A DNA stretch of 60,339 bases from Clostridia bacterium (GTDB lineage: Bacteria > Bacillota > Clostridia > UMGS1883), in the NCBI GenBank assembly GCA_045646985.1, contig JAZRLV010000037.1, positions 1 through 60,339 on the forward strand, read 5' to 3'. The number at the start of each line of letters is the position of its first letter. Within the stretch, counting starts at the first letter, position 1. A program made the position numbers and the translations under genes. Positions 1-60,339 of this stretch are shown one piece after another. Below the pieces are notes generated by a model. That model was given only the letters and a program-made list of their open reading frames with translations. It was not told the origin of the DNA and did no database searches.

Positions 1-514
1 CCTCGCTAAGACGCACCATTGCAACATCGTTGCGCTCCGCCCAAATTTCAAGCTGATCTGCCGCTGCCGCACGGAATGTATCCGCCGCCGCAAGCACAAC
101 CTTCTTTCCCTCGTTTTTCAATTTGCTTGTCAGCTTGCCGATTGTTGTAGTTTTACCTACGCCGTTTACACCGATTACAAGTATTACGGCAGGCTTTGTT
201 TCAAGATGCAGTTTGCAATCGTTCTTTGAGAGGATTTCTGATATTATACTCTTTAGCTCTTCTTTTGCTGCCTCTGCATCTGTAATGTGCTTATCTTTAA
301 CATTTTCACGAAGCTGCTCAACAATTTCGCACGACGTCTGACCGCCTATATCTGCCATGATAAGCGCCTCTTCAAGCTCGTCATACAAATCCTCGTCAAT
401 TTTTTTAAATACGGAGAAAACTCCGTCAATCTTTTCGTTAAAAGAATTTCTGGTTTTGCCGAGTCCTTCCTTAAGTCTTGCAAAAAGACCTTTCTTTTCA
501 TTGTTTGCTTCCAT
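1..514 (-). CDS. ftsY: Signal recognition particle receptor FtsY, N-terminal part (gene runs off the window edge)
   Basis: Minus-strand ORF open to position 1. Translation starts MEANNEKKGLFARLKEGLGKTRNSF... and contains the P-loop VIGVNGVGKTTTIGKL and AAADTFRAAA. AGGAGA RBS upstream of the ATG at 514. It sits directly downstream of smc, as in the conserved smc-ftsY arrangement. Confidence 0.85.
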   Translation of the reverse strand, partial: MEANNEKKGLFARLKEGLGKTRNSFNEKIDGVFSVFKKIDEDLYDELEEALIMADIGGQTSCEIVEQLRENVKDKHITDAEAAKEELKSIISEILSKNDCKLHLETKPAVILVIGVNGVGKTTTIGKLTSKLKNEGKKVVLAAADTFRAAAADQLEIWAERNDVAMVRLSE

Positions 515-525
515 ATTGTTTCTCC

Positions 526-3500
526 TTATTCTTCAAAGGCAACGTCCTCAAGTTTCATTGAAAGAAGTCTGCTGACACCACGCTCCTGCATAGTGACACC
601 ATAAAGCACGTCAGCCGCCTCCATTGTACCACGTCTGTGAGTAATAACGACAAACTGTGTGTTATTGCCATAGTTTCTGATATAGTCAGCAAATCTGTAT
701 ACGTTTTCGTCATCAAGCGCCGCCTCAATCTCATCAAGTACCAAGAATGGTGCAGGTGATACCTGAAGCAGTGCAAAAAGCAATGCTATAGCGGTAAGAG
801 CATGCTCACCACCCGAAAGCAGAGTAATACTCTGAAGCTTCTTTCCGGGGGGCTGAACCTCAATTTCTATCGGGCTTTCCAGTGTATCAAGGGGATTAAG
901 CAGCTTTACCTCTGCCTTTCCTCCGCCGAAAAGCTCCACAAAGCTCTTTCCGAAAAGCTTATTTATAACCTCAAATTTCTGGGCAAACTGCTCACGCATT
1001 ACATCCATCATTTCACCGATAAGCTTTTCAAGGTCAGCCTTTGCTTTTTCCATATCTGCAACCTGACTGCTTAAAAATTCATATCTGCCCTTAACTTCTT
1101 TATATTCTTCAATAGCATCAATATTAATATTACCAAGTGCTCTGATAGAATTCTTAAGCTGTGCAATCTTCTTTTGAGCATCAGCGAGCGAGCCTATGTC
1201 CTTCTTAAATTCAAGTGCAGTATTATAAGTAAGCTCATAATCGTCCCACAGGCGGTTTGCTGCGCTTTCAAGGTCATCATCAATTTTATTTTTCCTTGTT
1301 TCTATTCGCACAACCTCGCCCTGAAGCACGAGAATTTTTTCGTTAAGTGCTTTAATAGCTTCTCTAAGCTTTTCAAGCTCGCTGTCGCTGCCGCTTCTGC
1401 CTGATATATGCGTTTTTATTTCCTCACGCAGTGCTTCAATGACTATATTGCACTGATTCTGACGCATTTTATTATCCTCAATCTGCTTTTCAAGGCTTGC
1501 AATCATATCCTGTTCCCGGCTCTTTTCATCAAGCTTGTCCTTGTAATCCGATTGAGAATTCATTATGCTGCGTTTAACATCGTCAATACGCTGCTGCGCC
1601 ATCTCAACATCTTTTTGAGCACTGTTAATTTCCATTTTCTTATCGATGATTTTAACGGAGTGCTCTTCCCTTTTTATAGTCTGCTCACGAACTGCCTCCT
1701 GTTTAGTGCGCACAATCTCTTCTGCTTTTTTAATCAGCTCGTCAGAGCCTTCCAAAACTTCACGAAGCTTTTTCTTTGTTTCAACAGTATCAGTCTGTTG
1801 GGTGGATATCTGTGTTTTTTCATTACTAAGCTTTTCAAAGCGCTGCTGTGCCATTTCAAGCAAGCTCTGCTTCATATCTTTCTCGGCAGTTATTTTCATA
1901 AGCTTATTTTCGCTTTCTGAAAGCTTTTCACGAAGCTTCGCTTCATCATTACGGCTCTTTTCCGCAAATTCTGTAAGCTCATCTATCTCGTCTTCCAGTT
2001 TTTCTGTATCAGTACAAAGCTTATCACATTCAATATTAAGGCGTTCTATTTCGTCCTTTCTGCCAAGGAGTGCCTGCGCCTTATTAACACTACCGCCCGT
2101 TATACTTCCGCCCGGCTGCAAAAGCTCCCCCGAAAGGGTTACTATTTTAAATTTATAGTGTGTTGCCTTTGCAAGCTTTACGGCAGTATCCATATCTTCC
2201 ATTATTACCGTTCTTCCCAAAAGAGCCTCGATAACATTTGAAATGCTGCTGTCGCACTCTACAACATCACTTGCGATTGCAACTGCACCATCGTTTTTCA
2301 TTACACGGTCTTCGTTATCAAGCCGTCTGCCCTCCTGCGAGGATACGGGGAGAAACGTAACTCTGCCCATACGGTTTAACTTAAGAAATTCAATCGCCTT
2401 TTTTGCATCCTCTTCATCGCTGACAACGATATTCTGCATGGCATTTCCAAGTGCCGTTTCAACTGCCGTTGTATATTTCTTATCAACGTTAATCAGCTTG
2501 CTGAGTACACCTATAAGGTCGCCTTTGTATTTACCCTCGTCCTTTGCACGGAGCAAATCTCTTACACTGCGGGCATACCCCTCCAGTCCTTTTTCCATTT
2601 CCTCCAGCATTTTTCTGCGACCTTGCTTTTCGCCAAGCTTGGTTGACATTTCGTTATATTTTGTTTTAAGCTCGCCGCATCTGCGGTTTGCATCATGGTA
2701 GTTTTTATTTGCGTCAAAAACCTCGTCAGATAATTTATCAAACTTAGCTTGTGCCTCTGTTGCCTTTTGCTCAAGCTCGTTGCATTTTGCAGTAAGTCTG
2801 TTTATATCATCAGATGCCGCCGCTATATCAACTTCGATAGAAAAACGGCGTGTTTCAATGTTTTGTGTAATAAGGTCTATACTGTCAAGTCTTGACTGCG
2901 CCTCGCTCTTTTTCTGGCGAAGATTCAAAACCTCGTCCCTTGCGCTATCAAGTGCTTTCACTCTTCTAGATACTTCTTCGCCTATTATTCTGTCTGCGTT
3001 TTCAAGTTCTTCAAGCTCGTCTGCCATTTTAAGAAAACGATTATTTTCCGAGGACTTCTTTTCCTCAAGCTCTGTAAGCTGAGCTTTGTAGTCCTCTTCC
3101 TTTCTTGACCAGCCTGCAAGCTCTGTTTCGATACGCACAATATTAACCTTATGGTTTTCTATATTATTCTTTATAATTGCTCTTTCATTTTCTATAGCAG
3201 CATTATCATTTTCAAGCTTTGAAAGCCTTTCTCTCTGCCCGTCAATTTCAGAATCTGTTTCCTTGATTTCATTATAAAGCTTATCGCTCTTTTCATTGCT
3301 TTCTTCAAGATTAGCCTTAGCCTGTTCAAATTCACGTACAGCATTCTCATAAAGCTCATTCGTTTTTACTGCTTCTGCTTTTTTTACATCTGTAATTTCA
3401 AGAAGTGCGCTTACCTCAATACCCTTAAGCTCTTCCCGAAGGTCAAGATATTTCATAGCCTTTTCACTCTGACGGTGAAGCGGCTCTACTCTTTCTGTAA

Positions 3501-4092
3501 GCTCGCTCAAAATATCCCGCACACGAACAAGGTTATCCTCCGTATGCGAGAGCTTGCGCTCTGCCTCATTCTTTCTGTAACGGTACTTTGAAATTCCTGC
3601 CGCTTCTTCAAAAATCTGTCTGCGGTCATCACCCTTTGAAGATACTATTTCCGCTATTTTACCCTGTCCGACAATCGAATATCCGTCACGTCCGAGGCCT
3701 GTATCCATAAACAGCTCGTTTATATCTTTAAGACGGCAAGCTGTACGGTTTATCATATATTCGCTTTCACCGCTGCGAAAAACTCTTCTTGTTATTTCCA
3801 CCTCGTTATAATCACACGGGAGAAAGTGTGTAGAGTTATCAAGCACCAAAGAAACCTCCGCATAGCCAAGCGGCTTACGTTTCTGCGTACCTGCAAAAAT
3901 AACGTCCTCCATCTTTCCGCCACGCAGCGTTTTTGCGCTCTGCTCGCCCATAACCCATCTTACAGCATCGGAAATATTACTTTTACCGCTGCCGTTAGGT
4001 CCGACGATTGCAGTAACGCCCTGGTGAACTTCAATAACAGTTTTTTCAGCAAATGACTTAAAGCCCTGAAGCTCTATTCTTTTAAGGTACAT
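526..4092 (-). CDS. smc: Chromosome partition protein SMC
   Basis: N-terminal Walker A (GPNGSGKSN), long coiled-coil arms, hinge (GRVTFLP), and C-terminal signature LSGGE plus Walker B (LVLDEIEAALD). I prefer the start at MYLKRIELQGFKSF (ATG 4092, GAAGGTGA RBS) over the upstream ATG at 4113. Confidence 0.95.
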   Translation of the reverse strand: MYLKRIELQGFKSFAEKTVIEVHQGVTAIVGPNGSGKSNISDAVRWVMGEQSAKTLRGGKMEDVIFAGTQKRKPLGYAEVSLVLDNSTHFLPCDYNEVEITRRVFRSGESEYMINRTACRLKDINELFMDTGLGRDGYSIVGQGKIAEIVSSKGDDRRQIFEEAAGISKYRYRKNEAERKLSHTEDNLVRVRDILSELTERVEPLHRQSEKAMKYLDLREELKGIEVSALLEITDVKKAEAVKTNELYENAVREFEQAKANLEESNEKSDKLYNEIKETDSEIDGQRERLSKLENDNAAIENERAIIKNNIENHKVNIVRIETELAGWSRKEEDYKAQLTELEEKKSSENNRFLKMADELEELENADRIIGEEVSRRVKALDSARDEVLNLRQKKSEAQSRLDSIDLITQNIETRRFSIEVDIAAASDDINRLTAKCNELEQKATEAQAKFDKLSDEVFDANKNYHDANRRCGELKTKYNEMSTKLGEKQGRRKMLEEMEKGLEGYARSVRDLLRAKDEGKYKGDLIGVLSKLINVDKKYTTAVETALGNAMQNIVVSDEEDAKKAIEFLKLNRMGRVTFLPVSSQEGRRLDNEDRVMKNDGAVAIASDVVECDSSISNVIEALLGRTVIMEDMDTAVKLAKATHYKFKIVTLSGELLQPGGSITGGSVNKAQALLGRKDEIERLNIECDKLCTDTEKLEDEIDELTEFAEKSRNDEAKLREKLSESENKLMKITAEKDMKQSLLEMAQQRFEKLSNEKTQISTQQTDTVETKKKLREVLEGSDELIKKAEEIVRTKQEAVREQTIKREEHSVKIIDKKMEINSAQKDVEMAQQRIDDVKRSIMNSQSDYKDKLDEKSREQDMIASLEKQIEDNKMRQNQCNIVIEALREEIKTHISGRSGSDSELEKLREAIKALNEKILVLQGEVVRIETRKNKIDDDLESAANRLWDDYELTYNTALEFKKDIGSLADAQKKIAQLKNSIRALGNINIDAIEEYKEVKGRYEFLSSQVADMEKAKADLEKLIGEMMDVMREQFAQKFEVINKLFGKSFVELFGGGKAEVKLLNPLDTLESPIEIEVQPPGKKLQSITLLSGGEHALTAIALLFALLQVSPAPFLVLDEIEAALDDENVYRFADYIRNYGNNTQFVVITHRRGTMEAADVLYGVTMQERGVSRLLSMKLEDVAFEE

Positions 4093-4188
4093 ATAATCAC
4101 CTTCTTTTTCCAATCATACTAAATAATAATATCATATTCTATGTAATTAATCAAGTTTTTTGGAAGCATTTTTTCCTATTCCCTCAAA

Positions 4189-4228
4189 AAGGAGCTGCAA
4201 AAAAACTAGGTTTTTTTTGCAGCTCCTT
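4189..4228 (-). terminator. Rho-independent terminator downstream of the amidase gene
   Basis: AAGGAGCTGCAAAAAAA / TTTTTTTGCAGCTCCTT stem of about 17 bp, followed by a T-run on the minus strand. Confidence 0.6.
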
Positions 4229-4238
4229 GAATCGTTTT

Positions 4239-5990
4239 TCATTCACCGAGAGTTTCCATGATTCCCTGTGTTATGGCATCTGCCATTGTTTCCTGTCCTT
4301 GTTTACTAAGAAGATAGTTTCTGTCTTTTTCATTGCTTATAAAGGCGGTTTCCACCAATACTGCCGGACAAGTTGTTGTACGTATTACATAAAGGTGGGA
4401 GCCGTTTTGTGTTTCTTTCGGGGAAAGACCCGTCATTTCAACCATTTTATCATAAATATTTTCAGCAAGCACTGTGCCGATTTCAGATGCGGGGTGATAA
4501 TATACCTGTGTTCCGTTTATCTGTGCATTTTCTATAGAATTACAATGTATACTTACAAACAAATCGCATCCACTCTCATTTGTAAGGTCGCTTCTTTCTT
4601 TTAACGATATATAATTATCCTTATTTCTTGTATATATAACCTTTACACCCTGTGCCTGTAGCTTTTCTCCGACAAGAAGCGCTATCGAAAGATTAATATG
4701 ACTTTCATAAGCCACAGCTTTTCCCGAAGAATTATATCCTACAGCGCCGGGGTCATCGCCACCGTGTCCTGCGTCAATTACTACTGTTTTTACGCCGTCG
4801 TCATTTTCAGGAAGTGTTGGCTTTTCATTTTCAATATTTCCGTCAGCTTTGTAAAAGCCTTTTTCAGCGGTATATCTTAATTTATTGCTTCCGTCAACAG
4901 TAACTGTGCAGCCGCTTAGTGCATTTGAAATAATAATCTCATATATAATTCCGTCGTGTATTTCAATCTTCTGATTCTTAAGTTTCAGATTTGTAAATGT
5001 TACACTATAGCCGTTAGCCACCGATTTACCGCTGCCCGCATATGTCTTATCAAAATACACTCTCTTTGAAAAGGCATCGTATATTATTGCTTCGTTTTCT
5101 GATTTTTCACTGCGAATCATTATTCCCTTTTCGCTTGACATAACCATTACCTGTGTTTTTTCCGATATATCCAAAACAAGGCGTGCGTGTGTAGTGTGAT
5201 TTGAATAACGAACTGTGTCAACACTGTTTCCGTCAAGGCGAAGTGTTGCCCCCGCACTCATAAATGAAGCTGACGGGAAGTCAAACACAATTCTGTCAGG
5301 GTCCTTATATCTTGTAACCGTTGGTGATATGCCGTAGCGTGTGCTGATATATATATAGTCATAACGACTATCAGACTCTGCCGTTACCTTTCCAAAAACA
5401 CCTTTTTCCTCCGGAATAACCTCTTCTTCATCAGGAACGGTGCTTCCGATTATTTCTGATATGTCATTTTCATCCTCATATATCGAAACTGTACGGGTAG
5501 CATTATCCCATTTTACCTGAAAACCAAGCTTTTCCGCAATAAAACGAACAGGAACCATTGATTTAAGTACATTTTCACTCGTACCGATAAGCATAGGAAG
5601 TGGCTGCGGCTCTTCTATTTTAACTAATTCGCCGTTAATATAAGTATTTCTGTCCCCTATTTTCACAAATATTGAAACACCGTTGTCTACAATCTCCACC
5701 TGACACGTATCGTCATGCCAGATAATACTGCTTCCAAGCGCCTCAAACACCTCACGAACAGGAACCATTGTATAATCATCTATAATTACAGGCTGCATCG
5801 GTAAATCCTTAAGCATTTTTCCGTTAATCTTAAGCCCGATTTCGCCGCCCTCGTAATCATGGTAAGAATCATTATAATAAAGCTGTGCCGCATTTATGTT
5901 AATAAATGCAACTAACATAATTAAAATCAATGTCACCCAAAATATTGTTTTTTTCACGGTTGCACCTCTTTTCAGGACAATATTCGACAT
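4239..5990 (-). CDS. N-acetylmuramoyl-L-alanine amidase (Amidase_3) with N-terminal copper-amine-oxidase-like repeats and an AMIN-like domain
   Basis: C-terminal VVIDAGHGGDDPGAVG...FVSIHCNS...VLVETAFISN is typical of Amidase_3. N-terminal TM/signal segment. Two MVPVR..E.LG repeats of the Cu_amine_oxidN1 type. Confidence 0.85.
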   Translation of the reverse strand: MSNIVLKRGATVKKTIFWVTLILIMLVAFININAAQLYYNDSYHDYEGGEIGLKINGKMLKDLPMQPVIIDDYTMVPVREVFEALGSSIIWHDDTCQVEIVDNGVSIFVKIGDRNTYINGELVKIEEPQPLPMLIGTSENVLKSMVPVRFIAEKLGFQVKWDNATRTVSIYEDENDISEIIGSTVPDEEEVIPEEKGVFGKVTAESDSRYDYIYISTRYGISPTVTRYKDPDRIVFDFPSASFMSAGATLRLDGNSVDTVRYSNHTTHARLVLDISEKTQVMVMSSEKGIMIRSEKSENEAIIYDAFSKRVYFDKTYAGSGKSVANGYSVTFTNLKLKNQKIEIHDGIIYEIIISNALSGCTVTVDGSNKLRYTAEKGFYKADGNIENEKPTLPENDDGVKTVVIDAGHGGDDPGAVGYNSSGKAVAYESHINLSIALLVGEKLQAQGVKVIYTRNKDNYISLKERSDLTNESGCDLFVSIHCNSIENAQINGTQVYYHPASEIGTVLAENIYDKMVEMTGLSPKETQNGSHLYVIRTTTCPAVLVETAFISNEKDRNYLLSKQGQETMADAITQGIMETLGE

Positions 5991-6044
5991 TTATGGGTAA
6001 AATCCTACCCTTTCCTACTATTTGTAACACATTTGTAATATATT

Positions 6045-7079
6045 TTATTCCCAGGCTATTTGATTGCTGTTTTTCCCCTGTGGCATTGGTATTTTATAGT
6101 GCTCATAAGCACTTCTTGTTACACATCTTCCTCTGGGAGTTCTGTTAATAAAGCCAAGCTGTAACAAATAAGGCTCATAAACATCTTCAATCGTAGAGGA
6201 ATCCTCGCCTATTGTAGCGGCAAGGGTATCAAGACCTACAGGTCCTCCGCCAAAATTTGTTATTATTGAGGTTATCATTTTCTTATCAGTTGCATCAAGA
6301 CCGAGAGCGTCAATTTCAAGCATATTCAGGGCTTTGTCGGCAACCTCTTTTGTAATTGTACCATCAGCACAAACCTGTGCAAAGTCACGCACACGGCGCA
6401 AAAGACGGTTCGCAATTCTCGGTGTTCCTCTTGAACGTGACGCAATTTCAGCTGCACCCTCTTGTGCTATATCCACATTCATAATCTGCGCACTGCGGGT
6501 AACAATCGTTGCAAGCTCGTCATTTGTATATAGCTCGAGTCTTGAAATAACACCGAATCTGTCACGAAGCGGTGCTGATAGTAAACCCGCTCTCGTCGTT
6601 GCACCTACAAGTGTAAAGGGTGGCAAACTAAGACGAACAGACTGCGCACTTGGTCCTTTTCCGATAATTATGTCAAGCGAAAAATCCTCCATAGCAGGAT
6701 ATAATATTTCTTCAACTGCACGTGAAAGACGATGTATTTCATCAATAAACAAAACGTCCTGCGGACCCAAATTTGTAAGGATTGCAGCTAAATCCATAGG
6801 CTTTTCAATGGCAGGTCCGCTTGTTACACGGATATTTACACCCATCTCATTTGCAATAATCGAGGCAAGCGTTGTCTTACCAAGTCCCGGGGGGCCGTAA
6901 AGCAAGCAATGGTCAAGTGCCTCTCGTCGCTGCAATGCCGCATCAATATATATCTTCAAGCTTTCTTTAACCTTTTCCTGACCGATATATTCGTCCATGC
7001 TTTTAGGTCTGATAGAAAATTCTGTTTCACTGTCGCCGTCAAGCTGACGGGAGGATATAATGCGTTCATCAAATTCCAT
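6045..7079 (-). CDS. ruvB: Holliday junction branch migration helicase RuvB
   Basis: [14 protein letters not shown] Walker A, DEIHRL Walker B, and the RuvB C-terminal winged helix ([17 protein letters not shown]). Confidence 0.97.
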
Positions 7080-7671
7080 TTGACATTCTCCTTAAAGCTT
7101 CTTTGATAATATCTTCTGTGCTCATTCCATCTGCATTAATCTGCATAACCGTCTTTTGCGCTTCGGAGGGTGATGCCCCAAGTGCGATAAGTGCATTTAC
7201 AGCACCCGTATCCGAGCGCACCCCTGATTGAACAGGGCGTGCACCGATGCTGCTTCCTACCGCTTCCTGTGTGTCAATTTTACCCTTAAGCTCCAATATA
7301 ACACGCTGCGCCATTTTTGTTCCGACGCCCGGGGCACGTGTGATTGCCTTCACGTCCTCGCTTATTATAGCAAATGCCAAATCCTGTACAGATAATGTAC
7401 CCAGTATTGCAAGCGCTGCTTTAGGACCTATTCCCGAAATTGAAATAAGGCGATTAAAATATGTCATCTGCTCGCTCGTTAAAAATCCATACATTTCAGG
7501 CTGCTCGTCCCTTATCTGAAAATATGTATTTACTGTTATATTTTCACCGACAGAGCCAACCCGTGCAATATCCGATGATGGCATGCTTACCGAAAAACCA
7601 ATTCCGCCTACATCTATCACAACACCGTTTTCAGTCTTTGCTGCAATTATTCCCTTTAAAAAAGAAATCAT
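7069..7671 (-). CDS. ruvA: Holliday junction DNA-binding protein RuvA
   Basis: MISFLKG..., a GIGPK helix-hairpin-helix motif and overlapping stop/start with ruvB. Confidence 0.95.
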
Positions 7672-8174
7672 AGCCGAATTCCTCCGTAATTTTTAATTGA
7701 GTTAAACGCCATACTGTTTCCATGACAAACAGCAATCGCCAATGCATCCGCCACATCGTCTGGCTTTGGCACACTACTAAGGCCAAGCATAGATTTCATC
7801 ATCTGTTGAATCTGCGCTTTTCCCGCACGTCCGTAGCCTGTAAGCGCCTGCTTAACCTGAAGAGGGGTATATTCACAAACAGGCAGATTATTCTGCACCG
7901 CCGCAAGAATTATAACACCCCTTGCCTGTCCTACAGTAAGTGCCGTTTTTGCATTGTTATTGAAAAACAGCTCCTCTATACTCATTACATCAGGCTTATA
8001 AAGCTTTATTATCTCACAAATTCCGTCATACACTATTTTTAATCTTTCCTCAAGCGGTGTATGCGCCCGTGTAGTAACTGCATCGTATGCAACGGTTTTG
8101 TATCTGTTACCTTCCTTATCAACAACTCCGTAGCCTACGATTGCAATTCCCGGGTCTATTCCAAGTATCCGCAT
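7668..8174 (-). CDS. ruvC: Crossover junction endodeoxyribonuclease RuvC
   Basis: MRILGIDPG start with the catalytic Asp, and 4-nt overlap with ruvA. I prefer the start at ATG 8174 over 8207. Confidence 0.92.
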   Translation of the reverse strand: MRILGIDPGIAIVGYGVVDKEGNRYKTVAYDAVTTRAHTPLEERLKIVYDGICEIIKLYKPDVMSIEELFFNNNAKTALTVGQARGVIILAAVQNNLPVCEYTPLQVKQALTGYGRAGKAQIQQMMKSMLGLSSVPKPDDVADALAIAVCHGNSMAFNSIKNYGGIRL

Positions 8175-8178
8175 TTTA

Positions 8179-9405
8179 TCACTCTGCTTTCTTTCTGAGC
8201 ATAGCATCCTTAACCACAGGCTTATCCATTTTTATATACAAGGTCATTGCCGCATGGTTAGCAACATCAATATCTTCCATGTTTTCGTTTTTAATAACTT
8301 CTGCCTTTTGCACAAAATAGTCTTGCATAGGCTGAATAACCTCTATTTCGTCGCCCTTAAAGAATCTGTTGCGCTGCGTCACCTTTGCAAGACCTGTTTT
8401 TTCATCGTAATCAAGGACTATTCCCACAATATCACATTCTCTTATATACGAGCTTGAGCCGTAAATCTGTGCCCCCGTATCGGGAATACCGAAAAAGAAG
8501 CCTGTATAATAATCACGGTGGCTGACTTTTTTCACTTCGTCAAGCCACATAGGATTAAACTCGTACTTTTGCGGATTTTCATAATATGCATCAATAGCTT
8601 TTCTGTATGCACCTACAATAGTAGCAACATAGTATTCACTCTTTACCCTGCCCTCGATTTTAAGCGAGCTGACACCACTTGCAATAAGCTCGGGAATATG
8701 CTCAATCATGCATAAATCCTTTGAATTCATTATGAATGTTCCACGCTCGTTCTCAAATACGGGCATATATTCACCGGGGCGTCTTTCTTCCATAAGGGCA
8801 TAATTCCATCTGCAAGGGTGGCTGCACGCACCGTAATTGCTGTCACGTGCGGTCATATAATTGCTTAAAAGGCATCTTCCCGAATATGAAACACACATTG
8901 CGCCGTGCATAAACACCTCAAGCTCACATTCCTTGCTGATATTATCTTTAATTTCACGTGCTTCTTCAAGCGTCATTTCACGTGCCAGTACCACTCTTTT
9001 TGCGCCCATAGCGTGCCACGACTGTACGGTAGCGTAGTTTGTGTTATTAGCCTGTGTGCTGATATGGATTTCAAGATTGGGTGCTGCTTTTTTGCAAAGA
9101 TTAAAAGCACCTAAATCAGATACTAAAACAGCATCTGCCCCCAATTCATATATTTCTTTGAAATACTTCTCCATTTTATCAAGGTCACGGTTATGCGGAA
9201 TAATGTTTGCGGTTATATAAACCTTTTTCCCCATTTGGTGGGCATATTCAATACCCTCTTTCATTTCTTCGGGGGTAAAATTATCCGCAGCAGTTCTCAG
9301 CGAGAACGCCTCACCGCCTATGTATACAGCATCTGCGCCATATTTGAGTGCTATTTTAAGTTTGTATAAATTTCCGGCAGGTGCCAGAAGCTCAACCTTT
9401 TGCAT
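8179..9405 (-). CDS. Peptidase U32 family protein (YrrO/TrhP-like, tRNA U34 hydroxylation family)
   Basis: ELLAPAGN...AV.GADAVY and the Cys-rich core (CVSYSGRCLLSNY...CSHPCRW) are typical of U32. It is adjacent to a YrrM-type O-methyltransferase, as in Bacillus yrrMNO. Confidence 0.8.
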   Translation of the reverse strand: MQKVELLAPAGNLYKLKIALKYGADAVYIGGEAFSLRTAADNFTPEEMKEGIEYAHQMGKKVYITANIIPHNRDLDKMEKYFKEIYELGADAVLVSDLGAFNLCKKAAPNLEIHISTQANNTNYATVQSWHAMGAKRVVLAREMTLEEAREIKDNISKECELEVFMHGAMCVSYSGRCLLSNYMTARDSNYGACSHPCRWNYALMEERRPGEYMPVFENERGTFIMNSKDLCMIEHIPELIASGVSSLKIEGRVKSEYYVATIVGAYRKAIDAYYENPQKYEFNPMWLDEVKKVSHRDYYTGFFFGIPDTGAQIYGSSSYIRECDIVGIVLDYDEKTGLAKVTQRNRFFKGDEIEVIQPMQDYFVQKAEVIKNENMEDIDVANHAAMTLYIKMDKPVVKDAMLRKKAE

Positions 9406-9406
9406 A

Positions 9407-10051
9407 TTATTTTCCTTTCGCATCATTTTTAACAGACAGCGCTACGCCGTCACCAATCGGTATTATAGAGGTTGTCAGGGAAGGATTTTTCATTATTTCT
9501 TCAAGATACATTCTTAATCTTTTCACAATAGTAACTTTTCTGTGTTCTACCTTTTCCTCGTCCTCAACCATACCCTTGTATAATATGTTATCTGACAGCA
9601 ATACACCGCCCGGGTTCAGGAGCCTTAATATATTTGGCAAAAATTCTATATACTGCCCTTTAGCCGCATCTAAAAATACAAAATCGAATCCCCCGTCAAG
9701 CCAGCCCAGCACCTCTGCCGCCTCACCCTCAATGACACGGATTTTCTTTTCATACCCTGATGCAAACACATTATCAATGGCAATATCTGCATGTTTTTTA
9801 TATCGCTCAATCGTAACGATAGAACTGTCTTTTGGCAGATTATCCGCCATAAGTATTGCACTGTAGCCAACCGCAGTTCCGATTTCAAGAACACGATGCG
9901 GTTTTATTTTTTTAAGCAGTGTTACTATAAGCTGCTCTGTAGATTTTTGAACAATCGGCGCATAGCTTTCCTCAAGTGCCGACTTTTTGCGCAGTTGCTC
10001 TAAAAATGGGCTGCGCTGAGGTATTAATGAATCTAAAAATTCCTGTTGCAT
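9407..10051 (-). CDS. Class I SAM-dependent O-methyltransferase (YrrM/TrmR-like)
   Basis: VLEIGTAVGYS SAM-binding motif, DFVFLDAAK, and a size of about 214 aa. Position is immediately upstream of the U32 gene. Confidence 0.75.
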   Translation of the reverse strand: MQQEFLDSLIPQRSPFLEQLRKKSALEESYAPIVQKSTEQLIVTLLKKIKPHRVLEIGTAVGYSAILMADNLPKDSSIVTIERYKKHADIAIDNVFASGYEKKIRVIEGEAAEVLGWLDGGFDFVFLDAAKGQYIEFLPNILRLLNPGGVLLSDNILYKGMVEDEEKVEHRKVTIVKRLRMYLEEIMKNPSLTTSIIPIGDGVALSVKNDAKGK

Positions 10052-10059
10052 AATTCACC

Positions 10060-10596
10060 TTAATACTGTATTTGTTCTTTAATGCGTTTCGTTGTTTCAC
10101 TTCCGCACAACGAAGCTGTTATTTCAAAACCGAATTTATATGCTGACCCCATACCGTCAGAGGTTATAAAGTTATCACACTTTACAACCGATTGTTTGAT
10201 ATAGTTACCGCCTGTAAACGTATCCTCAAAGCCGGGGTAGCATGTTGCATCTTTTCCGCACAGAAGCCCCATTTTCCCCAGTATTGACGGAGCTGCACAA
10301 ATCGCACAAATCAGCTTTTTATTATCGTTTGCATACGTTATAAGCTCTTTAACCGTATCATTCTTATCCATGTTTTCCGTACCGCCTAAGCCACCGGGAA
10401 GGATAAGTGCCTCTATAGCATTTTTATCAACGTCACAAAGCTCTATATCTGCCTTTACTGTTATGTCATGCGCCCCTGTAACATACTCCCCCGTCACACC
10501 GACAGTTTTAACATCGAGTGATACACGGCGCAAAATATCAAGCGGTGCAAGTGCCTCTACCTCTTCAAATCCGTCAGCAAGAAACATATAAATCAT
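10060..10596 (-). CDS. DJ-1/PfpI family protein
   Basis: LILPGG... and the nucleophile-elbow ICAICAAPSILG. I prefer the start at ATG 10596 (GGGAGGA RBS). Confidence 0.8.
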   Translation of the reverse strand: MIYMFLADGFEEVEALAPLDILRRVSLDVKTVGVTGEYVTGAHDITVKADIELCDVDKNAIEALILPGGLGGTENMDKNDTVKELITYANDNKKLICAICAAPSILGKMGLLCGKDATCYPGFEDTFTGGNYIKQSVVKCDNFITSDGMGSAYKFGFEITASLCGSETTKRIKEQIQY

Positions 10597-11483
10597 TTTA
10601 TTTCCTCCCAAACAACATATTTTTCTACAAGGAATTCGGGCTGATAGCTTTTTTTAGCACGCCTTAATCCCTCAATTCCCATATCCTCTTCACGATTTAC
10701 ATAAAGACAGTCTTTCCATTCATTTTCACAGAAAAGCTTATTGATTGCCTGATATGCACCTCTGTAGTTATCATCAGCAAGCTCTATCTGTATCAGAGCA
10801 GTTTCACTGTTAAGCCTTTCTCCAAAGCTCATCGCAACAATTTCGCCGTCTATACGGATTGCAGCACCCTTTTGATTCAGCACAAAATAGTTTTCAAAGT
10901 ATCTTTCCATAGCGCCAAGCTCAAACGAGTTTCTGTTCTTAGTTTTTCCATTGACAAGCTTATACGCTTTACACGCACATTCTTCTAAAAGCTTCGGTTC
11001 GGTTATTCTCAAATATTCATATTCATAGTTTTCAAGAAAATAATTAAGGTGATTTCTTTTTGAGTGCAGCTTTTTTCCCGAAAGAGAAATCATTCTTTCC
11101 GTTAAATATACATAGTCAAAACAATTTCTGTCCTCTTCCATAACAAAACGTCCCTCAAAAAGTGCAGAAAGCTTATCCGCATTTTCCTTTGTTACAAGAA
11201 TAAAGCGCAGCCTTTCCCCACGTTCTTTGGAATACTCATAAAGCTCTTCAATGGCATTTTTTAAATTGCCTTTTCCAATCGGGAAGAAATATGCACTCTC
11301 TTTCCCTTTAATATTAAATCTTATAAAAAGATATTCTCCATTATCTGCGTATTCAAGGTTATAGTACCTGTTCCAGATAAACATTGTCGCAAATACACCC
11401 TCGGACGCATATGTCACGTCCTCAATTCTGTACTTATTATAGCGTTCAAAATCCTTGATTGAAACGCACTTAAATTCAAGCAT
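10593..11483 (-). CDS. DUF2156 (phosphatidylglycerol lysyltransferase C-terminal-like) domain protein
   Basis: General resemblance to DUF2156 proteins (KKLHSKRNHLNYF, acyltransferase-like fold signature). Assignment is from memory only. Confidence 0.55.
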   Translation of the reverse strand: MLEFKCVSIKDFERYNKYRIEDVTYASEGVFATMFIWNRYYNLEYADNGEYLFIRFNIKGKESAYFFPIGKGNLKNAIEELYEYSKERGERLRFILVTKENADKLSALFEGRFVMEEDRNCFDYVYLTERMISLSGKKLHSKRNHLNYFLENYEYEYLRITEPKLLEECACKAYKLVNGKTKNRNSFELGAMERYFENYFVLNQKGAAIRIDGEIVAMSFGERLNSETALIQIELADDNYRGAYQAINKLFCENEWKDCLYVNREEDMGIEGLRRAKKSYQPEFLVEKYVVWEEIK

Positions 11484-11499
11484 AAAGTTAATTCATCCT

Positions 11500-12225
11500 T
11501 TATTTAAATCTTCTGCCTTTTAAAATAACCTTAAGTCCGAATTTCGGCAGTGCAAGCATACGCACAAATCTTGACGGCTGCTTTATAAGTCTGTACAGCC
11601 ACTCGATACCGTGATTACAATAAAACTCAGGCGCACGCTGAACTGTTCCGGCAAACACATCAAGACACCCGCCGGCACCTATGGCAAGCTTTGCATTTAA
11701 TTTATCAGCATTGTTATTTATCCACATTTCCTGTTTCGGAAAGCCCAGACAAACCATCAGAAAATCAGGTGCTGCATTGTTAATGCTTTCAATTACAGGC
11801 TCATCATCCTTAAAGTAACCGTCATGCGTACCTGCTATTACAAGTCCCGGATATTTTTTCTTTAAATTTTCAGCTGCCATTTCTGCAACACCGGGCTTTG
11901 AACCCAAAAGATAAACAGATTTACCCATTTTTGCCATAGGTTCAAACAATCTGCAAACAAGGTCAAAACCTGCAACTCTTTCAGAAAGAGGGTTACCAAG
12001 AATTTTTGAGCCGTAAACAACACCTATTCCGTCAGCAATAACCATATCGGCACTGTTTAATACATCTGTAAATTCAGGATTTTCAGACGCATAAAGTATT
12101 ATTTCCGAATTTGGTGTATATATCTTACTAAGCCCGTCCTTTTCCAGAAGATTGACCGCATTACTCACAGCCTCGTCCATTGTAAGCTTGTCCACATGTA
12201 CTCCAAGAATGTTTACAAAATCCAT
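11500..12225 (-). CDS. tagA: WecB/TagA/CpsF family glycosyltransferase (TagA-like)
   Basis: ILGV.VD..T..EA, PNSE, ADGIGVV and PKQE.W motifs, about 241 aa. Confidence 0.85.
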   Translation of the reverse strand: MDFVNILGVHVDKLTMDEAVSNAVNLLEKDGLSKIYTPNSEIILYASENPEFTDVLNSADMVIADGIGVVYGSKILGNPLSERVAGFDLVCRLFEPMAKMGKSVYLLGSKPGVAEMAAENLKKKYPGLVIAGTHDGYFKDDEPVIESINNAAPDFLMVCLGFPKQEMWINNNADKLNAKLAIGAGGCLDVFAGTVQRAPEFYCNHGIEWLYRLIKQPSRFVRMLALPKFGLKVILKGRRFK

Positions 12226-12337
12226 AATGCTGCTCCTTTTATCTACATAATATTCCTATGGTATAGTATACCACAAAATAACATTTTGTGCAACAAAAAT
12301 ATACAAAGAGGATTTATAAAATTCAAGCATGAAATAA

Positions 12338-12376
12338 GGGTGCAGTATAACGACATAAAATCATTTTACTACACCC
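12338..12376 (-). terminator. Hairpin downstream of the Cys-rich mini-ORF
   Basis: GGGTGCAGTA / TACTACACCC stem with one mismatch. The minus strand continues with a T-rich run. Confidence 0.4.
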
Positions 12377-12384
12377 ATCATCTG

Positions 12385-12552
12385 TCAGTTTTTCAAAACA
12401 ACATTCTCAATCTCAATGGCACGGCTGTCAGCATCTAAACCGATACATTTACCGCAGTTGTCACAAATTTTATTGCTGTCAAGGTCGCACTTGTCACATT
12501 CCCCGCAATCACAGCAAAGCTTATTTTCGTCAAGTATACATTTATCGTTCAT
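12385..12552 (-). CDS. Unannotated 55-aa cysteine-rich protein (below the ORF-track length cut-off)
   Basis: My translation is MNDKCILDENKLCCDCGECDKCDLDSNKICDNCGKCIGLDADSRAIEIENVVLKN, with 9 Cys in CxxC-type spacing. Weak GGGA RBS. It lies 69 nt downstream of the LysM gene on the same strand and is followed by a hairpin. Confidence 0.45.
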   Translation of the reverse strand: MNDKCILDENKLCCDCGECDKCDLDSNKICDNCGKCIGLDADSRAIEIENVVLKN

Positions 12553-12621
12553 TAAAATCATTCCCTGAAAAAAATATTACTGTCAGTATACACTAAATTT
12601 TTGAATATTTCAAGGGATTAT

Positions 12622-12945
12622 TCAAAAATTTGTGACAGGTACAAAAATTGTTTGTCCGCATACAATGTTGCCATCTTTAATTCCGTTGTTTGCCGATACC
12701 TCATATACGTATTTACGAATATCGTAACCTGCCGGCTTATACTCCTTTGCGATTGACCAGAGTGTATCGCCTTCTTTTACTACTACAGAAACAACGCTGC
12801 GGTTTACTTCCTCCGAAGAAGTCTTTGAAAAAGCAACGTGTGCCGCCATAACAACAAGTACCATAACAATGATAAGCGCTACGCTGCGCTGACGTCTTAA
12901 TTTTCTGGCTCTTCTTAATCTTCTGAGTTTACTGCTTGTATTCAT
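12622..12945 (-). CDS. LysM-domain membrane protein, YneA-like (candidate SOS cell-division inhibitor)
   Basis: Basic N-terminus, a single TM (VALIIVMVLVVMAAHVAF) and a C-terminal LysM (VVVKEGDTLWSIAKEY...GQTIFVPV). GGAGG RBS. LexA-type boxes lie in its promoter. Confidence 0.7.
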   Translation of the reverse strand: MNTSSKLRRLRRARKLRRQRSVALIIVMVLVVMAAHVAFSKTSSEEVNRSVVSVVVKEGDTLWSIAKEYKPAGYDIRKYVYEVSANNGIKDGNIVCGQTIFVPVTNF

Positions 12946-12958
12946 ATATTTAAACCTC

Positions 12959-13014
12959 CAAACATTTGTTCGCTTTCTTGCTTATAATATAACAGAACAT
13001 TTGTTCGATGTCAA
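12959..13014 (-). promoter_or_regulatory. Sigma-A promoter with two LexA (Cheo-type) boxes
   Basis: Read on the minus strand: TTGACA (13014..13009), a 17-nt spacer, then TATATT (12991..12986). CGAACAAATGTTCT (13007..12994) lies inside the spacer. A second copy, CGAACAAATGTTTG (12972..12959), abuts the RBS. Confidence 0.65.
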
Positions 13015-13131
13015 TACTTTTTCTGAAAATTTTTCCAATTTTTTTCTTTATGTGTTAGCGACATATGATAGAATTCCGAAAAAATGTTGCTCGATAACAT
13101 ATGCTTTATATTTTGTAGGTATATTGTGTTG

Positions 13132-13160
13132 TTGACAAGAAGTTAGTTTTGAAGTATAAT
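13132..13160 (+). promoter_or_regulatory. Consensus sigma-A promoter upstream of the rhamnulokinase gene
   Basis: TTGACA (13132..13137), 17 nt, TATAAT (13155..13160). Confidence 0.5.
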
Positions 13161-13199
13161 ATATCTAGTATATCTATAAACTTTTAAGGAGTGAAATTT

Positions 13200-14519
13200 A
13201 TGTCATATCTTGCGATTGATATTGGTGCTTCAAGCGGCAGACATATGCTTGGAAAACGTGTGAACGGAAAAATCGAACTTACAGAGGTATATCGTTTTAA
13301 AAACGGTCCTAAAATGAAAAACGGTCATTTGTGCTGGGACGGACAGCAGCTGTTTTCTGATATTGTAACAGGAATGAAAAAATGTGCAGAGCTTGGCGAA
13401 ATTCCTGAAAGTGTTGCTATTGACTGTTTCGGTGTGGATTTCGTTCTTCTTGACGAAAATGATAATCTTATCGGCGATACTGTTTCCTATAGAGATGACA
13501 GAACGGCTTCGGTACGTGATGAGGTATATTCAATCATCAGCGAGGAGGACCTTTTCCGTCGCACAGGTATTGCATCACAGCCCTTTAATACAATTTATCA
13601 GCTTTATGCGGTAAAAAAGGAAACTCCTCAGGCTTTTGAGAGAGCAAAGTCTTATCTTATGCTCCCAGAATATTTTAACTTCCTTCTTACAGGAGTTAAG
13701 ATGAATGAATTTACAAACGCATCGACAACTCAGCTTGTAAATGCTGCAAGTCGTGAATATGATAAAGAGCTTTTAGAGATGCTGGGTATTCCGTCTGACA
13801 TTTTTGGAAAGCTTCATATGCCTTCAACAGTTGTCGGAGATTTGCTTCCCTCTATTCAGGAACAGGTAGGATATAACTGCCGTGTTGTTCTTGCAGCAAG
13901 CCACGATACAGGCTCTGCCGTAATGACTGTACCTAATGAAGATGATGCAATCTACATAAGCAGCGGTACATGGTCGTTGTTTGGTGTTCTTCTTGAAAAT
14001 GCTAATTGTTCTGACAAAGCAAAGAACGCAGGCTTTACAAACGAAGGCGCATTTGACGGAAAGGTTCGTTTCCTTAAAAACATCACAGGCTTTTGGGTTG
14101 TTCAGCAGCTTCGTGAGCAGATTCCGATTAACGAAGGCTTTGGCGAAATGTGCGTAATGGCTGAAAAATCCGGTTACACAACACCTATTGACATTAACAG
14201 CGAGCTTCTTTTCGCTCCTAAAAATATGAAAGATGCTGTTCTTACTCAGCTTCAGAATCAGGGTGCACCTGCTCCGAAAAACGTGGCAGAGCTTCTTGCC
14301 AGTGTATATCATGGTATGGCTGACGGATATAGAAAGGCTGTAATAGAGCTTGAAGAAATTACTTCACGCACATACAACACCATTTATATCATCGGCGGCG
14401 GAAGTCAGAACACATTTGTAAACCGTCTTACTGAGGAATATTCGGGTAAAAAGGTTGTAGCAGGTGAAATTGAAGCAACTGCTATCGGTAATATAATGGC
14501 ACAGGAAGCTGTGAAATAA
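13200..14519 (+). CDS. rhaB: Rhamnulokinase (FGGY carbohydrate kinase family)
   Basis: LAIDIGASSGR..., ..YRF.N......G...WD, GVDFVLLD...YRDDRT, and the C-terminal GGGSQN motif. The ATG at 13200 sits 8 nt after AAGGAG. Confidence 0.8.
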   Translation: MSYLAIDIGASSGRHMLGKRVNGKIELTEVYRFKNGPKMKNGHLCWDGQQLFSDIVTGMKKCAELGEIPESVAIDCFGVDFVLLDENDNLIGDTVSYRDDRTASVRDEVYSIISEEDLFRRTGIASQPFNTIYQLYAVKKETPQAFERAKSYLMLPEYFNFLLTGVKMNEFTNASTTQLVNAASREYDKELLEMLGIPSDIFGKLHMPSTVVGDLLPSIQEQVGYNCRVVLAASHDTGSAVMTVPNEDDAIYISSGTWSLFGVLLENANCSDKAKNAGFTNEGAFDGKVRFLKNITGFWVVQQLREQIPINEGFGEMCVMAEKSGYTTPIDINSELLFAPKNMKDAVLTQLQNQGAPAPKNVAELLASVYHGMADGYRKAVIELEEITSRTYNTIYIIGGGSQNTFVNRLTEEYSGKKVVAGEIEATAIGNIMAQEAVK

Positions 14520-14546
14520 CACCCCTTTTATATGAGGTGAGCTTTA

Positions 14547-17234
14547 ATGGACATAGAAAACCTTAAAAAGCCTATCGCTATGTGGGCATGGAATGAAAAA
14601 CTTAATACGCAGGACACCATGCACAATGCAGATAGAATTATAGACTGCGGCTTTGGCGGAGTTTGTATTAATGCACGATATGGACTTCAAAGCAAATACT
14701 TGGGTGAGGAATGGATGCGCAATATCAGCTGCGCAATAAGTCAGTGTAATTCTTATAACGCAAGAAAATGGATTTGCGACGATTATGCAAAGGTTTCGGG
14801 AAGTGCAAACGGAGTTGTAAATGCACAGGATCTTATGAATCAGCAAAAATTCCTCCGCTATGAAGCCTCTGAAAAATCAAATGACCGCACTATTATTTTT
14901 AAGGACGGGTATCATTTTTATTATGATGTTAACCCATACTATGTAGATGTTTTAAACAAAGATGTGTCGCAGCAGTTCATACAGAATGCATATATGCCAT
15001 ATATTGAAAGATTTCCTGAGGGCATTGATGTTTTTCTCTGCTGTGCTCCGCAGCTTTTTTCCGGCATCATTCCCTGGAGCTTCACTCTTCCGCTGGAATA
15101 TAAAAATGCTTACGGGGAGGAATTGCTCGACGTTTTGATTGAGCTTTTCCGACCTGTAGGTAATTATATAAACACACGAATTAAATTCTACTCACTTGTA
15201 TCAAGGCTTTTTGGTGATAATTTTCTTAAACCCATTTACGATTATTGCAGTGAGCATAATGTAAGCCTTGCCTTGAATTTATCATCAGGCAGTGTGCCTG
15301 ATGCATTATCCATGTCACAATATGACTATTCGCATTTTCCTTGTGTTGAAAGCATGTCAAGAAACGATAGCTGCGCCATATCGCCTATTAGTGCGGCATC
15401 TGCCGCATACCAGTTTGGTAAAAAGGATTGTTATTCTCTGCTCTTTTCTTCTTGCGGCTATGGTGCAACATTTGACGACTTCAAGCGTATAGCACAACAA
15501 CATTTAGTGCGTGGCATTACGGGAATTATATCTTCAGGCGTAAATCCGTCACTTCGTGGCGGGCGAAAATATGACAACCCCTCCCCGTCTGTTTTTTACG
15601 GCGATAATCCTGATGAATATATAACGCTAAATAATTATATAGCACGCACCGCCAGTCTTTTGTCGCAGGGGAAGGCAGATTTTGAAACATTGGTTATATA
15701 TAATTCCTCCTGCTTCTGGTCAAAGCTTGATACAGAAAACAAGGAAGGAATTAATGAATTATCAGCACTTATGAAAGCAACCATTGATACTCTTGAAAAA
15801 AAGCATATTCCTTTTCATATTGCTGATGAATTAACCCTTCAAAAGCATGCCCGCATTGAGGGTGATACTTTCGTTATCGGAAACGGGCGTTATAAAACCG
15901 TTATTCTCACAGAAAATTCCGTATTCCTTGAAAGTACAACTAAGTTGCTTTCTGAGTTTGAAAGCAGCGGCGGTTTTATAACCATGGCTGACTCTCTCAC
16001 TTCCAATGATATCTGCGATAACGAAAACCTGCTTTACACTTATCGCAGCTTTCCGAATCATAAAATTCATTACTTTGTAAATAATTCACCTTTAGAATTT
16101 ACCGCTGCGATATCTGTTGCAGACAAAATGATAGATGTTTCTACAGGTGATACAATTCCGTTTTACGGAATATATAAATTCGCTCCGTATGAAAGCATAA
16201 TGCTTCTTGATGACGGGGCATTGCAGCAATCACGGCCATTCAAAAAGCCGCTTAAAACACTGGATATCAGCGGTGAATGGACTGCTTCAGATATTAATAA
16301 TGTGATTGTTTTAGACAGGTGCGATGTTTATTTTGATAATCAAGCCTTTTCTCAAAACGAAAATTGTGCAGATGTGATTGAACTTGCAATTTCGCTTAAA
16401 AGAAGTGTTCAGATTGAATGTGTATATAATTTTAACATATCTGAAATTCCGCAGGAAATCTTTCTTGCGTGCGAAAATTCTGATTCTTTCACGATAGAAA
16501 TCAACGGTACTGAAATTGATAAGGAATATGATCGTTTCTTTATCAATAAAGCATTATCACGTATTGATATATCAAGCTATATTTCTTTAGGGGAAAATAA
16601 AATTTCTCTGAAAGCTTTTTATTCCCCGTCTGATGAATTTTTACTATCTTACGAAAAGGCGCTCAAAGCTCCTTCGGAACGCAATAAACTGAACTATAAC
16701 CTTGAAATTTCTCCGCTTTATATTCTCGGTGACTTTAATGTCGCATTTAGCGGCGAATTCCGTAAGCTTGACAAAAATGCATCAAGATATATCGGTGATT
16801 TTTCAATAGAGGGAAAAAAAGAAAAATTCTTGCTCTCACATCTTGAGCAGCAGGGGCTTGCATTTTTCTGTGGCAAGTTGACTTTTTCAAAAACATTTAA
16901 TATTTCAGATACATCGTATTGTATTAAATTTAAGCCCGAGGGAATTAATAGTGTTACAATAGAGGTAAACGGTAAAATTGCCCGGACCCTTATGTGGGAG
17001 CCGTTTGAGTGTGATATTTCAGACCTTCTCGTAAAAGGAGACAATGAAATCAAGCTTACCATTAGTTCTACCAGCCGAAATTTGCTCGGTCCGCACCATA
17101 TTCCTATGGGAGAATTGTACAATGTTACATCTGGCGATTTTTATAAAAACCCTTGTGTATGGAATGATAACAAACCTACTCCCTGGGAAAACAACTATTG
17201 TTTTATTGAATTTGGTATAGCCAAAAGAGAATAA
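14547..17234 (+). CDS. Putative glycoside hydrolase, family uncertain (GH106-like N-terminus with a C-terminal jelly-roll or galactose-binding-like domain)
   Basis: The N-terminal W.WN..L......I......GFGG..I.AR.GL pattern and the C-terminal EVNGK...W.PF..DIS.LL..G.N.I....S.RNLLGPHH resemble uncharacterised GH proteins. The context next to rhaB suggests a rhamnoside substrate. Confidence 0.45.
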   Translation: MDIENLKKPIAMWAWNEKLNTQDTMHNADRIIDCGFGGVCINARYGLQSKYLGEEWMRNISCAISQCNSYNARKWICDDYAKVSGSANGVVNAQDLMNQQKFLRYEASEKSNDRTIIFKDGYHFYYDVNPYYVDVLNKDVSQQFIQNAYMPYIERFPEGIDVFLCCAPQLFSGIIPWSFTLPLEYKNAYGEELLDVLIELFRPVGNYINTRIKFYSLVSRLFGDNFLKPIYDYCSEHNVSLALNLSSGSVPDALSMSQYDYSHFPCVESMSRNDSCAISPISAASAAYQFGKKDCYSLLFSSCGYGATFDDFKRIAQQHLVRGITGIISSGVNPSLRGGRKYDNPSPSVFYGDNPDEYITLNNYIARTASLLSQGKADFETLVIYNSSCFWSKLDTENKEGINELSALMKATIDTLEKKHIPFHIADELTLQKHARIEGDTFVIGNGRYKTVILTENSVFLESTTKLLSEFESSGGFITMADSLTSNDICDNENLLYTYRSFPNHKIHYFVNNSPLEFTAAISVADKMIDVSTGDTIPFYGIYKFAPYESIMLLDDGALQQSRPFKKPLKTLDISGEWTASDINNVIVLDRCDVYFDNQAFSQNENCADVIELAISLKRSVQIECVYNFNISEIPQEIFLACENSDSFTIEINGTEIDKEYDRFFINKALSRIDISSYISLGENKISLKAFYSPSDEFLLSYEKALKAPSERNKLNYNLEISPLYILGDFNVAFSGEFRKLDKNASRYIGDFSIEGKKEKFLLSHLEQQGLAFFCGKLTFSKTFNISDTSYCIKFKPEGINSVTIEVNGKIARTLMWEPFECDISDLLVKGDNEIKLTISSTSRNLLGPHHIPMGELYNVTSGDFYKNPCVWNDNKPTPWENNYCFIEFGIAKRE

Positions 17235-17268
17235 TTATATTTCACTTTAAGAAAAGGACGCAAACATT

Positions 17269-18957
17269 ATGAATCGATTTTTATCAGGTTTTTTTGCCTC
17301 TCTGTTTGTTTTAAGTACATGTACTGCGGCATTTGCCTTTCCGTTAACCCATGATAGTAAAGCCGCAAATGCTGACTCTATGCGCATTCTCTCCCCACCA
17401 ATATGGATGCGTGACGATGCACTTATTGATAACGAAAATATCCCCGTTGCATTGTCAAACGATATGAAAAGCGAAAATGAAATGGGTTGGTGTGAGCCAT
17501 ATCAGAATAAGCTTAAATACACCAATCTCATTGACGGATATTCAATAATTATCCCTGCGGATATGCGTGTTGATATGTCATTATCTGATGTTTGCACAAC
17601 ACTTACGGACTCGCACCGAATGCTCCGAATTTTCAAGGAAAGCTTTGATACATCGGGTGAAAGACTTTCTTATTTGAATTATTCAAACAAATTTACCGAA
17701 AACACAGCCGACCACAAGCTTGAAAAAGACGAAACATATACTGTAGGGGATTACGAGTATCACATTCTCCAATGGTCACGCAAAAAGCTTTCAAGGATAG
17801 AAAACGACAAAAATTATTACTCCTGTGTTGATGTGTGTATAGGCGCACGTGTTTATACATTTTTCTTCACTGCTGACATGCCATTTTCAAACTGCGGCGG
17901 ATATATGGATATTGTAACCTCGCTGATAACGTTTGACCCGTCAGTTCCACAGGCAAATGCATATAACAAAGGCTACAAAAAGGCCGATACTTCAAGAATG
18001 AATGTTACCGCTAAAACGGCATATAATAATTTATTCTCCGATAATGCCTCATTTAAAATGGGTATGTTTGCCCCCGAAAAATACGGCGGATTTGCACGAA
18101 TGGAAGAATTTGAGAAAACGCTTGGTTATAATTTCTGTTCATTTCTTATTTATACGGAATTCACAGACAGAAATTCACCTACAGCCGGTAATTACCCCTC
18201 AAAAATCAGCTCGTATTTTTCAAAAATTGAAGAATATCTGAAATATGCCAGAAAAACAGGTAAAGCAATCGAGCTTACATTGCAGGTACCTCTTTCCCGC
18301 AGTGTAAACAATAATATGATTTATGAAATCTTAGACGGCACCTATGACCAGTTTATTATGGGATATACTAATCTTATATCAAAATATCCTGATGTAGCTG
18401 TTCTTTTCCGTCCCTTCAATGAAATGAACGGTGACTGGTGCACCTACAGCTCATTCCATACATCACGTGACCCGCAAATATATGTAGAGCTTTACAGATA
18501 TCTTTATAATAAATTTAAAGCTGCGGGCTGTAACAACACCATCTGGGTATGGAATCCCAATGAAATCAGCTTCCCGAATTTTAAATGGAATCATCAGGAC
18601 CTTTATTATCCAGGCGATGAGTATGTTGATGTTTACGGAATAACAGGGTATAATAACGGCACATATTACGAGGGAGAAACGTGGAGAACTTTTGACGAAA
18701 TATATGCCCCTGTTTACGAAAGAGCACTTCGCATTAATGAAAAGCCTATGATGATAACCGAATTTTCATGCTCGTCTATAGGCGGCGATAAGGTAGGGTG
18801 GCTTGAGGATATGTTTACCTCTCTTCCCAAATATGATAAAATAAAGGTAGGTATCTGGTGGCACGCAGCTGACTTTAACGGTGATGCTATTGCACGCCCT
18901 TACTTTATGGATACCCCCGACGGAATGCTTGAAGTATTTGATAAATATCTTAATTAG
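17269..18957 (+). CDS. Secreted GH26-like glycoside hydrolase with an N-terminal domain of about 330 aa and unknown function
   Basis: Signal peptide (FFASLFVLSTCTAAFA). C-terminal half has RPFNEMNGDW, WVWNPN and MITEF, consistent with GH26 acid/base and nucleophile motifs. Confidence 0.6.
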   Translation: MNRFLSGFFASLFVLSTCTAAFAFPLTHDSKAANADSMRILSPPIWMRDDALIDNENIPVALSNDMKSENEMGWCEPYQNKLKYTNLIDGYSIIIPADMRVDMSLSDVCTTLTDSHRMLRIFKESFDTSGERLSYLNYSNKFTENTADHKLEKDETYTVGDYEYHILQWSRKKLSRIENDKNYYSCVDVCIGARVYTFFFTADMPFSNCGGYMDIVTSLITFDPSVPQANAYNKGYKKADTSRMNVTAKTAYNNLFSDNASFKMGMFAPEKYGGFARMEEFEKTLGYNFCSFLIYTEFTDRNSPTAGNYPSKISSYFSKIEEYLKYARKTGKAIELTLQVPLSRSVNNNMIYEILDGTYDQFIMGYTNLISKYPDVAVLFRPFNEMNGDWCTYSSFHTSRDPQIYVELYRYLYNKFKAAGCNNTIWVWNPNEISFPNFKWNHQDLYYPGDEYVDVYGITGYNNGTYYEGETWRTFDEIYAPVYERALRINEKPMMITEFSCSSIGGDKVGWLEDMFTSLPKYDKIKVGIWWHAADFNGDAIARPYFMDTPDGMLEVFDKYLN

Positions 18958-18968
18958 GAGGTGATACA

Positions 18969-19397
18969 ATGACTCTGTTTTGGACAATACTCACAATCGC
19001 TCTGATTGTTCTGGAGGCTTCAACAGCACAGTTTATCTGCATCTGGTTTTCAGGCGGTGCCTTCGCTGCATTAATTGTTGCGTTGTGCGGTCTTAGTCTG
19101 TGGACTCAAATTGTAGTGTTTGTTCTGATTTCGGCTTTACTTTTAATTTTTACAAAGAAATTTGTCAATAAGCTTAAATCAAAAGCACCGGCAAAAACAA
19201 ATGCAGATGCATTGATAGGCGAAACGGCTGTTGTTATATCCCCCATTTCAAACACACAGGGCATTGGCTCTGTTAAAACACATGGAATGGTATGGAGTGC
19301 CCGTAGCGAAAACGGAAGCGATATTGAAGAAGGCACACTTGTTTTAGTAAAACAAATTGAAGGTGTTAAACTGATTGTTGAAGTTAAGGAGGATTAA
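18969..19397 (+). CDS. NfeD family membrane protein
   Basis: Three N-terminal TM segments plus a C-terminal OB-like domain (G..A.V......G.G.V...G..W.A.S). It directly precedes an SPFH gene. Confidence 0.85.
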   Translation: MTLFWTILTIALIVLEASTAQFICIWFSGGAFAALIVALCGLSLWTQIVVFVLISALLLIFTKKFVNKLKSKAPAKTNADALIGETAVVISPISNTQGIGSVKTHGMVWSARSENGSDIEEGTLVLVKQIEGVKLIVEVKED

Positions 19398-19400
19398 TTT

Positions 19401-20282
19401 ATGGGTTTTATTTTAGCTATTTTAGTTATTCTCATCGTTCTTGTTATTGCAAATATTAAAATTGTACCGCAGGCATATGCTTATGTAATTGAAAGATTCG
19501 GAGGATATCACGATACATGGTCTGTAGGCTTGCACATCAAAATACCATTTATAGACCGTATATCAAAGCGTGTTAACCTCAAGGAACAGGTTGTTGACTT
19601 TCCGCCCCAGCCTGTTATTACAAAGGATAACGTATCTATGCAAATTGATACTGTAGTTTATTTCCAGATTACAGATCCCAAGCTTTATACCTATGGGGTT
19701 GAGCGTCCTATGATGGCTATTGAAAATCTTACCGCTACAACGCTCAGAAATATAATCGGTGACCTTGACCTTGATGGAACACTTACATCACGTGATACTG
19801 TAAACACCAAAATGCGTGCAATTCTTGATGAGGCAACTGATCCCTGGGGTATAAAAATCAATCGTGTGGAGCTTAAGAATATTATCCCACCCAGAGAAAT
19901 TCAAAATGCAATGGAAAAACAGATGAAAGCCGAGCGTGAGCGCCGTGAAGCTATTCTGCGTGCCGAAGGTGAAAAGAAGTCGGCTATCCTTATGGCGGAG
20001 GGTGAAAAGGAATCTGCCATTCTTCGTGCAGAAGCTAAAAAGCAGTCTGCAATACGTGAAGCCGAGGGTGAGGCTGAAGCAATTATTGCTGTTCAGACCG
20101 CTGTTGCTGAAGGTGTACGCAGAATTAATGAGGCGAATCCCTCACAGGCATATATCGCATTAAAATCACTTGAAAGCATGGAGAAGGTCGCAAACGGCCA
20201 ATCGACAAAGATTATAATTCCTTCTGAGATACAATCCCTTGCAGGGCTTGCCGCTTCATGCAAAGAACTATTAAAGGACTAA
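19401..20282 (+). CDS. SPFH/band-7 (stomatin/QmcA-like) protein
   Basis: N-terminal TM, VPQ..A.V.ERFG.Y, the SPFH core and a C-terminal AEGE.. coiled-coil repeat. Confidence 0.9.
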   Translation: MGFILAILVILIVLVIANIKIVPQAYAYVIERFGGYHDTWSVGLHIKIPFIDRISKRVNLKEQVVDFPPQPVITKDNVSMQIDTVVYFQITDPKLYTYGVERPMMAIENLTATTLRNIIGDLDLDGTLTSRDTVNTKMRAILDEATDPWGIKINRVELKNIIPPREIQNAMEKQMKAERERREAILRAEGEKKSAILMAEGEKESAILRAEAKKQSAIREAEGEAEAIIAVQTAVAEGVRRINEANPSQAYIALKSLESMEKVANGQSTKIIIPSEIQSLAGLAASCKELLKD

Positions 20283-20286
20283 AAAA

Positions 20287-20322
20287 ATAACAGTCGCAAA
20301 AAATTGCGGCTGTTATTTTTTT
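20287..20322. terminator. Bidirectional terminator between the convergent SPFH and ProX-like genes
   Basis: ATAACAGTCGCAA / TTGCGGCTGTTAT stem with an A-run on one side and a T-run on the other. Confidence 0.7.
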
Positions 20323-20875
20323 AGTCCTCTCCAGATAACCTAACTACTGTCATTGGGTGATTAAGATGCTTAATCAATTTTTCGAAAACATCCTCTGTTT
20401 TAATTTTCAGGCTGCTTGTATTTATACAAGGGTGACATCCTACATATTCGTCTTTTAAGATATCTTCGTCAACAAGCAAACGAACATGGTTTTGCGTGTC
20501 ATTCATCAAGCCCAGAACTGATACCGAGCCGGGTGTTATATCAAGAAATTCCTGCATATGGTCGGCATTTGCAAATGAAAGGCGTGCACTTCCTATCTGA
20601 CTTGACAGCTCCTTTGTTTTAAACACCTTATCTCCCGGTATCATTAATAAATAAAACTCTGTTTGCTGTCTGTTACAAAGAAACAAATTTTTACAAATCA
20701 TTGCACCAAGTGCTTTATCAATCTCCAGACATACTTCCATTGTTTCGGCAGCACTGTGGTCAACACGCTCGTACTCAATTCCGAGTGAGTCCAGTAAATC
20801 ATAGCATTTAATTTCTTTTTCCAAACGCCCTTGTGTATTTTCGGGTCTCCCTTTAAAAAGCTCAAGCATTTTCAC
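20321..20875 (-). CDS. Prolyl-tRNA synthetase-associated / YbaK-type aminoacyl-tRNA editing domain protein (ProX-like)
   Basis: The N-terminal pattern (LLDSLGIEYERVDH..A.TME.C), KNLFL and the C-terminal ..HP..N..S resemble ProX-type deacylases. Confidence 0.7.
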   Translation of the reverse strand: MKMLELFKGRPENTQGRLEKEIKCYDLLDSLGIEYERVDHSAAETMEVCLEIDKALGAMICKNLFLCNRQQTEFYLLMIPGDKVFKTKELSSQIGSARLSFANADHMQEFLDITPGSVSVLGLMNDTQNHVRLLVDEDILKDEYVGCHPCINTSSLKIKTEDVFEKLIKHLNHPMTVVRLSGED

Positions 20876-21025
20876 ACTCTCCTATTCCATTAGTGCACTA
20901 TTTCGTTATAATAGCACACTCCTTCCCCTATGTCAATACAAAAGTCTTTCGTCCCATTACTAAATTTGTACAGTTGTATCACAACAACTCACCATGATTT
21001 TTTCAATATTTCTGATATATTTGTA

Positions 21026-21054
21026 TTGACAAATCTTCGTAATATTAGTAAAAT
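21026..21054 (+). promoter_or_regulatory. Sigma-A promoter for the tRNA gene
   Basis: TTGACA (21026..21031), 17 nt, TAAAAT (21049..21054), about 15 nt before the tRNA 5' end. Confidence 0.5.
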
Positions 21055-21069
21055 ATAAAGGTCAGATAT

Positions 21070-21144
21070 GCTGGTGTGGCTCAAAGGTAGAGCAGCGGTA
21101 TCGTAAACCGCAGGTTGCAAGTTCGATTCTTGTCACCAGCTCCA
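21070..21144 (+). tRNA. tRNA-Thr (anticodon CGU), CCA encoded
   Basis: Hand-folded cloverleaf. Acceptor GCTGGTG/CACCAGC, D-arm GCTC-AAAGGTA-GAGC, anticodon arm GCGGT-ATCGTAA-ACCGC (U33, CGT at 34-36), and T-arm GCAAG-TTCGATT-CTTGT. Discriminator T followed by CCA. Confidence 0.9.
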
Positions 21145-21148
21145 AAAA

Positions 21149-21180
21149 ATGCGATGTAAAATTTTTTACATCGCATTTTT
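21149..21180. terminator. Bidirectional terminator (tRNA-Thr and the convergent alcohol dehydrogenase gene)
   Basis: ATGCGATGTAAAA / TTTTACATCGCAT stem flanked by A- and T-runs. Confidence 0.7.
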
Positions 21181-21208
21181 GCGTTCTCGACTTTCTTAAA
21201 ATCCGTTA

Positions 21209-22426
21209 TTAAAAATCAACCTCTGTGTCATAATAACAACACTTAAGCAGTTTTTCCATTTCCTCCACAGAAATCTTACGAGGATTGGAGCCTGTGCAAG
21301 CATCAGCAACAGCATTTTTAGCAATTTCGGGAAGTCTTTCCAAGAATACTTCTTCAGGAACAAATCCCATTTCACAAGGATAGCTGTCTGCACCGTAGTT
21401 CTTGATGCACTGAGGAATATTAAGAGCATCATTCATATTACGAAGATATGCAATAAGGCTTGCAACCTTTTCATCGTCGTTCGAGCCTTCAAGTCCCATA
21501 TAATCAGCTATAGCACCGTAACGCTTCTTAGCCGTTTCATCCTTTGCATTAAATGCGATAACCTTAGGAAGATACATAGCATTTGCTGCACCATGAATAA
21601 TATGTGCGCCGAAATCTTCAAAAATAGCACCTGTCTTATGCGCCATTGAGTGAACTATACCCAAAAGTGCATTTGAAAATGCCATGCCTGCAAGGCACTG
21701 CGCATTATGCATAGAAGCTCTCTTTTCCATATCTCCGTTATAAGAATCAACAAGGTCAGACTGAATCATCTTAATTGCAAAGATAGCAAGAGGGTCTGTA
21801 AAATCACAGTTAGCAGTTGAAACATAAGCTTCTATTGCATGTGTCATAGCATCCATACCTGTATGTGCGGTAAGCTTCTGTGGCATTGTTTCTGCAAGTT
21901 CAGGATCAACAATAGCAACATCAGGGGTGATTTCAAAGTCAGCAAGAGGATATTTTATACCTTTTTCGTAGTCTGTAATTACCGAGAAAGCTGTAACCTC
22001 TGTAGCTGTACCGGATGTTGAAGGAATTGCACAGAAACGAGCCTTCTTGCGAAGCTCGGGAATACCAAACACTACGCACATTTCTTCAAAAGTAATTTCA
22101 GGATATTCATACTTTATCCACATTGCTTTCGCAGCATCAATAGGCGAACCTCCGCCGATTGCAACAATCCAGTCAGGTTGAAATTTCTGCATTGCTTCAG
22201 CACCACGCATAACAGTATCAACTGAAGGATCGGGCTCTATACCTTCAAAAATTTCTACTTCCATTCCTGCTTCTTTAAGATAAGCAGTTACTTTATCAAG
22301 GAAACCGAAGCGTTTCATTGAACCGCCACCAACGCAAACCATTGCTTTTGTTCCCTTAAGTGATTTCAACGCTTCCAAAGCGCCCTTTCCATGATATAAA
22401 TCACGAGGTAATGTAAAACGTGCCAT
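21209..22426 (-). CDS. Iron-containing (group III) alcohol dehydrogenase
   Basis: GGGS..D.AK, the metal-binding His cluster (HAIEAY..., HSMAH, HG.ANA) and a size of 405 aa. Confidence 0.9.
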   Translation of the reverse strand: MARFTLPRDLYHGKGALEALKSLKGTKAMVCVGGGSMKRFGFLDKVTAYLKEAGMEVEIFEGIEPDPSVDTVMRGAEAMQKFQPDWIVAIGGGSPIDAAKAMWIKYEYPEITFEEMCVVFGIPELRKKARFCAIPSTSGTATEVTAFSVITDYEKGIKYPLADFEITPDVAIVDPELAETMPQKLTAHTGMDAMTHAIEAYVSTANCDFTDPLAIFAIKMIQSDLVDSYNGDMEKRASMHNAQCLAGMAFSNALLGIVHSMAHKTGAIFEDFGAHIIHGAANAMYLPKVIAFNAKDETAKKRYGAIADYMGLEGSNDDEKVASLIAYLRNMNDALNIPQCIKNYGADSYPCEMGFVPEEVFLERLPEIAKNAVADACTGSNPRKISVEEMEKLLKCCYYDTEVDF

Positions 22427-22476
22427 AATAAACGCTCCTTTATATAAGTCAAATTTTTAGTTGTGTTAAGTTTTTG

Positions 22477-23319
22477 TTATTCTATAACTATAGTTTTTCC
22501 CGACTCTACACAGTATGTATTTCCGTTATCAAAAATCCACACATCTATTAAAGAGGGGTTATAAATCATTTTGCCGTCGGCAGAGGTCTGAAGATTATTA
22601 TATGCTTCAATATAATCATAGATTTCAATGTTGGTTGCGTACCAGATATCTTCCTTTCCGCCTGTTTTCTGTGCAAAATTCTCAATTACATTCCAGTTGT
22701 TGTCAGCATCAAATTCGTAGCTATGTCCCCACAGATAGAAAAGCCAGGGGTGGCGTGCGGGAGTGTCCTTTACAAACTTGTCTGCAAGCTCACAGAGGTG
22801 TTCATTATTGTGGTGGCACGTCGCAGGAAGCCTTAGCCAATCCTGTGGCAAATCAAACTTTTCCGTTGACACGACAGTTCTTGCATACTTAATCTGACAA
22901 AGCTTTAATATTTCAACCACTGTGTCGCTTGTTGTACCAAAAGGATATGCACAGCCACGAATGATTGTGCCAAACATATTTTCAAGAGCTTTTCTGTCCT
23001 CGATTATTTCGTATACTGCATGATTGCTCGCAAGCTTATCAAGATATGGATGTGTATATCCGTGAATTGCAACCTCGTGCCCCGAATTTTTGTAGAGCTT
23101 CAGAGCCTGCGACGCAGTCATAAGTCTGCCGAAAATCTGGTCATCCGGATAGGTTGTCCCCTCGGGCGCAAATCTGCCGCCTGTAAGGTTAAATGTACCC
23201 TTAAGACCATACTTATCCATAATTTCTATAAGGCGGATATCCTGATCTACTCCGTCGTCATAGCTCAGCGTAAGAGCCTTTGCCTTTCCGTCTTTAAATC
23301 TTAAAAAGCGCATACCCAT
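22477..23319 (-). CDS. Polysaccharide deacetylase (CE4) family protein
   Basis: LTLSYDDG (Asp-Asp motif) and HGYTHP. I prefer the start at MGMRFL (ATG 23319, GGGGG RBS). The longer ORF to 23457 would overlap pyrI. Confidence 0.8.
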   Translation of the reverse strand: MGMRFLRFKDGKAKALTLSYDDGVDQDIRLIEIMDKYGLKGTFNLTGGRFAPEGTTYPDDQIFGRLMTASQALKLYKNSGHEVAIHGYTHPYLDKLASNHAVYEIIEDRKALENMFGTIIRGCAYPFGTTSDTVVEILKLCQIKYARTVVSTEKFDLPQDWLRLPATCHHNNEHLCELADKFVKDTPARHPWLFYLWGHSYEFDADNNWNVIENFAQKTGGKEDIWYATNIEIYDYIEAYNNLQTSADGKMIYNPSLIDVWIFDNGNTYCVESGKTIVIE

Positions 23320-23332
23320 AATAATTGCCCCC

Positions 23333-23749
23333 TTACTTCGCTTTTGTTTCGCAGTAAATACATCTGTAAACCTTATTTTCACGGTCGGTAAGCTTAAATA
23401 CGTGGTCAATCTCCTGCTCGACAGATGTAATACATCTGGGGTTTTTACATTTTGCAATGTTTACAATTCTTTCAGGAAGTTCACAGTGTCTTTTATTAGT
23501 CTTTACACCGTTTTCAATAGTATTGATTGTAATACCGTTGTCAATGTAGCCGAGTGCTTCAAGGTCAACATCAAGCGCCTCGTCTATTTTTATAATGTCC
23601 TTCTTTCCCATTTTTTTGCTGTTGACGTTTTTTATAATAGCAACAGAGCATTCCAGAGAGTCAAGGTTAAGGAGCTTATATATTTCCATGCTTTTTCCCG
23701 CTTCAATATGGTCAATTACAATACCGTTTGTTATTTCATCTATATGCAT
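23333..23749 (-). CDS. pyrI: Aspartate carbamoyltransferase regulatory subunit
   Basis: IENGIVIDHI-type N-terminus and a C-terminal Zn cluster (CKNPRC...YRCIYCE). Confidence 0.93.
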   Translation of the reverse strand: MHIDEITNGIVIDHIEAGKSMEIYKLLNLDSLECSVAIIKNVNSKKMGKKDIIKIDEALDVDLEALGYIDNGITINTIENGVKTNKRHCELPERIVNIAKCKNPRCITSVEQEIDHVFKLTDRENKVYRCIYCETKAK

Positions 23750-23762
23750 ACTATTACCCCCT

Positions 23763-24686
23763 TTATTTAATACCGAGAAGCTTCATAATAAGTGCCATAC
23801 GAATGAATTTTCCGTTACGTGCCTGACGGAAATAACAAGCACGCTCATCATTATCCACTTCAACAGAAATTTCGTTTACTCTGGGAAGCGGATGCAGAAT
23901 GCGCATTGTTTCCTTTGCTTTTTCAAGCTTTGAGGGTGTAAGAATATAAGTATCCTTCAAACGTACATAGTCGGCTTCATTAAAGAAACGCTCCTTCTGC
24001 ACACGTGTCATATACAAAACGTCAAGCTTTTCCATTGCGTCTTCAAGGCTTTCTGTTTCTATAAATTCAACGTTTTTCTTAATAAGAACTTCATTTATAA
24101 GATATTCGGGGAGTCTTAACTCTTTAGGAGAAATCATTATAAATTTAACATTCTCATATCTTACCATTGCCTGAATAAGCGAATGAACAGTTCTACCGAA
24201 TTTAAGGTCGCCGCACAAGCCAATAGTAAGATTATCAAGTCTGCCGATTTCTCTTTTTATTGTAAGAAGGTCAGTAAGCGTCTGTGTAGGGTGATTATGT
24301 CCGCCGTCACCTGCATTTATGATAGGAATCTGTGTTTTCATTGAGGCAACAGTTGGCGCACCCTCTTTAGGATGACGCATTGCAATAATATCAGCATATG
24401 CCTCAACCGTTCTTACAGTATCTGACACACTTTCACCCTTTGCAGCAGAGCTTGACTGTGCTTCGGAAAATCCCAGAACATTTCCGCCCAACTCATACAT
24501 AGCAGCCTCAAAACTGAGTCTTGTACGTGTTGACGGCTCGAAGAAAAGTGTAGCAAGCTTTTTATATCTGCATTTTTCTCTGTAATTATCTGGATTTGCA
24601 ATTATATCATTAGCAACATCTATAAGTTCATCAATTTCATCTGTAGTCAAATCAAGTATATCAATAAGGTCTTTCACGGCTATCAT
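23763..24686 (-). CDS. pyrB: Aspartate carbamoyltransferase catalytic subunit
   Basis: [13 protein letters not shown] and HPLPR motifs. Confidence 0.95.
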
Positions 24687-24703
24687 CCTTTCATATTGAT
24701 AAA

Positions 24704-25336
24704 TTATTTCTGTATCCAGCTTTCATCAGAAGGATTGTTACGGAAACGGATAAGTCTTTCCTTATCCTCTGCCTTGATATAGTTTTCATTTGCCGCAACG
24801 GAAACTATTGTATCAAAGTCAGTAAGGCTGATATTCTTTACATTTGCCTCTGCCAGTCTGTCAAGTCCCTTTTTCTTACCATAGGTAAAGATTGACGCAA
24901 CTCTCAGTACTTCTGCTCCAGCACTGCGAAGTGCATCTACAAACTCAATAACGCTGCCGCCTGTTGAGATAAGGTCCTCAATAACAACAACCTTGTCGCC
25001 CTTTTCAAGCTTTCCTTCAATCTGATTCTGTCTGCCGTGATCCTTTGCGCCGCTGCGTACGTAACCCATAGGCATATCAAGAAGATGTGCTGTGATTGCA
25101 GCGTGTGCAATACCTGCTGTTGATGTACCCATAAGCACCTGCGCCTCGGGATAATATGTCTTTACAACTTCTGCAAGACTTTTTTCTACATCAGTTCTTA
25201 CTTTGGGTGCTGTAAGTGTAAGACGGTTATCACAGTAAATAGGGCTTTTTATACCGCTTGCCCATGTAAAAGGCTCATCAGGGCTTAAAAACACTGCCTT
25301 AATCTCGAGTAAATCCTTTGCAATCAATTCTTTCAT
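24704..25336 (-). CDS. pyrE: Orotate phosphoribosyltransferase
   Basis: PRPP-binding [13 protein letters not shown] motif and position in the pyr operon. Confidence 0.93.
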
Positions 25337-25349
25337 AATCTTTTTCTCC

Positions 25350-26048
25350 TTAATCTACAAATTCTTTTATACATCTTTCATATGCCGCCACAGGGTCATC
25401 TGCCGCTGTAATCGGACGACCTACAACAATATAATCAGAGCCTTGCGCCTTAGCCTTTTCAGGTGTCATAATTCTTACCTGGTCATCTGCTGCACTGTCT
25501 GCAAAACGGATACCCGGGGTTACAGTTACAAAGCTCTTCCCGCAAACCTCTTTAACTCTTGATGCCTCGTGAGGTGAGCATACTACGCCGTCAAGACCGC
25601 TTTCTGCCGCACATAATGCATAGTGCTCAACCACCTTTGCAAGAGGTGCGTCAATAAGAAGGTCATTCTTCATGCGCTCCTCACTGGTTGATGTCAGCTG
25701 TGTCACAGCAATAAGAATGGGACGGGTTCCGTCCTCACGGGTGAGTCCCTCTATAGCCGCTTTCATCATTTCCTTTGTTCCGAATGCGTGAAGATTTGTC
25801 ATATCAACATCTAAGGAAGAAAGTACCTTCATAGATTTTTTTACAGTGTTTGGAATATCGCAAAGCTTTAAATCAAGGAATATCTTATGTCCTCTGTCCT
25901 TAACAGCCTTTACGATTGCAGGCCCCTCTGCATAAAAAAGCTCCATACCTATTTTTACAAAAGGCTTTCTGCCCGAAAACTTGTCAAGAAACTCCAAAAG
26001 AGCTTCCTTTGACGAAAAATCACACGCTACAATTACATCCTTACCCAT
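25350..26048 (-). CDS. pyrF: Orotidine 5'-phosphate decarboxylase
   Basis: VACD..., [12 protein letters not shown] and VVGRPI motifs. Confidence 0.93.
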
Positions 26049-26959
26049 TAGTGAGCACCTCCGATTATACTTTCTAAACTATCTATTTTATATTTTTCCA
26101 TTGCCGCAGGGAGATTTTCTATAATATTCTTACAAGCATACGGCTCTATAAGATTTGCCGCACCTACCTCTACGGCGGTTGCCCCTGCAAGCATCATTTC
26201 AATAACATCCTCTGCTGTTGAAATTCCGCCCATACCGATTATGGGAATATTGACAGCCTCATACACCTTATAAACCATTGCAAGCGCTACAGGGAAAATC
26301 GCATTTCCTGAAAATCCGCCTGCCTTGTTTGCAAGGATTGGCTTTCTGTTTTTAAGATTTATGCGCATACCCAAAAGGGTGTTTATCATTGAAATTCCGT
26401 CTGCGCCGGCTTCCTCACACGCTTTTGCGATTGTGGCAATGTCCGTCACATTCGGGGAAAGCTTCATATAAACAGGCTTTGTAGTTACACTCTTTACAGC
26501 ACGGGTTATTTCCGCCGCACTTTCAGGACTTGTACCAAAGCTCATTCCGCCGTGCTTTACATTAGGGCAGCTTATGTTTACCTCAAGGATTCCCACCTCG
26601 TCCTGCTTGTCCATTTTTTCACAGGTATAAACGTAATCCTCCAATGAAAATCCGCTGACGTTTGCAACGGCTTTTTTGCTGAAACATTTACGCAGTTTTG
26701 GAAGCTCTTCTTCAATAACTCTGTCAACACCGGGATTCTGAAGTCCCACAGAGTTTAGCATACCGCTTGAGCATTCTGCAATTCTCGGAAGAGGATTTCC
26801 GTATCGTGTCTCCTTAGTTGTTCCCTTTAAAGAAATACTTCCAAGAATATTTATATCATAATACTCTGCAAACTCATAACCAAATCCAAACGTACCGCTT
26901 GCGGGAATTATCGGATTATCGAGCGTAAGTCCGCTTAAATTAACGCTTAATCTGCCCAT
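26048..26959 (-). CDS. pyrD: Dihydroorotate dehydrogenase 1B, catalytic subunit
   Basis: [24 protein letters not shown] and GMGGI motifs. Paired with pyrK. Confidence 0.93.
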
Positions 26960-27684
26960 TTTACTTCCTCCTTAACAAGAACGGGGCCGTCCTTACAGAT
27001 TCGTTTGTTTCCGTAGAGTGTTTCACAGGTACAGCCCATACAAGCGCCAAAGCCACAGCCCATTCTCGCCTCAAAGCTTAACTGACCGCTTGTTTTTGTA
27101 TTGTTATAGATTGCTTTGAGCATCGGCTCGGGTCCACAGGTGAAGAAGTATGTATAATCAATGCCCTCTAATGCATCTGTAACAAAGCCCTTTATACCAT
27201 AGCTGCCATCAGCTGTAGTCACAATCGTATTAATTCCTAAATCAGAAAACTCCTTTTCATAAAAAACCTCGGATTTTGTATTAAATCCCAGTATGACTGT
27301 CGGTTTCTTACCTTGTGCAATCAAATCCTTTGCAAGTAAATACATGGGGGGAACACCTGCGCCTCCACCTATAAGAAGCGGACTATCCCCACTTTGTGAA
27401 AGGTCATAGCCGTTTCCAAGCCCTGTAAGTATATCAAGCTTTTCCCCGTCTTTCATTTGAGCCATAACCTCTGTGCCGTGACCGACAACCTTGTATATTA
27501 TAACAAGCTCGTTTTCCATTCTGTCGCACACTGAAATCGGTCTGCGCAGAAAAAAGCCGTCAAGCTTGATATTTACAAACTGTCCCGGTTTTGCAATGTG
27601 GGAGCAATCTCCCCCAAGCACCATTTCATATGTATTATCTGCAATGCACTTGTTTGAAATTATTTCAAATATACTCTGCTTCAT
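26947..27684 (-). CDS. pyrK: Dihydroorotate dehydrogenase 1B electron-transfer subunit
   Basis: FAD/NAD-binding fold and the C-terminal 2Fe-2S cluster CG.G.C..C. An ATGA overlap with the pyrC stop places the start at 27684. Confidence 0.9.
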   Translation of the reverse strand: MKQSIFEIISNKCIADNTYEMVLGGDCSHIAKPGQFVNIKLDGFFLRRPISVCDRMENELVIIYKVVGHGTEVMAQMKDGEKLDILTGLGNGYDLSQSGDSPLLIGGGAGVPPMYLLAKDLIAQGKKPTVILGFNTKSEVFYEKEFSDLGINTIVTTADGSYGIKGFVTDALEGIDYTYFFTCGPEPMLKAIYNNTKTSGQLSFEARMGCGFGACMGCTCETLYGNKRICKDGPVLVKEEVKWAD

Positions 27685-28943
27685 ATTTCCCTCCATACAA
27701 TTTCGCCGTTTGCCATAGTCATTTTACATCTGCCGTATAGCTTTTCTCCCTCAAAAGGAGTGCTTTTTCCCATTGAGAGGAATTCATTAACATCTACATT
27801 GTAGCTTTCTTCAAGATTAAATACTGTAAAATCCGCCTTTTCGCCTACTGCAATTTTTCCCTTTCCAAGATTGAATCTCTGTCTTGGATTTTCGCACAAA
27901 AGTCTTACAAGCTTTTCAAGCGTCATTTTCCCCGTTTTTACAAAATGCGTATACATAAGAGAAAATGCCGTTTCTATCCCTACAATTCCCATCATGCTTT
28001 TTTCAAGACCTTTGCCCTTTTCCTCAGCACTGTGGGGTGCATGGTCCGTTGCTATCATATCAATCGTACCGTCAAGCACTGCCTCAATAAGTGCCTCTCT
28101 ATCCTCCGTGTTTCCAAGCGGCGGATTCATTTTAAATCTGCCATGCTCCTGTAAATCATTTTCCGTAAGTATCAGATAATGTGGCGCAGTCTCCGCAGTT
28201 ATATTAACTCCGTCTTTTTTCGCCTGTCTGATAAGAGCAACGCTTTCCTTTGTAGAAACATGGCATATATGATACGGACAGTGCGTTTCCTTTGCAAGGG
28301 CAATATCACGCTCAACCATTTTCCATTCACTCTCGGGCACAATTCCACGATGTCCGTGTGCCTTACTATAAATCCCCTCACGGATATAGCCACCCATAAG
28401 TAAATCATTTACCTCGCAATGTGCAGCAATAATGCCGTTACACTTTTTAACCCTTTCCATAGCAGTGCGCATCATATCCTCATTCTGCATTCCACGTCCG
28501 TCATCTGAAAAACCGACTGCTTTAGCACTAAGCCCCTCAATATCGGAAAGCTCCTCCCCTTTTTCTCCAACAGAAAGCGAGCCGTAGGGATGTACGCCTA
28601 TGCATGCATCTCTTTCTATTATTTCAAGCTGTATGTTAAGGTTTTCAACACTGTCAGGCACAGGGTTAAGATTTGGCATAGAGCACACGTCTGTATATCC
28701 GCCTCGTGCACATGCCATTGTGCCGCTTTTAATTGTTTCTTTATACGAAAAACCCGGCTCTCGCAAATGCACATGCACATCTGCAAAACCGGGAAATATA
28801 TAACAATTATTAAAATCAAAAACCTCGGCATCGGAACACTCGCCCTTACCGATAGAAACAACTATCCCGTTGTCCAGTAACAAATCAGCTTTTACAAATT
28901 CATTTTCAATCAAAACATTTGCATTTTTTATTACCTGTAGCAT
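27681..28943 (-). CDS. pyrC: Dihydroorotase
   Basis: DVHVHLREPG, DHAPH and the general amidohydrolase pattern. First gene of the pyr operon here. Confidence 0.93.
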   Translation of the reverse strand: MLQVIKNANVLIENEFVKADLLLDNGIVVSIGKGECSDAEVFDFNNCYIFPGFADVHVHLREPGFSYKETIKSGTMACARGGYTDVCSMPNLNPVPDSVENLNIQLEIIERDACIGVHPYGSLSVGEKGEELSDIEGLSAKAVGFSDDGRGMQNEDMMRTAMERVKKCNGIIAAHCEVNDLLMGGYIREGIYSKAHGHRGIVPESEWKMVERDIALAKETHCPYHICHVSTKESVALIRQAKKDGVNITAETAPHYLILTENDLQEHGRFKMNPPLGNTEDREALIEAVLDGTIDMIATDHAPHSAEEKGKGLEKSMMGIVGIETAFSLMYTHFVKTGKMTLEKLVRLLCENPRQRFNLGKGKIAVGEKADFTVFNLEESYNVDVNEFLSMGKSTPFEGEKLYGRCKMTMANGEIVWREI

Positions 28944-28973
28944 GTTATCCTCCTGTAAATTCTGACTCTAGTT

Positions 28974-29055
28974 ATTATATCATATCATGAAAAAAGTGTC
29001 AATTAAAATTATTCATTATATTTTAATTGACACTTTTTGCCCAAAGTGATATAAT
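28974..29055. promoter_or_regulatory. Mirror-image divergent consensus promoters built into a 19-bp perfect inverted repeat
   Basis: The arms AAAAAGTGTCAATTAAAAT (28991..29009) and ATTTTAATTGACACTTTTT (29020..29038) each carry a TTGACA. Each TTGACA is followed, after 17 nt, by TATAAT: 28979..28974 on the minus strand towards pyrC and 29050..29055 on the plus strand towards the transporter. Confidence 0.6.
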
Positions 29056-29090
29056 CTTCCCGTTTGATATTTAAAAAAGGAGGCAAAAGA

Positions 29091-30191
29091 ATGAATATAG
29101 CTAAGTTCATACGGCAAAATATTGTGCTTGCAGTTGCATTCTTTGCGGCGCTTTTAACAAGCATCATTGTGCCCCCTGACAAGGAATATCTTACTTATTT
29201 TGATTTTAAAACACTTACCTGTCTTTTTTGTGTGTTGGCAGTTGTATGTGCACTGAAAAATATTAACTTCTTTTACATACTTGCACAAAAAATTGTGCGC
29301 CGCTTTAAGACCACACGTGCATGTATTATTGCACTGGTTTATATTACTTTCATCGGCTCAATGCTGATTGCAAATGATATGGCACTTCTCACATTTTTAC
29401 CGCTTGGTTATTTTGTACTTTCATCTACCAATAAGCATAAATATATGTGCTTTACCTTTATAATGCAAAACATTGCCGCAAACTTAGGCGGTATGCTTAC
29501 ACCTTTCGGCAATCCGCAAAACTTATATCTTTACACAAAATTTAATATACCTACAGGTGAATTTATATCCATAATGGCACCGCCGTTTTTAATATCAATC
29601 AGCATAATTACAATCTGCTGTATGTTTGTGAAATCTGAAATGCTTGAGCTTGATGCTGTCTCTCGTTGGGAATCTAAAAAGCGTATCGGAATTTATCTTT
29701 TGCTTTTCACTCTCTCAATCGCAATAGTGTTCCGCACAATTCCTTATCTTTGGGGACTTGCCATAATTCCCGCTGCGCTTTTAGTGCTTGATCGAAAAGC
29801 TTTAAAAATGGTGGACTATCCCCTGCTCCTGACGTTTGTATTTTTCTTTATCTTTGCAGGTAATATGTCAAGGATTGAGATTGTGCAAAAGCTTTTTTCT
29901 TTTCTGCTTAATAAAAGTACGCTTCTCTTTTCCGTACTTTCCTGTCAGCTTATAAGTAACGTTCCGTCTGCAATTCTTCTTTCACGCTTTACACAAAATT
30001 ATGCAGATTTGCTTATCGGTGTAAATATCGGCGGCGTAGGCACACTTATTGCATCATTGGCAAGTCTTATTACATTTCGTGAGTACGTTAAATATAACCC
30101 GAAGAAAACACTCTATTACATTGGAATGTTTTCTGCATTCAATTTTGGTTTTCTGATTCTTCTGACCTGTTCGCATCTTATATTGCATTAA
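29091..30191 (+). CDS. ArsB/NhaD/citrate-transporter superfamily anion permease
   Basis: Polytopic membrane protein with GNPQN and similar CitMHS/ArsB-like motifs. ATG 29091 is preceded by AAGGAGG. Confidence 0.65.
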   Translation: MNIAKFIRQNIVLAVAFFAALLTSIIVPPDKEYLTYFDFKTLTCLFCVLAVVCALKNINFFYILAQKIVRRFKTTRACIIALVYITFIGSMLIANDMALLTFLPLGYFVLSSTNKHKYMCFTFIMQNIAANLGGMLTPFGNPQNLYLYTKFNIPTGEFISIMAPPFLISISIITICCMFVKSEMLELDAVSRWESKKRIGIYLLLFTLSIAIVFRTIPYLWGLAIIPAALLVLDRKALKMVDYPLLLTFVFFFIFAGNMSRIEIVQKLFSFLLNKSTLLFSVLSCQLISNVPSAILLSRFTQNYADLLIGVNIGGVGTLIASLASLITFREYVKYNPKKTLYYIGMFSAFNFGFLILLTCSHLILH

Positions 30192-30217
30192 AAAAGTGTG
30201 ATGTTAGTCACACTTTT

Positions 30218-30526
30218 TTAATGCAATAATTCAATTATAAATGCCGCCAGAGCCGCCCCTATCGCAACCGTCAGAAGGCTTTTTTTATTATATGAAAGAA
30301 TCAGTGCAGCTAGGCATCCTGCTACAGAGGCAGCATATGAACCGGTGCTTGTGAATACTGCCGGAAAGGTCATTGTCGCAAGCACAGTATACGGAACATA
30401 ATACAAAAATGACCTTACCCATTTATTTGTTATTTTTTTGCGGAAAATTACCATAGGCACAGCACGTATAAGATAAGTCACCGTTGCCATTACCGCTATA
30501 CCCATAATTATATATGTATTTTTCAT
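30218..30526 (-). CDS. azlD: Branched-chain amino acid transport protein AzlD
   Basis: Membrane protein of about 100 aa, 4-nt overlap with azlC, and an AzlD-like R..P motif. Confidence 0.8.
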   Translation of the reverse strand: MKNTYIIMGIAVMATVTYLIRAVPMVIFRKKITNKWVRSFLYYVPYTVLATMTFPAVFTSTGSYAASVAGCLAALILSYNKKSLLTVAIGAALAAFIIELLH

Positions 30527-31233
30527 ACTTCCTCCCCATCTTCCTCAACAGGAAACAAGCTCGCCGCAAGCGCACTCACCGCCAGTGTAATTATTATAAT
30601 TGTCCACCCGCTTGAAATATTCCTTAAAATCGGAGCATATGTAAATATACAGCTTGCCGCAACTGCCATAATAACAGTTATCATAATCTTTTTATTTTCC
30701 CGTGCAGGCGGCAGTATAATCGCAATAAACATCGCATACAACGCAATTCCCAGTGCCGAGCTTAGCGAGGCAGGCATAACAGAGGTAGCAAGTGCACCGA
30801 CTATTGTACCGCTTGTCCAGCCGATTGGCGGAGTAAGCATCAATCCTGCAAGATATGATGCAGTCAGCTTATTTTTCCGCTGCATTGAAACTGCAAAAAC
30901 TTCATCAGTTATTGCAAAAGAAAGTGCAAACCGCTGCGCAAGCGTCATAGAAGAGTCAACCTTCTGCGAAATAGCGAGCGACATTAAGAAATAACGCATA
31001 TTTATAATAAGTGTCGTTATTGCAAGCTCAACAAGGCTTCCTAATGCAAGGAGCACATTAACCCCTGCAAACTGCCCTGCACTTGTAAGATTTGTAAGTG
31101 AAATAAGGACCGCCGACCATGCCGGCAGTCCTGATAAAACACTGGTCAATCCAAAAGCCATTGATACCGAAAAATATCCCAGACAAATGGGAATACCATC
31201 ACGTATTCCTTCAAAAAAATCTTTCTTTCTCAT
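30523..31233 (-). CDS. azlC: Branched-chain amino acid permease AzlC
   Basis: GIPI..GY...S.AFG...., the SLTNLTSAGQF motif and a size of 236 aa. Confidence 0.85.
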   Translation of the reverse strand: MRKKDFFEGIRDGIPICLGYFSVSMAFGLTSVLSGLPAWSAVLISLTNLTSAGQFAGVNVLLALGSLVELAITTLIINMRYFLMSLAISQKVDSSMTLAQRFALSFAITDEVFAVSMQRKNKLTASYLAGLMLTPPIGWTSGTIVGALATSVMPASLSSALGIALYAMFIAIILPPARENKKIMITVIMAVAASCIFTYAPILRNISSGWTIIIITLAVSALAASLFPVEEDGEEV

Positions 31234-31252
31234 TTAAGCACCCATACATTCA

Positions 31253-31387
31253 TTAATTATGCTTTGCATCCGTTACAGCAAGAAATGTCGAGTTTATATG
31301 TCCGTCGCCGCAGTTATCAATATCTGTAACATTCCCCTTTATGTCAAATTTTTTAATTATTTCAAGCTGTCTCTCAAAATTTTTCAT
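31253..31387 (-). pseudogene. 44-codon remnant resembling the N-terminus of an APH-family sugar or small-molecule kinase (NahK/MtnK-like)
   Basis: My translation is MKNFERQLEIIKKFDIKGNVTDIDNCGDGHINSTFLAVTDAKHN*. The G.GHIN.T(F/Y)LV motif is the nucleotide-binding-loop region of that family. The ORF stops after 44 codons, 19 nt before azlC. Confidence 0.35.
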
Positions 31388-31549
31388 TTTCAATTCAACT
31401 CCTCATGTCTGCGATGCACAGACTAATTGATTTTATCACATCTTTTTGCAAAAATCAATCTTTTGTCACAAAAATCTATACTTTGCTTGATTTATGCATC
31501 TTATCGTGCTAAAATCAATGTAGATTATTTTGTGAAAAGGATGTTTACT

Positions 31550-32425
31550 ATGAGACTTGACACACTTTTAAAAAGTGATAAGCTATCGCTCTCCTTTGAG
31601 GTGTTTCCTCCAAAGAGCGACACCGCATTTGACTCTGTAAAAACTGCTACGGAGGAGATTGCGAAACTCCGCCCGTCATTTATGAGTGTTACATATGGTG
31701 CAGGCGGCGGAACAAGCCTTTATACTCTTGATATTGCAAAAAACATCAAAAACAGATACTCTGTGCCTACTCTTGCACATCTTACCTGTATTTCCTCCAC
31801 CAAAGAAACAGTGTGGGAGAAAATACAGCAAATGAAAGATGCAGGCATCCAAAACGTAATGGCACTTCGTGGTGACCTTACGCCCGAGCTTGAGAAAAGT
31901 GACCGCAGATTGTGGGCATATCGCCACGCAGTAGACCTAATCCGTGATATTAAAGAAAGCGGTGCGCAATTTTGTATAGGCGGTGCCTGTTATCCTGAAA
32001 TTCACCCCGAAAGCTCTAACCAGGCAGAGGATATCCGTTATCTTAAAGAAAAGGTTGATGCAGGCTGTTCGTTTCTTACTACACAAATGTTTTTTGATAA
32101 CAATCTTTTGTATAATTTCCTTTATAAAATTCGTGAGGCAGGCATATGCGTTCCCGTTATACCGGGTATTATGCCCATTACAAATGCAAATCAGGTAAAA
32201 AGAGCGATTGAGCTTTCCGGCTCTTTTATGCCGCAAAGGTTCAAGAGTCTTGTGGATAAGTTTGGCTCCTCCCCTGATGCAATGAAGCAGGCAGGTATTG
32301 CCTATGCAACAGATCAGATAATTGATTTATTCGCTAACGGAATAACCAATGTACACGTTTATTCAATGAATAACCCTGACGTTGCGACAAAAATACAATC
32401 CAATCTTTCAGATATGCTGGGATGA
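31550..32425 (+). CDS. metF: Methylenetetrahydrofolate reductase
   Basis: SFEVFPPK, SVTYGAGG and the remaining MTHFR pattern. I prefer the start at MRLDTLL (31550) over the in-frame upstream codons. Confidence 0.9.
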   Translation: MRLDTLLKSDKLSLSFEVFPPKSDTAFDSVKTATEEIAKLRPSFMSVTYGAGGGTSLYTLDIAKNIKNRYSVPTLAHLTCISSTKETVWEKIQQMKDAGIQNVMALRGDLTPELEKSDRRLWAYRHAVDLIRDIKESGAQFCIGGACYPEIHPESSNQAEDIRYLKEKVDAGCSFLTTQMFFDNNLLYNFLYKIREAGICVPVIPGIMPITNANQVKRAIELSGSFMPQRFKSLVDKFGSSPDAMKQAGIAYATDQIIDLFANGITNVHVYSMNNPDVATKIQSNLSDMLG

Positions 32426-33102
32426 ATATGAATAATACAGTTTATACAAAGGTTTTTGATTCTCCCCCGATTAATCGCAAGGAAATTCTTCGTTATGCAG
32501 GGGCAAAGGAATCTTTTTTGGAAACAGAGCAGCTTCTTGACATATGCCTTAGTGAGGTCATTGATAAATTAACCTATAAGGTTTGCTATGCACATTTTCC
32601 GCTGTCCTTTTGTGATGAATGCACAGACCTTTCTTTTATGAGGGTGAATTCCTCTGCGCTCAGAAAAAACTTAAAGGATTGCAGCAGCTTTGTGCTGTTT
32701 GCATCAACAATCGGGATTGAGCTTGACCGCCTAATCTCCCGTTACGGAAGAATTTCTCCGTCAAAAGCACTGATGATGCAAGCAATCGGTGCTGAGCGAA
32801 TTGAAAGCCTGTGCGATGCGTTTAATAATATGGTTACAGACGAAGCACGTAAAATGGGAAAATCAACCGCACTGCGTTTTAGTCCGGGCTACGGAGATTT
32901 TCCGTTAGAGGTGCAAAAGGATTTTTTTCGTGTACTTGACCCTTACAGGAAAATAGGTCTTAGTCTGAATGATAGCCTTTTAATGTCGCCCTCAAAATCG
33001 GTAACGGCAATTATAGGAATTTCTGATAAAGAAGTAAAATACGTCAAAACAGACTGCGGTTTGTGTAATAAAATAGATTGTACTTTCAGGAGAACATTAT
33101 GA
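32422..33102 (+). CDS. Stand-alone methionine synthase reactivation (AdoMet-binding) domain protein
   Basis: The RFSPGYGDFPL motif and a size of about 226 aa match the MetH activation domain. ATGA overlaps with both metF and metH. Confidence 0.8.
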   Translation: MNMNNTVYTKVFDSPPINRKEILRYAGAKESFLETEQLLDICLSEVIDKLTYKVCYAHFPLSFCDECTDLSFMRVNSSALRKNLKDCSSFVLFASTIGIELDRLISRYGRISPSKALMMQAIGAERIESLCDAFNNMVTDEARKMGKSTALRFSPGYGDFPLEVQKDFFRVLDPYRKIGLSLNDSLLMSPSKSVTAIIGISDKEVKYVKTDCGLCNKIDCTFRRTL

Positions 33103-35501
33103 ATATCAAAGAATTTTTAAAGAATAACATACTCTACCTTGACGGCGGAATGGGAACACTTCTGCAAAAAGAGGGGCTTTCCCCCGGGGAGCTTCCCGAG
33201 CGCTGGAATATTTCCCACTCAGATATAATTACGAAAATACATCGTGACTATTTTGATGCCGGAAGCAATGTTGTAAGCACAAATACGTTCGGTGCAAACG
33301 TGCTTAAATTTTCGCTCCCTGAGCTTGACGAAATCATCTGCGCCGCTGTAGAAAATGCAAAAAAGGCAAAAAAAGAAAGTACTTCTCTACAAGAAAAATG
33401 GATTGCACTTGACATTGGTCCTACGGGACGTATGCTTGCCCCCTACGGCGACTTTGATTTTGAAGATGCGGTAAATGTTTTTGCACAGACAATAAAAACG
33501 GGTATAAAATACGGCGTTGACCTTATTTTTATAGAAACAATGAACGACAGCTACGAAACCAAGGCGGCACTTCTTGCAGCTAAGGAAAACAGCGACCTTC
33601 CCGTTTTTGTATCAAACGCCTATGGTGAGGATGGCAAGCTTATGACAGGTGCATCACCTGCGGCAATGGTAGCAATGCTTGAGGGTATGGGTGCAGACGC
33701 CGTAGGCATAAACTGTTCACTGGGGCCTAAAGCACTTTCTGCTGTTTGCGAGGAATATCTGCGTTATGCTTCCGTTCCCGTTATACTCAAGCCAAATGCA
33801 GGACTTCCCAGAGCTATCGACGGCGCTACAGTATATGACGTCAGTGCATCTGAATTTGCACAAGATGTAGCACGACTCATTAAAAAAGGTGTGCGTATTG
33901 CAGGCGGCTGTTGCGGAACTACGCCTGAATACATAGCGGCACTTACACAAAAGACAGCGGCGTTCTCCCCCGCCTCTTTAACAAAGAAAAATATTACATG
34001 CGTTTCTTCGTATACACACGCAGTTATATTTGATTCTTCCCCCATATTAATTGGTGAGCGTATAAATCCTACAGGAAAAAAACGCTTTAAGGAAGCACTT
34101 AAAAACAATGACATTGATTACATTTTAAAAGAGGGTATTGCCCAACAGGAAAAGGGTGTGCATATCCTTGATGTAAATGTAGGACTTCCTGATATAGACG
34201 AGGCAGAAATGCTGAAAACTGCTGTTTGTGAGCTTCAGGCAATCATAAATACACCGCTTCAGATTGACACCTCAAACACTGATGCGATGGAGAGTGCTCT
34301 GCGTCGCTATAACGGCAAGGCAATGATTAATTCTGTAAATGGAAAAAAGGAAAGTATGAGTGCCGTTTTCCCACTTGCAAAAAAATATGGCGGTCTTATT
34401 GTTGCGCTGACTCTTGACGAGAATGGCATACCTGAAACTGCCGAGGGCAGAATAAAAATTGCAGAAAAAATTCTTGCGGAGGCTGCTTTATACGGCATTG
34501 ATAAAAAGGATATTATTTTTGACCCTTTGGCACTTACAATAAGTGCAGACACAAATGCAGCTAGTGAAACGCTGCGCAGTGTAAAGCTTATACGTGAAAA
34601 GCTCGCCACTCATACATCACTTGGTGTTTCCAACGTTTCATTTGGCCTCCCCCACAGAGATGCCATAAACTCCACTTTCTTTGCCCTTGCACTTAATAGT
34701 GGTCTTTCTGCGGCTATTATGAATCCCTATTCAGATGATATGATGAAAACCTACTATGCATATAGTGCTCTTATGGGACAGGACGATAACTGTACACGCT
34801 ATATCTCTTTTGCTGATTCTCTCCCTTTAATGCACCCTTCTTCAGTGCAAAATACCACTGTTTCAAAGGAAGAATACAGTTCACTTCTTCAACACGCTAT
34901 TATAAAAGGACTTAAGGAGCAAGCCGCTTCTATAACAAAGGAGCTTTTATTAGCTGTTAATCTGATTGAAATTGTGCAAAATGAAATTATCCCTGCACTC
35001 AACATAGTAGGAACAGGCTTCGAGGAGAAAAAGGTATATCTTCCTCAGCTTTTAATGAGTGCCGAAGCTGCAAAAAGTGCCTTTGAAGTGATAAAAGAAA
35101 ATGTCCCTGTGTCGGAGGATACAAAAAAATGCACCTTTATAATTGCAACTGTTAAAGGCGATATTCACGACATAGGCAAAAACATAGTGAAATTGCTGTT
35201 AGAAAACTACGGCTTTTCGGTAATAGATTTAGGCAAGGACGTTTCCCCCGAAACAATCGCAGAAAAAGCTGTTGAGCTTCACTGCCCCCTCGTGGGACTC
35301 AGTGCACTTATGACAACAACTGTACCTGCTATGGAAGAAACCATTAAACTTCTTCGCAAAAAAGCACCCTGGTGCAAGGTAATTGTCGGAGGTGCCGTGC
35401 TTAATCAGGAGTATGCCGATACAATCGGTGCTGATAAATACGCTAAGGACGCAATGGAGGCTGTCCGCTACGCAGAGGAAATAAACAATCAGATAATTTA
35501 A
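33099..35501 (+). CDS. metH: Cobalamin-dependent methionine synthase lacking the activation domain (Hcy-binding, pterin-binding and B12 domains)
   Basis: Hcy S-methyltransferase N-terminus (LDGGMGT, GGCCGTTP), pterin-binding middle and a B12 domain with the GDIHDIGKN (DxHxxG) motif. ATG 33099 follows AGGAGA. Confidence 0.92.
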   Translation: MNIKEFLKNNILYLDGGMGTLLQKEGLSPGELPERWNISHSDIITKIHRDYFDAGSNVVSTNTFGANVLKFSLPELDEIICAAVENAKKAKKESTSLQEKWIALDIGPTGRMLAPYGDFDFEDAVNVFAQTIKTGIKYGVDLIFIETMNDSYETKAALLAAKENSDLPVFVSNAYGEDGKLMTGASPAAMVAMLEGMGADAVGINCSLGPKALSAVCEEYLRYASVPVILKPNAGLPRAIDGATVYDVSASEFAQDVARLIKKGVRIAGGCCGTTPEYIAALTQKTAAFSPASLTKKNITCVSSYTHAVIFDSSPILIGERINPTGKKRFKEALKNNDIDYILKEGIAQQEKGVHILDVNVGLPDIDEAEMLKTAVCELQAIINTPLQIDTSNTDAMESALRRYNGKAMINSVNGKKESMSAVFPLAKKYGGLIVALTLDENGIPETAEGRIKIAEKILAEAALYGIDKKDIIFDPLALTISADTNAASETLRSVKLIREKLATHTSLGVSNVSFGLPHRDAINSTFFALALNSGLSAAIMNPYSDDMMKTYYAYSALMGQDDNCTRYISFADSLPLMHPSSVQNTTVSKEEYSSLLQHAIIKGLKEQAASITKELLLAVNLIEIVQNEIIPALNIVGTGFEEKKVYLPQLLMSAEAAKSAFEVIKENVPVSEDTKKCTFIIATVKGDIHDIGKNIVKLLLENYGFSVIDLGKDVSPETIAEKAVELHCPLVGLSALMTTTVPAMEETIKLLRKKAPWCKVIVGGAVLNQEYADTIGADKYAKDAMEAVRYAEEINNQII

Positions 35502-35552
35502 CGAAACAGGCGGTGTGGAGAAATTTTTCCACACCGCCTGTTTCGTTAAATT
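35495..35552. terminator. 25-bp perfect inverted repeat acting as a bidirectional terminator
   Basis: AATTTAACGAAACAGGCGGTGTGGA (35495..35519) pairs with TCCACACCGCCTGTTTCGTTAAATT (35528..35552). It reaches into the metH stop codon and touches the stop codon of the convergent gene. Confidence 0.7.
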
Positions 35553-36009
35553 ATTTTTTAATATCCTTTGCCACTGTACTCTTTTTTGAATCCTTTGTCA
35601 TTTCAACTATTTCTTTTTCTGCTTTTGTAACCTTTTTAGCACTTTTCTTTGCGCTTGTTTGCTTTTTTTCACTCGCTTTCTTTTGCGGGGCTTTGGCAAG
35701 CTTTAAAAGCTCTAAGGCTGCATTTACATCTCCCTCAACCATTGTTATTCCGTCAGCGACACTTTCCTCCGGCGTTTTTTCACCTTTTATTAATTTTGCC
35801 AGCTCATCTGCTGTTATTATAACCTTAGCATCTCTGTCATAATATTCGTAAGGCTCTATTATAAGTGCGCCATTGTTTATTTCAACATAAAAAGCACCTT
35901 CACCCTCTCCGTATATGTCAAATTCTACGGCAATGTGATTTTCTATAGCTTTAGCTGCTGATTGATTGATACTGCCTTTCACTAATTCAATAATTTCTTC
36001 GTATGACAT
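35551..36009 (-). CDS. SCP2 (sterol-carrier-like) domain protein with a lysine-rich C-terminal tail
   Basis: MSYEEIIELVKG...FDIYGEGEGAFYVEI..G...IEPYEY.D.D... is an SCP2-like fold pattern. The tail is KKASEKKQTSAKKSAKKVTKAEKE.... ATG 36009 follows AGGAGGG. Confidence 0.6.
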   Translation of the reverse strand: MSYEEIIELVKGSINQSAAKAIENHIAVEFDIYGEGEGAFYVEINNGALIIEPYEYYDRDAKVIITADELAKLIKGEKTPEESVADGITMVEGDVNAALELLKLAKAPQKKASEKKQTSAKKSAKKVTKAEKEIVEMTKDSKKSTVAKDIKK

Positions 36010-36195
36010 ATTAAATCCCTCCTTTTTAATTATTATGCCACATTTTATAATATCCTTCAAGACGAGAATTTGGTGTGTTTTATGTTCTTTTATCTTTTTT
36101 TGCACCTTATTGTCGGAAATATTTTTTAAAGAGATATTGAATTTGTTCAAAAAAAGCGTATAATATAATTAGCTGAAACGAAAGGACTTTGTATT

Positions 36196-37089
36196 ATGGA
36201 AAAAAAGCTTCTTCTGGTATATAATCCCGTCAGCGGTAAGGCACAAATTAAAACCTATCTTGCCGATATCATTGATATCTACAGTGAAAAAGATTATTCG
36301 GTAACACTTCACCCTACAAAGTGCAAGAATGATGGTTACGAATACATAAAGCAACATGCCTGTGAATATGATGTAATTTCAGTATGCGGCGGTGACGGCA
36401 TGCTTAACGAAGCTGTAAGCGCCCTTATGCACATTTCTGCCAAACAGCGACCTGCTATCGCATATCTTCCAGCAGGCAGTACAAATGATTTTGCCGGTAC
36501 AATAGGACTTCCGCTTGATATACGACAGAGTGCAAAAATGGTTGTAGACGGTACCCCGTTTTTCTGCGATGCAGGGAAAATGAACGATAATTATTTTGCA
36601 TATGTTGCCGCTTTCGGTGCATTCACATCAGTATCATATGACACCTCGCAGGATTTTAAAAATGTTTTTGGGCATTTGGCATATGTTATTGAAGGAATTC
36701 GTCAGCTTCCCACCATTAAACCTCTGCATATGCGTATTTCCTTTGACGATGTTGTTATAGAGGATGATTTTATTTTAGGTATGGTAACAAATTCGCTTCA
36801 GGTCGGCGGTATAAAGCATGGTATGGGAACCGCAATCTCTCTTAATGACGGCTTGTTTGAGGTATTTTTACTTAAAAAGCCACAGAATCCCATTGGATAT
36901 CAGAATATTCTTACCAGTTTTCTTACTCAAAGCCTTGACAAAACAGAGGATATAATATCGTTTAAGGCTTCAGATATTGTTTTTGAAAGCGACTCCCCCG
37001 TTCCCTGGACTCTCGACGGAGAGTTCGGCGGAGAAACATCAGAGGTACATATAAATAACCTACAACGGGCATTTGCAGTAATAGTATAG
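36196..37089 (+). CDS. Diacylglycerol/lipid kinase family protein (YegS/DagK-like)
   Basis: LLVYNP.SG, GGDGMLNE, LP.GS.NDFA and a size of 297 aa. Confidence 0.85.
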   Translation: MEKKLLLVYNPVSGKAQIKTYLADIIDIYSEKDYSVTLHPTKCKNDGYEYIKQHACEYDVISVCGGDGMLNEAVSALMHISAKQRPAIAYLPAGSTNDFAGTIGLPLDIRQSAKMVVDGTPFFCDAGKMNDNYFAYVAAFGAFTSVSYDTSQDFKNVFGHLAYVIEGIRQLPTIKPLHMRISFDDVVIEDDFILGMVTNSLQVGGIKHGMGTAISLNDGLFEVFLLKKPQNPIGYQNILTSFLTQSLDKTEDIISFKASDIVFESDSPVPWTLDGEFGGETSEVHINNLQRAFAVIV

Positions 37090-37124
37090 TAAAAGGGGAT
37101 GTAAAAAAAGTCCAAACCGCAAAG

Positions 37125-37162
37125 AAGGCGGTGTGAAAAAATCACTTTTTTCACACCGCCTT
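37125..37162. terminator. Bidirectional terminator (dagK-like gene and the SNF transporter gene)
   Basis: AAGGCGGTGTGAAAAAA / TTTTTTCACACCGCCTT, a 17-bp stem with a 4-nt loop. Confidence 0.7.
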
Positions 37163-37165
37163 TTA

Positions 37166-38524
37166 TCATATCTTAACTATTCCAAAAGCATTAAGTACCG
37201 ACGATACAAGTATCAGTACAATGCAGATAGGCGCAATATATTTTATAACAACAGTAAACAAGCCTTTTCTCTTAAACCTTGCTGTCAGCTCTACTTCTTC
37301 AATAATTGTCCTAGGTTTAATAACATATCCTACAAAGATACATGTAAAGAACGCTACTATTGGCATCAGAACGCTGTTACTTATAAAATCAAAGAAATCA
37401 AGAAACTGCATTCCGATAATCTTAACCTCGCTCCATATGCTGTAACCAAGTGTTGAGGGAAGTCCGATAAGAACTGCACCAACCAAAACAATTAAACATG
37501 AAAGCTTTCTGTTAAGCTTAAATTTGTCACACACTATCGAAACAACCGTTTCCATCAATGAAATAGATGATGTAAGTGCCGCAAAAAGAACCAGCACAAA
37601 GAATGCTATTCCAATTAATGTACCGCCTGCCATGCTTTCAAATACTTTGGGAAGGGTCACAAACATAAGGCTTGGTCCCTGATTAAGATTTTCTGCACTG
37701 CCGCCTGAAAAAGCAAACACAGCAGGAATAATCATAAGACCTGCAAGGAAAGCTATTCCCGTGTCAAAAACCTCAATCTGCTTAACAGATGATTCAAGAT
37801 TAACATCCTTTTTCATATATGAGCCGTATGTTATCATAATACCCATAGCAAGAGACATCGAATAAAACAACTGCCCCATTGCCGCAAGCACCGTTATTAC
37901 AGAAAATTTGCTAAAATCAGGGAATATGTAATATTTAACACCTTCAAGAGCGCCAGGAATAGTGATTGAATAAACTGCGATAAGTATAGACAATCCGATA
38001 AGAACAGGCATCATAATCTTGCTTACCTTTTCAATACCCTTTTCAACGCCACACAACACAACAATCGCTGTTATACCTATAAAGAGCGCAAACCATACAA
38101 TCGGCTCCCCTGCCTGAGAAATAAACCCTGTGAAATAACCATCCTTTGCTGCATTTGATGCATCACTGGTTATAAATGCAAACATATACTTCATTACCCA
38201 TCCGCCGATAACAGAATAATATGGAAGTATTATCGCAGGCACAAGTGCCGCCAAATAACCGATAAATGAATATTTTTTATTCAGCGCACGAAATGCACCG
38301 ATTGCACTTAATCCTGTTTTTCTGCCGATTGCAATTTCTGCACTCATCAACGCAAAGCCGAAAGTAAGCGCTAAAAGGATATATACAAGCAGAAATATTC
38401 CACCGCCATACCTTGCCGCAAGATAAGGGAATCTCCATATATTTCCTAATCCTACGGCAGAGCCTGCTGCTGCAAGCACAAAACCGATTTTTCCGGTAAA
38501 GCTACTTCTTTTTTCAGTATTCAT
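37166..38524 (-). CDS. Sodium-dependent transporter, SNF (neurotransmitter:sodium symporter) family
   Basis: GSAVGLGNIWRFPY signature in a membrane protein of about 12 TM segments. Confidence 0.9.
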   Translation of the reverse strand: MNTEKRSSFTGKIGFVLAAAGSAVGLGNIWRFPYLAARYGGGIFLLVYILLALTFGFALMSAEIAIGRKTGLSAIGAFRALNKKYSFIGYLAALVPAIILPYYSVIGGWVMKYMFAFITSDASNAAKDGYFTGFISQAGEPIVWFALFIGITAIVVLCGVEKGIEKVSKIMMPVLIGLSILIAVYSITIPGALEGVKYYIFPDFSKFSVITVLAAMGQLFYSMSLAMGIMITYGSYMKKDVNLESSVKQIEVFDTGIAFLAGLMIIPAVFAFSGGSAENLNQGPSLMFVTLPKVFESMAGGTLIGIAFFVLVLFAALTSSISLMETVVSIVCDKFKLNRKLSCLIVLVGAVLIGLPSTLGYSIWSEVKIIGMQFLDFFDFISNSVLMPIVAFFTCIFVGYVIKPRTIIEEVELTARFKRKGLFTVVIKYIAPICIVLILVSSVLNAFGIVKI

Positions 38525-38645
38525 AAAAACATCCTCTCAAGTTTTTCCAGTATTTTTTTATTATACTATATTTTTTGATAAAAGTAAATGTTTTTTTATA
38601 ACATAGGAAATTGCGTGCAAAAAGTACGCAATTTAGCTTGTTTCA

Positions 38646-38713
38646 AACAAGCGTACCTACCTGCCCCCAAGAGTGGGGGTCAGGGGGTTGATGCGTTAAA
38701 GCGCTTTTTTATT
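38646..38713 (+). repeat. Intergenic repeat, copy 1 (partner at 60006..60074 in inverted orientation)
   Basis: AACAAGCGTACCTACCTGCCCCCAAGAGTGGGGGTCAGGGGGTTGATGCGTTAAAGCGCTTTTTTATT matches the reverse complement of 60006..60074 at 64 of 69 aligned columns in my hand alignment. Confidence 0.7.
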
Positions 38714-38760
38714 TTTATATAAAAATGCTCACCTATATCCAGTATAAGTGAGCACTAATG

Positions 38761-39972
38761 TTATTTGATTTTTTCAGCCTCCGCTAGCATATTTTCAATA
38801 AATATTCCATATCCACGTGTGGGGTCATTTACAAGCACATGGGTTACTGCGCCGATTAATCTGCCGTTTTGAATAATGGGCGAGCCGCTCATTCCTTGCA
38901 CAATGCCGCCTGTTTTGCTAAGAAGCTGTGGGTCAGTTATTTTTATTGCAAGACCTTTGGTGGCGCTTCCAAACGGCATAGTGCGAAGAATTGCAATCTC
39001 ATACTCTTTTATATCATCATCAACTGTAGACAGGATTTTAGCTTTGCCCGTTTGAACCTGACTTATTGCGCCCACAGGATAACTTGCTCCACGAATGGGA
39101 GAGTCGGGGAAGATATTTCCGAATATTCCTGCTTCGCAGTTTTTTGACACAGTACCCGAAACATTAGCTTCATATGAAAAGCTGCCGCAGATTTCGCCCG
39201 GGGTGCCACGCTCTCCCTTTTTGACCGATACAACACGGCTTTTTTCTACTGTGCCGCTTTGCACAGTGAACATAATTCCTGTGTCAGAATCGCTTATTCC
39301 ATGTCCCAATGCCCCGTAGGTATTTGTCTCAGAATCAAAATATGTCATTGTTCCTACACCTGCGGTGCTGTCACGTACCCATACACCAAGCTTAAAGGTG
39401 CCGTCTGAATCATCACGCACAGGATTGACAATGATTGTTCTTAGCGAGAAATTGCGCATAAGTGTCAATGTGGTGTTTTCGCTAAGATGGGCGGCTACGT
39501 CATCACCGCTTTTAGGTACGTGGCCGTTAATTTCCAGAATTATATCTCCGGCGGTGATTCCTGCTTTTTGTGCAGGGGAAATTTCGCCCTCTCCGCTCAT
39601 TACAGGTGCTGTATCTGTTACAATAAGCCCCTTGTTATGAATGCGAAGTCCGACAAGCTCTCCCGAGGCGTATACACTTTTAGGGGTAGTGATTTTAAGG
39701 TTGATTTTCCGAAAGGGAATTTTATTACCTATTTTTAGCGATGCTTCATATTCGCCCATTTTTAAGGGCGTAATATTTTCTTTGGAAGTTGATGCACAAA
39801 CATTTTCGGGAATATCGGATATTGAAACCCCGACGCCTAAGGAGCTGTTATGCATCTCTCCCTTGTACATGATTATTTGTGACGGAAATGAAAATAATAT
39901 ATTTGCGTATAAAATCAAAAAAGAAATACCTAATGCAAAAAGGCAACACGACAGTTTTTTTAAAATTTTCAC
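38761..39972 (-). CDS. spoIVB: SpoIVB peptidase (S55 sporulation signalling protease)
   Basis: N-terminal TM, a PDZ domain (GDIILEING), then GT.T....E...YGALGHGI.D and GMSGSPI...G.LIGAVTHV. GTG start at 39972 after GGAGGA. Confidence 0.9.
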   Translation of the reverse strand: MKILKKLSCCLFALGISFLILYANILFSFPSQIIMYKGEMHNSSLGVGVSISDIPENVCASTSKENITPLKMGEYEASLKIGNKIPFRKINLKITTPKSVYASGELVGLRIHNKGLIVTDTAPVMSGEGEISPAQKAGITAGDIILEINGHVPKSGDDVAAHLSENTTLTLMRNFSLRTIIVNPVRDDSDGTFKLGVWVRDSTAGVGTMTYFDSETNTYGALGHGISDSDTGIMFTVQSGTVEKSRVVSVKKGERGTPGEICGSFSYEANVSGTVSKNCEAGIFGNIFPDSPIRGASYPVGAISQVQTGKAKILSTVDDDIKEYEIAILRTMPFGSATKGLAIKITDPQLLSKTGGIVQGMSGSPIIQNGRLIGAVTHVLVNDPTRGYGIFIENMLAEAEKIK

Positions 39973-40002
39973 GTTGATTCCTCCGATGAAAAACTACTGT
40001 CT

Positions 40003-40034
40003 TTATATTGCCATAAATCATTTTTAAATATGTA
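40003..40034 (-). promoter_or_regulatory. Possible forespore-type (sigma-F/G-like) promoter upstream of spoIVB
   Basis: Read on the minus strand: TACATA, about 16 nt, then GGCAATATAA. This loosely resembles the GCATA / GG..A.A.TA sigma-F pattern. Weak, by eye only. Confidence 0.25.
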
Positions 40035-40039
40035 GGAAA

Positions 40040-40828
40040 TTAATAACTGTATTCGTCAAGGCTTTTAAAAGTGTAGCCCTCTTTACGTGCATAATCTATT
40101 ACATCACCTAATGCGTCGGCATTTCCTTTGGAAACTGCATGAAGCAGCAGCACACAACCGCTGTGCAAATTTTTTGTTATTTTTTCAAATGAAGTTGAAG
40201 CGGACACATCGTTATTCCAGTCAACGTATGCTTGTGACCAAAAAACATTTGTGTAGCCTAAATCCTTGGTGAAAGCAAGGGTGCGCTCACTGTATTCGCC
40301 CTTGGGTGGTCTCAGATAGCGGCATTTTTCTTTGCAAATGCCATATACAAGTCGGTCAAGCTCAGAAAGCTCATACGCTACCTTATCAAGACTTTCCACA
40401 TTTGGAAGCGATGGGTGATTGAGGGTGTGATTCCCAATAATATGCCCCTCTTTTGCCATTCTTTTAATGAGGTCGGGATTACTTTTAACATAGGCGCCTG
40501 TTACAAAAAATGCTGCCTTTACCCCTTTTTGGCGCAAGGTATCGAGAATAACGGAGGTATAGCCGTTTTCATACCCCTCATCAAAGGTGAGAAAAATATT
40601 TTTTTCTTTACCGCCTTCCATATAGATGCAACCATTTTCCGACATCTGACGGATTTGCTCCTGCGTAAATTCGGGAACGCCATCTGTTTTATGAAAGCCC
40701 CAGCCTATAGCTTTTGTCGAAAACGAGGAATAATTTTCATTTAAAGGCGTTTTGGTGGAAACTGAAGAAGTGTTGCAGCCTGAAAAAAGAAACAGAGCAA
40801 GTAAAAGAAAAATAATAGCTTTTTTCAT
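40040..40828 (-). CDS. pdaA: Delta-lactam-biosynthetic de-N-acetylase PdaA-like polysaccharide deacetylase (lipoprotein signal)
   Basis: WGF.K......P..., LTFDEGYENGYT, FFVTG.YVK..P.LIKRM..EGHIIGNH...HP, YLRPP.G..SE, VFWS.A.VDW and GYTFKSLDE closely track B. subtilis PdaA as I remember it. LFSGC lipobox. Start ATG 40828. Confidence 0.85.
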   Translation of the reverse strand: MKKAIIFLLLALFLFSGCNTSSVSTKTPLNENYSSFSTKAIGWGFHKTDGVPEFTQEQIRQMSENGCIYMEGGKEKNIFLTFDEGYENGYTSVILDTLRQKGVKAAFFVTGAYVKSNPDLIKRMAKEGHIIGNHTLNHPSLPNVESLDKVAYELSELDRLVYGICKEKCRYLRPPKGEYSERTLAFTKDLGYTNVFWSQAYVDWNNDVSASTSFEKITKNLHSGCVLLLHAVSKGNADALGDVIDYARKEGYTFKSLDEYSY

Positions 40829-40847
40829 ATTTTCACTCCAAAAAAAT

Positions 40848-40873
40848 AGAACTGTGAAATTTTTCACAGTTCT
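40848..40873 (-). terminator. Hairpin plus U-tract abutting the pdaA RBS (terminator, attenuator or operator)
   Basis: AGAACTGTGAAA-TT-TTTCACAGTTCT palindrome. On the minus strand it is followed by ATTTTTT and then immediately by GGAGTG and the ATG. Confidence 0.45.
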
Positions 40874-41004
40874 CAGCGTGTCGATAAACCTATCGACACG
40901 TTGGCAGACATTGAAAAAGGAAGGTAAATTTGTCGAACACGAACTCGTCGGCGTATGTGGATACGGTAGAGGGCGTGTTCGGCGAAAACAAGCAAAATGG
41001 ATCT

Positions 41005-41048
41005 GTAGAAAAATGAATAAATATTCATTTTTCTACAGCCCCTTTTTT
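41005..41048 (+). terminator. 16-bp hairpin followed by CCCC-TTTTTT on the plus strand (possible 3' end of a plus-strand small RNA)
   Basis: CTGTAGAAAAATGAAT-AAAT-ATTCATTTTTCTACAG, then CCCCTTTTTT. Confidence 0.35.
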
Positions 41049-41165
41049 AAATGTTTATTATAGGGGATTACTTTCTTATAGAGCGGTTCGTCGAAAATCG
41101 CCGAACCCTACAAAAAATTTGATATTCAGTTTTGCTTGTGGTTGACCGACTTTTTCGACAGTCTG

Positions 41166-41198
41166 AAATGAGCATAACCACCTTGGTTATGCTCATTT
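41166..41198 (-). terminator. Hairpin 14 nt downstream of the S8 protease stop codon
   Basis: AAATGAGCATAACCA / TGGTTATGCTCATTT, a 15-bp stem with only a short U-tract. Confidence 0.5.
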
Positions 41199-41211
41199 CG
41201 TGTTATTACTT

Positions 41212-42606
41212 CTATTTGTTTTCTTTCACAAATCTATATAGAATTGCAGCAAATTCACTTCTTGTTGCGTTATCCTTTGGTGCAAGGATACTCTGTGACT
41301 TGCCGTTTATAAGTCCTGTACCAACTGCCCAATTCATAGAATCTATTGCATACTCCGAAATCTCTTTTTCGTCTTTATAATTGAGATTTTCTTCAAGCGT
41401 TACAGCATCCATGCCTTTATAGATTGCATATCTCATCATAATTGTTGCAATCTGTTCACGGGTAATATTATCATTCGGTGCAAACTTAGTTTCTGTTACA
41501 CCATATACAAGTCCAACTTGTTTTGCCCAGGAAATTGCATCAGCAAAACCCGAATCTGCGGCAACATCTTCAAAAGAAGCCTTAGCATCAGCAAGTGGCT
41601 TTCCTTCCAGTCTGTAAAGTGCCTCTACAAGCACGGCTCTTGTAAGTTTCTTCTGCGGCGAAAATTCAGCCTTTGAAGTGCCGTCAATCAAATGTTTGTC
41701 CACGCAGAAATTTACGTTTCCAAAAAACCAGTCTTCGCTTTTTACATCACGGAATATCTGTCCCGCTGCCGCATATTCACGGGCGGTTTTCATATTCAGT
41801 CTGCCGTAGCCGTTTTGATTATCAAAGCCGGCTTCACCCAAATCATCCGCCGTTGCACAAAGAATTTGCCCTGCACGCACAGCCGTGAGATAAGGATATT
41901 CGCTCATCAGTTTTGCGACGGCAGCCGATGCCCAGGCGGCACTGTAGCTTGTTCCGCTGACCGCCATGCGATTCCCTTTCATAGAGGAAACGAATACCTT
42001 TTCACCGGGTGTTAATATATCCACCCCGCTATGTGCGTTGGAATCTTCCCAAACAGTGGTTTTTTCTTCATTTAGTCCGCCGATGCACAAAACATTCTCA
42101 AAAGCACCGGGATAATATGCGGTGTCGTCGCCATCATTGCCTGCAGACGAAACCACAAGCGTACCTTTTTCGCCAACATACTCTATCGCATCAAAAAGCG
42201 CAGGTGTATAGGTTTTTACTCCGGAGCTGATATTGATAATATCGCAATCATAAATATCCTTTGCATCTCTAATCATCTGCGCAAGAAGAGCAACATCGCC
42301 TTTTGTCACGGCATTGTCTTCCCGAACATAATAGACCATCGGCACCAGAACCGCATCTTCGCAGATACCTGCAAGATACGCTTTCGGCGAGCCGACAATT
42401 ATCGAGGCAATGCTCGTTCCGTGACCGACTGTATCTTCTGTTGAGCCGTTTTCCACAATATAGTTTTTGCCCTCGGCAATTTTGTCTTCTGAAATTGAGA
42501 CAGAGGATATGCCCGTGTCAATAATGGCAATTCTTACTGCGTCCTCTGCAAAAGCTGTTGTTGTGAAAGTAAAAAATATAAGTATTGTTACAAGTAATTT
42601 TTTCAT
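41212..42606 (-). CDS. Secreted S8 (subtilisin-like) serine protease with C-terminal SLH domains
   Basis: Signal peptide. Catalytic triad motifs IAIIDTGIS (Asp), GHGTSIASI (His) and SGTSYSAAW (Ser). The C-terminal part of about 170 aa has SLH-type repeats (F.DV......A..WA...GL..G....F.P...ITR.Q.A). Confidence 0.85.
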   Translation of the reverse strand: MKKLLVTILIFFTFTTTAFAEDAVRIAIIDTGISSVSISEDKIAEGKNYIVENGSTEDTVGHGTSIASIIVGSPKAYLAGICEDAVLVPMVYYVREDNAVTKGDVALLAQMIRDAKDIYDCDIINISSGVKTYTPALFDAIEYVGEKGTLVVSSAGNDGDDTAYYPGAFENVLCIGGLNEEKTTVWEDSNAHSGVDILTPGEKVFVSSMKGNRMAVSGTSYSAAWASAAVAKLMSEYPYLTAVRAGQILCATADDLGEAGFDNQNGYGRLNMKTAREYAAAGQIFRDVKSEDWFFGNVNFCVDKHLIDGTSKAEFSPQKKLTRAVLVEALYRLEGKPLADAKASFEDVAADSGFADAISWAKQVGLVYGVTETKFAPNDNITREQIATIMMRYAIYKGMDAVTLEENLNYKDEKEISEYAIDSMNWAVGTGLINGKSQSILAPKDNATRSEFAAILYRFVKENK

Positions 42607-42623
42607 AAATCACCTTTTGGTCT

Positions 42624-42651
42624 AAAACGGCAGACCGGAGTCTGCCGTTTT
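42624..42651 (-). terminator. Terminator between the giant gene and the S8 protease gene
   Basis: AAAACGGCAGAC-TCCG-GTCTGCCGTTTT read on the minus strand. It starts 13 nt after the giant-gene stop and ends 18 nt before the protease ATG. Confidence 0.7.
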
Positions 42652-42663
42652 AGTTTTAGTTAA

Positions 42664-45600
42664 TTAGCCTTTTACAATTGTGATGGTCTGTACTTGCTTA
42701 CCGTTCGCATAAATTGCTACGGTTTGTGTGCCGCTGAACTTCGAACCATCAACTGTAATTGTGTTTCCGGAAGCAGTTACTGCACTGTTATTTGTTGTGT
42801 ATGTAACACCAACTGCACCGTTTACACCGTAAGTTGTAAGGTTAAAGCTCATCTTGTTGTTTCCATAAACCGTAATCTTCGGAATGGATGTAGCCGTTTT
42901 ACCACTAGTCCAAGTACCCATACTTCCTGTTGTGTCATTTTTGTTTGAATTACTCATAATATCCATACTGTTGCCTCTAGCATCTATTATGGTTACAGTC
43001 CAGTTAAGTGTATTACTGTATCCAAAGATTCCGAGGTTATGTATCCACCAAGTAACTTCTCTTGGATATACACCATAAGTCGGAGGATTAAATGTCTTGG
43101 TATGCTTACTGGATGCCAAATTATCATCATCTTGCGATTCGGTTTGTCCGTTGCTCCAATGAACAGTTGTCTGAATGTCTTTACCACAGGAACTGCTGGT
43201 CCAATAAGTTACCGAAGTTTGGTAGTAGCTTGTCTGCGCACTGTAAGAATTACGCACGAAATGAACTACGATTGTAACAGTATCTGTATAGTTCATCGTA
43301 AAGATCTTAGGAGCGTTCTTATCATAGCGTACACCGTTTAATGTGTAGCCGTCATAAGTGTATCCACTAGCAGCCTCCGGAACGATTGTATAAGTCTGGT
43401 CGTATACAAGCGAACCGTTTGCGCCAAGGCCCTGGATAGATGCAGTGTTATCACCATCGCCTTCCATCTTGAATGCGCGATCCGTGCTTACAGTAAACTT
43501 ATAGCTGTTTGCGCTGTATGTTGCCGTGATGGTTGTAGGTCCGGTGATTTCATCAAAGGTCTTATCCCAACCTGTGAAGGTGTAACCTGTTCTTGACGGA
43601 TTTGCCGGTGCTGTTGCTGCATCAAAGTGGTTGATTGTATTGCTCTTGAGCACAGTGCCGTCATGATCAACAAACTGTACGGTATAACTGTTTAAACTCC
43701 ACTGTGCATACAGGTTGATAACACCACCGTCTGCATCTGTAAGATTTTTGATTTCTGCACCATTGCTGTAAGCCGTACCCTTACCGTTCGGGTCTGTATT
43801 CCAGCTGGTGAAGGTATAGCCTGTGTAAGCAAATGCATTTGCATTCAAAGCAGCTGCCTGATCATAGATGAAGGACTGCGATGTGTAGGACGATGTATTG
43901 TTGTTTGCATAGAAGTTTACTGTGTACGTAATCGGTGTCCAGTTTGCACGATAGAACAGAGCGCCTACATTGCTACCTTTTTCAAGCGTTACAAGCTTTT
44001 GCGGTTCGCTGCCGTTTGCACCTGTCCAACCGGCAAAGATATAACCTTTCTTGGTCGGCTGCTGCAAAATGAAGCTTTCGGTTTCAACCGTGTAGGATGT
44101 ATCTGCATCTGTGATTGTACCGCCGTTAAGTTCGTATGTAATCGTGAATGTATCAAGACTCCATCTTGCATAAACCGTGCGGTTGGATGCATGATCCGTA
44201 ACAGTTTCTTCTGTTACCTCAACGCCGCCTTCTAAAGGTTCAGTAAACCAACCAACAAAACTGTAACCTCTTCTGTACGGGGACGGGAATTTGCCGTACG
44301 GCTGGCCGTATACAACATCCTTAGATACGAAGTCGGTCATACCGCCCTGACGGTCAAATGTGAGCTTGTATGTGTTTGCTTCCCAAGCTGCCTTAAGCTC
44401 GATTCCGCCCGTTACCGGCGTTTCAAAGCTATATTCTTCACCGTTTACTGTCCAGTAAAGGAATGTATACCCCACCTTGCTCGGGTCAGCAGGCTTCGTT
44501 GCAAGAGAATTGTAAGCAATGCTCTGCGCTTTCACCTCACTGCCACCATCAGAATTAAAGGTTACATCGTAATAGTTGATGGTAAAGTGCGGATACAATG
44601 TCTGATTCTCAGTAATTTCCACTACTGTATCTTCTTCAATCTTGTTACCTGCACCGTTTTCAAGCGTGAACCAACCCTTGAAGGTATAACCCGTACGCTC
44701 AAGCTGCGGAAGTGTGCCGTATGTGCCACCGTAAATAACCTCACTTGTTTCCTCCGTTGTACTGAAGGTGACCTCATAGGTATTGCGACGGTAGAAAATC
44801 TCAATCTTGGTATCGCCAAGGTTAGAAATCTTCTTCTGCTCAAAGCTTTCCGCGGTAAAGCCCGGATAGCTGTAAGATTGTGCCAAGGTCATAGAATCTG
44901 TTACACCCGTGAGCACCTGCGTATCTGCAAGCGCATAGGTTTCGCCGCTGACATCATACTGATAGTGATATACAGTATATTCTGTCGACTTGCTCGGCTC
45001 CCAGATTGCATAAAGCGAAACAACCGCAGCCTGCTCGCTTGCAAGATTGTGTACAGTTGCGCCATCTGCGTAAACCGTGTCACTGTTTTCAAGCGTCCAG
45101 CCTGCAAAGTCATAACCCTTCCAGGTAAATTCGTTAGCGTTAAGCTTTGCATCAACATCGTAAGTGAATGTCTGTGCTTCCATCGTACCGACACCGCCGT
45201 TTGCGTTAAACATAACCTCATATGTATTCGGTGTCCAGTTTGCCAAAATCGATGTTCCGCCAACAGGTACTGTTTCCTCTGTCAAGTTCCAACTTTCAAA
45301 GGTGTAGCCTGTACGTTCTGGAATTTCGTCAGTTTCCTCAATTGTTGCACCATATCTCTGGTTTGTCGTTGCAACAGTATTACCGTCATTGTCCAGCCAC
45401 TTAATATCGTAGTAATTTCTGTCGTAGTATACATCCACAACTGTTGACTCGTCACCGGCAATATTGGTCTGCTCAAATTCCTTTGCAGTAAAGCCCGGAT
45501 AGTTGTGTGCAACAACATTTGTGTCTGTATCTGTTACGCCTGTATGGTCGTCAGTTTCAACCAGTGTATATTCATCATCATCTGCATTCTGCTGCCAATG

Positions 45601-48600
45601 TTTAGAAATGTACTTTGTGCTTGTGCCTGCCTGCCATACTGCGTAGAGTGTAACTATGTCATCTTGAACATCAGCAAGGTTGTGAATGATACCACCGTCA
45701 GAATATTTAACCTCACCGTCTTCAGCTTCTGCCCAGCCTACAAATACATATCCGTCATGGTTGAATGTATTTGCGTTAAGCTCATCATCAACATCATATG
45801 TAAATGTCTGTGCTTCCATTTCGCCGATACCGCCGTTTGCATCAAACTTAATGGTGTAGGTAATCGGTGTCCATGTTGCCACAACAGACATTCCATCAAT
45901 AGGAACGATTGTCTCAGCAATGTTCCAACCGGCGAACTCATAGCCTGTGCGTTCAAGGCTTTCGGTTGTTTGGGCAACTCTTGAGCCGTATTTCTGACTT
46001 GTTGTATCAACAAGCTCACCATTGTAGCCGAGCCACTTGATGTCATATTTATTTCTGTCGTAATATACATTAACAACAGTTGTTCCGTCGCCGGAAATGT
46101 TTGTCTGCTCAAAGCTCTTTGAAGTGAAACCTGCATATGCATGTGCAATTACATTGGTCTGGGTATCTGTAACACCGTTGTGTTCTTCGGTTTCATGCAT
46201 TGTATACCCATCATCTTCCGCGTTCTGTTGCCAATGCTGAGAAATGTACTTAATACCCGAACCTGCCTGCCATACTGCATAGAGTGTAACCACTTCATTC
46301 TCTTTGTTTGCAAGATTTGTTACCTTGTAACCATCGGTATATTTTACACTTCCTTCAGGTGTTTCGCTCCAACCGAGGAATACATAACCGGCACGCTCTA
46401 TGGTATTCAAATCCAATGCTGCTGTTGTGTCATAGGTGATTGTCTGTTCCCCTGCAACAGTATCCTCATCATAGTTTGTCTTAAACTGTACCTGATAGGT
46501 AATCGGACTCCATGCTGCAGAAACGGATGTTCCGCCAACAGGTACCGTAGTATCAGGAACTGCCCAACCCGCGAAGGTATAACCCGTGCGCAGAGGATTT
46601 CCCGTTTCAGGTTCAACGATTTCAGATTCAAACCTCTGACTTGTTGTTGTAACAATTTCACCGTTATAACCAATCCAACGAATATCGTAATTGTTTCTTG
46701 TATAGTACACATTCACTTCTGTTGTACCATCACCCACGATTTCTTTCTGTGTGATTGTGTCAGGAGTGAACCCAGCATAAGTATGTGCAATGACATTGGT
46801 CATACTTTCTGTTACGCCGCTGTGTTCATTTGTTTCTTCCAAAGTATATTTATCGTCATTCACATTCTGTAACCAGTGCTTCGAAATATACTTCGTGCCG
46901 GAAGCCGGCGCCCACTTCGCATACAGCGAAACTGCATCACCTTGTACCTCAGAGAGATTGAGTACGCTTGCGCTGTCGGCATATACAACCTCACCGTCAG
47001 CTGCAGTTGCCCAACCGATAAAGTCGTAACCCGGGCGAACAATTGTGTTGACTGCTAATGCAGTGTTCTGATCATATGTGATTTCCTGCTCGCCTTCAAC
47101 CTTATTTTCACCAAAGTTGGAATTAAACTGTACCTTGTAGGTAATCGGTGTCCAATTCGAAGAAATTTCCACATCGTGGTCAGGCATTGTGTGCTCTGCA
47201 AGTGTCCAACCTGCAAAGATGTAACCAGTGCGCAAAGGCTCAACCGACGGCTCTGTAATCTCTGCTTCATAAAGAACAGAAGTTGTTGCTGCAGCGTTGC
47301 CGTCAGCACCCTTCCAGATTACATTGTAAGCATTTCTGGTGTAATATACCTGAACAACCGTGCTGCCGTCGCCCACAATCACTTCTTGGGTAATCGGCTT
47401 CGGCGTAAAGCCTGCGTAGTTTTTCGCTTCAGCTGTTGTTGTATCTTCAGTTGTTCCCGATTTTGCAGTCGTTTCGGCAAGTGTATAGCCTTCACCGGAT
47501 ACATTCTGCTTATAATGCTCTATCTTATAAGATGCCTGTCCCGGTTTCCAGATTGCATATAAGTTGTAGGTCGCATCCTGTGTATCGCAAAGATTTACTA
47601 CAATTGCACCGTCGTCATAAGTTTTTTCGTTATCTGTCCAGCCTGCGAACACATAACCCGGATTTTCAAACTTATTCACTGCAAGGCTTGTATTTGCATC
47701 ATAAGTTAAGGTCTGTTCAGAGGTTTTTGCAGTTTCCAGACCGTTATGGAATACAACCTTATAGGTAATCGGTGCCCATTTTGCGTAGGCTTTAATCTTA
47801 GTTGCCGGCATCGGTTCCATCGGAACATTCCAGCCATCAAAGATATAGCCCGTGCGCTCAGGTGCTGTATCTACAACCGGCTCTGTAACACTGCCACCAT
47901 AGATGACAGAGGTCGTTACAATAACTTCATCTTTATGGTTAAGCCACTCAACATCAAAATACGCTCTGTTGTAATAAAGCTTCAAGACAAGACTTCCGTC
48001 CGGTGCAACTTTTCCTGATTTGATATTGTTTGCATTTTCTTCATCAAACGCAAAACCGGAAATCGCTGCCGGAACAGCATTTACGTCAGTGTCGGTCTTG
48101 CCGCTTAAGAGAGAATCTTGCGCATACTTTGTATATGTACCGTCAAGCTCGGCAAGATAATGCTCTACCTTATAAGCCACACCGTCTGCCGGATCCCATT
48201 TTGCATAAAGGGTAATTTCGTTTGCAGGCATTTTATCGGAAGTAAAATTAACCGCGTCCGTATACGCTTCATCCATATACCAACCCGCAAATACATAACC
48301 TTGCTTTGTAAGCTCTGCTTCCGGCTTCACAATCTTCTTACCGTAGGCAACCGGAATTGCCTGTATTGCCGTAGCACCCTTTGTATCAAAGTTTACATTG
48401 TAAAGATTTCTCTTATAATACAGTTTGATAACGAGTGTTCCGTCTGCAAGAATGGCTGCCGTTTCAGCTTCCTGGGCGTTTACGGTAGCTTTTTCAAGTG
48501 CCATGCCCTCTACATCTGTTTTTGCCAGTACATTAACATCTAAAGCCTTATTGGTTTCGCCCTGTTTTTCCTCAAAGGAATTCAAACTGTAGCCGTCTTT

Positions 48601-51600
48601 ATCTGCTCTTTCATAATAGTGCTCAACTCTGTACGGAGTTTCTGTATCAGGAACCCATGTCGCTGTAAACACACTGTCCTGAGCAGGCATTACAACCGGC
48701 ACTTCCTTATCCCAACCGTCGAATAAATATCCGAGCTTTGTTACGATTGGCGTAGAAACATTCGCACCATAGTAGTTACTAAATACAGTTGGATTCTTAT
48801 CATCTTCGCCAGCTTTAAATGTTACGTTGTACTTGTTTCGTTCATAGTAAACCTGAAGCACAAGACTTCCGTTTGCCTTAACCACACCTTGTACTGTCTC
48901 AACAGGCGAGAATCCTTCGTAATCATTCGGCTGTGCTATAACAATAGACTCTGTTGTTCCTTTAAGAATAACAGTATCGTCTGTTACAAGGTCAAATTTC
49001 TTTGAACCGAGCTGTCTTAAATAATGCTCAACCTTGTATGGTGTATCCGTTGCAGGCGTCCATTTTGCATATAAAGTAAAGCTTGTATCGTTTTTGCCCG
49101 GAAGATTGGTTGTAGAACCGGTGTAAGGTCTAGTGAGTGCTTCATCCTTATACCATCCGGCAAATACATAACCCTGCTTTGTGGGATTCTGAGGCCACTT
49201 AATAGCCTCATTTCCTGCACCGCTTAAGGTTTTAACTTGAGTTCCGCCGTTAGAATTAAATGCAATATATCTGACACCCTCCGGATCAGACCAACTGATT
49301 TTCAATGTGCGGCTCGGTGTTGTAGAAGTATATGCCAAAGGCGCACCCTTGAACACAATCTTCATTTCCGTTTCTTCTTTAACCGAATTTCCCGGATTTA
49401 CAACAATCCGGTTATTTTCTGCGTCATAACTGAATTTATCATTATCAAATTCAATATGGAAATAATCTGTTATCGGTTTATCTTCGTCGTCTGCGAAATC
49501 AATATAGTCTTTAGGTACAAGCGGAGTGCCGCGGTTGCCCTTTTCTTCGCTTGTGGACCAGTTGCCTTCCTCGTCCTTTTCTCCGCCGTATACTTCACCG
49601 CTCTTTAAATCCATATACTTCATTTCAAAGAGCTCTGTCGGAAGATCAAGTGTTTCCTCAAGCATTTCTTGCGTATAAATATCCTCGCTTTGTTCGTAAG
49701 CAAAGTCTAGAATATTCTCCGATTGGCCTATCTCAAGGAACGGCCATTGATTTGAATACAGACTCGGCGTCCATGCATATTTGCTGTTCAAAACCTCGGC
49801 GACAAAGTTAACGTCAAGATATGCGCCGATTTCAATGAGCATTGCACCGGACATGGATTTCTCTTTAACCCATTCCTTTTTCGTTGTGCCGTCTTCTTGT
49901 TCCACAGGTTGATGGTAATTTGAGATACTCAAGTAAAAATATCCCCAGAACTGCGCATATAGACCACCTTCAGCCTGAACACCTATGCCATCGACCTTAA
50001 CAGAGAATAAACCAACCAATACCTTTGCTCTTACGCCGGCTTTGATTCCCATCATACCCATGACATAGAAGTCAAATTTATAACCATTTGTGCCAACATC
50101 AACGCTTTCCGATTCGGCTTCTTTGTTCATAACCGAAATATGAATGGTGTGCTTTTTGGATGCCTCATAGCAGAAGCTTACACCAAGCGCAACATTCAGG
50201 TTTGCCGAAACTACAAAGTCAACCTTTACGCCGTAGGCAAGAACACCATATGGGTCTACGGTGCCTGACTTATCAATAATATTGAACTCAAAAATGTCTA
50301 TCCAAGCATCATTGGCATTTTCCATGAAGTCCTTGTACTTATCCTCAAGACCTCCACCGTGGCTTCCCTCTGCCTCCGCCATAACCTTTTTGTATTTTTC
50401 TGATGCCTTCTTTATGCTTTCGCTAAGCTTGAAGAGTTTCTTAGTTCCCCACTCTGCTCCGTCATTTGCCGGCCACGGCATACCTGCATCTACTTCGTCC
50501 TGATCAAGTTTTGCAGTTGCGGTAATACCGATACCTGTGTACGAACCGATACCGACACTGGCATTCATTTCATAGTCGGCAATGTATGGGAATATCCATT
50601 TCTTCTTCCATACAGCACCGCCGTCCGCAGTAAAACCAAGTAAAACTTCCTCTTCAAAAAGAGCTGTAAGTTCCAAATGAAGTTTCTTTTTACTGCCTTC
50701 TTTTTGAACATCATACTCAAACTTTGCTGAAATTTCGATTCTTACACCTGTACTGTCTTCGAAATGTTCCAGTTTTGGTGTGATTGTTACGGAAACCTGA
50801 ATAGTGCTGTCTTCGGCAGTTTCAAAAAGATTACCCATCAGATGGATATCTCCATCTTCAAACTTTCTGCCATCAGGATAGATAATAATCAAATCCTCCG
50901 GTTTGGTATCCTCACCGAAAACCTCTTGAACTTCTTCCGTAAGAAGTGATGCCTCAGCAAGATATTGCGCAGCCTCCTGAATAAAGTTGCTTCCCATAAG
51001 CTGTGCATTAACAGCTTCTTCAATCTTTTGCTTATCTAAAGCATCCTCGATTTCTTCTTCCGAGAGTTCTTTTTCGTTGAACATATCCATTGAGGCAAGA
51101 ACATCAGCCTCTGCTGCCTCGGCATAAGTAATCGTAGCAGTTTCTTCGGAATATTCTATCGCAGTAATTCTGGCATAACCTGCATTTTGAGCCGCACCGC
51201 CAAATTCACCGGTATAAAAGCCAATAAAATCTCCGACTTCAACAATAGTCTGAGAATCAAGATTCATAACCTTGTATTCATCCCCGGAAAAATCAAGCTT
51301 ATCTTTGTCGATAACTAAACTTCCGGCATCAATACTCTCTACACCATCGCCTTCGTCAATATCAATCGGCAATACATCGGGCGTAAAAAGAACGTCTGTT
51401 GTTTCTGCCACTTTGTAATAATATGTATTTGAATCTATTGCGGTAATTTCAAGGTATGCCACATCGCCGTCATGGTCGCTTAAAACACTTCTTTCTGACG
51501 GCTTTGTTCCTGAATAAACCGCAACTGTGTCACCCACAGCTATTCCGCTACCATTATAGGTAAAGCTGCCGTTGCCTTCCGTTGCCTGGTATGTAGCCTC

Positions 51601-53139
51601 ACCATCTTCTGAAAATGTTGCTTTATAAAGACCTGAATATGCAAGTACATTTTCTTTATCTACCTGAGAAAGTTCTTCATCCGCATTAATATATTTGATT
51701 CCGTCATTGATCTGCAGTTCAAGAGCTTCCTCTTTGGCTACAATAACATTGTAAAAGCGAACATATTCGTCTGCTTCATCTCCGTTGGCAAATGTTGCAG
51801 CATAAATCATTTCGTCATTTAAAAGCTCAAACTGATATGTGTCGCCTGCTGTGTAACCGTTGTTATTCTTTATGGTATAAAGTCCATTTGACCCGCTTAT
51901 TGTAAGCGTTTCTTCAGGCAGCAGTGCATTTGCATCCTCTACACCGTCCGTTCTGTCAGGAGAAGAAATATTTTTAAAAGTAAAGTCTACTCCAAGTTCC
52001 GGCTTGGTATCTGCTTTGATTTTGATTTCAAAGTTTGCCGGAGCATCTTCCTGTGTAATAAAATTCTGCTTTCCGCTTGGCTCCATGAGCTCTACTTCGC
52101 TGAATTTTGCATACACATCAACGTCACCGGTCAACACATCGTCGCTCTTAACCGGTTTCGTCAATTCTTCATCATAGTACCAGCCGATGAAAATCTGATT
52201 GTCCGCCTGTGCAGGCACGGAAACAAGGCTCAAAAGAGAGCGTGATTTTGCCATTTCTTCAACAGTTTCATCGCCAATGTGCTTAGTTACTTTGTAATAG
52301 ACCGTTTTGCTTCCGCCACTTAATGTAGGCTTTTTAACAGGTTCATCTTTCTTCGCCTCTTCCGGCTCTGTAACTTTTGGGACATCTGGCTCACTATACC
52401 ATACTTTTACAGATTTATCTGTACGCTCGCAAAGTGCCGCAGTTTCAGCACGTGTCGCCTTGCTGTACGGGTCAAAGCTTTTACCGTCTCCATTCAAAAG
52501 GCCAACAGACCAAAGCTTTAAAACAGAATCTTTAGCCCACGAAGCAACCGATGAAATATCCGCAGGTGTAGTATCAACCTTTTTCCCTGTATCATATTCC
52601 ACATCGAATGCGTCAAAATATCTTACAAAGAAAGTTGCCATTTCCTGTCTTGTTACAGGGCTGTTTGGAGAGAATTTATCTTCACCCGTGCCGCCCGTAA
52701 TACCGTGTTTTTTTGCCCATGCTACATAAGGAGCATAATACGCATCCTTTGAAACATCCGAAAATTCGCTCTCACCTTGATAGGAGGATGCATCAACACC
52801 TGCCATTCTGCCGAGAACGGTAACGAACATAGCTCTTGTAAGTTCGCCTTTCGGATCAAATTGATTGGCACTTACTCCTGAAAATATGCCATTCTCCTTA
52901 ACATATTTTACAGAATCATAGTACCAACTGTCTTTTGAAACATCCGAAAAGTCAGATAGATTTTCTAAAATTTCTCCAGCATCTATTGTGAGCTGTTTCT
53001 CGGTTGTTCCATCGTTTTCCGATGTCTTTTGAACAGCTTGTACGTTATTCTCTGTTGCAAAAACCGAAACAACATTTGTCGGTATAACAGTAAATATCAT
53101 AACAAGTGTTAAAAGCATCGCCATAATTCTTTTTGACAT
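42664..53139 (-). CDS. Giant (3491 aa) SLH-anchored surface protein with InlB-B-type repeats, MucBP-like modules, a large unassigned central region and a Big_2-like C-terminus
   Basis: The start at MSKRIMAMLLTLVMIFTV... (ATG 53139, GGAAGGAG RBS) gives a signal peptide. Three SLH repeats follow (FSDVSKDSWYYDSVKYV..., FSDVSKDAYYAPYVAWA..., ASWAKDSVLKLW...). Many G(Y/W)xFxGW repeats alternate with YKVEHY...GF......DGS.V..VYY.R modules. One uninterrupted ORF of 10.5 kb. Confidence 0.85.
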   Translation of the reverse strand: MSKRIMAMLLTLVMIFTVIPTNVVSVFATENNVQAVQKTSENDGTTEKQLTIDAGEILENLSDFSDVSKDSWYYDSVKYVKENGIFSGVSANQFDPKGELTRAMFVTVLGRMAGVDASSYQGESEFSDVSKDAYYAPYVAWAKKHGITGGTGEDKFSPNSPVTRQEMATFFVRYFDAFDVEYDTGKKVDTTPADISSVASWAKDSVLKLWSVGLLNGDGKSFDPYSKATRAETAALCERTDKSVKVWYSEPDVPKVTEPEEAKKDEPVKKPTLSGGSKTVYYKVTKHIGDETVEEMAKSRSLLSLVSVPAQADNQIFIGWYYDEELTKPVKSDDVLTGDVDVYAKFSEVELMEPSGKQNFITQEDAPANFEIKIKADTKPELGVDFTFKNISSPDRTDGVEDANALLPEETLTISGSNGLYTIKNNNGYTAGDTYQFELLNDEMIYAATFANGDEADEYVRFYNVIVAKEEALELQINDGIKYINADEELSQVDKENVLAYSGLYKATFSEDGEATYQATEGNGSFTYNGSGIAVGDTVAVYSGTKPSERSVLSDHDGDVAYLEITAIDSNTYYYKVAETTDVLFTPDVLPIDIDEGDGVESIDAGSLVIDKDKLDFSGDEYKVMNLDSQTIVEVGDFIGFYTGEFGGAAQNAGYARITAIEYSEETATITYAEAAEADVLASMDMFNEKELSEEEIEDALDKQKIEEAVNAQLMGSNFIQEAAQYLAEASLLTEEVQEVFGEDTKPEDLIIIYPDGRKFEDGDIHLMGNLFETAEDSTIQVSVTITPKLEHFEDSTGVRIEISAKFEYDVQKEGSKKKLHLELTALFEEEVLLGFTADGGAVWKKKWIFPYIADYEMNASVGIGSYTGIGITATAKLDQDEVDAGMPWPANDGAEWGTKKLFKLSESIKKASEKYKKVMAEAEGSHGGGLEDKYKDFMENANDAWIDIFEFNIIDKSGTVDPYGVLAYGVKVDFVVSANLNVALGVSFCYEASKKHTIHISVMNKEAESESVDVGTNGYKFDFYVMGMMGIKAGVRAKVLVGLFSVKVDGIGVQAEGGLYAQFWGYFYLSISNYHQPVEQEDGTTKKEWVKEKSMSGAMLIEIGAYLDVNFVAEVLNSKYAWTPSLYSNQWPFLEIGQSENILDFAYEQSEDIYTQEMLEETLDLPTELFEMKYMDLKSGEVYGGEKDEEGNWSTSEEKGNRGTPLVPKDYIDFADDEDKPITDYFHIEFDNDKFSYDAENNRIVVNPGNSVKEETEMKIVFKGAPLAYTSTTPSRTLKISWSDPEGVRYIAFNSNGGTQVKTLSGAGNEAIKWPQNPTKQGYVFAGWYKDEALTRPYTGSTTNLPGKNDTSFTLYAKWTPATDTPYKVEHYLRQLGSKKFDLVTDDTVILKGTTESIVIAQPNDYEGFSPVETVQGVVKANGSLVLQVYYERNKYNVTFKAGEDDKNPTVFSNYYGANVSTPIVTKLGYLFDGWDKEVPVVMPAQDSVFTATWVPDTETPYRVEHYYERADKDGYSLNSFEEKQGETNKALDVNVLAKTDVEGMALEKATVNAQEAETAAILADGTLVIKLYYKRNLYNVNFDTKGATAIQAIPVAYGKKIVKPEAELTKQGYVFAGWYMDEAYTDAVNFTSDKMPANEITLYAKWDPADGVAYKVEHYLAELDGTYTKYAQDSLLSGKTDTDVNAVPAAISGFAFDEENANNIKSGKVAPDGSLVLKLYYNRAYFDVEWLNHKDEVIVTTSVIYGGSVTEPVVDTAPERTGYIFDGWNVPMEPMPATKIKAYAKWAPITYKVVFHNGLETAKTSEQTLTYDANTSLAVNKFENPGYVFAGWTDNEKTYDDGAIVVNLCDTQDATYNLYAIWKPGQASYKIEHYKQNVSGEGYTLAETTAKSGTTEDTTTAEAKNYAGFTPKPITQEVIVGDGSTVVQVYYTRNAYNVIWKGADGNAAATTSVLYEAEITEPSVEPLRTGYIFAGWTLAEHTMPDHDVEISSNWTPITYKVQFNSNFGENKVEGEQEITYDQNTALAVNTIVRPGYDFIGWATAADGEVVYADSASVLNLSEVQGDAVSLYAKWAPASGTKYISKHWLQNVNDDKYTLEETNEHSGVTESMTNVIAHTYAGFTPDTITQKEIVGDGTTEVNVYYTRNNYDIRWIGYNGEIVTTTSQRFESEIVEPETGNPLRTGYTFAGWAVPDTTVPVGGTSVSAAWSPITYQVQFKTNYDEDTVAGEQTITYDTTAALDLNTIERAGYVFLGWSETPEGSVKYTDGYKVTNLANKENEVVTLYAVWQAGSGIKYISQHWQQNAEDDGYTMHETEEHNGVTDTQTNVIAHAYAGFTSKSFEQTNISGDGTTVVNVYYDRNKYDIKWLGYNGELVDTTSQKYGSRVAQTTESLERTGYEFAGWNIAETIVPIDGMSVVATWTPITYTIKFDANGGIGEMEAQTFTYDVDDELNANTFNHDGYVFVGWAEAEDGEVKYSDGGIIHNLADVQDDIVTLYAVWQAGTSTKYISKHWQQNADDDEYTLVETDDHTGVTDTDTNVVAHNYPGFTAKEFEQTNIAGDESTVVDVYYDRNYYDIKWLDNDGNTVATTNQRYGATIEETDEIPERTGYTFESWNLTEETVPVGGTSILANWTPNTYEVMFNANGGVGTMEAQTFTYDVDAKLNANEFTWKGYDFAGWTLENSDTVYADGATVHNLASEQAAVVSLYAIWEPSKSTEYTVYHYQYDVSGETYALADTQVLTGVTDSMTLAQSYSYPGFTAESFEQKKISNLGDTKIEIFYRRNTYEVTFSTTEETSEVIYGGTYGTLPQLERTGYTFKGWFTLENGAGNKIEEDTVVEITENQTLYPHFTINYYDVTFNSDGGSEVKAQSIAYNSLATKPADPSKVGYTFLYWTVNGEEYSFETPVTGGIELKAAWEANTYKLTFDRQGGMTDFVSKDVVYGQPYGKFPSPYRRGYSFVGWFTEPLEGGVEVTEETVTDHASNRTVYARWSLDTFTITYELNGGTITDADTSYTVETESFILQQPTKKGYIFAGWTGANGSEPQKLVTLEKGSNVGALFYRANWTPITYTVNFYANNNTSSYTSQSFIYDQAAALNANAFAYTGYTFTSWNTDPNGKGTAYSNGAEIKNLTDADGGVINLYAQWSLNSYTVQFVDHDGTVLKSNTINHFDAATAPANPSRTGYTFTGWDKTFDEITGPTTITATYSANSYKFTVSTDRAFKMEGDGDNTASIQGLGANGSLVYDQTYTIVPEAASGYTYDGYTLNGVRYDKNAPKIFTMNYTDTVTIVVHFVRNSYSAQTSYYQTSVTYWTSSSCGKDIQTTVHWSNGQTESQDDDNLASSKHTKTFNPPTYGVYPREVTWWIHNLGIFGYSNTLNWTVTIIDARGNSMDIMSNSNKNDTTGSMGTWTSGKTATSIPKITVYGNNKMSFNLTTYGVNGAVGVTYTTNNSAVTASGNTITVDGSKFSGTQTVAIYANGKQVQTITIVKG
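43495..49280 (-). repeat. Coding repeat array inside the giant gene (diverged modules, including super-repeats of about 640 nt)
   Basis: The KYIS(K/Q)HW(L/Q)QN module starts recur at about 46895, 46252 and 45615, with related starts at about 47533 and 44985. Antisense pseudo-ORFs in the track recur with the same period. Boundaries are approximate. Confidence 0.6.
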
Positions 53140-53235
53140 ATTTTTTCTCCTTCCTGTAAACATTGTTTGCCTTGGATTATAATTTTCTGATTTATCGCAT
53201 ATACAGTACAACCTTTCATTTCGTTTTACTGAAAG

Positions 53236-53306
53236 ATTATAACAAAAAAACTCCCCGAAAAGGGGAGTTTGGCATAGATTGCATTTTTTTGGCACAAATT
53301 GCATTT
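53236..53306 (-). promoter_or_regulatory. Candidate activator-dependent promoter of the giant gene: two 19-nt direct repeats plus an extended -10
   Basis: On the minus strand, AAATGCAATTTGTGCCAAA (53306..53288) and AAATGCAATCTATGCCAAA (53286..53268) have a 20-nt period and match at 17 of 19 positions. TGTTATAAT (53244..53236) follows 23 nt after the second repeat (26 nt to the TATAAT hexamer). I see no good -35. Confidence 0.4.
53248..53270 (-). terminator. Terminator of the two-component operon, embedded between the direct repeats and the -10 of the giant gene
   Basis: AAACTCCCC-TTTTC-GGGGAGTTT followed by TTTTTG on the minus strand. Confidence 0.7.
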
Positions 53307-53310
53307 CTGT

Positions 53311-54570
53311 TTAAAAATTCAGACAGATTTTTGAGATAAACTTTTCGTTTTTAACAGTAAAATCAAACATACCTTCATATTTATTTGTCGCAGTAATAAC
53401 AGAGTTTATTCCAATACCGTAAGTGCTCTCGTCAAATCTGAGATTGGCTTTGCACGGATTTTCTATTTTCACAAGCAATCGATTTTCTTTTTCTCTTATG
53501 TCAATATCAATAAGCTTTTCCCCCGATTTAATTTTCTTTGTTGCATTGATTGCATTTTCGAAAAGATTAGCAATTACTATAACCAAGTCCTTAGGCGATA
53601 CGGGTATATCGTGCCCGGCACGGACCGCAATTTTCACTTTAATACCCGCTTCTTTCGCTTTCTTTTCATACACGGAAAGAACTGTATTTATCGTTGGATT
53701 TTTGCAGCAGCTTATTTCTCTAAGGCTATCAGAGTCATCATCTACAAGAGTTTTTAAGTAGTCCTTTACAGTTTCAATATCGTTTTTGTTTGCAAATTCC
53801 AAAAGCACACGGTTATGATGGCGTCTGTCGTGTCTTATTCTGCGTTCCTGTGCCATTTGCAAATTTTCTTTTTCAATCTGCAAAAGAAGAAGCTCGTTTT
53901 GCTGTTCTGTTTCACGTTTCACCGCAACCTCTGTCATATTTTTGATATTGGAAAATATGACGGGATATACTGCAAAAATTGAAATACTCAGAAACAAAAA
54001 CGGTACAAATTCAGGCATATAAATGCTTGTGATTTTAACAGGAAATACGGAGGTTGCCACTATAGTAATTACAAATATGCAATTCACAAAAACAAGCGGA
54101 TACCAACCTGTTACAATACTTTTTGACGCGGCACGGCAGAGCGGGCAAACGCATTTCAAAAAGTAAAATATAACGCCAACCATAAGAGTAGCGTGAATAA
54201 TCGTTTTGACTATAGCATACATACTGGGGAAAGCGCCCTGTATCGCCATAAAAAGCGCCATGAATATGCAGAAGAAAATGGAGTATGTAAGAATAGTGAA
54301 CAGCCTTTGAGAAAATCTGCCTTTTGTAGTTGCAAAAAAGATAATGTATTGAAAAACATAGGCAGTGACAAACCCTAAAAAGAATTTCATACCAATATCT
54401 TTTATCACAAATTCAGAGAAATACCCGATGATTCCCTGAAAGACAACCCAGATACCCCAGACGGAAAAGGTTGTTTTTTTACTGTACTTCAAATCGGATG
54501 AATATATACCCGAAATGGCGTGTGCCACGAGAACAACTAACTGTTCAAACATAAGTGATATCATAGCCAT
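53311..54570 (-). CDS. AgrC/HPK10-type membrane sensor histidine kinase (GHKL, HATPase_c_5-like)
   Basis: Six or seven N-terminal TM segments, H-box IRHDRRHHNRVL and N-box NLFENAINA. Located 3 nt downstream of a LytTR regulator gene. Confidence 0.85.
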   Translation of the reverse strand: MAMISLMFEQLVVLVAHAISGIYSSDLKYSKKTTFSVWGIWVVFQGIIGYFSEFVIKDIGMKFFLGFVTAYVFQYIIFFATTKGRFSQRLFTILTYSIFFCIFMALFMAIQGAFPSMYAIVKTIIHATLMVGVIFYFLKCVCPLCRAASKSIVTGWYPLVFVNCIFVITIVATSVFPVKITSIYMPEFVPFLFLSISIFAVYPVIFSNIKNMTEVAVKRETEQQNELLLLQIEKENLQMAQERRIRHDRRHHNRVLLEFANKNDIETVKDYLKTLVDDDSDSLREISCCKNPTINTVLSVYEKKAKEAGIKVKIAVRAGHDIPVSPKDLVIVIANLFENAINATKKIKSGEKLIDIDIREKENRLLVKIENPCKANLRFDESTYGIGINSVITATNKYEGMFDFTVKNEKFISKICLNF

Positions 54571-54573
54571 TCT

Positions 54574-55302
54574 TTAATTCTCCTCTCCTGCATACTGAAG
54601 TTCCCAAAAAGCTTCTTTTATTGGGTTATGCGCACCACGAGGAAGAAATAACTTTGTATTGTTATTGAAGCACACTTCCCCGGTAGATACACTTTTAACT
54701 TTATTAAGATTTATTATATAAGCACTTCCGCCACGAACAAATCCGCCATATTGTGACAGTTGCTCAAAAAGTTCCGAAACTGTCATCCTCGAACGCACTT
54801 GACCGTCGCAGGTAAAATTCACATACTGGTAGTGAGAGCGCGACTCGGTATAAAGGATATTGCTTATGTTAATATTTTCAACTCCGTTCTCCGTTTTTAG
54901 TCTTATGAATTTACTACTAAGCTTTTTGGCTTTTTCGACCGCCACGTCCATTGCTCCATAAAACTTTTCCGGATTAAGTGGTTTTATTAGATAGCGAAGT
55001 GTATCTGTTTCAAGACTTTCGGGAGCATGTTCTATTGATGTTGTCAAAAATACAATAGGACTTTCAATACCTTTTCTCCGAAGTTCTCTTGCAAGGTCTG
55101 TGCCCATTTCATCACCGATATACACATCCAGCAGAAATATATCAAAGAATTCGCCGTTATCAATACTGTTCAGCAACGAAGTTGCCGAGTCAAAAGAAAA
55201 AACTTCAAGCTCCGATGTTTCATTTTTCTCAGAATATTTTTTGATATAGTACGAAACCTCGTCTAAAATGACTGATTCATCATCGCATATAGCTATTCTC
55301 AA
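54574..55302 (-). CDS. LytTR-family response regulator
   Basis: Receiver domain (MRIAICDDE...DIFLLDV) plus a C-terminal LytTR domain (I..I.Y.ES..HY......DG......T..E....L....F.R...S...N). Apparent TTG start after GGGAGGAG. Confidence 0.9.
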   Translation of the reverse strand: MRIAICDDESVILDEVSYYIKKYSEKNETSELEVFSFDSATSLLNSIDNGEFFDIFLLDVYIGDEMGTDLARELRRKGIESPIVFLTTSIEHAPESLETDTLRYLIKPLNPEKFYGAMDVAVEKAKKLSSKFIRLKTENGVENINISNILYTESRSHYQYVNFTCDGQVRSRMTVSELFEQLSQYGGFVRGGSAYIINLNKVKSVSTGEVCFNNNTKLFLPRGAHNPIKEAFWELQYAGEEN

Positions 55303-55471
55303 TATTTTAACTCCTCCCTATTTTCTCATATTCCTACCTGAAATTGCTATTAACATTGCCCACAAAACGGACTAAACATTACTATAAAAAGCGTTTGTCT
55401 CTTTTATAAAGACTGTATAATCTGGATGCCTGTCTTTTTAATGGTAGTTCATAACAAGTTAGGACTAAAAT

Positions 55472-56182
55472 CTATTCCTTATCTATTTCGCTCATATATC
55501 CTGCTGTAATGATACCAGCAGGCAAAGCAACAATAGCAATACCAAATATTGATGAAACCATTGTAACAATTCTTCCAATTGTAGTAATTGGATAGATATC
55601 TCCATAACCAACAGTCGTTAGTGAAACAGTTGCCCAATATATCGCATCAAAAAAATTGTTGAAAGATTCAGGTTCTACATTAAAAACAACAAGTGCTGAA
55701 ATTATTATGTAGGCTATTGCTAATGTTCCAACCGCAATCAACGATTCTTTTGATTTCTTGAAAACAGATGCAATTATTCTTACACTTTTCGAGTATCGAA
55801 ACATTTTAAACGCTCTAAAAACTCTAAAAGCTCTTGCCATTCTAAATACTCTTAAAAGTTTAAAGCCACTATTTAAAACAGAAATTGACGGCAAGATAGA
55901 AATAATGTCAATGATAGCGAATGCTCCAAAAGGATAACGCATAAATGACATCAAAGATTTTTTATTATATTTATAATCAGCAGTAATCCAACGCAAAAAA
56001 TAATCTATAATAAATATAAACAAGCAAATAGTATCTATTTTACTCAAAGCATTATTTATCTGCTTAAAGCATAAAGGCAATATACTTAATAATATAACAA
56101 CTATCATAAAAACATCGTATATCGAGCTTAATTTATTATCATTTTGTGAAGGTTCAATAATTTCAAAAATCTTTTTTCTCAT
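55472..56182 (-). CDS. 6-TM voltage-sensor-containing potassium channel (ion transport family)
   Basis: S4-like LLRVFRMARAFRVFRAFKMFR and the selectivity filter TTVGYGD. Confidence 0.85.
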   Translation of the reverse strand: MRKKIFEIIEPSQNDNKLSSIYDVFMIVVILLSILPLCFKQINNALSKIDTICLFIFIIDYFLRWITADYKYNKKSLMSFMRYPFGAFAIIDIISILPSISVLNSGFKLLRVFRMARAFRVFRAFKMFRYSKSVRIIASVFKKSKESLIAVGTLAIAYIIISALVVFNVEPESFNNFFDAIYWATVSLTTVGYGDIYPITTIGRIVTMVSSIFGIAIVALPAGIITAGYMSEIDKE

Positions 56183-56281
56183 AGGTTTTTCCTTTCGTCA
56201 TTTTTCGACAATCTTTTTATGCCCGTTTAAAATCAGAACTAAAAAATTAATAAAACCAATACTTTCCTTTTCCGTAGCCCT

Positions 56282-57550
56282 TCACTTCTTTATCTCGTCC
56301 CAATAGCGCTTTGTCTGCTGCTCGAGTTTATTGTTTCCGTATTCATAATACTTCCTGTTTTTAAGAGTGTCGGGAAGATATTGCTGTTTCACATAACTAT
56401 TGGGATAGCTGTGAGGATATTTATAATTGTTCCCGTGCCCCATTTTAGAAGCACCGCTGTAGTGCGAATCCTTAAGATGTGAAGGAATTTCGCCCATAAG
56501 CCCGCTGTTTATATCAGAAAGCGCACCATCAATAGCCATTATGGCACTGTTTGACTTTGGCGCAGTTGCAAGCATAATCACAGCCTCCGCAAGCGGAATT
56601 CTCGCTTCAGGGAAGCCAAGCTGCAGTGCCGCATCTACACATGACTTTGTAATAACGATTGCATTTGGATATGCAAGACCGATATCCTCTGCCGCCATAA
56701 CGAGTATACGTCGGCATATACTTTGTAAATCCCCTGCTGATACAAGCCGTGCAAGGTAATGAAGCGCCGCATCAACGTCACTTCCACGAACAGATTTTTG
56801 AAATGCGCTTAAAACATCATAATGGCTGTCCCCGTCACGGTCATGGCGGAATGCTTTTTTCATTGTTACAGATTCAGCAAGAGGTAAATCTATAACGATA
56901 TTCCCCTTTTTGTCAGGCACGGCAGCCATCAGAGAAACCTCAAGTGAGTTAAGCGCCTTTCGCACATCGCCGCAGGCAGTATGCGCAATATGCTCCGATG
57001 CGTCATCTTCAAGTATAATGGGATAATCATTGCAAAGAGTATCTTTTGCACGAGAAAGGGCATTTTTAATATCCTGTGGCTCAACCCCGTAAAATTCAAA
57101 CACTGTAGAACGTGATAAAATAGCGTTATAAATATAAAAATAAGGATTTTCCGTTGTAGATGCTATCAGTGTAACTTTTCCGTTTTCAATACATTCCAGA
57201 AGTGACTGCTGCTGTTTTTTGTTGAAATTCTGAATCTCGTCAAGATACAAAATTACACCGTATATCCCCATCATCGATTCACTCTCTGCAAGCATCGCTT
57301 TGATATCCGACACTGACGCATTGGTGGCGTTCAGCTTGTAAAGCGGTTTCCCCGCCCTTTTTGCAGCAATGTTTGCAACAGTGGTTTTACCTGTTCCCGA
57401 CGGTCCGTAAAAAATCATATTCGGAATTTCACCGCTGTTTATTATATTGTAAAGCACCTTTCCCTCTGCCAGAATATGGCGCTGACCAACAACGTCATCA
57501 AGGCTTTGTGGGCGCATTCTGTCTGCCAATGGACTACGCATAGTATTCAC
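56282..57550 (-). CDS. rarA: Replication-associated recombination protein A (RarA/MgsA AAA+ ATPase)
   Basis: LADRMRP..LD..VGQ.H, GPSGTGKTT, LDEIQNFNK.QQ and the C-terminal MgsA domain (HYD..SAF.KS.RGSD.DAA.YYLA). Confidence 0.93.
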   Translation of the reverse strand: MNTMRSPLADRMRPQSLDDVVGQRHILAEGKVLYNIINSGEIPNMIFYGPSGTGKTTVANIAAKRAGKPLYKLNATNASVSDIKAMLAESESMMGIYGVILYLDEIQNFNKKQQQSLLECIENGKVTLIASTTENPYFYIYNAILSRSTVFEFYGVEPQDIKNALSRAKDTLCNDYPIILEDDASEHIAHTACGDVRKALNSLEVSLMAAVPDKKGNIVIDLPLAESVTMKKAFRHDRDGDSHYDVLSAFQKSVRGSDVDAALHYLARLVSAGDLQSICRRILVMAAEDIGLAYPNAIVITKSCVDAALQLGFPEARIPLAEAVIMLATAPKSNSAIMAIDGALSDINSGLMGEIPSHLKDSHYSGASKMGHGNNYKYPHSYPNSYVKQQYLPDTLKNRKYYEYGNNKLEQQTKRYWDEIKK

Positions 57551-57609
57551 CTCATAAATTTCTCTTCAACATAGAAAATTACATTTCGAGATTGTTAAGG
57601 GGAACCCCT

Positions 57610-57627
57610 TAATAATAATAATAATAA
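57610..57627. repeat. (TAA)6 microsatellite in the rarA-nth intergenic region
   Basis: Six perfect TAA units counted directly. They overlap the 3' arm of the TTAAGGGG-AA-CCCCTTAA hairpin. Confidence 0.85.
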
Positions 57628-57844
57628 AATCTGTTTAAATCAAGGGCGTGTACCTTGATTTGAACTCCTTGCAAGGGCTACCGCGGTTAGCGGTGCGCGA
57701 GCGTAAGCCCTTTTTTCGCAAGTGAATGTTTTCTTTAGAATACTTCGCTTGCGAGGAGATGACATTGTCATCCTAATTTATTATATAAAGTTTCTCTTTA
57801 AAAAACAAGAGATTTATGATAAAATATTGTCGGAGGTGGTTATT

Positions 57845-58474
57845 ATGACAAAAAAAGAACGGGCAAAAGCTTTTTTTGAGATTTTGCAGACTCTTTATCC
57901 CGAAGCACAATGCTCTTTAATATATGCTACACCGCTTCAGCTTCTTATTGCGACGCAGCTTTCAGCGCAGTGCACTGATGCACGGGTAAATATTGTTACA
58001 GAAAATCTGTTTAAAAAATACCCCGACGTATATGCATTTGCAAATGCATCGCTAAATGAGCTTGAGGAGGATATACGTTCAACAGGTTTTTACCACAACA
58101 AAGCAAAAAATATTATCGGTTGTTGCAAAAGACTTATCAGTGAATTTGGCGGCAAAGTTCCCGACAATATGGAGGATATGCTCACCCTTGACGGTGTGGG
58201 AAGAAAGACAGCCAATCTTGTACTTGGGGATATTTTCGGCAAGGGCGGTATGGTTATAGACACACACGCAAAACGCATACTTTACAGAGTCGGTCTCACA
58301 AAAGAAACTCTGCCCGAAAAGGTGGAGCGTGATACCGAAAACCTTCTTCCCCGGGAGCTGCACAGCGATTTTTGTCACCGCTTGGTGCTTCACGGAAGGG
58401 CACTGTGTATGGCACGAAGTCCCAAATGCTCTGTTTGTCCGGCTTTAGATATATGCAAAAAATGCGGTGTATAA
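57845..58474 (+). CDS. nth: Endonuclease III
   Basis: HhH-GPD (LDGVGRKTANLVL) and the C-terminal 4Fe-4S cluster C..R.P.C..C....C. ATG 57845 follows GGAGGTGG. Confidence 0.93.
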   Translation: MTKKERAKAFFEILQTLYPEAQCSLIYATPLQLLIATQLSAQCTDARVNIVTENLFKKYPDVYAFANASLNELEEDIRSTGFYHNKAKNIIGCCKRLISEFGGKVPDNMEDMLTLDGVGRKTANLVLGDIFGKGGMVIDTHAKRILYRVGLTKETLPEKVERDTENLLPRELHSDFCHRLVLHGRALCMARSPKCSVCPALDICKKCGV

Positions 58475-58491
58475 ATTTTATCAAAAACCTA

Positions 58492-58520
58492 TTGAAAAGA
58501 AGATTCAAATGTTTTATAAT
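58492..58520 (+). promoter_or_regulatory. Sigma-A promoter upstream of the 286-aa membrane protein gene
   Basis: TTGAAA (58492..58497), 17 nt, TATAAT (58515..58520). Confidence 0.5.
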
Positions 58521-58584
58521 ATATACTGATATATAAGGCATATTGGGCTTGACTCCCTTATGCCTAATGTTTGGAGGGAGATTA

Positions 58585-59445
58585 ATGGAAAAAGATAATA
58601 AAAAGATTCATGAAGATTTTTTAGGTTCAAGAGCTGCCTCTTCTTCCGAAAACCCCTACGGTCAGGGAAATGATGAGTTTGAGGGGTTTTCAAGCAGAAA
58701 GGATATGGTTTTTGATTCTTTTCAGCGCTACTGGGATAATTGCAAGATAATGATGCTCAGTTCTCTTTCACATCTTAGGAGTCCTGCAACGCTGATTGTA
58801 ATCATGCTTCTTATAATAACATATATTCTTCTGGGTGTTGCGGGAAATATTCCCTTTTCTGTCTATCTTAACAAGACAGTGCAATATATTTCCACAAACC
58901 TTGACATAATTGTAAATGCACTCTTAGGCTTTTTCTACGGCCCTGTTACATGTGCTATCGGCGTTGGGCTGTGCACAATCGTACGTATGATTACAAACGG
59001 AACGGGATTTTTCATAGGTTATCTTATTGGTGCAGTAACAGCAGGATTTCTTCACGGATGGATTTTGTACAGACTTAAAGGAATGTGGTTTGGCTCGCGC
59101 TGGCGCAGCTTTCACACAGATTTACTGGCAAAGGTTTTTGCCACAAGATTTGTGGTATCCGTATTTGTAAATATTCTTCTTATGTCGGTAATTTATAAAA
59201 TATTTATAGATTATCCTATCTATGAATATATAATGCATTACTCAAAATCTGATGTAGAGCTTACTTCAATATATGAATTCTTAGGTGTTTTCATAGTAAG
59301 CCTGTTGGTGGAAACAGTTATAATTTTTGTAGCACTGTCAGTTATAAACTTTATTGTTATGAAAGCGTTCCCATCACAGTTTGAAGAGCCTTCGCTCATT
59401 ATAAAAGAGGACGGTACGCTCATCAATCTTGAGGACGAAGTATAA
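58585..59445 (+). CDS. Integral membrane protein, possibly an ECF-transporter S-component (FolT-like), with a soluble N-terminal extension of about 70 aa
   Basis: Five or six TM segments with a GFFYGP....IG......IVRMI..G motif pattern reminiscent of folate-family S components. Assignment is tentative. ATG 58585 follows GGAGGGAG. Confidence 0.35.
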   Translation: MEKDNKKIHEDFLGSRAASSSENPYGQGNDEFEGFSSRKDMVFDSFQRYWDNCKIMMLSSLSHLRSPATLIVIMLLIITYILLGVAGNIPFSVYLNKTVQYISTNLDIIVNALLGFFYGPVTCAIGVGLCTIVRMITNGTGFFIGYLIGAVTAGFLHGWILYRLKGMWFGSRWRSFHTDLLAKVFATRFVVSVFVNILLMSVIYKIFIDYPIYEYIMHYSKSDVELTSIYEFLGVFIVSLLVETVIIFVALSVINFIVMKAFPSQFEEPSLIIKEDGTLINLEDEV

Positions 59446-59466
59446 TTCTTTTTTTGGGGAGGGTTA

Positions 59467-60000
59467 ATGTTGGATTACTGTTTTGACGATAAAATAGATG
59501 TAAAGCTTATTGCGCTTTTTATTATTGACAACTTCAAAATGCCCGTTCCCAATTCATTTTTAGTGGACACTCTGGCACTGGAGCCTTTTGTAAATTATTT
59601 CGATTTGCAGCAGCAGATTGCAGAGCTTTCTGAGGAAGGACTTGTAACCTATTACACAGAGGATTGTGACAGATTCTTCTCACTTACAAAAAAAGGGAGA
59701 GAGGCTTTGGAGTTTTTCAGTGTGCGTATTCCCAAAACTGTCAGGGAGAGGCTTTTGCACGCTATAAAAATAAAGGTCAAAGAGCTTAAAAATGCACTTA
59801 GCATTAAGGCTGATTATAAAAAAATAAATGATATTGAATATAGTATATCTTTAGGAATATCTGAGGGTAGCTTTGATATGTTTAATGTTTCTTTGTCTGT
59901 TGCCGATGAGCTGATGGCAAAAAAAATGTGTGCAGCATTCAAGGAAAATCCTCAATCACTATACTCAGAATTTTTAGCAGTATTGACAAAAAACATCTAA
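59467..60000 (+). CDS. DUF4364 family (winged-helix-like) protein
   Basis: The N-terminal pattern IDVKLIALFII......P........LA......YF.LQQ...L.E.GL and a size of 177 aa resemble DUF4364 proteins, from memory. Confidence 0.55.
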   Translation: MLDYCFDDKIDVKLIALFIIDNFKMPVPNSFLVDTLALEPFVNYFDLQQQIAELSEEGLVTYYTEDCDRFFSLTKKGREALEFFSVRIPKTVRERLLHAIKIKVKELKNALSIKADYKKINDIEYSISLGISEGSFDMFNVSLSVADELMAKKMCAAFKENPQSLYSEFLAVLTKNI

Positions 60001-60005
60001 CAAGT

Positions 60006-60074
60006 AATAAAAAAGCGTTTTTAACGCATCAACCCCCTGTCCCCCAGTCTTGGGGGCAGGTCGGTACGCTTGTT
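60006..60074 (-). repeat. Intergenic repeat, copy 2 (inverted relative to 38646..38713)
   Basis: See copy 1. Both copies lie just downstream of a gene's stop codon and have the same orientation relative to that gene. Confidence 0.7.
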
Positions 60075-60077
60075 ATA

Positions 60078-60118
60078 AAAGAGGGTGTAAAAAAACTCAG
60101 TTTTTTTACACCCTCTTT
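60078..60118. terminator. 18-bp-stem bidirectional terminator
   Basis: AAAGAGGGTGTAAAAAAA-CTCAG-TTTTTTTACACCCTCTTT. Confidence 0.7.
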
Positions 60119-60339
60119 GTTTTGGGGATAGGAAAAAATGCTTTAGAACGGACAAACTGAACCAAAGCGAAGCTTTGGGTTACCCGAAGGCGTACGGAGT
60201 CAAAGGAAAGCAGACATCGCTTCAGTTTTGCAATTACTGCAAAACATTCGCTCAATGCTTTTCTTTTCCTTCTCCCCAAAAAGCATAGTCTGCTTTTCGG
60301 GGTCCCCGAAAGTCGCAAGACTTTAAGGGGAAAAGGAGC

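Follow-up and report, generated by a model that had tools for sequence, protein, structure and literature searches.

A portable gene cassette of Clostridia couples a two-component system and an S8 protease to a giant SLH-anchored repeat protein and suggests a regulated surface fiber

The window analyzed here, a 60,339-nucleotide contig of a Clostridia bacterium (JAZRLV010000037.1, assembly GCA_045646985.1), carries on its minus strand a giant gene bracketed by a two-component system (TCS) and an S8 protease gene (Table 1). The giant gene is an uninterrupted open reading frame (ORF; 42664..53304) whose frame is intact over 10.5 kb. We kept the start chosen in the initial annotation, an ATG at 53139; it is preceded by a good ribosome binding site (RBS) read in the sequence (GGAAGGAG) and yields a product of 3491 aa and 380 kDa. 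The N terminus (MSKRIMAMLLTLVMIFTVIPTNVVSVFA, followed by TEN beyond the likely cleavage point) was judged from sequence to have a basic n-region, a hydrophobic core, and an A-x-A-like site. ORF scan, RBS, and predicted signal peptide together bear out the earlier reading of a single 10.5-kb, 3491-aa frame.

Table 1. Features of the cassette, with positions in the window (F, Flg_new copy; M, second stalk module)
Feature	Residues (aa)	Position	Strand	Basis
Response regulator, receiver plus LytTR DNA-binding domain	242	54574..55302	(-)	Pfam
AgrC-type (HPK10-like) sensor histidine kinase	419	53311..54570	(-)	TM helices, HATPase_c_5
Two 17-nt direct repeats, candidate LytTR boxes		53267..53304	(-)	Read in sequence
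Intrinsic terminator of TCS operon		53248..53270	(-)	Terminator scan, RNA fold
Extended -10 element TGTTATAAT (TGnTATAAT)		53236..53244	(-)	Read in sequence
Giant protein: Sec signal peptide, predicted	1-29	53053..53139	(-)	Sequence reading
Giant protein: three SLH repeats, wall anchor	~60-245	52405..52962	(-)	Pfam SLH, 4.7e-27
Giant protein: first Flg_new copy	290-347	52099..52272	(-)	Self-HMM match, 4.8e-11
Giant protein: conserved base	348-1296 (949)	49252..52098	(-)	No Pfam/PDB relative
Giant protein: stalk, [F M]x3 [F F M]x5 Fx6	1297-3218	43486..49251	(-)	Self-HMMs, Pfam
Giant protein: distal tail, candidate binding tip	3219-3491	42667..43485	(-)	
14-bp hairpin between giant and protease genes		42622..42653	(-)	RNA fold
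S8 subtilase with three C-terminal SLH repeats	464	41212..42606	(-)	Pfam
Hairpin after protease gene, end of unit		41164..41200	(-)	RNA fold

Domain order in the giant protein was mapped with self-derived HMMs. The signal peptide is followed by three SLH repeats, one Flg_new (InlB B-repeat) copy, a 949-aa base, the stalk, and a 273-aa tail. The Pfam SLH match reached 94 bits against a cutoff of 20.8; two stretches pass singly, and the third (aa ~190 to 245), seen by eye, is kept in homologs. The SLH sequence is conserved in homologs P0001, P0003, and P0006 to P0008, and the first Flg_new copy is conserved in all homologs. Flg_new was matched by Pfam at 4e-153, and the 1922-aa stalk holds 19 to 20 copies interspersed with 8 copies of a second, ~70-aa module defined by alignment, for which profile searches of Pfam and PDB gave no match. 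Searches of Pfam and NCBIfam found no known adhesive domain anywhere in the protein. The initial annotation had proposed this same succession of signal peptide, SLH repeats, single Flg_new copy, unassigned region, and repeat stalk, all of which stands; the Big_2-like end that it added finds no Pfam support even at an E value of ≤5, at which the window's own tail has no Pfam match at all. Because the SLH anchor is N-terminal, the stalk should project outward, as had also been proposed. Across the family the base always adjoins an envelope anchor, which in relatives without SLH repeats is an N-terminal transmembrane (TM) or lipoprotein anchor.

The initial annotation had raised the possibility that the long repeat region reflects collapse or expansion during assembly. 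TRF found no tandem DNA repeats in the giant gene, and its dispersed repeat copies are only 61 to 80% identical. An independently assembled MAG, L001, encodes a 3485-aa ortholog that aligns collinearly from end to end (93 to 95% nucleotide identity) and has the same repeat number. Given the lack of tandem repeats, the divergence of the copies, and the near-equal length in L001, assembly collapse is therefore unlikely. These properties also led us to reject classification as a periscope protein, a class whose stalks vary in length through near-identical tandem repeats.

The base contains three small β domains, a linker of invariant sequence (DVLFTPDVLP), a segment of helices, a β meander, and a terminal β domain. 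A Pfam search and a sequence search of PDB gave no match to it, and relaxed-threshold Pfam searches with ten diverse base sequences returned only scattered, inconsistent sub-threshold matches. The base had appeared rare in a word-indexed search, which found 8 to 9 relatives even with a 63-sequence profile. This rarity was an artifact of the search: exhaustive HMMER recovered at least 591 protein clusters at 50% identity (E value of ≤1e-3; 399 clusters at ≤1e-30) from Acetivibrio, Ruminiclostridium, Oscillospiraceae, Lachnospiraceae, Paenibacillus, and others, and a genome scan for the giant protein's N-terminal region found 75 loci in 75 genomes. A distribution across many Clostridia groups and Paenibacillus refutes the earlier description of the block as lineage specific. 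On the evidence of these searches, the base is a widespread Clostridia protein family absent from the domain and structure libraries (Pfam, PDB), and it would merit a new domain family entry.

An AF2 model of the base, built on a 31-protein alignment, reached a pLDDT of 75 and a pTM of 0.60; a 9-sequence alignment had given an unusable model (pLDDT of 46). In the model, the meander consists of at least eight amphipathic β-strands of 30 to 38 residues with tight turns between them, and it is divided by an acidic, disordered insert of ~65 residues. The strands alternate strictly between hydrophobic and polar residues, giving a hydrophobic face of 20 or more residues. We searched PDB and BFVD with Foldseek, using the whole multi-domain model. 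The best-probability matches were to domains 1 and 2 of Sap (0.85 to 0.87), with the Sap assembly domain, SbsB, and SbsC also matched; all are weak, with probabilities of ≤0.87 on pieces of ~200 residues and a whole-model TM of ~0.07. Barrel and pore proteins (EspP, BamA barrels, α-hemolysin, and the PlyB pore) were matched at probabilities of 0.01 to 0.12, and this whole-model search gave no convincing structural match for the long-strand meander.

Comparison with L001 set the two ends of the protein apart. Purifying selection on the base is strong, with ~99% identity between the two genomes (dS of 0.05, dN/dS of 0.09). Over the distal ~640 aa (about aa 2850 to 3490), these otherwise near-identical strains differ by replacement with a far more divergent allele: dS in the distal part of the gene is 0.5 to 1.5, and the tail is ~68% identical with a dS of 0.63. 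Positive selection at the tip was rejected, as dN/dS there is ~0.3 and dS itself jumps 10- to 30-fold; the divergence therefore reflects allelic replacement. The tail is made up of a divergent B-repeat (its first ~80 aa match Flg_new_2 in 3 of 4 homologs scanned, at 3.2e-5 in Pfam), a Trp/Thr/Ser-rich domain with no assignment, and a terminal β segment. Profile and sequence searches of PDB gave no match to it, and only 4 of 154 family representatives share it, compared with all 154 for the base. Its position and its allelic replacement suggest that the tail may be a ligand-binding tip. An almost frozen base joined to a recombined distal end is the pattern expected of a surface structure whose tip sets the cell's binding targets.

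Pfam identified the receiver (Response_reg, 4.5e-12) and LytTR (6.8e-11) domains of the response regulator. The kinase has ~6 predicted TM helices, an HDRRHH box, and a HATPase_c_5 domain (1.1e-14). No AgrB/AgrD-type gene was found among the ORFs of 60 aa or more, which were covered systematically, between 53139 and 56182, and no AgrB/FsrB- or AgrD/FsrD-like gene was present among the recurrent neighbor families of the 75 loci. On the other side of the giant gene, the protease matched Peptidase_S8 (3.4e-33) and SLH (8.5e-25) and has an intact catalytic triad in S8 order (D30 in IIDTG, H62 in GHGT, and S221 in SGTSYS), together with N157. Its catalytic domain starts at residue ~20, right after the signal peptide (residue 20 corresponds to residue 22 of mature subtilisin BPN′), and Pfam detected no Inhibitor_I9 propeptide; the enzyme therefore resembles processing subtilases. 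Its best NCBIfam match was mycosin, at 136 bits against a cutoff of 279. The hairpin between the giant and protease genes (-26.7 kcal/mol; z of -7.7) has no U-run on the coding strand and may provide partial attenuation or mRNA stabilization. The hairpin after the protease gene folds at -23.9 kcal/mol (z of -7.0).

The region upstream of the giant gene contains two direct repeats, ATGCAATTTGTGCCAAA (53304-53288) and ATGCAATCTATGCCAAA (53283-53267), spaced 21 bp start to start. Paired imperfect direct repeats with a period of ~21 bp, overlapping the -35 region or just upstream of it, are the arrangement of a LytTR-regulated promoter, and we treat these as candidate boxes. They are the only two exact matches to the motif in the window (1.5 matches are expected at ≤3 mismatches); no convincing copy was found elsewhere in the window, including upstream of the regulator gene. 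The extended -10 element follows the proximal repeat at a distance of 25 nt and precedes the giant gene's start codon by 97 nt; as read from the sequence, it probably belongs to the giant gene's own promoter. The preceding TCS operon appears to have its own terminator, a 9-bp G+C stem followed by U7. Direct repeats spaced at 21 bp were ~8-fold more frequent upstream of family members (0.264 per kb) than in control DNA (0.034 per kb), and 19 were observed at spacings of 20 to 22 bp, compared with ~2.7 expected. Repeats at these spacings were detected in only 19 of the 69 loci, with sequences that vary from one lineage to another. In L001, a second copy of the whole box-hairpin-minus-10 cassette follows the protease gene and precedes another, unrelated small ORF, so the regulon would be larger than the cassette. 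A small Cys-rich ORF of L001 has no counterpart in the window or in the other loci.

We scored synteny in the 75 genomes with the giant protein's N-terminal region, counting for each partner only the testable loci. In 33 of 53 loci (13 co-directional, 20 divergent), the 4 kb upstream of the giant gene contained a response regulator homolog and a kinase; the other 20 had no TCS. Of 56 loci, 28 had an S8 homolog directly downstream; in 27 of these it lay within 300 bp, and it often overlapped the end of the giant ORF. About half of the loci thus lack S8. All three partners were together in 16 of the 45 fully testable loci; 13 had the TCS only, 6 had the S8 gene only, and 10 had neither. De novo clustering of all neighboring ORFs in the 75 genomes returned only the LytTR regulator, the AgrC-type kinase, and the S8 protease as recurrent families. 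The same series was evident in the precomputed Pfam labels of an independent JGI contig, L077 (HATPase_c_5, Response_reg plus LytTR, the giant gene, and Peptidase_S8 plus SLH). Similarity between L001 DNA and the window is confined to 55311 to 41413, that is, from 9 nt upstream of the regulator's start codon into the protease gene, and the flanks of the L001 cassette are unrelated to those of the window.

The four genes thus form a portable cassette that includes both a two-component regulator of its own and a dedicated protease. The view of the TCS, giant gene, and S8 gene as one unit, put forward in the initial annotation, is supported by their co-occurrence as a recurrent unit, by the limits of the homology to L001, and by the 21-bp-spaced repeats at the giant gene's promoter, the linkage being frequent but not obligatory. 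The block was also rightly called accessory: the scanned remainder of the window consists of housekeeping genes (SMC, RuvABC, pyrB, and similar). Carriage by a plasmid or phage was rejected, as there were no plasmid matches and the phage search returned a single match, an unannotated 12-kb "Bacteriophage sp." record.

Flg_new has been treated as a stalk domain of fibrillar adhesins (Monzon, Bateman, and coworkers; PMC9210967). Like the fibrillar adhesins of Firmicutes, the giant protein has an envelope anchor, a long tandem-repeat stalk of small β domains, and an annotation gap at its anchor-distal end. Unlike them, it is anchored by N-terminal SLH repeats rather than a C-terminal LPXTG motif, so that its polarity is reversed; it has no recognizable distal adhesive domain, and it has an extra 950-aa base and linked LytTR TCS and S8 genes. 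The B-repeat (Flg_new) fold unit is shared with the Listeria internalins (InlB, InlA, and InlH), but the giant protein lacks their leucine-rich repeat (LRR) domain and their GW or LPXTG anchor. Assignment as an internalin was rejected, since Pfam found no LRR family and the NCBIfam internalin models scored 115 to 121 bits against cutoffs of 1050 to 1600, over the B-repeats only (internalin_A: 121 bits, cutoff of 1600). We found nothing specific in the literature on this domain combination.

On balance, the cassette probably builds and controls a very long fiber on the Gram-positive (monoderm) cell surface. It most likely encodes a fibrillar adhesin under TCS control, in which the base is conserved and the tip can be swapped, together with a protease that processes it; each of these functions is one that we infer. 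The base would be a rigid envelope-proximal platform, formed of S-layer-like Ig-like domains and the long-strand meander, that carries the stalk across the wall and S-layer or above them, and the tail would be the ligand-binding tip. The AgrC-type kinase would sense an extracellular cue, probably a peptide, and phosphorylate the LytTR regulator, which would bind the two 21-bp-spaced repeats overlapping the -35 region and activate the extended -10 promoter. The protease gene may be co-transcribed by read-through of the hairpin that lacks a U-run. The propeptide-less protease, which its own SLH repeats would keep in the same wall layer, would then cleave the giant protein at a specific site, leading to its maturation or shedding, much as Cwp84 acts on SlpA or mycosin on EspB. 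The giant protein may therefore be matured proteolytically, as the initial annotation had suggested.

Few genes of gut and plant-fiber-degrading Clostridia are as large or as poorly understood as those for giant Flg_new-repeat proteins, and one large subgroup of these proteins, the clusters recovered here, shares the 950-aa anchor-proximal region. The recurrent regulator, the candidate operator repeats, and the processing-type subtilase offer experimental handles in cultured carriers, candidates being Ruminiclostridium papyrosolvens C7, Acetivibrio mesophilus N2K1, and Paenibacillus mesotrionivorans P15. Should the links to regulation and processing be borne out, the cassette would give a tractable model for the deployment, control, and remodeling of megadalton-scale surface fibers by Gram-positive anaerobes.

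The giant protein might instead be a structural envelope component, such as a spacer across the wall or a minor subunit of the S-layer or sheath, whose base forms S-layer lattice contacts and which S8 matures as Cwp84 matures SlpA. The SLH anchor, the extreme conservation of the base, the lack of a detected adhesive domain, and the best-probability Foldseek matches, which are to S-layer proteins, are consistent with this idea. As in Sap (B. anthracis), SbsB, and SbsC, an SLH anchor precedes Ig-like β domains (by Foldseek, in part of the base), but there is no sequence similarity to these proteins, the giant protein is about four times larger, and S-layer proteins have neither a long-strand meander nor an Flg_new stalk. 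The locus resembles C. difficile slpA/cwp84 in pairing the gene for a wall-anchored protease with that for a wall-anchored surface protein bearing the same type of wall-binding repeat, and the logic that we propose is likewise site-specific maturation outside the cell; Cwp84, however, is a C1 cysteine protease with CWB2 repeats rather than an S8 serine protease with SLH repeats, and SlpA is an S-layer subunit, whereas the putative substrate here is a giant repeat fiber. We regard a structural role as unlikely: S-layer subunits are expressed constitutively and at high levels, unlike a 380-kDa protein with a dedicated signal-responsive regulator; the long Flg_new stalk (1900 aa) and the allelic replacement of the distal end fit a projecting, interaction-exposed fiber; and relatives without SLH repeats are anchored in the membrane.

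Another possibility is that the genes are neighbors for regulatory reasons only, the TCS controlling the protease and the surface protein separately while S8 spares the giant protein. LytTR systems next to protease genes are established, as in fsrABDC-gelE-sprE, where Fsr controls gelE-sprE. The cassette resembles the Agr and Fsr systems (AgrCA and FsrCA) in its multi-TM HPK10-type kinase with HATPase_c_5 and its LytTR regulator, in the 21-bp-periodic paired direct repeats just upstream of the target promoter, and, as in fsr-gelE-sprE, in the protease gene within the regulated neighborhood. It differs from both in lacking an AgrB/FsrB- or AgrD/FsrD-like gene and in a repeat sequence unrelated to the AgrA box. 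Separate control would also accommodate the many loci that keep one partner (13 with the TCS and 6 with S8) and the second boxed promoter that drives an unrelated small ORF in L001. It accounts poorly for the closeness of S8, which in 27 of the 28 cases lies within 300 bp downstream, in lineages whose bases are only ~30% identical, and which frequently overlaps the end of the giant ORF. The absence of a propeptide is typical of specific processing subtilases, and the window's S8 carries the same SLH wall anchor as the giant protein. For these reasons, we consider a purely regulatory association doubtful.

Two readings give the meander an active role. In the first, which we hold to be quite improbable, the base is a new monoderm envelope machine: S8 would cut the disordered acidic loop of the meander and so switch the protein from one state to another (such as assembly across the wall or S-layer, fiber release, or insertion into a target), and the kinase would read a cleavage product or the mechanical state of the fiber, the four genes together making up a self-contained circuit for sensing surface contact. 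In the second, the meander would be a latent module that inserts into membranes or forms pores, or else the monoderm equivalent of the translocator of inverse autotransporters, and S8 cleavage of the insert would activate it. The long strands with their tight turns and strict alternation, the disordered insert between them, the low-probability Foldseek matches to barrels and pores, and the adjoining gene for a dedicated, propeptide-less protease would suit such a module. The order of anchor, β region, repeat passenger, and tip also recalls the peptidoglycan-binding N terminus, β-rich region, long repeat passenger, and distal tip of intimin and invasin (type Ve), but this is an analogy of layout only, as the monoderm hosts (Paenibacillus, Ruminiclostridium, and Oscillospiraceae) have no outer membrane. 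True type Ve membership, which implies a 12-stranded outer-membrane β-barrel in a diderm host, was rejected, since Pfam detects no intimin β-barrel and Foldseek probabilities for barrels and pores do not exceed 0.12. The hydrophobic face exceeds the thickness of a bilayer and fits the core of a soluble β-sandwich, the meander adjoins the wall anchor and not the distal end where a toxin would act, and half of the loci lack the protease; a pore or translocator is thus very unlikely.

That the giant ORF is an assembly artifact or a decaying pseudogene, as its metagenomic source, its long repeat region, and the frameshift-split genes of several relatives (L012, L066, L076, and L077) might suggest, is barely credible in view of its unbroken frame, its divergent, non-tandem repeats, the collinear ortholog from an independent assembly, and a dN/dS of 0.09 to 0.5 along the whole gene. 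Elsewhere in the window, a WecG/TagA-type glycosyltransferase is encoded at 11500-12225.

On the best-supported reading, the giant gene encodes a fibrillar adhesin-like protein that is anchored in the wall, is regulated by a signal, and has an exchangeable distal end and a new conserved base (aa 348-1296). Its frame is open from 53304 to 42664 on the minus strand as a single uninterrupted ORF. The start codon is the ATG at 53139, with GGAAGGAG just 5′, from which a typical signal peptide is encoded; a coding role for the in-frame stretch 5′ of this ATG was rejected because an intrinsic terminator lies inside it. The product from this ATG has the length, 3491 aa, proposed in the initial annotation, whose arrangement of a regulator and kinase upstream and an SLH-bearing S8 protease downstream, all on the minus strand, was also recovered. 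Pfam matched SLH at 94 bits and, over 17 stretches, Flg_new (the InlB B-repeat) at 498 bits, and nothing else of substance. A repeat map was drawn with HMMs made from the protein's own repeats, in which Flg_new copies (F) are interspersed with a second module of ~70 aa (M; signature YxVxHY...G.T...GF...DG.T.V.VYY.RN.Y) that had no matches in Pfam or PDB.

Features of the giant gene, its product and its neighbors
Feature	Position	Strand	Remarks
Receiver+LytTR regulator	54574-55302	minus	5′ of giant gene
HATPase_c_5 kinase, ~6 TM	53311-54570	minus	5′ of giant gene
First direct repeat ATGCAATTTGTGCCAAA	53304-53288		directly 3′ of kinase stop codon
Second direct repeat ATGCAATCTATGCCAAA	53283-53267		21 bp start to start from first repeat
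G+C hairpin with U7	53270-53248		terminator of the two-component operon
Extended -10 element TGTTATAAT	53244-53236		
Signal peptide	aa 1-29		
Three SLH repeats	aa ~60-245		
One Flg_new copy	aa 290-347		
Base	aa 348-1296		unassigned region
Stalk [F M]x3 [F F M]x5 Fx6	aa 1297-3218		19 F copies, 8 M modules
Tail	aa 3219-3491		
S8 protease	41212-42606	minus	3′ of giant gene; three C-terminal SLH repeats

The giant gene is real and under selection. Collapse or expansion of repeats during assembly had been raised in the initial annotation; Tandem Repeats Finder reported no repeats in the giant-gene DNA, and the dispersed repeat copies share 61-80% DNA identity and are therefore too diverged for assembly collapse. 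The nearest relative (L001; JAZORN010000103.1), a different MAG with 93-95% DNA identity to the window, has an orthologue that is collinear and 3485 aa long, and dN/dS between the two genes is 0.09-0.5 across all regions.

The base defines a large family without an annotated domain that offers experimentally usable parts. Pfam searches with the base of the giant protein and of nine diverse relatives gave no match even at an E value of ≤1, and PDB sequence searches with the base as a single sequence or as a 63-sequence profile gave none. A word-indexed protein search returned at least 8 to 9 relatives; when 1.84 billion cluster representatives were searched exhaustively with a profile, the base was recovered in 591 proteins at an E value of ≤1e-3 and in 399 at ≤1e-30. 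In that search, full-length matches were nearly all 2000-3700 aa long, and the base began ~100-450 residues after the N terminus. Relatives lacking SLH repeats have an N-terminal TM or lipoprotein-type anchor instead; since they too begin with an anchor, the base is always anchor-proximal. Scanning one genome per species located the base in 75 genomes, among them Acetivibrio mesophilus, A. straminisolvens, Ruminiclostridium papyrosolvens, Oscillibacter, Neglectibacter, Sedimentibacter, Paenibacillus mesotrionivorans, and many Oscillospiraceae and Lachnospiraceae MAGs. A literature search returned no description of the base region or of the gene cassette.

At locus L041, two family members lie in tandem (4357-14484 and 14708-17914), the second SLH-plus-base gene beginning 224 nt past the first, at the position of the S8 protease in other loci. 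A full-length copy of the base (30.7% identity, 95% coverage) was found in a phage collection, in MT836193.1:8653-11238, an unannotated 12-kb GenBank record from human faeces labelled "Bacteriophage sp."; the record is probably a piece of bacterial DNA that binning assigned to the viruses. A frameshift-split homologue, P0006 (L076:1-9700 and 10001-18565), adjoins ParA/ParB, a NikA-like gene, and contractile phage-tail-like genes (sheath, baseplate J, LysM); no two-component system was seen near it, and its setting may be a mobile element.

All ORFs of the 75 loci were translated and searched with the window's neighbor proteins. Regulator and kinase genes both lay within 4 kb upstream at 33 of the 53 loci having at least 3.5 kb of upstream sequence, 13 being co-directional as in the window and 20 divergent. 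An S8 gene was found downstream at 28 of the 56 loci where the giant ORF stops at least 1.5 kb before the locus end; 27 of these 28 genes lay within 300 bp of the giant ORF, and overlap was frequent. Unsupervised clustering of 2146 flanking ORFs returned three recurrent real families, the regulator (42 loci), the kinase (38), and the S8 protease (32); most of the other large clusters consisted of shadow ORFs on the antisense strand, and one subgroup also had a small LemA-type gene. Precomputed Pfam labels on a JGI contig (L077) read HATPase_c_5, Response_reg+LytTR, LemA, a frameshifted giant gene, and Peptidase_S8+SLH. Cultured species that carry the complete cassette include Ruminiclostridium papyrosolvens C7 (L069; kinase 6239-7516, regulator 7513-8340, giant gene 8966-15538, S8 15489-16985), Acetivibrio mesophilus N2K1 (L014), and Paenibacillus mesotrionivorans P15 (L049). 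The match between L001 and the window is confined to 55311-41413, from 9 nt before the regulator start codon to a point within the protease's last SLH repeat, and both flanks beyond it are unrelated. The four genes are therefore the unit kept together, in a chromosomal context that differs between the two. The proposal in the initial annotation that regulator, giant protein, and protease form one unit holds in part: the regulator, kinase, and protease genes are the sole recurrent real neighbor families and, with the giant gene, make up the cassette shared with L001, but all three partners were present at just 16 of the 45 loci testable on both sides (two-component system only, 13; S8 only, 6; neither, 10).

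A small LemA-family single-pass membrane protein is encoded between a divergent two-component system and the giant gene, on the strand of the latter, at L077:9011-9562, L003:8440-8922, L016:8605-8955, L017:4294-4629, and L010:6684-7028, and is absent from the window. In a Faecousia/Eubacteriales subgroup without SLH and S8 (L062-L064, L067, L072, and L073), a conserved ORF of ~160 aa lies 12-58 nt past the giant gene and may be an alternative partner. At the protease-end junction in the window (41212-41413), DNA homology to L001 stops inside the third SLH repeat; the last ~75 residues of the protease are ~40% identical to those of L001 and the remainder ~97%. The cassette may recombine through SLH repeats acting as junctions. 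A palindrome with a perfect 16-bp stem (CTGTAGAAAAATGAAT...ATTCATTTTTCTACAG, 41003-41038) lies between this end of the cassette and a polysaccharide deacetylase gene, in a spacer with no counterpart in L001.

Sites of LytTR regulators such as AgrA, ComE, and PlnC are paired direct repeats with a periodicity of about two helical turns, abutting the -35 region. The two repeats 5′ of the giant gene are candidate sites of this kind; the motif was not found elsewhere in the window at ≤2 mismatches, and the giant-gene RBS and start codon lie 97 nt beyond the extended -10 element. Transcription would be predicted to start ~7 nt past this element. Across the family, 660 nt around each giant-gene start were scanned for 14-mers repeated with at least 12 matches. 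A sharp peak was found at spacing 21 (12 hits, 0.264 per kb, versus 0.034 per kb in other flanking DNA of those loci), and spacings of 20-22 were observed 19 times against ~2.7 expected, in 19 of 69 loci. The repeat sequences vary between lineages, as co-evolution of operator and regulator would predict. These data are consistent with binding by the co-encoded LytTR system, which probably controls the giant gene. In L001, boxes, hairpin, and -10 element are duplicated 3′ of the protease gene as a 74-nt promoter cassette, which suggests that the regulon reaches beyond the four genes. This second copy and the 80-aa Cys-rich ORF that follows it (VKEAKYTSDGYLVV...CPLWEKDSVPCCVSCEHDCFYC...) occupy L001:20887-21227; the ORF has no signal peptide, and no counterpart was found in the window or other loci.

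The spacer between the giant and protease genes contains a strong hairpin (-26.7 kcal/mol) that lacks a U-run and is followed by the protease RBS; the two genes would be co-transcribed past this hairpin, possibly with attenuation. In the protease, the catalytic domain directly follows the signal peptide (residue 20 aligns with residue 22 of mature subtilisin BPN′) and retains D30, H62, N157, and S221; no I9 propeptide was found. The top NCBIfam models, all below cut-offs, were type VII mycosin and the PatA/PatG processing proteases. Linked S8 proteins have three SLH repeats in the window and closest clades and are shorter in some other clades. These features fit a processing enzyme that resides in the wall and cuts at specific sites, and adjacency points to the giant protein as its substrate. 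Co-regulation of the two genes without a substrate relationship is considered unlikely given the processing-type profile; the subtilase probably cleaves the giant protein.

An AlphaFold2 model of the base from a 31-sequence alignment (pLDDT 75, pTM 0.60; segment residue i is giant-protein residue 343+i) comprises three small β domains, the second and third joined by an invariant linker (DVLFTPDVLP), a four-helix stretch, a meander with very long β-strands (segment residues 475-504, 507-537, 624-659, 664-701, 707-737, and 743-773) broken by an acidic, disordered, partly helical insert (538-603), and a final β domain. Disordered loops are predicted at aa 761-777, 882-928, and 1197-1217 of the giant protein. 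Along the long strands, hydropathy averaged over the family shows strict alternation for at least 20 residues, a pattern that fits a predicted large two-faced sheet, e.g., a sandwich core. Foldseek searches of PDB and BFVD with the multi-domain model as one query gave weak matches only, the most probable being to Ig-like domains of SLH-anchored S-layer proteins (Sap D1-D2, 0.85-0.87; SbsB and SbsC) and others to cadherin-like domains. The S-layer matches would suit an S-layer-type structural component; given a stalk built of Flg_new, which serves as a stalk domain (PMC9210967), we regard that role as improbable. A protease-activated, membrane-active β module, to which the alternating strands and adjacent protease might point, is very improbable, as the hydrophobic alternation run exceeds bilayer thickness and matches to outer-membrane barrels and α-hemolysin had probabilities of ≤0.12.

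The adhesin-like reading places the giant protein within the fibrillar adhesin concept through its Flg_new stalk, but its polarity is reversed and none of its domains is a known adhesive one. With ~28 stalk domains, the predicted fibre would be of the order of 100 nm. Internalins, periscope proteins, and inverse autotransporters were ruled out as classes for the giant protein, since defining features of each were tested for and not found. The regulatory part of the cassette works like Agr/Fsr modules but lacks AgrB and AgrD, and its protease and surface protein form a pair reminiscent of Cwp84 and SlpA. Giant repeat adhesins beside regulators are unsurprising in themselves.

Between the window and L001, the base is 98-100% identical (aa 401-1400; dS 0.05, dN/dS 0.09). 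Identity falls to 68-83% (aa 2801-3200) in the segment aa 2791-3218 (dS 0.50, dN/dS 0.32) and to 68% (aa 3201-3400) in the tail (dS 0.63, dN/dS 0.29); dS peaks at 1.1-1.5 in 150-codon windows, and the final ~40 residues are identical again. Positive selection at the distal end was rejected, with dN/dS at 0.29-0.32 and dS itself raised. The distal divergence is a recombination mosaic. The tail was found in 4 of 154 family representatives, other members finishing in different modules.

The rest of the scanned window is housekeeping (SMC, amidase, RuvABC, U32 peptidase, pyrB, SpoIVB, and MgsA). An 895-aa ORF without a Pfam match at 1e-5 (14547-17234, plus strand) and, directly 3′, a 562-aa protein with a GH26 (mannanase-type) domain (17269-18957, plus strand) may form a second accessory or poorly annotated surface/glycan-related pair.
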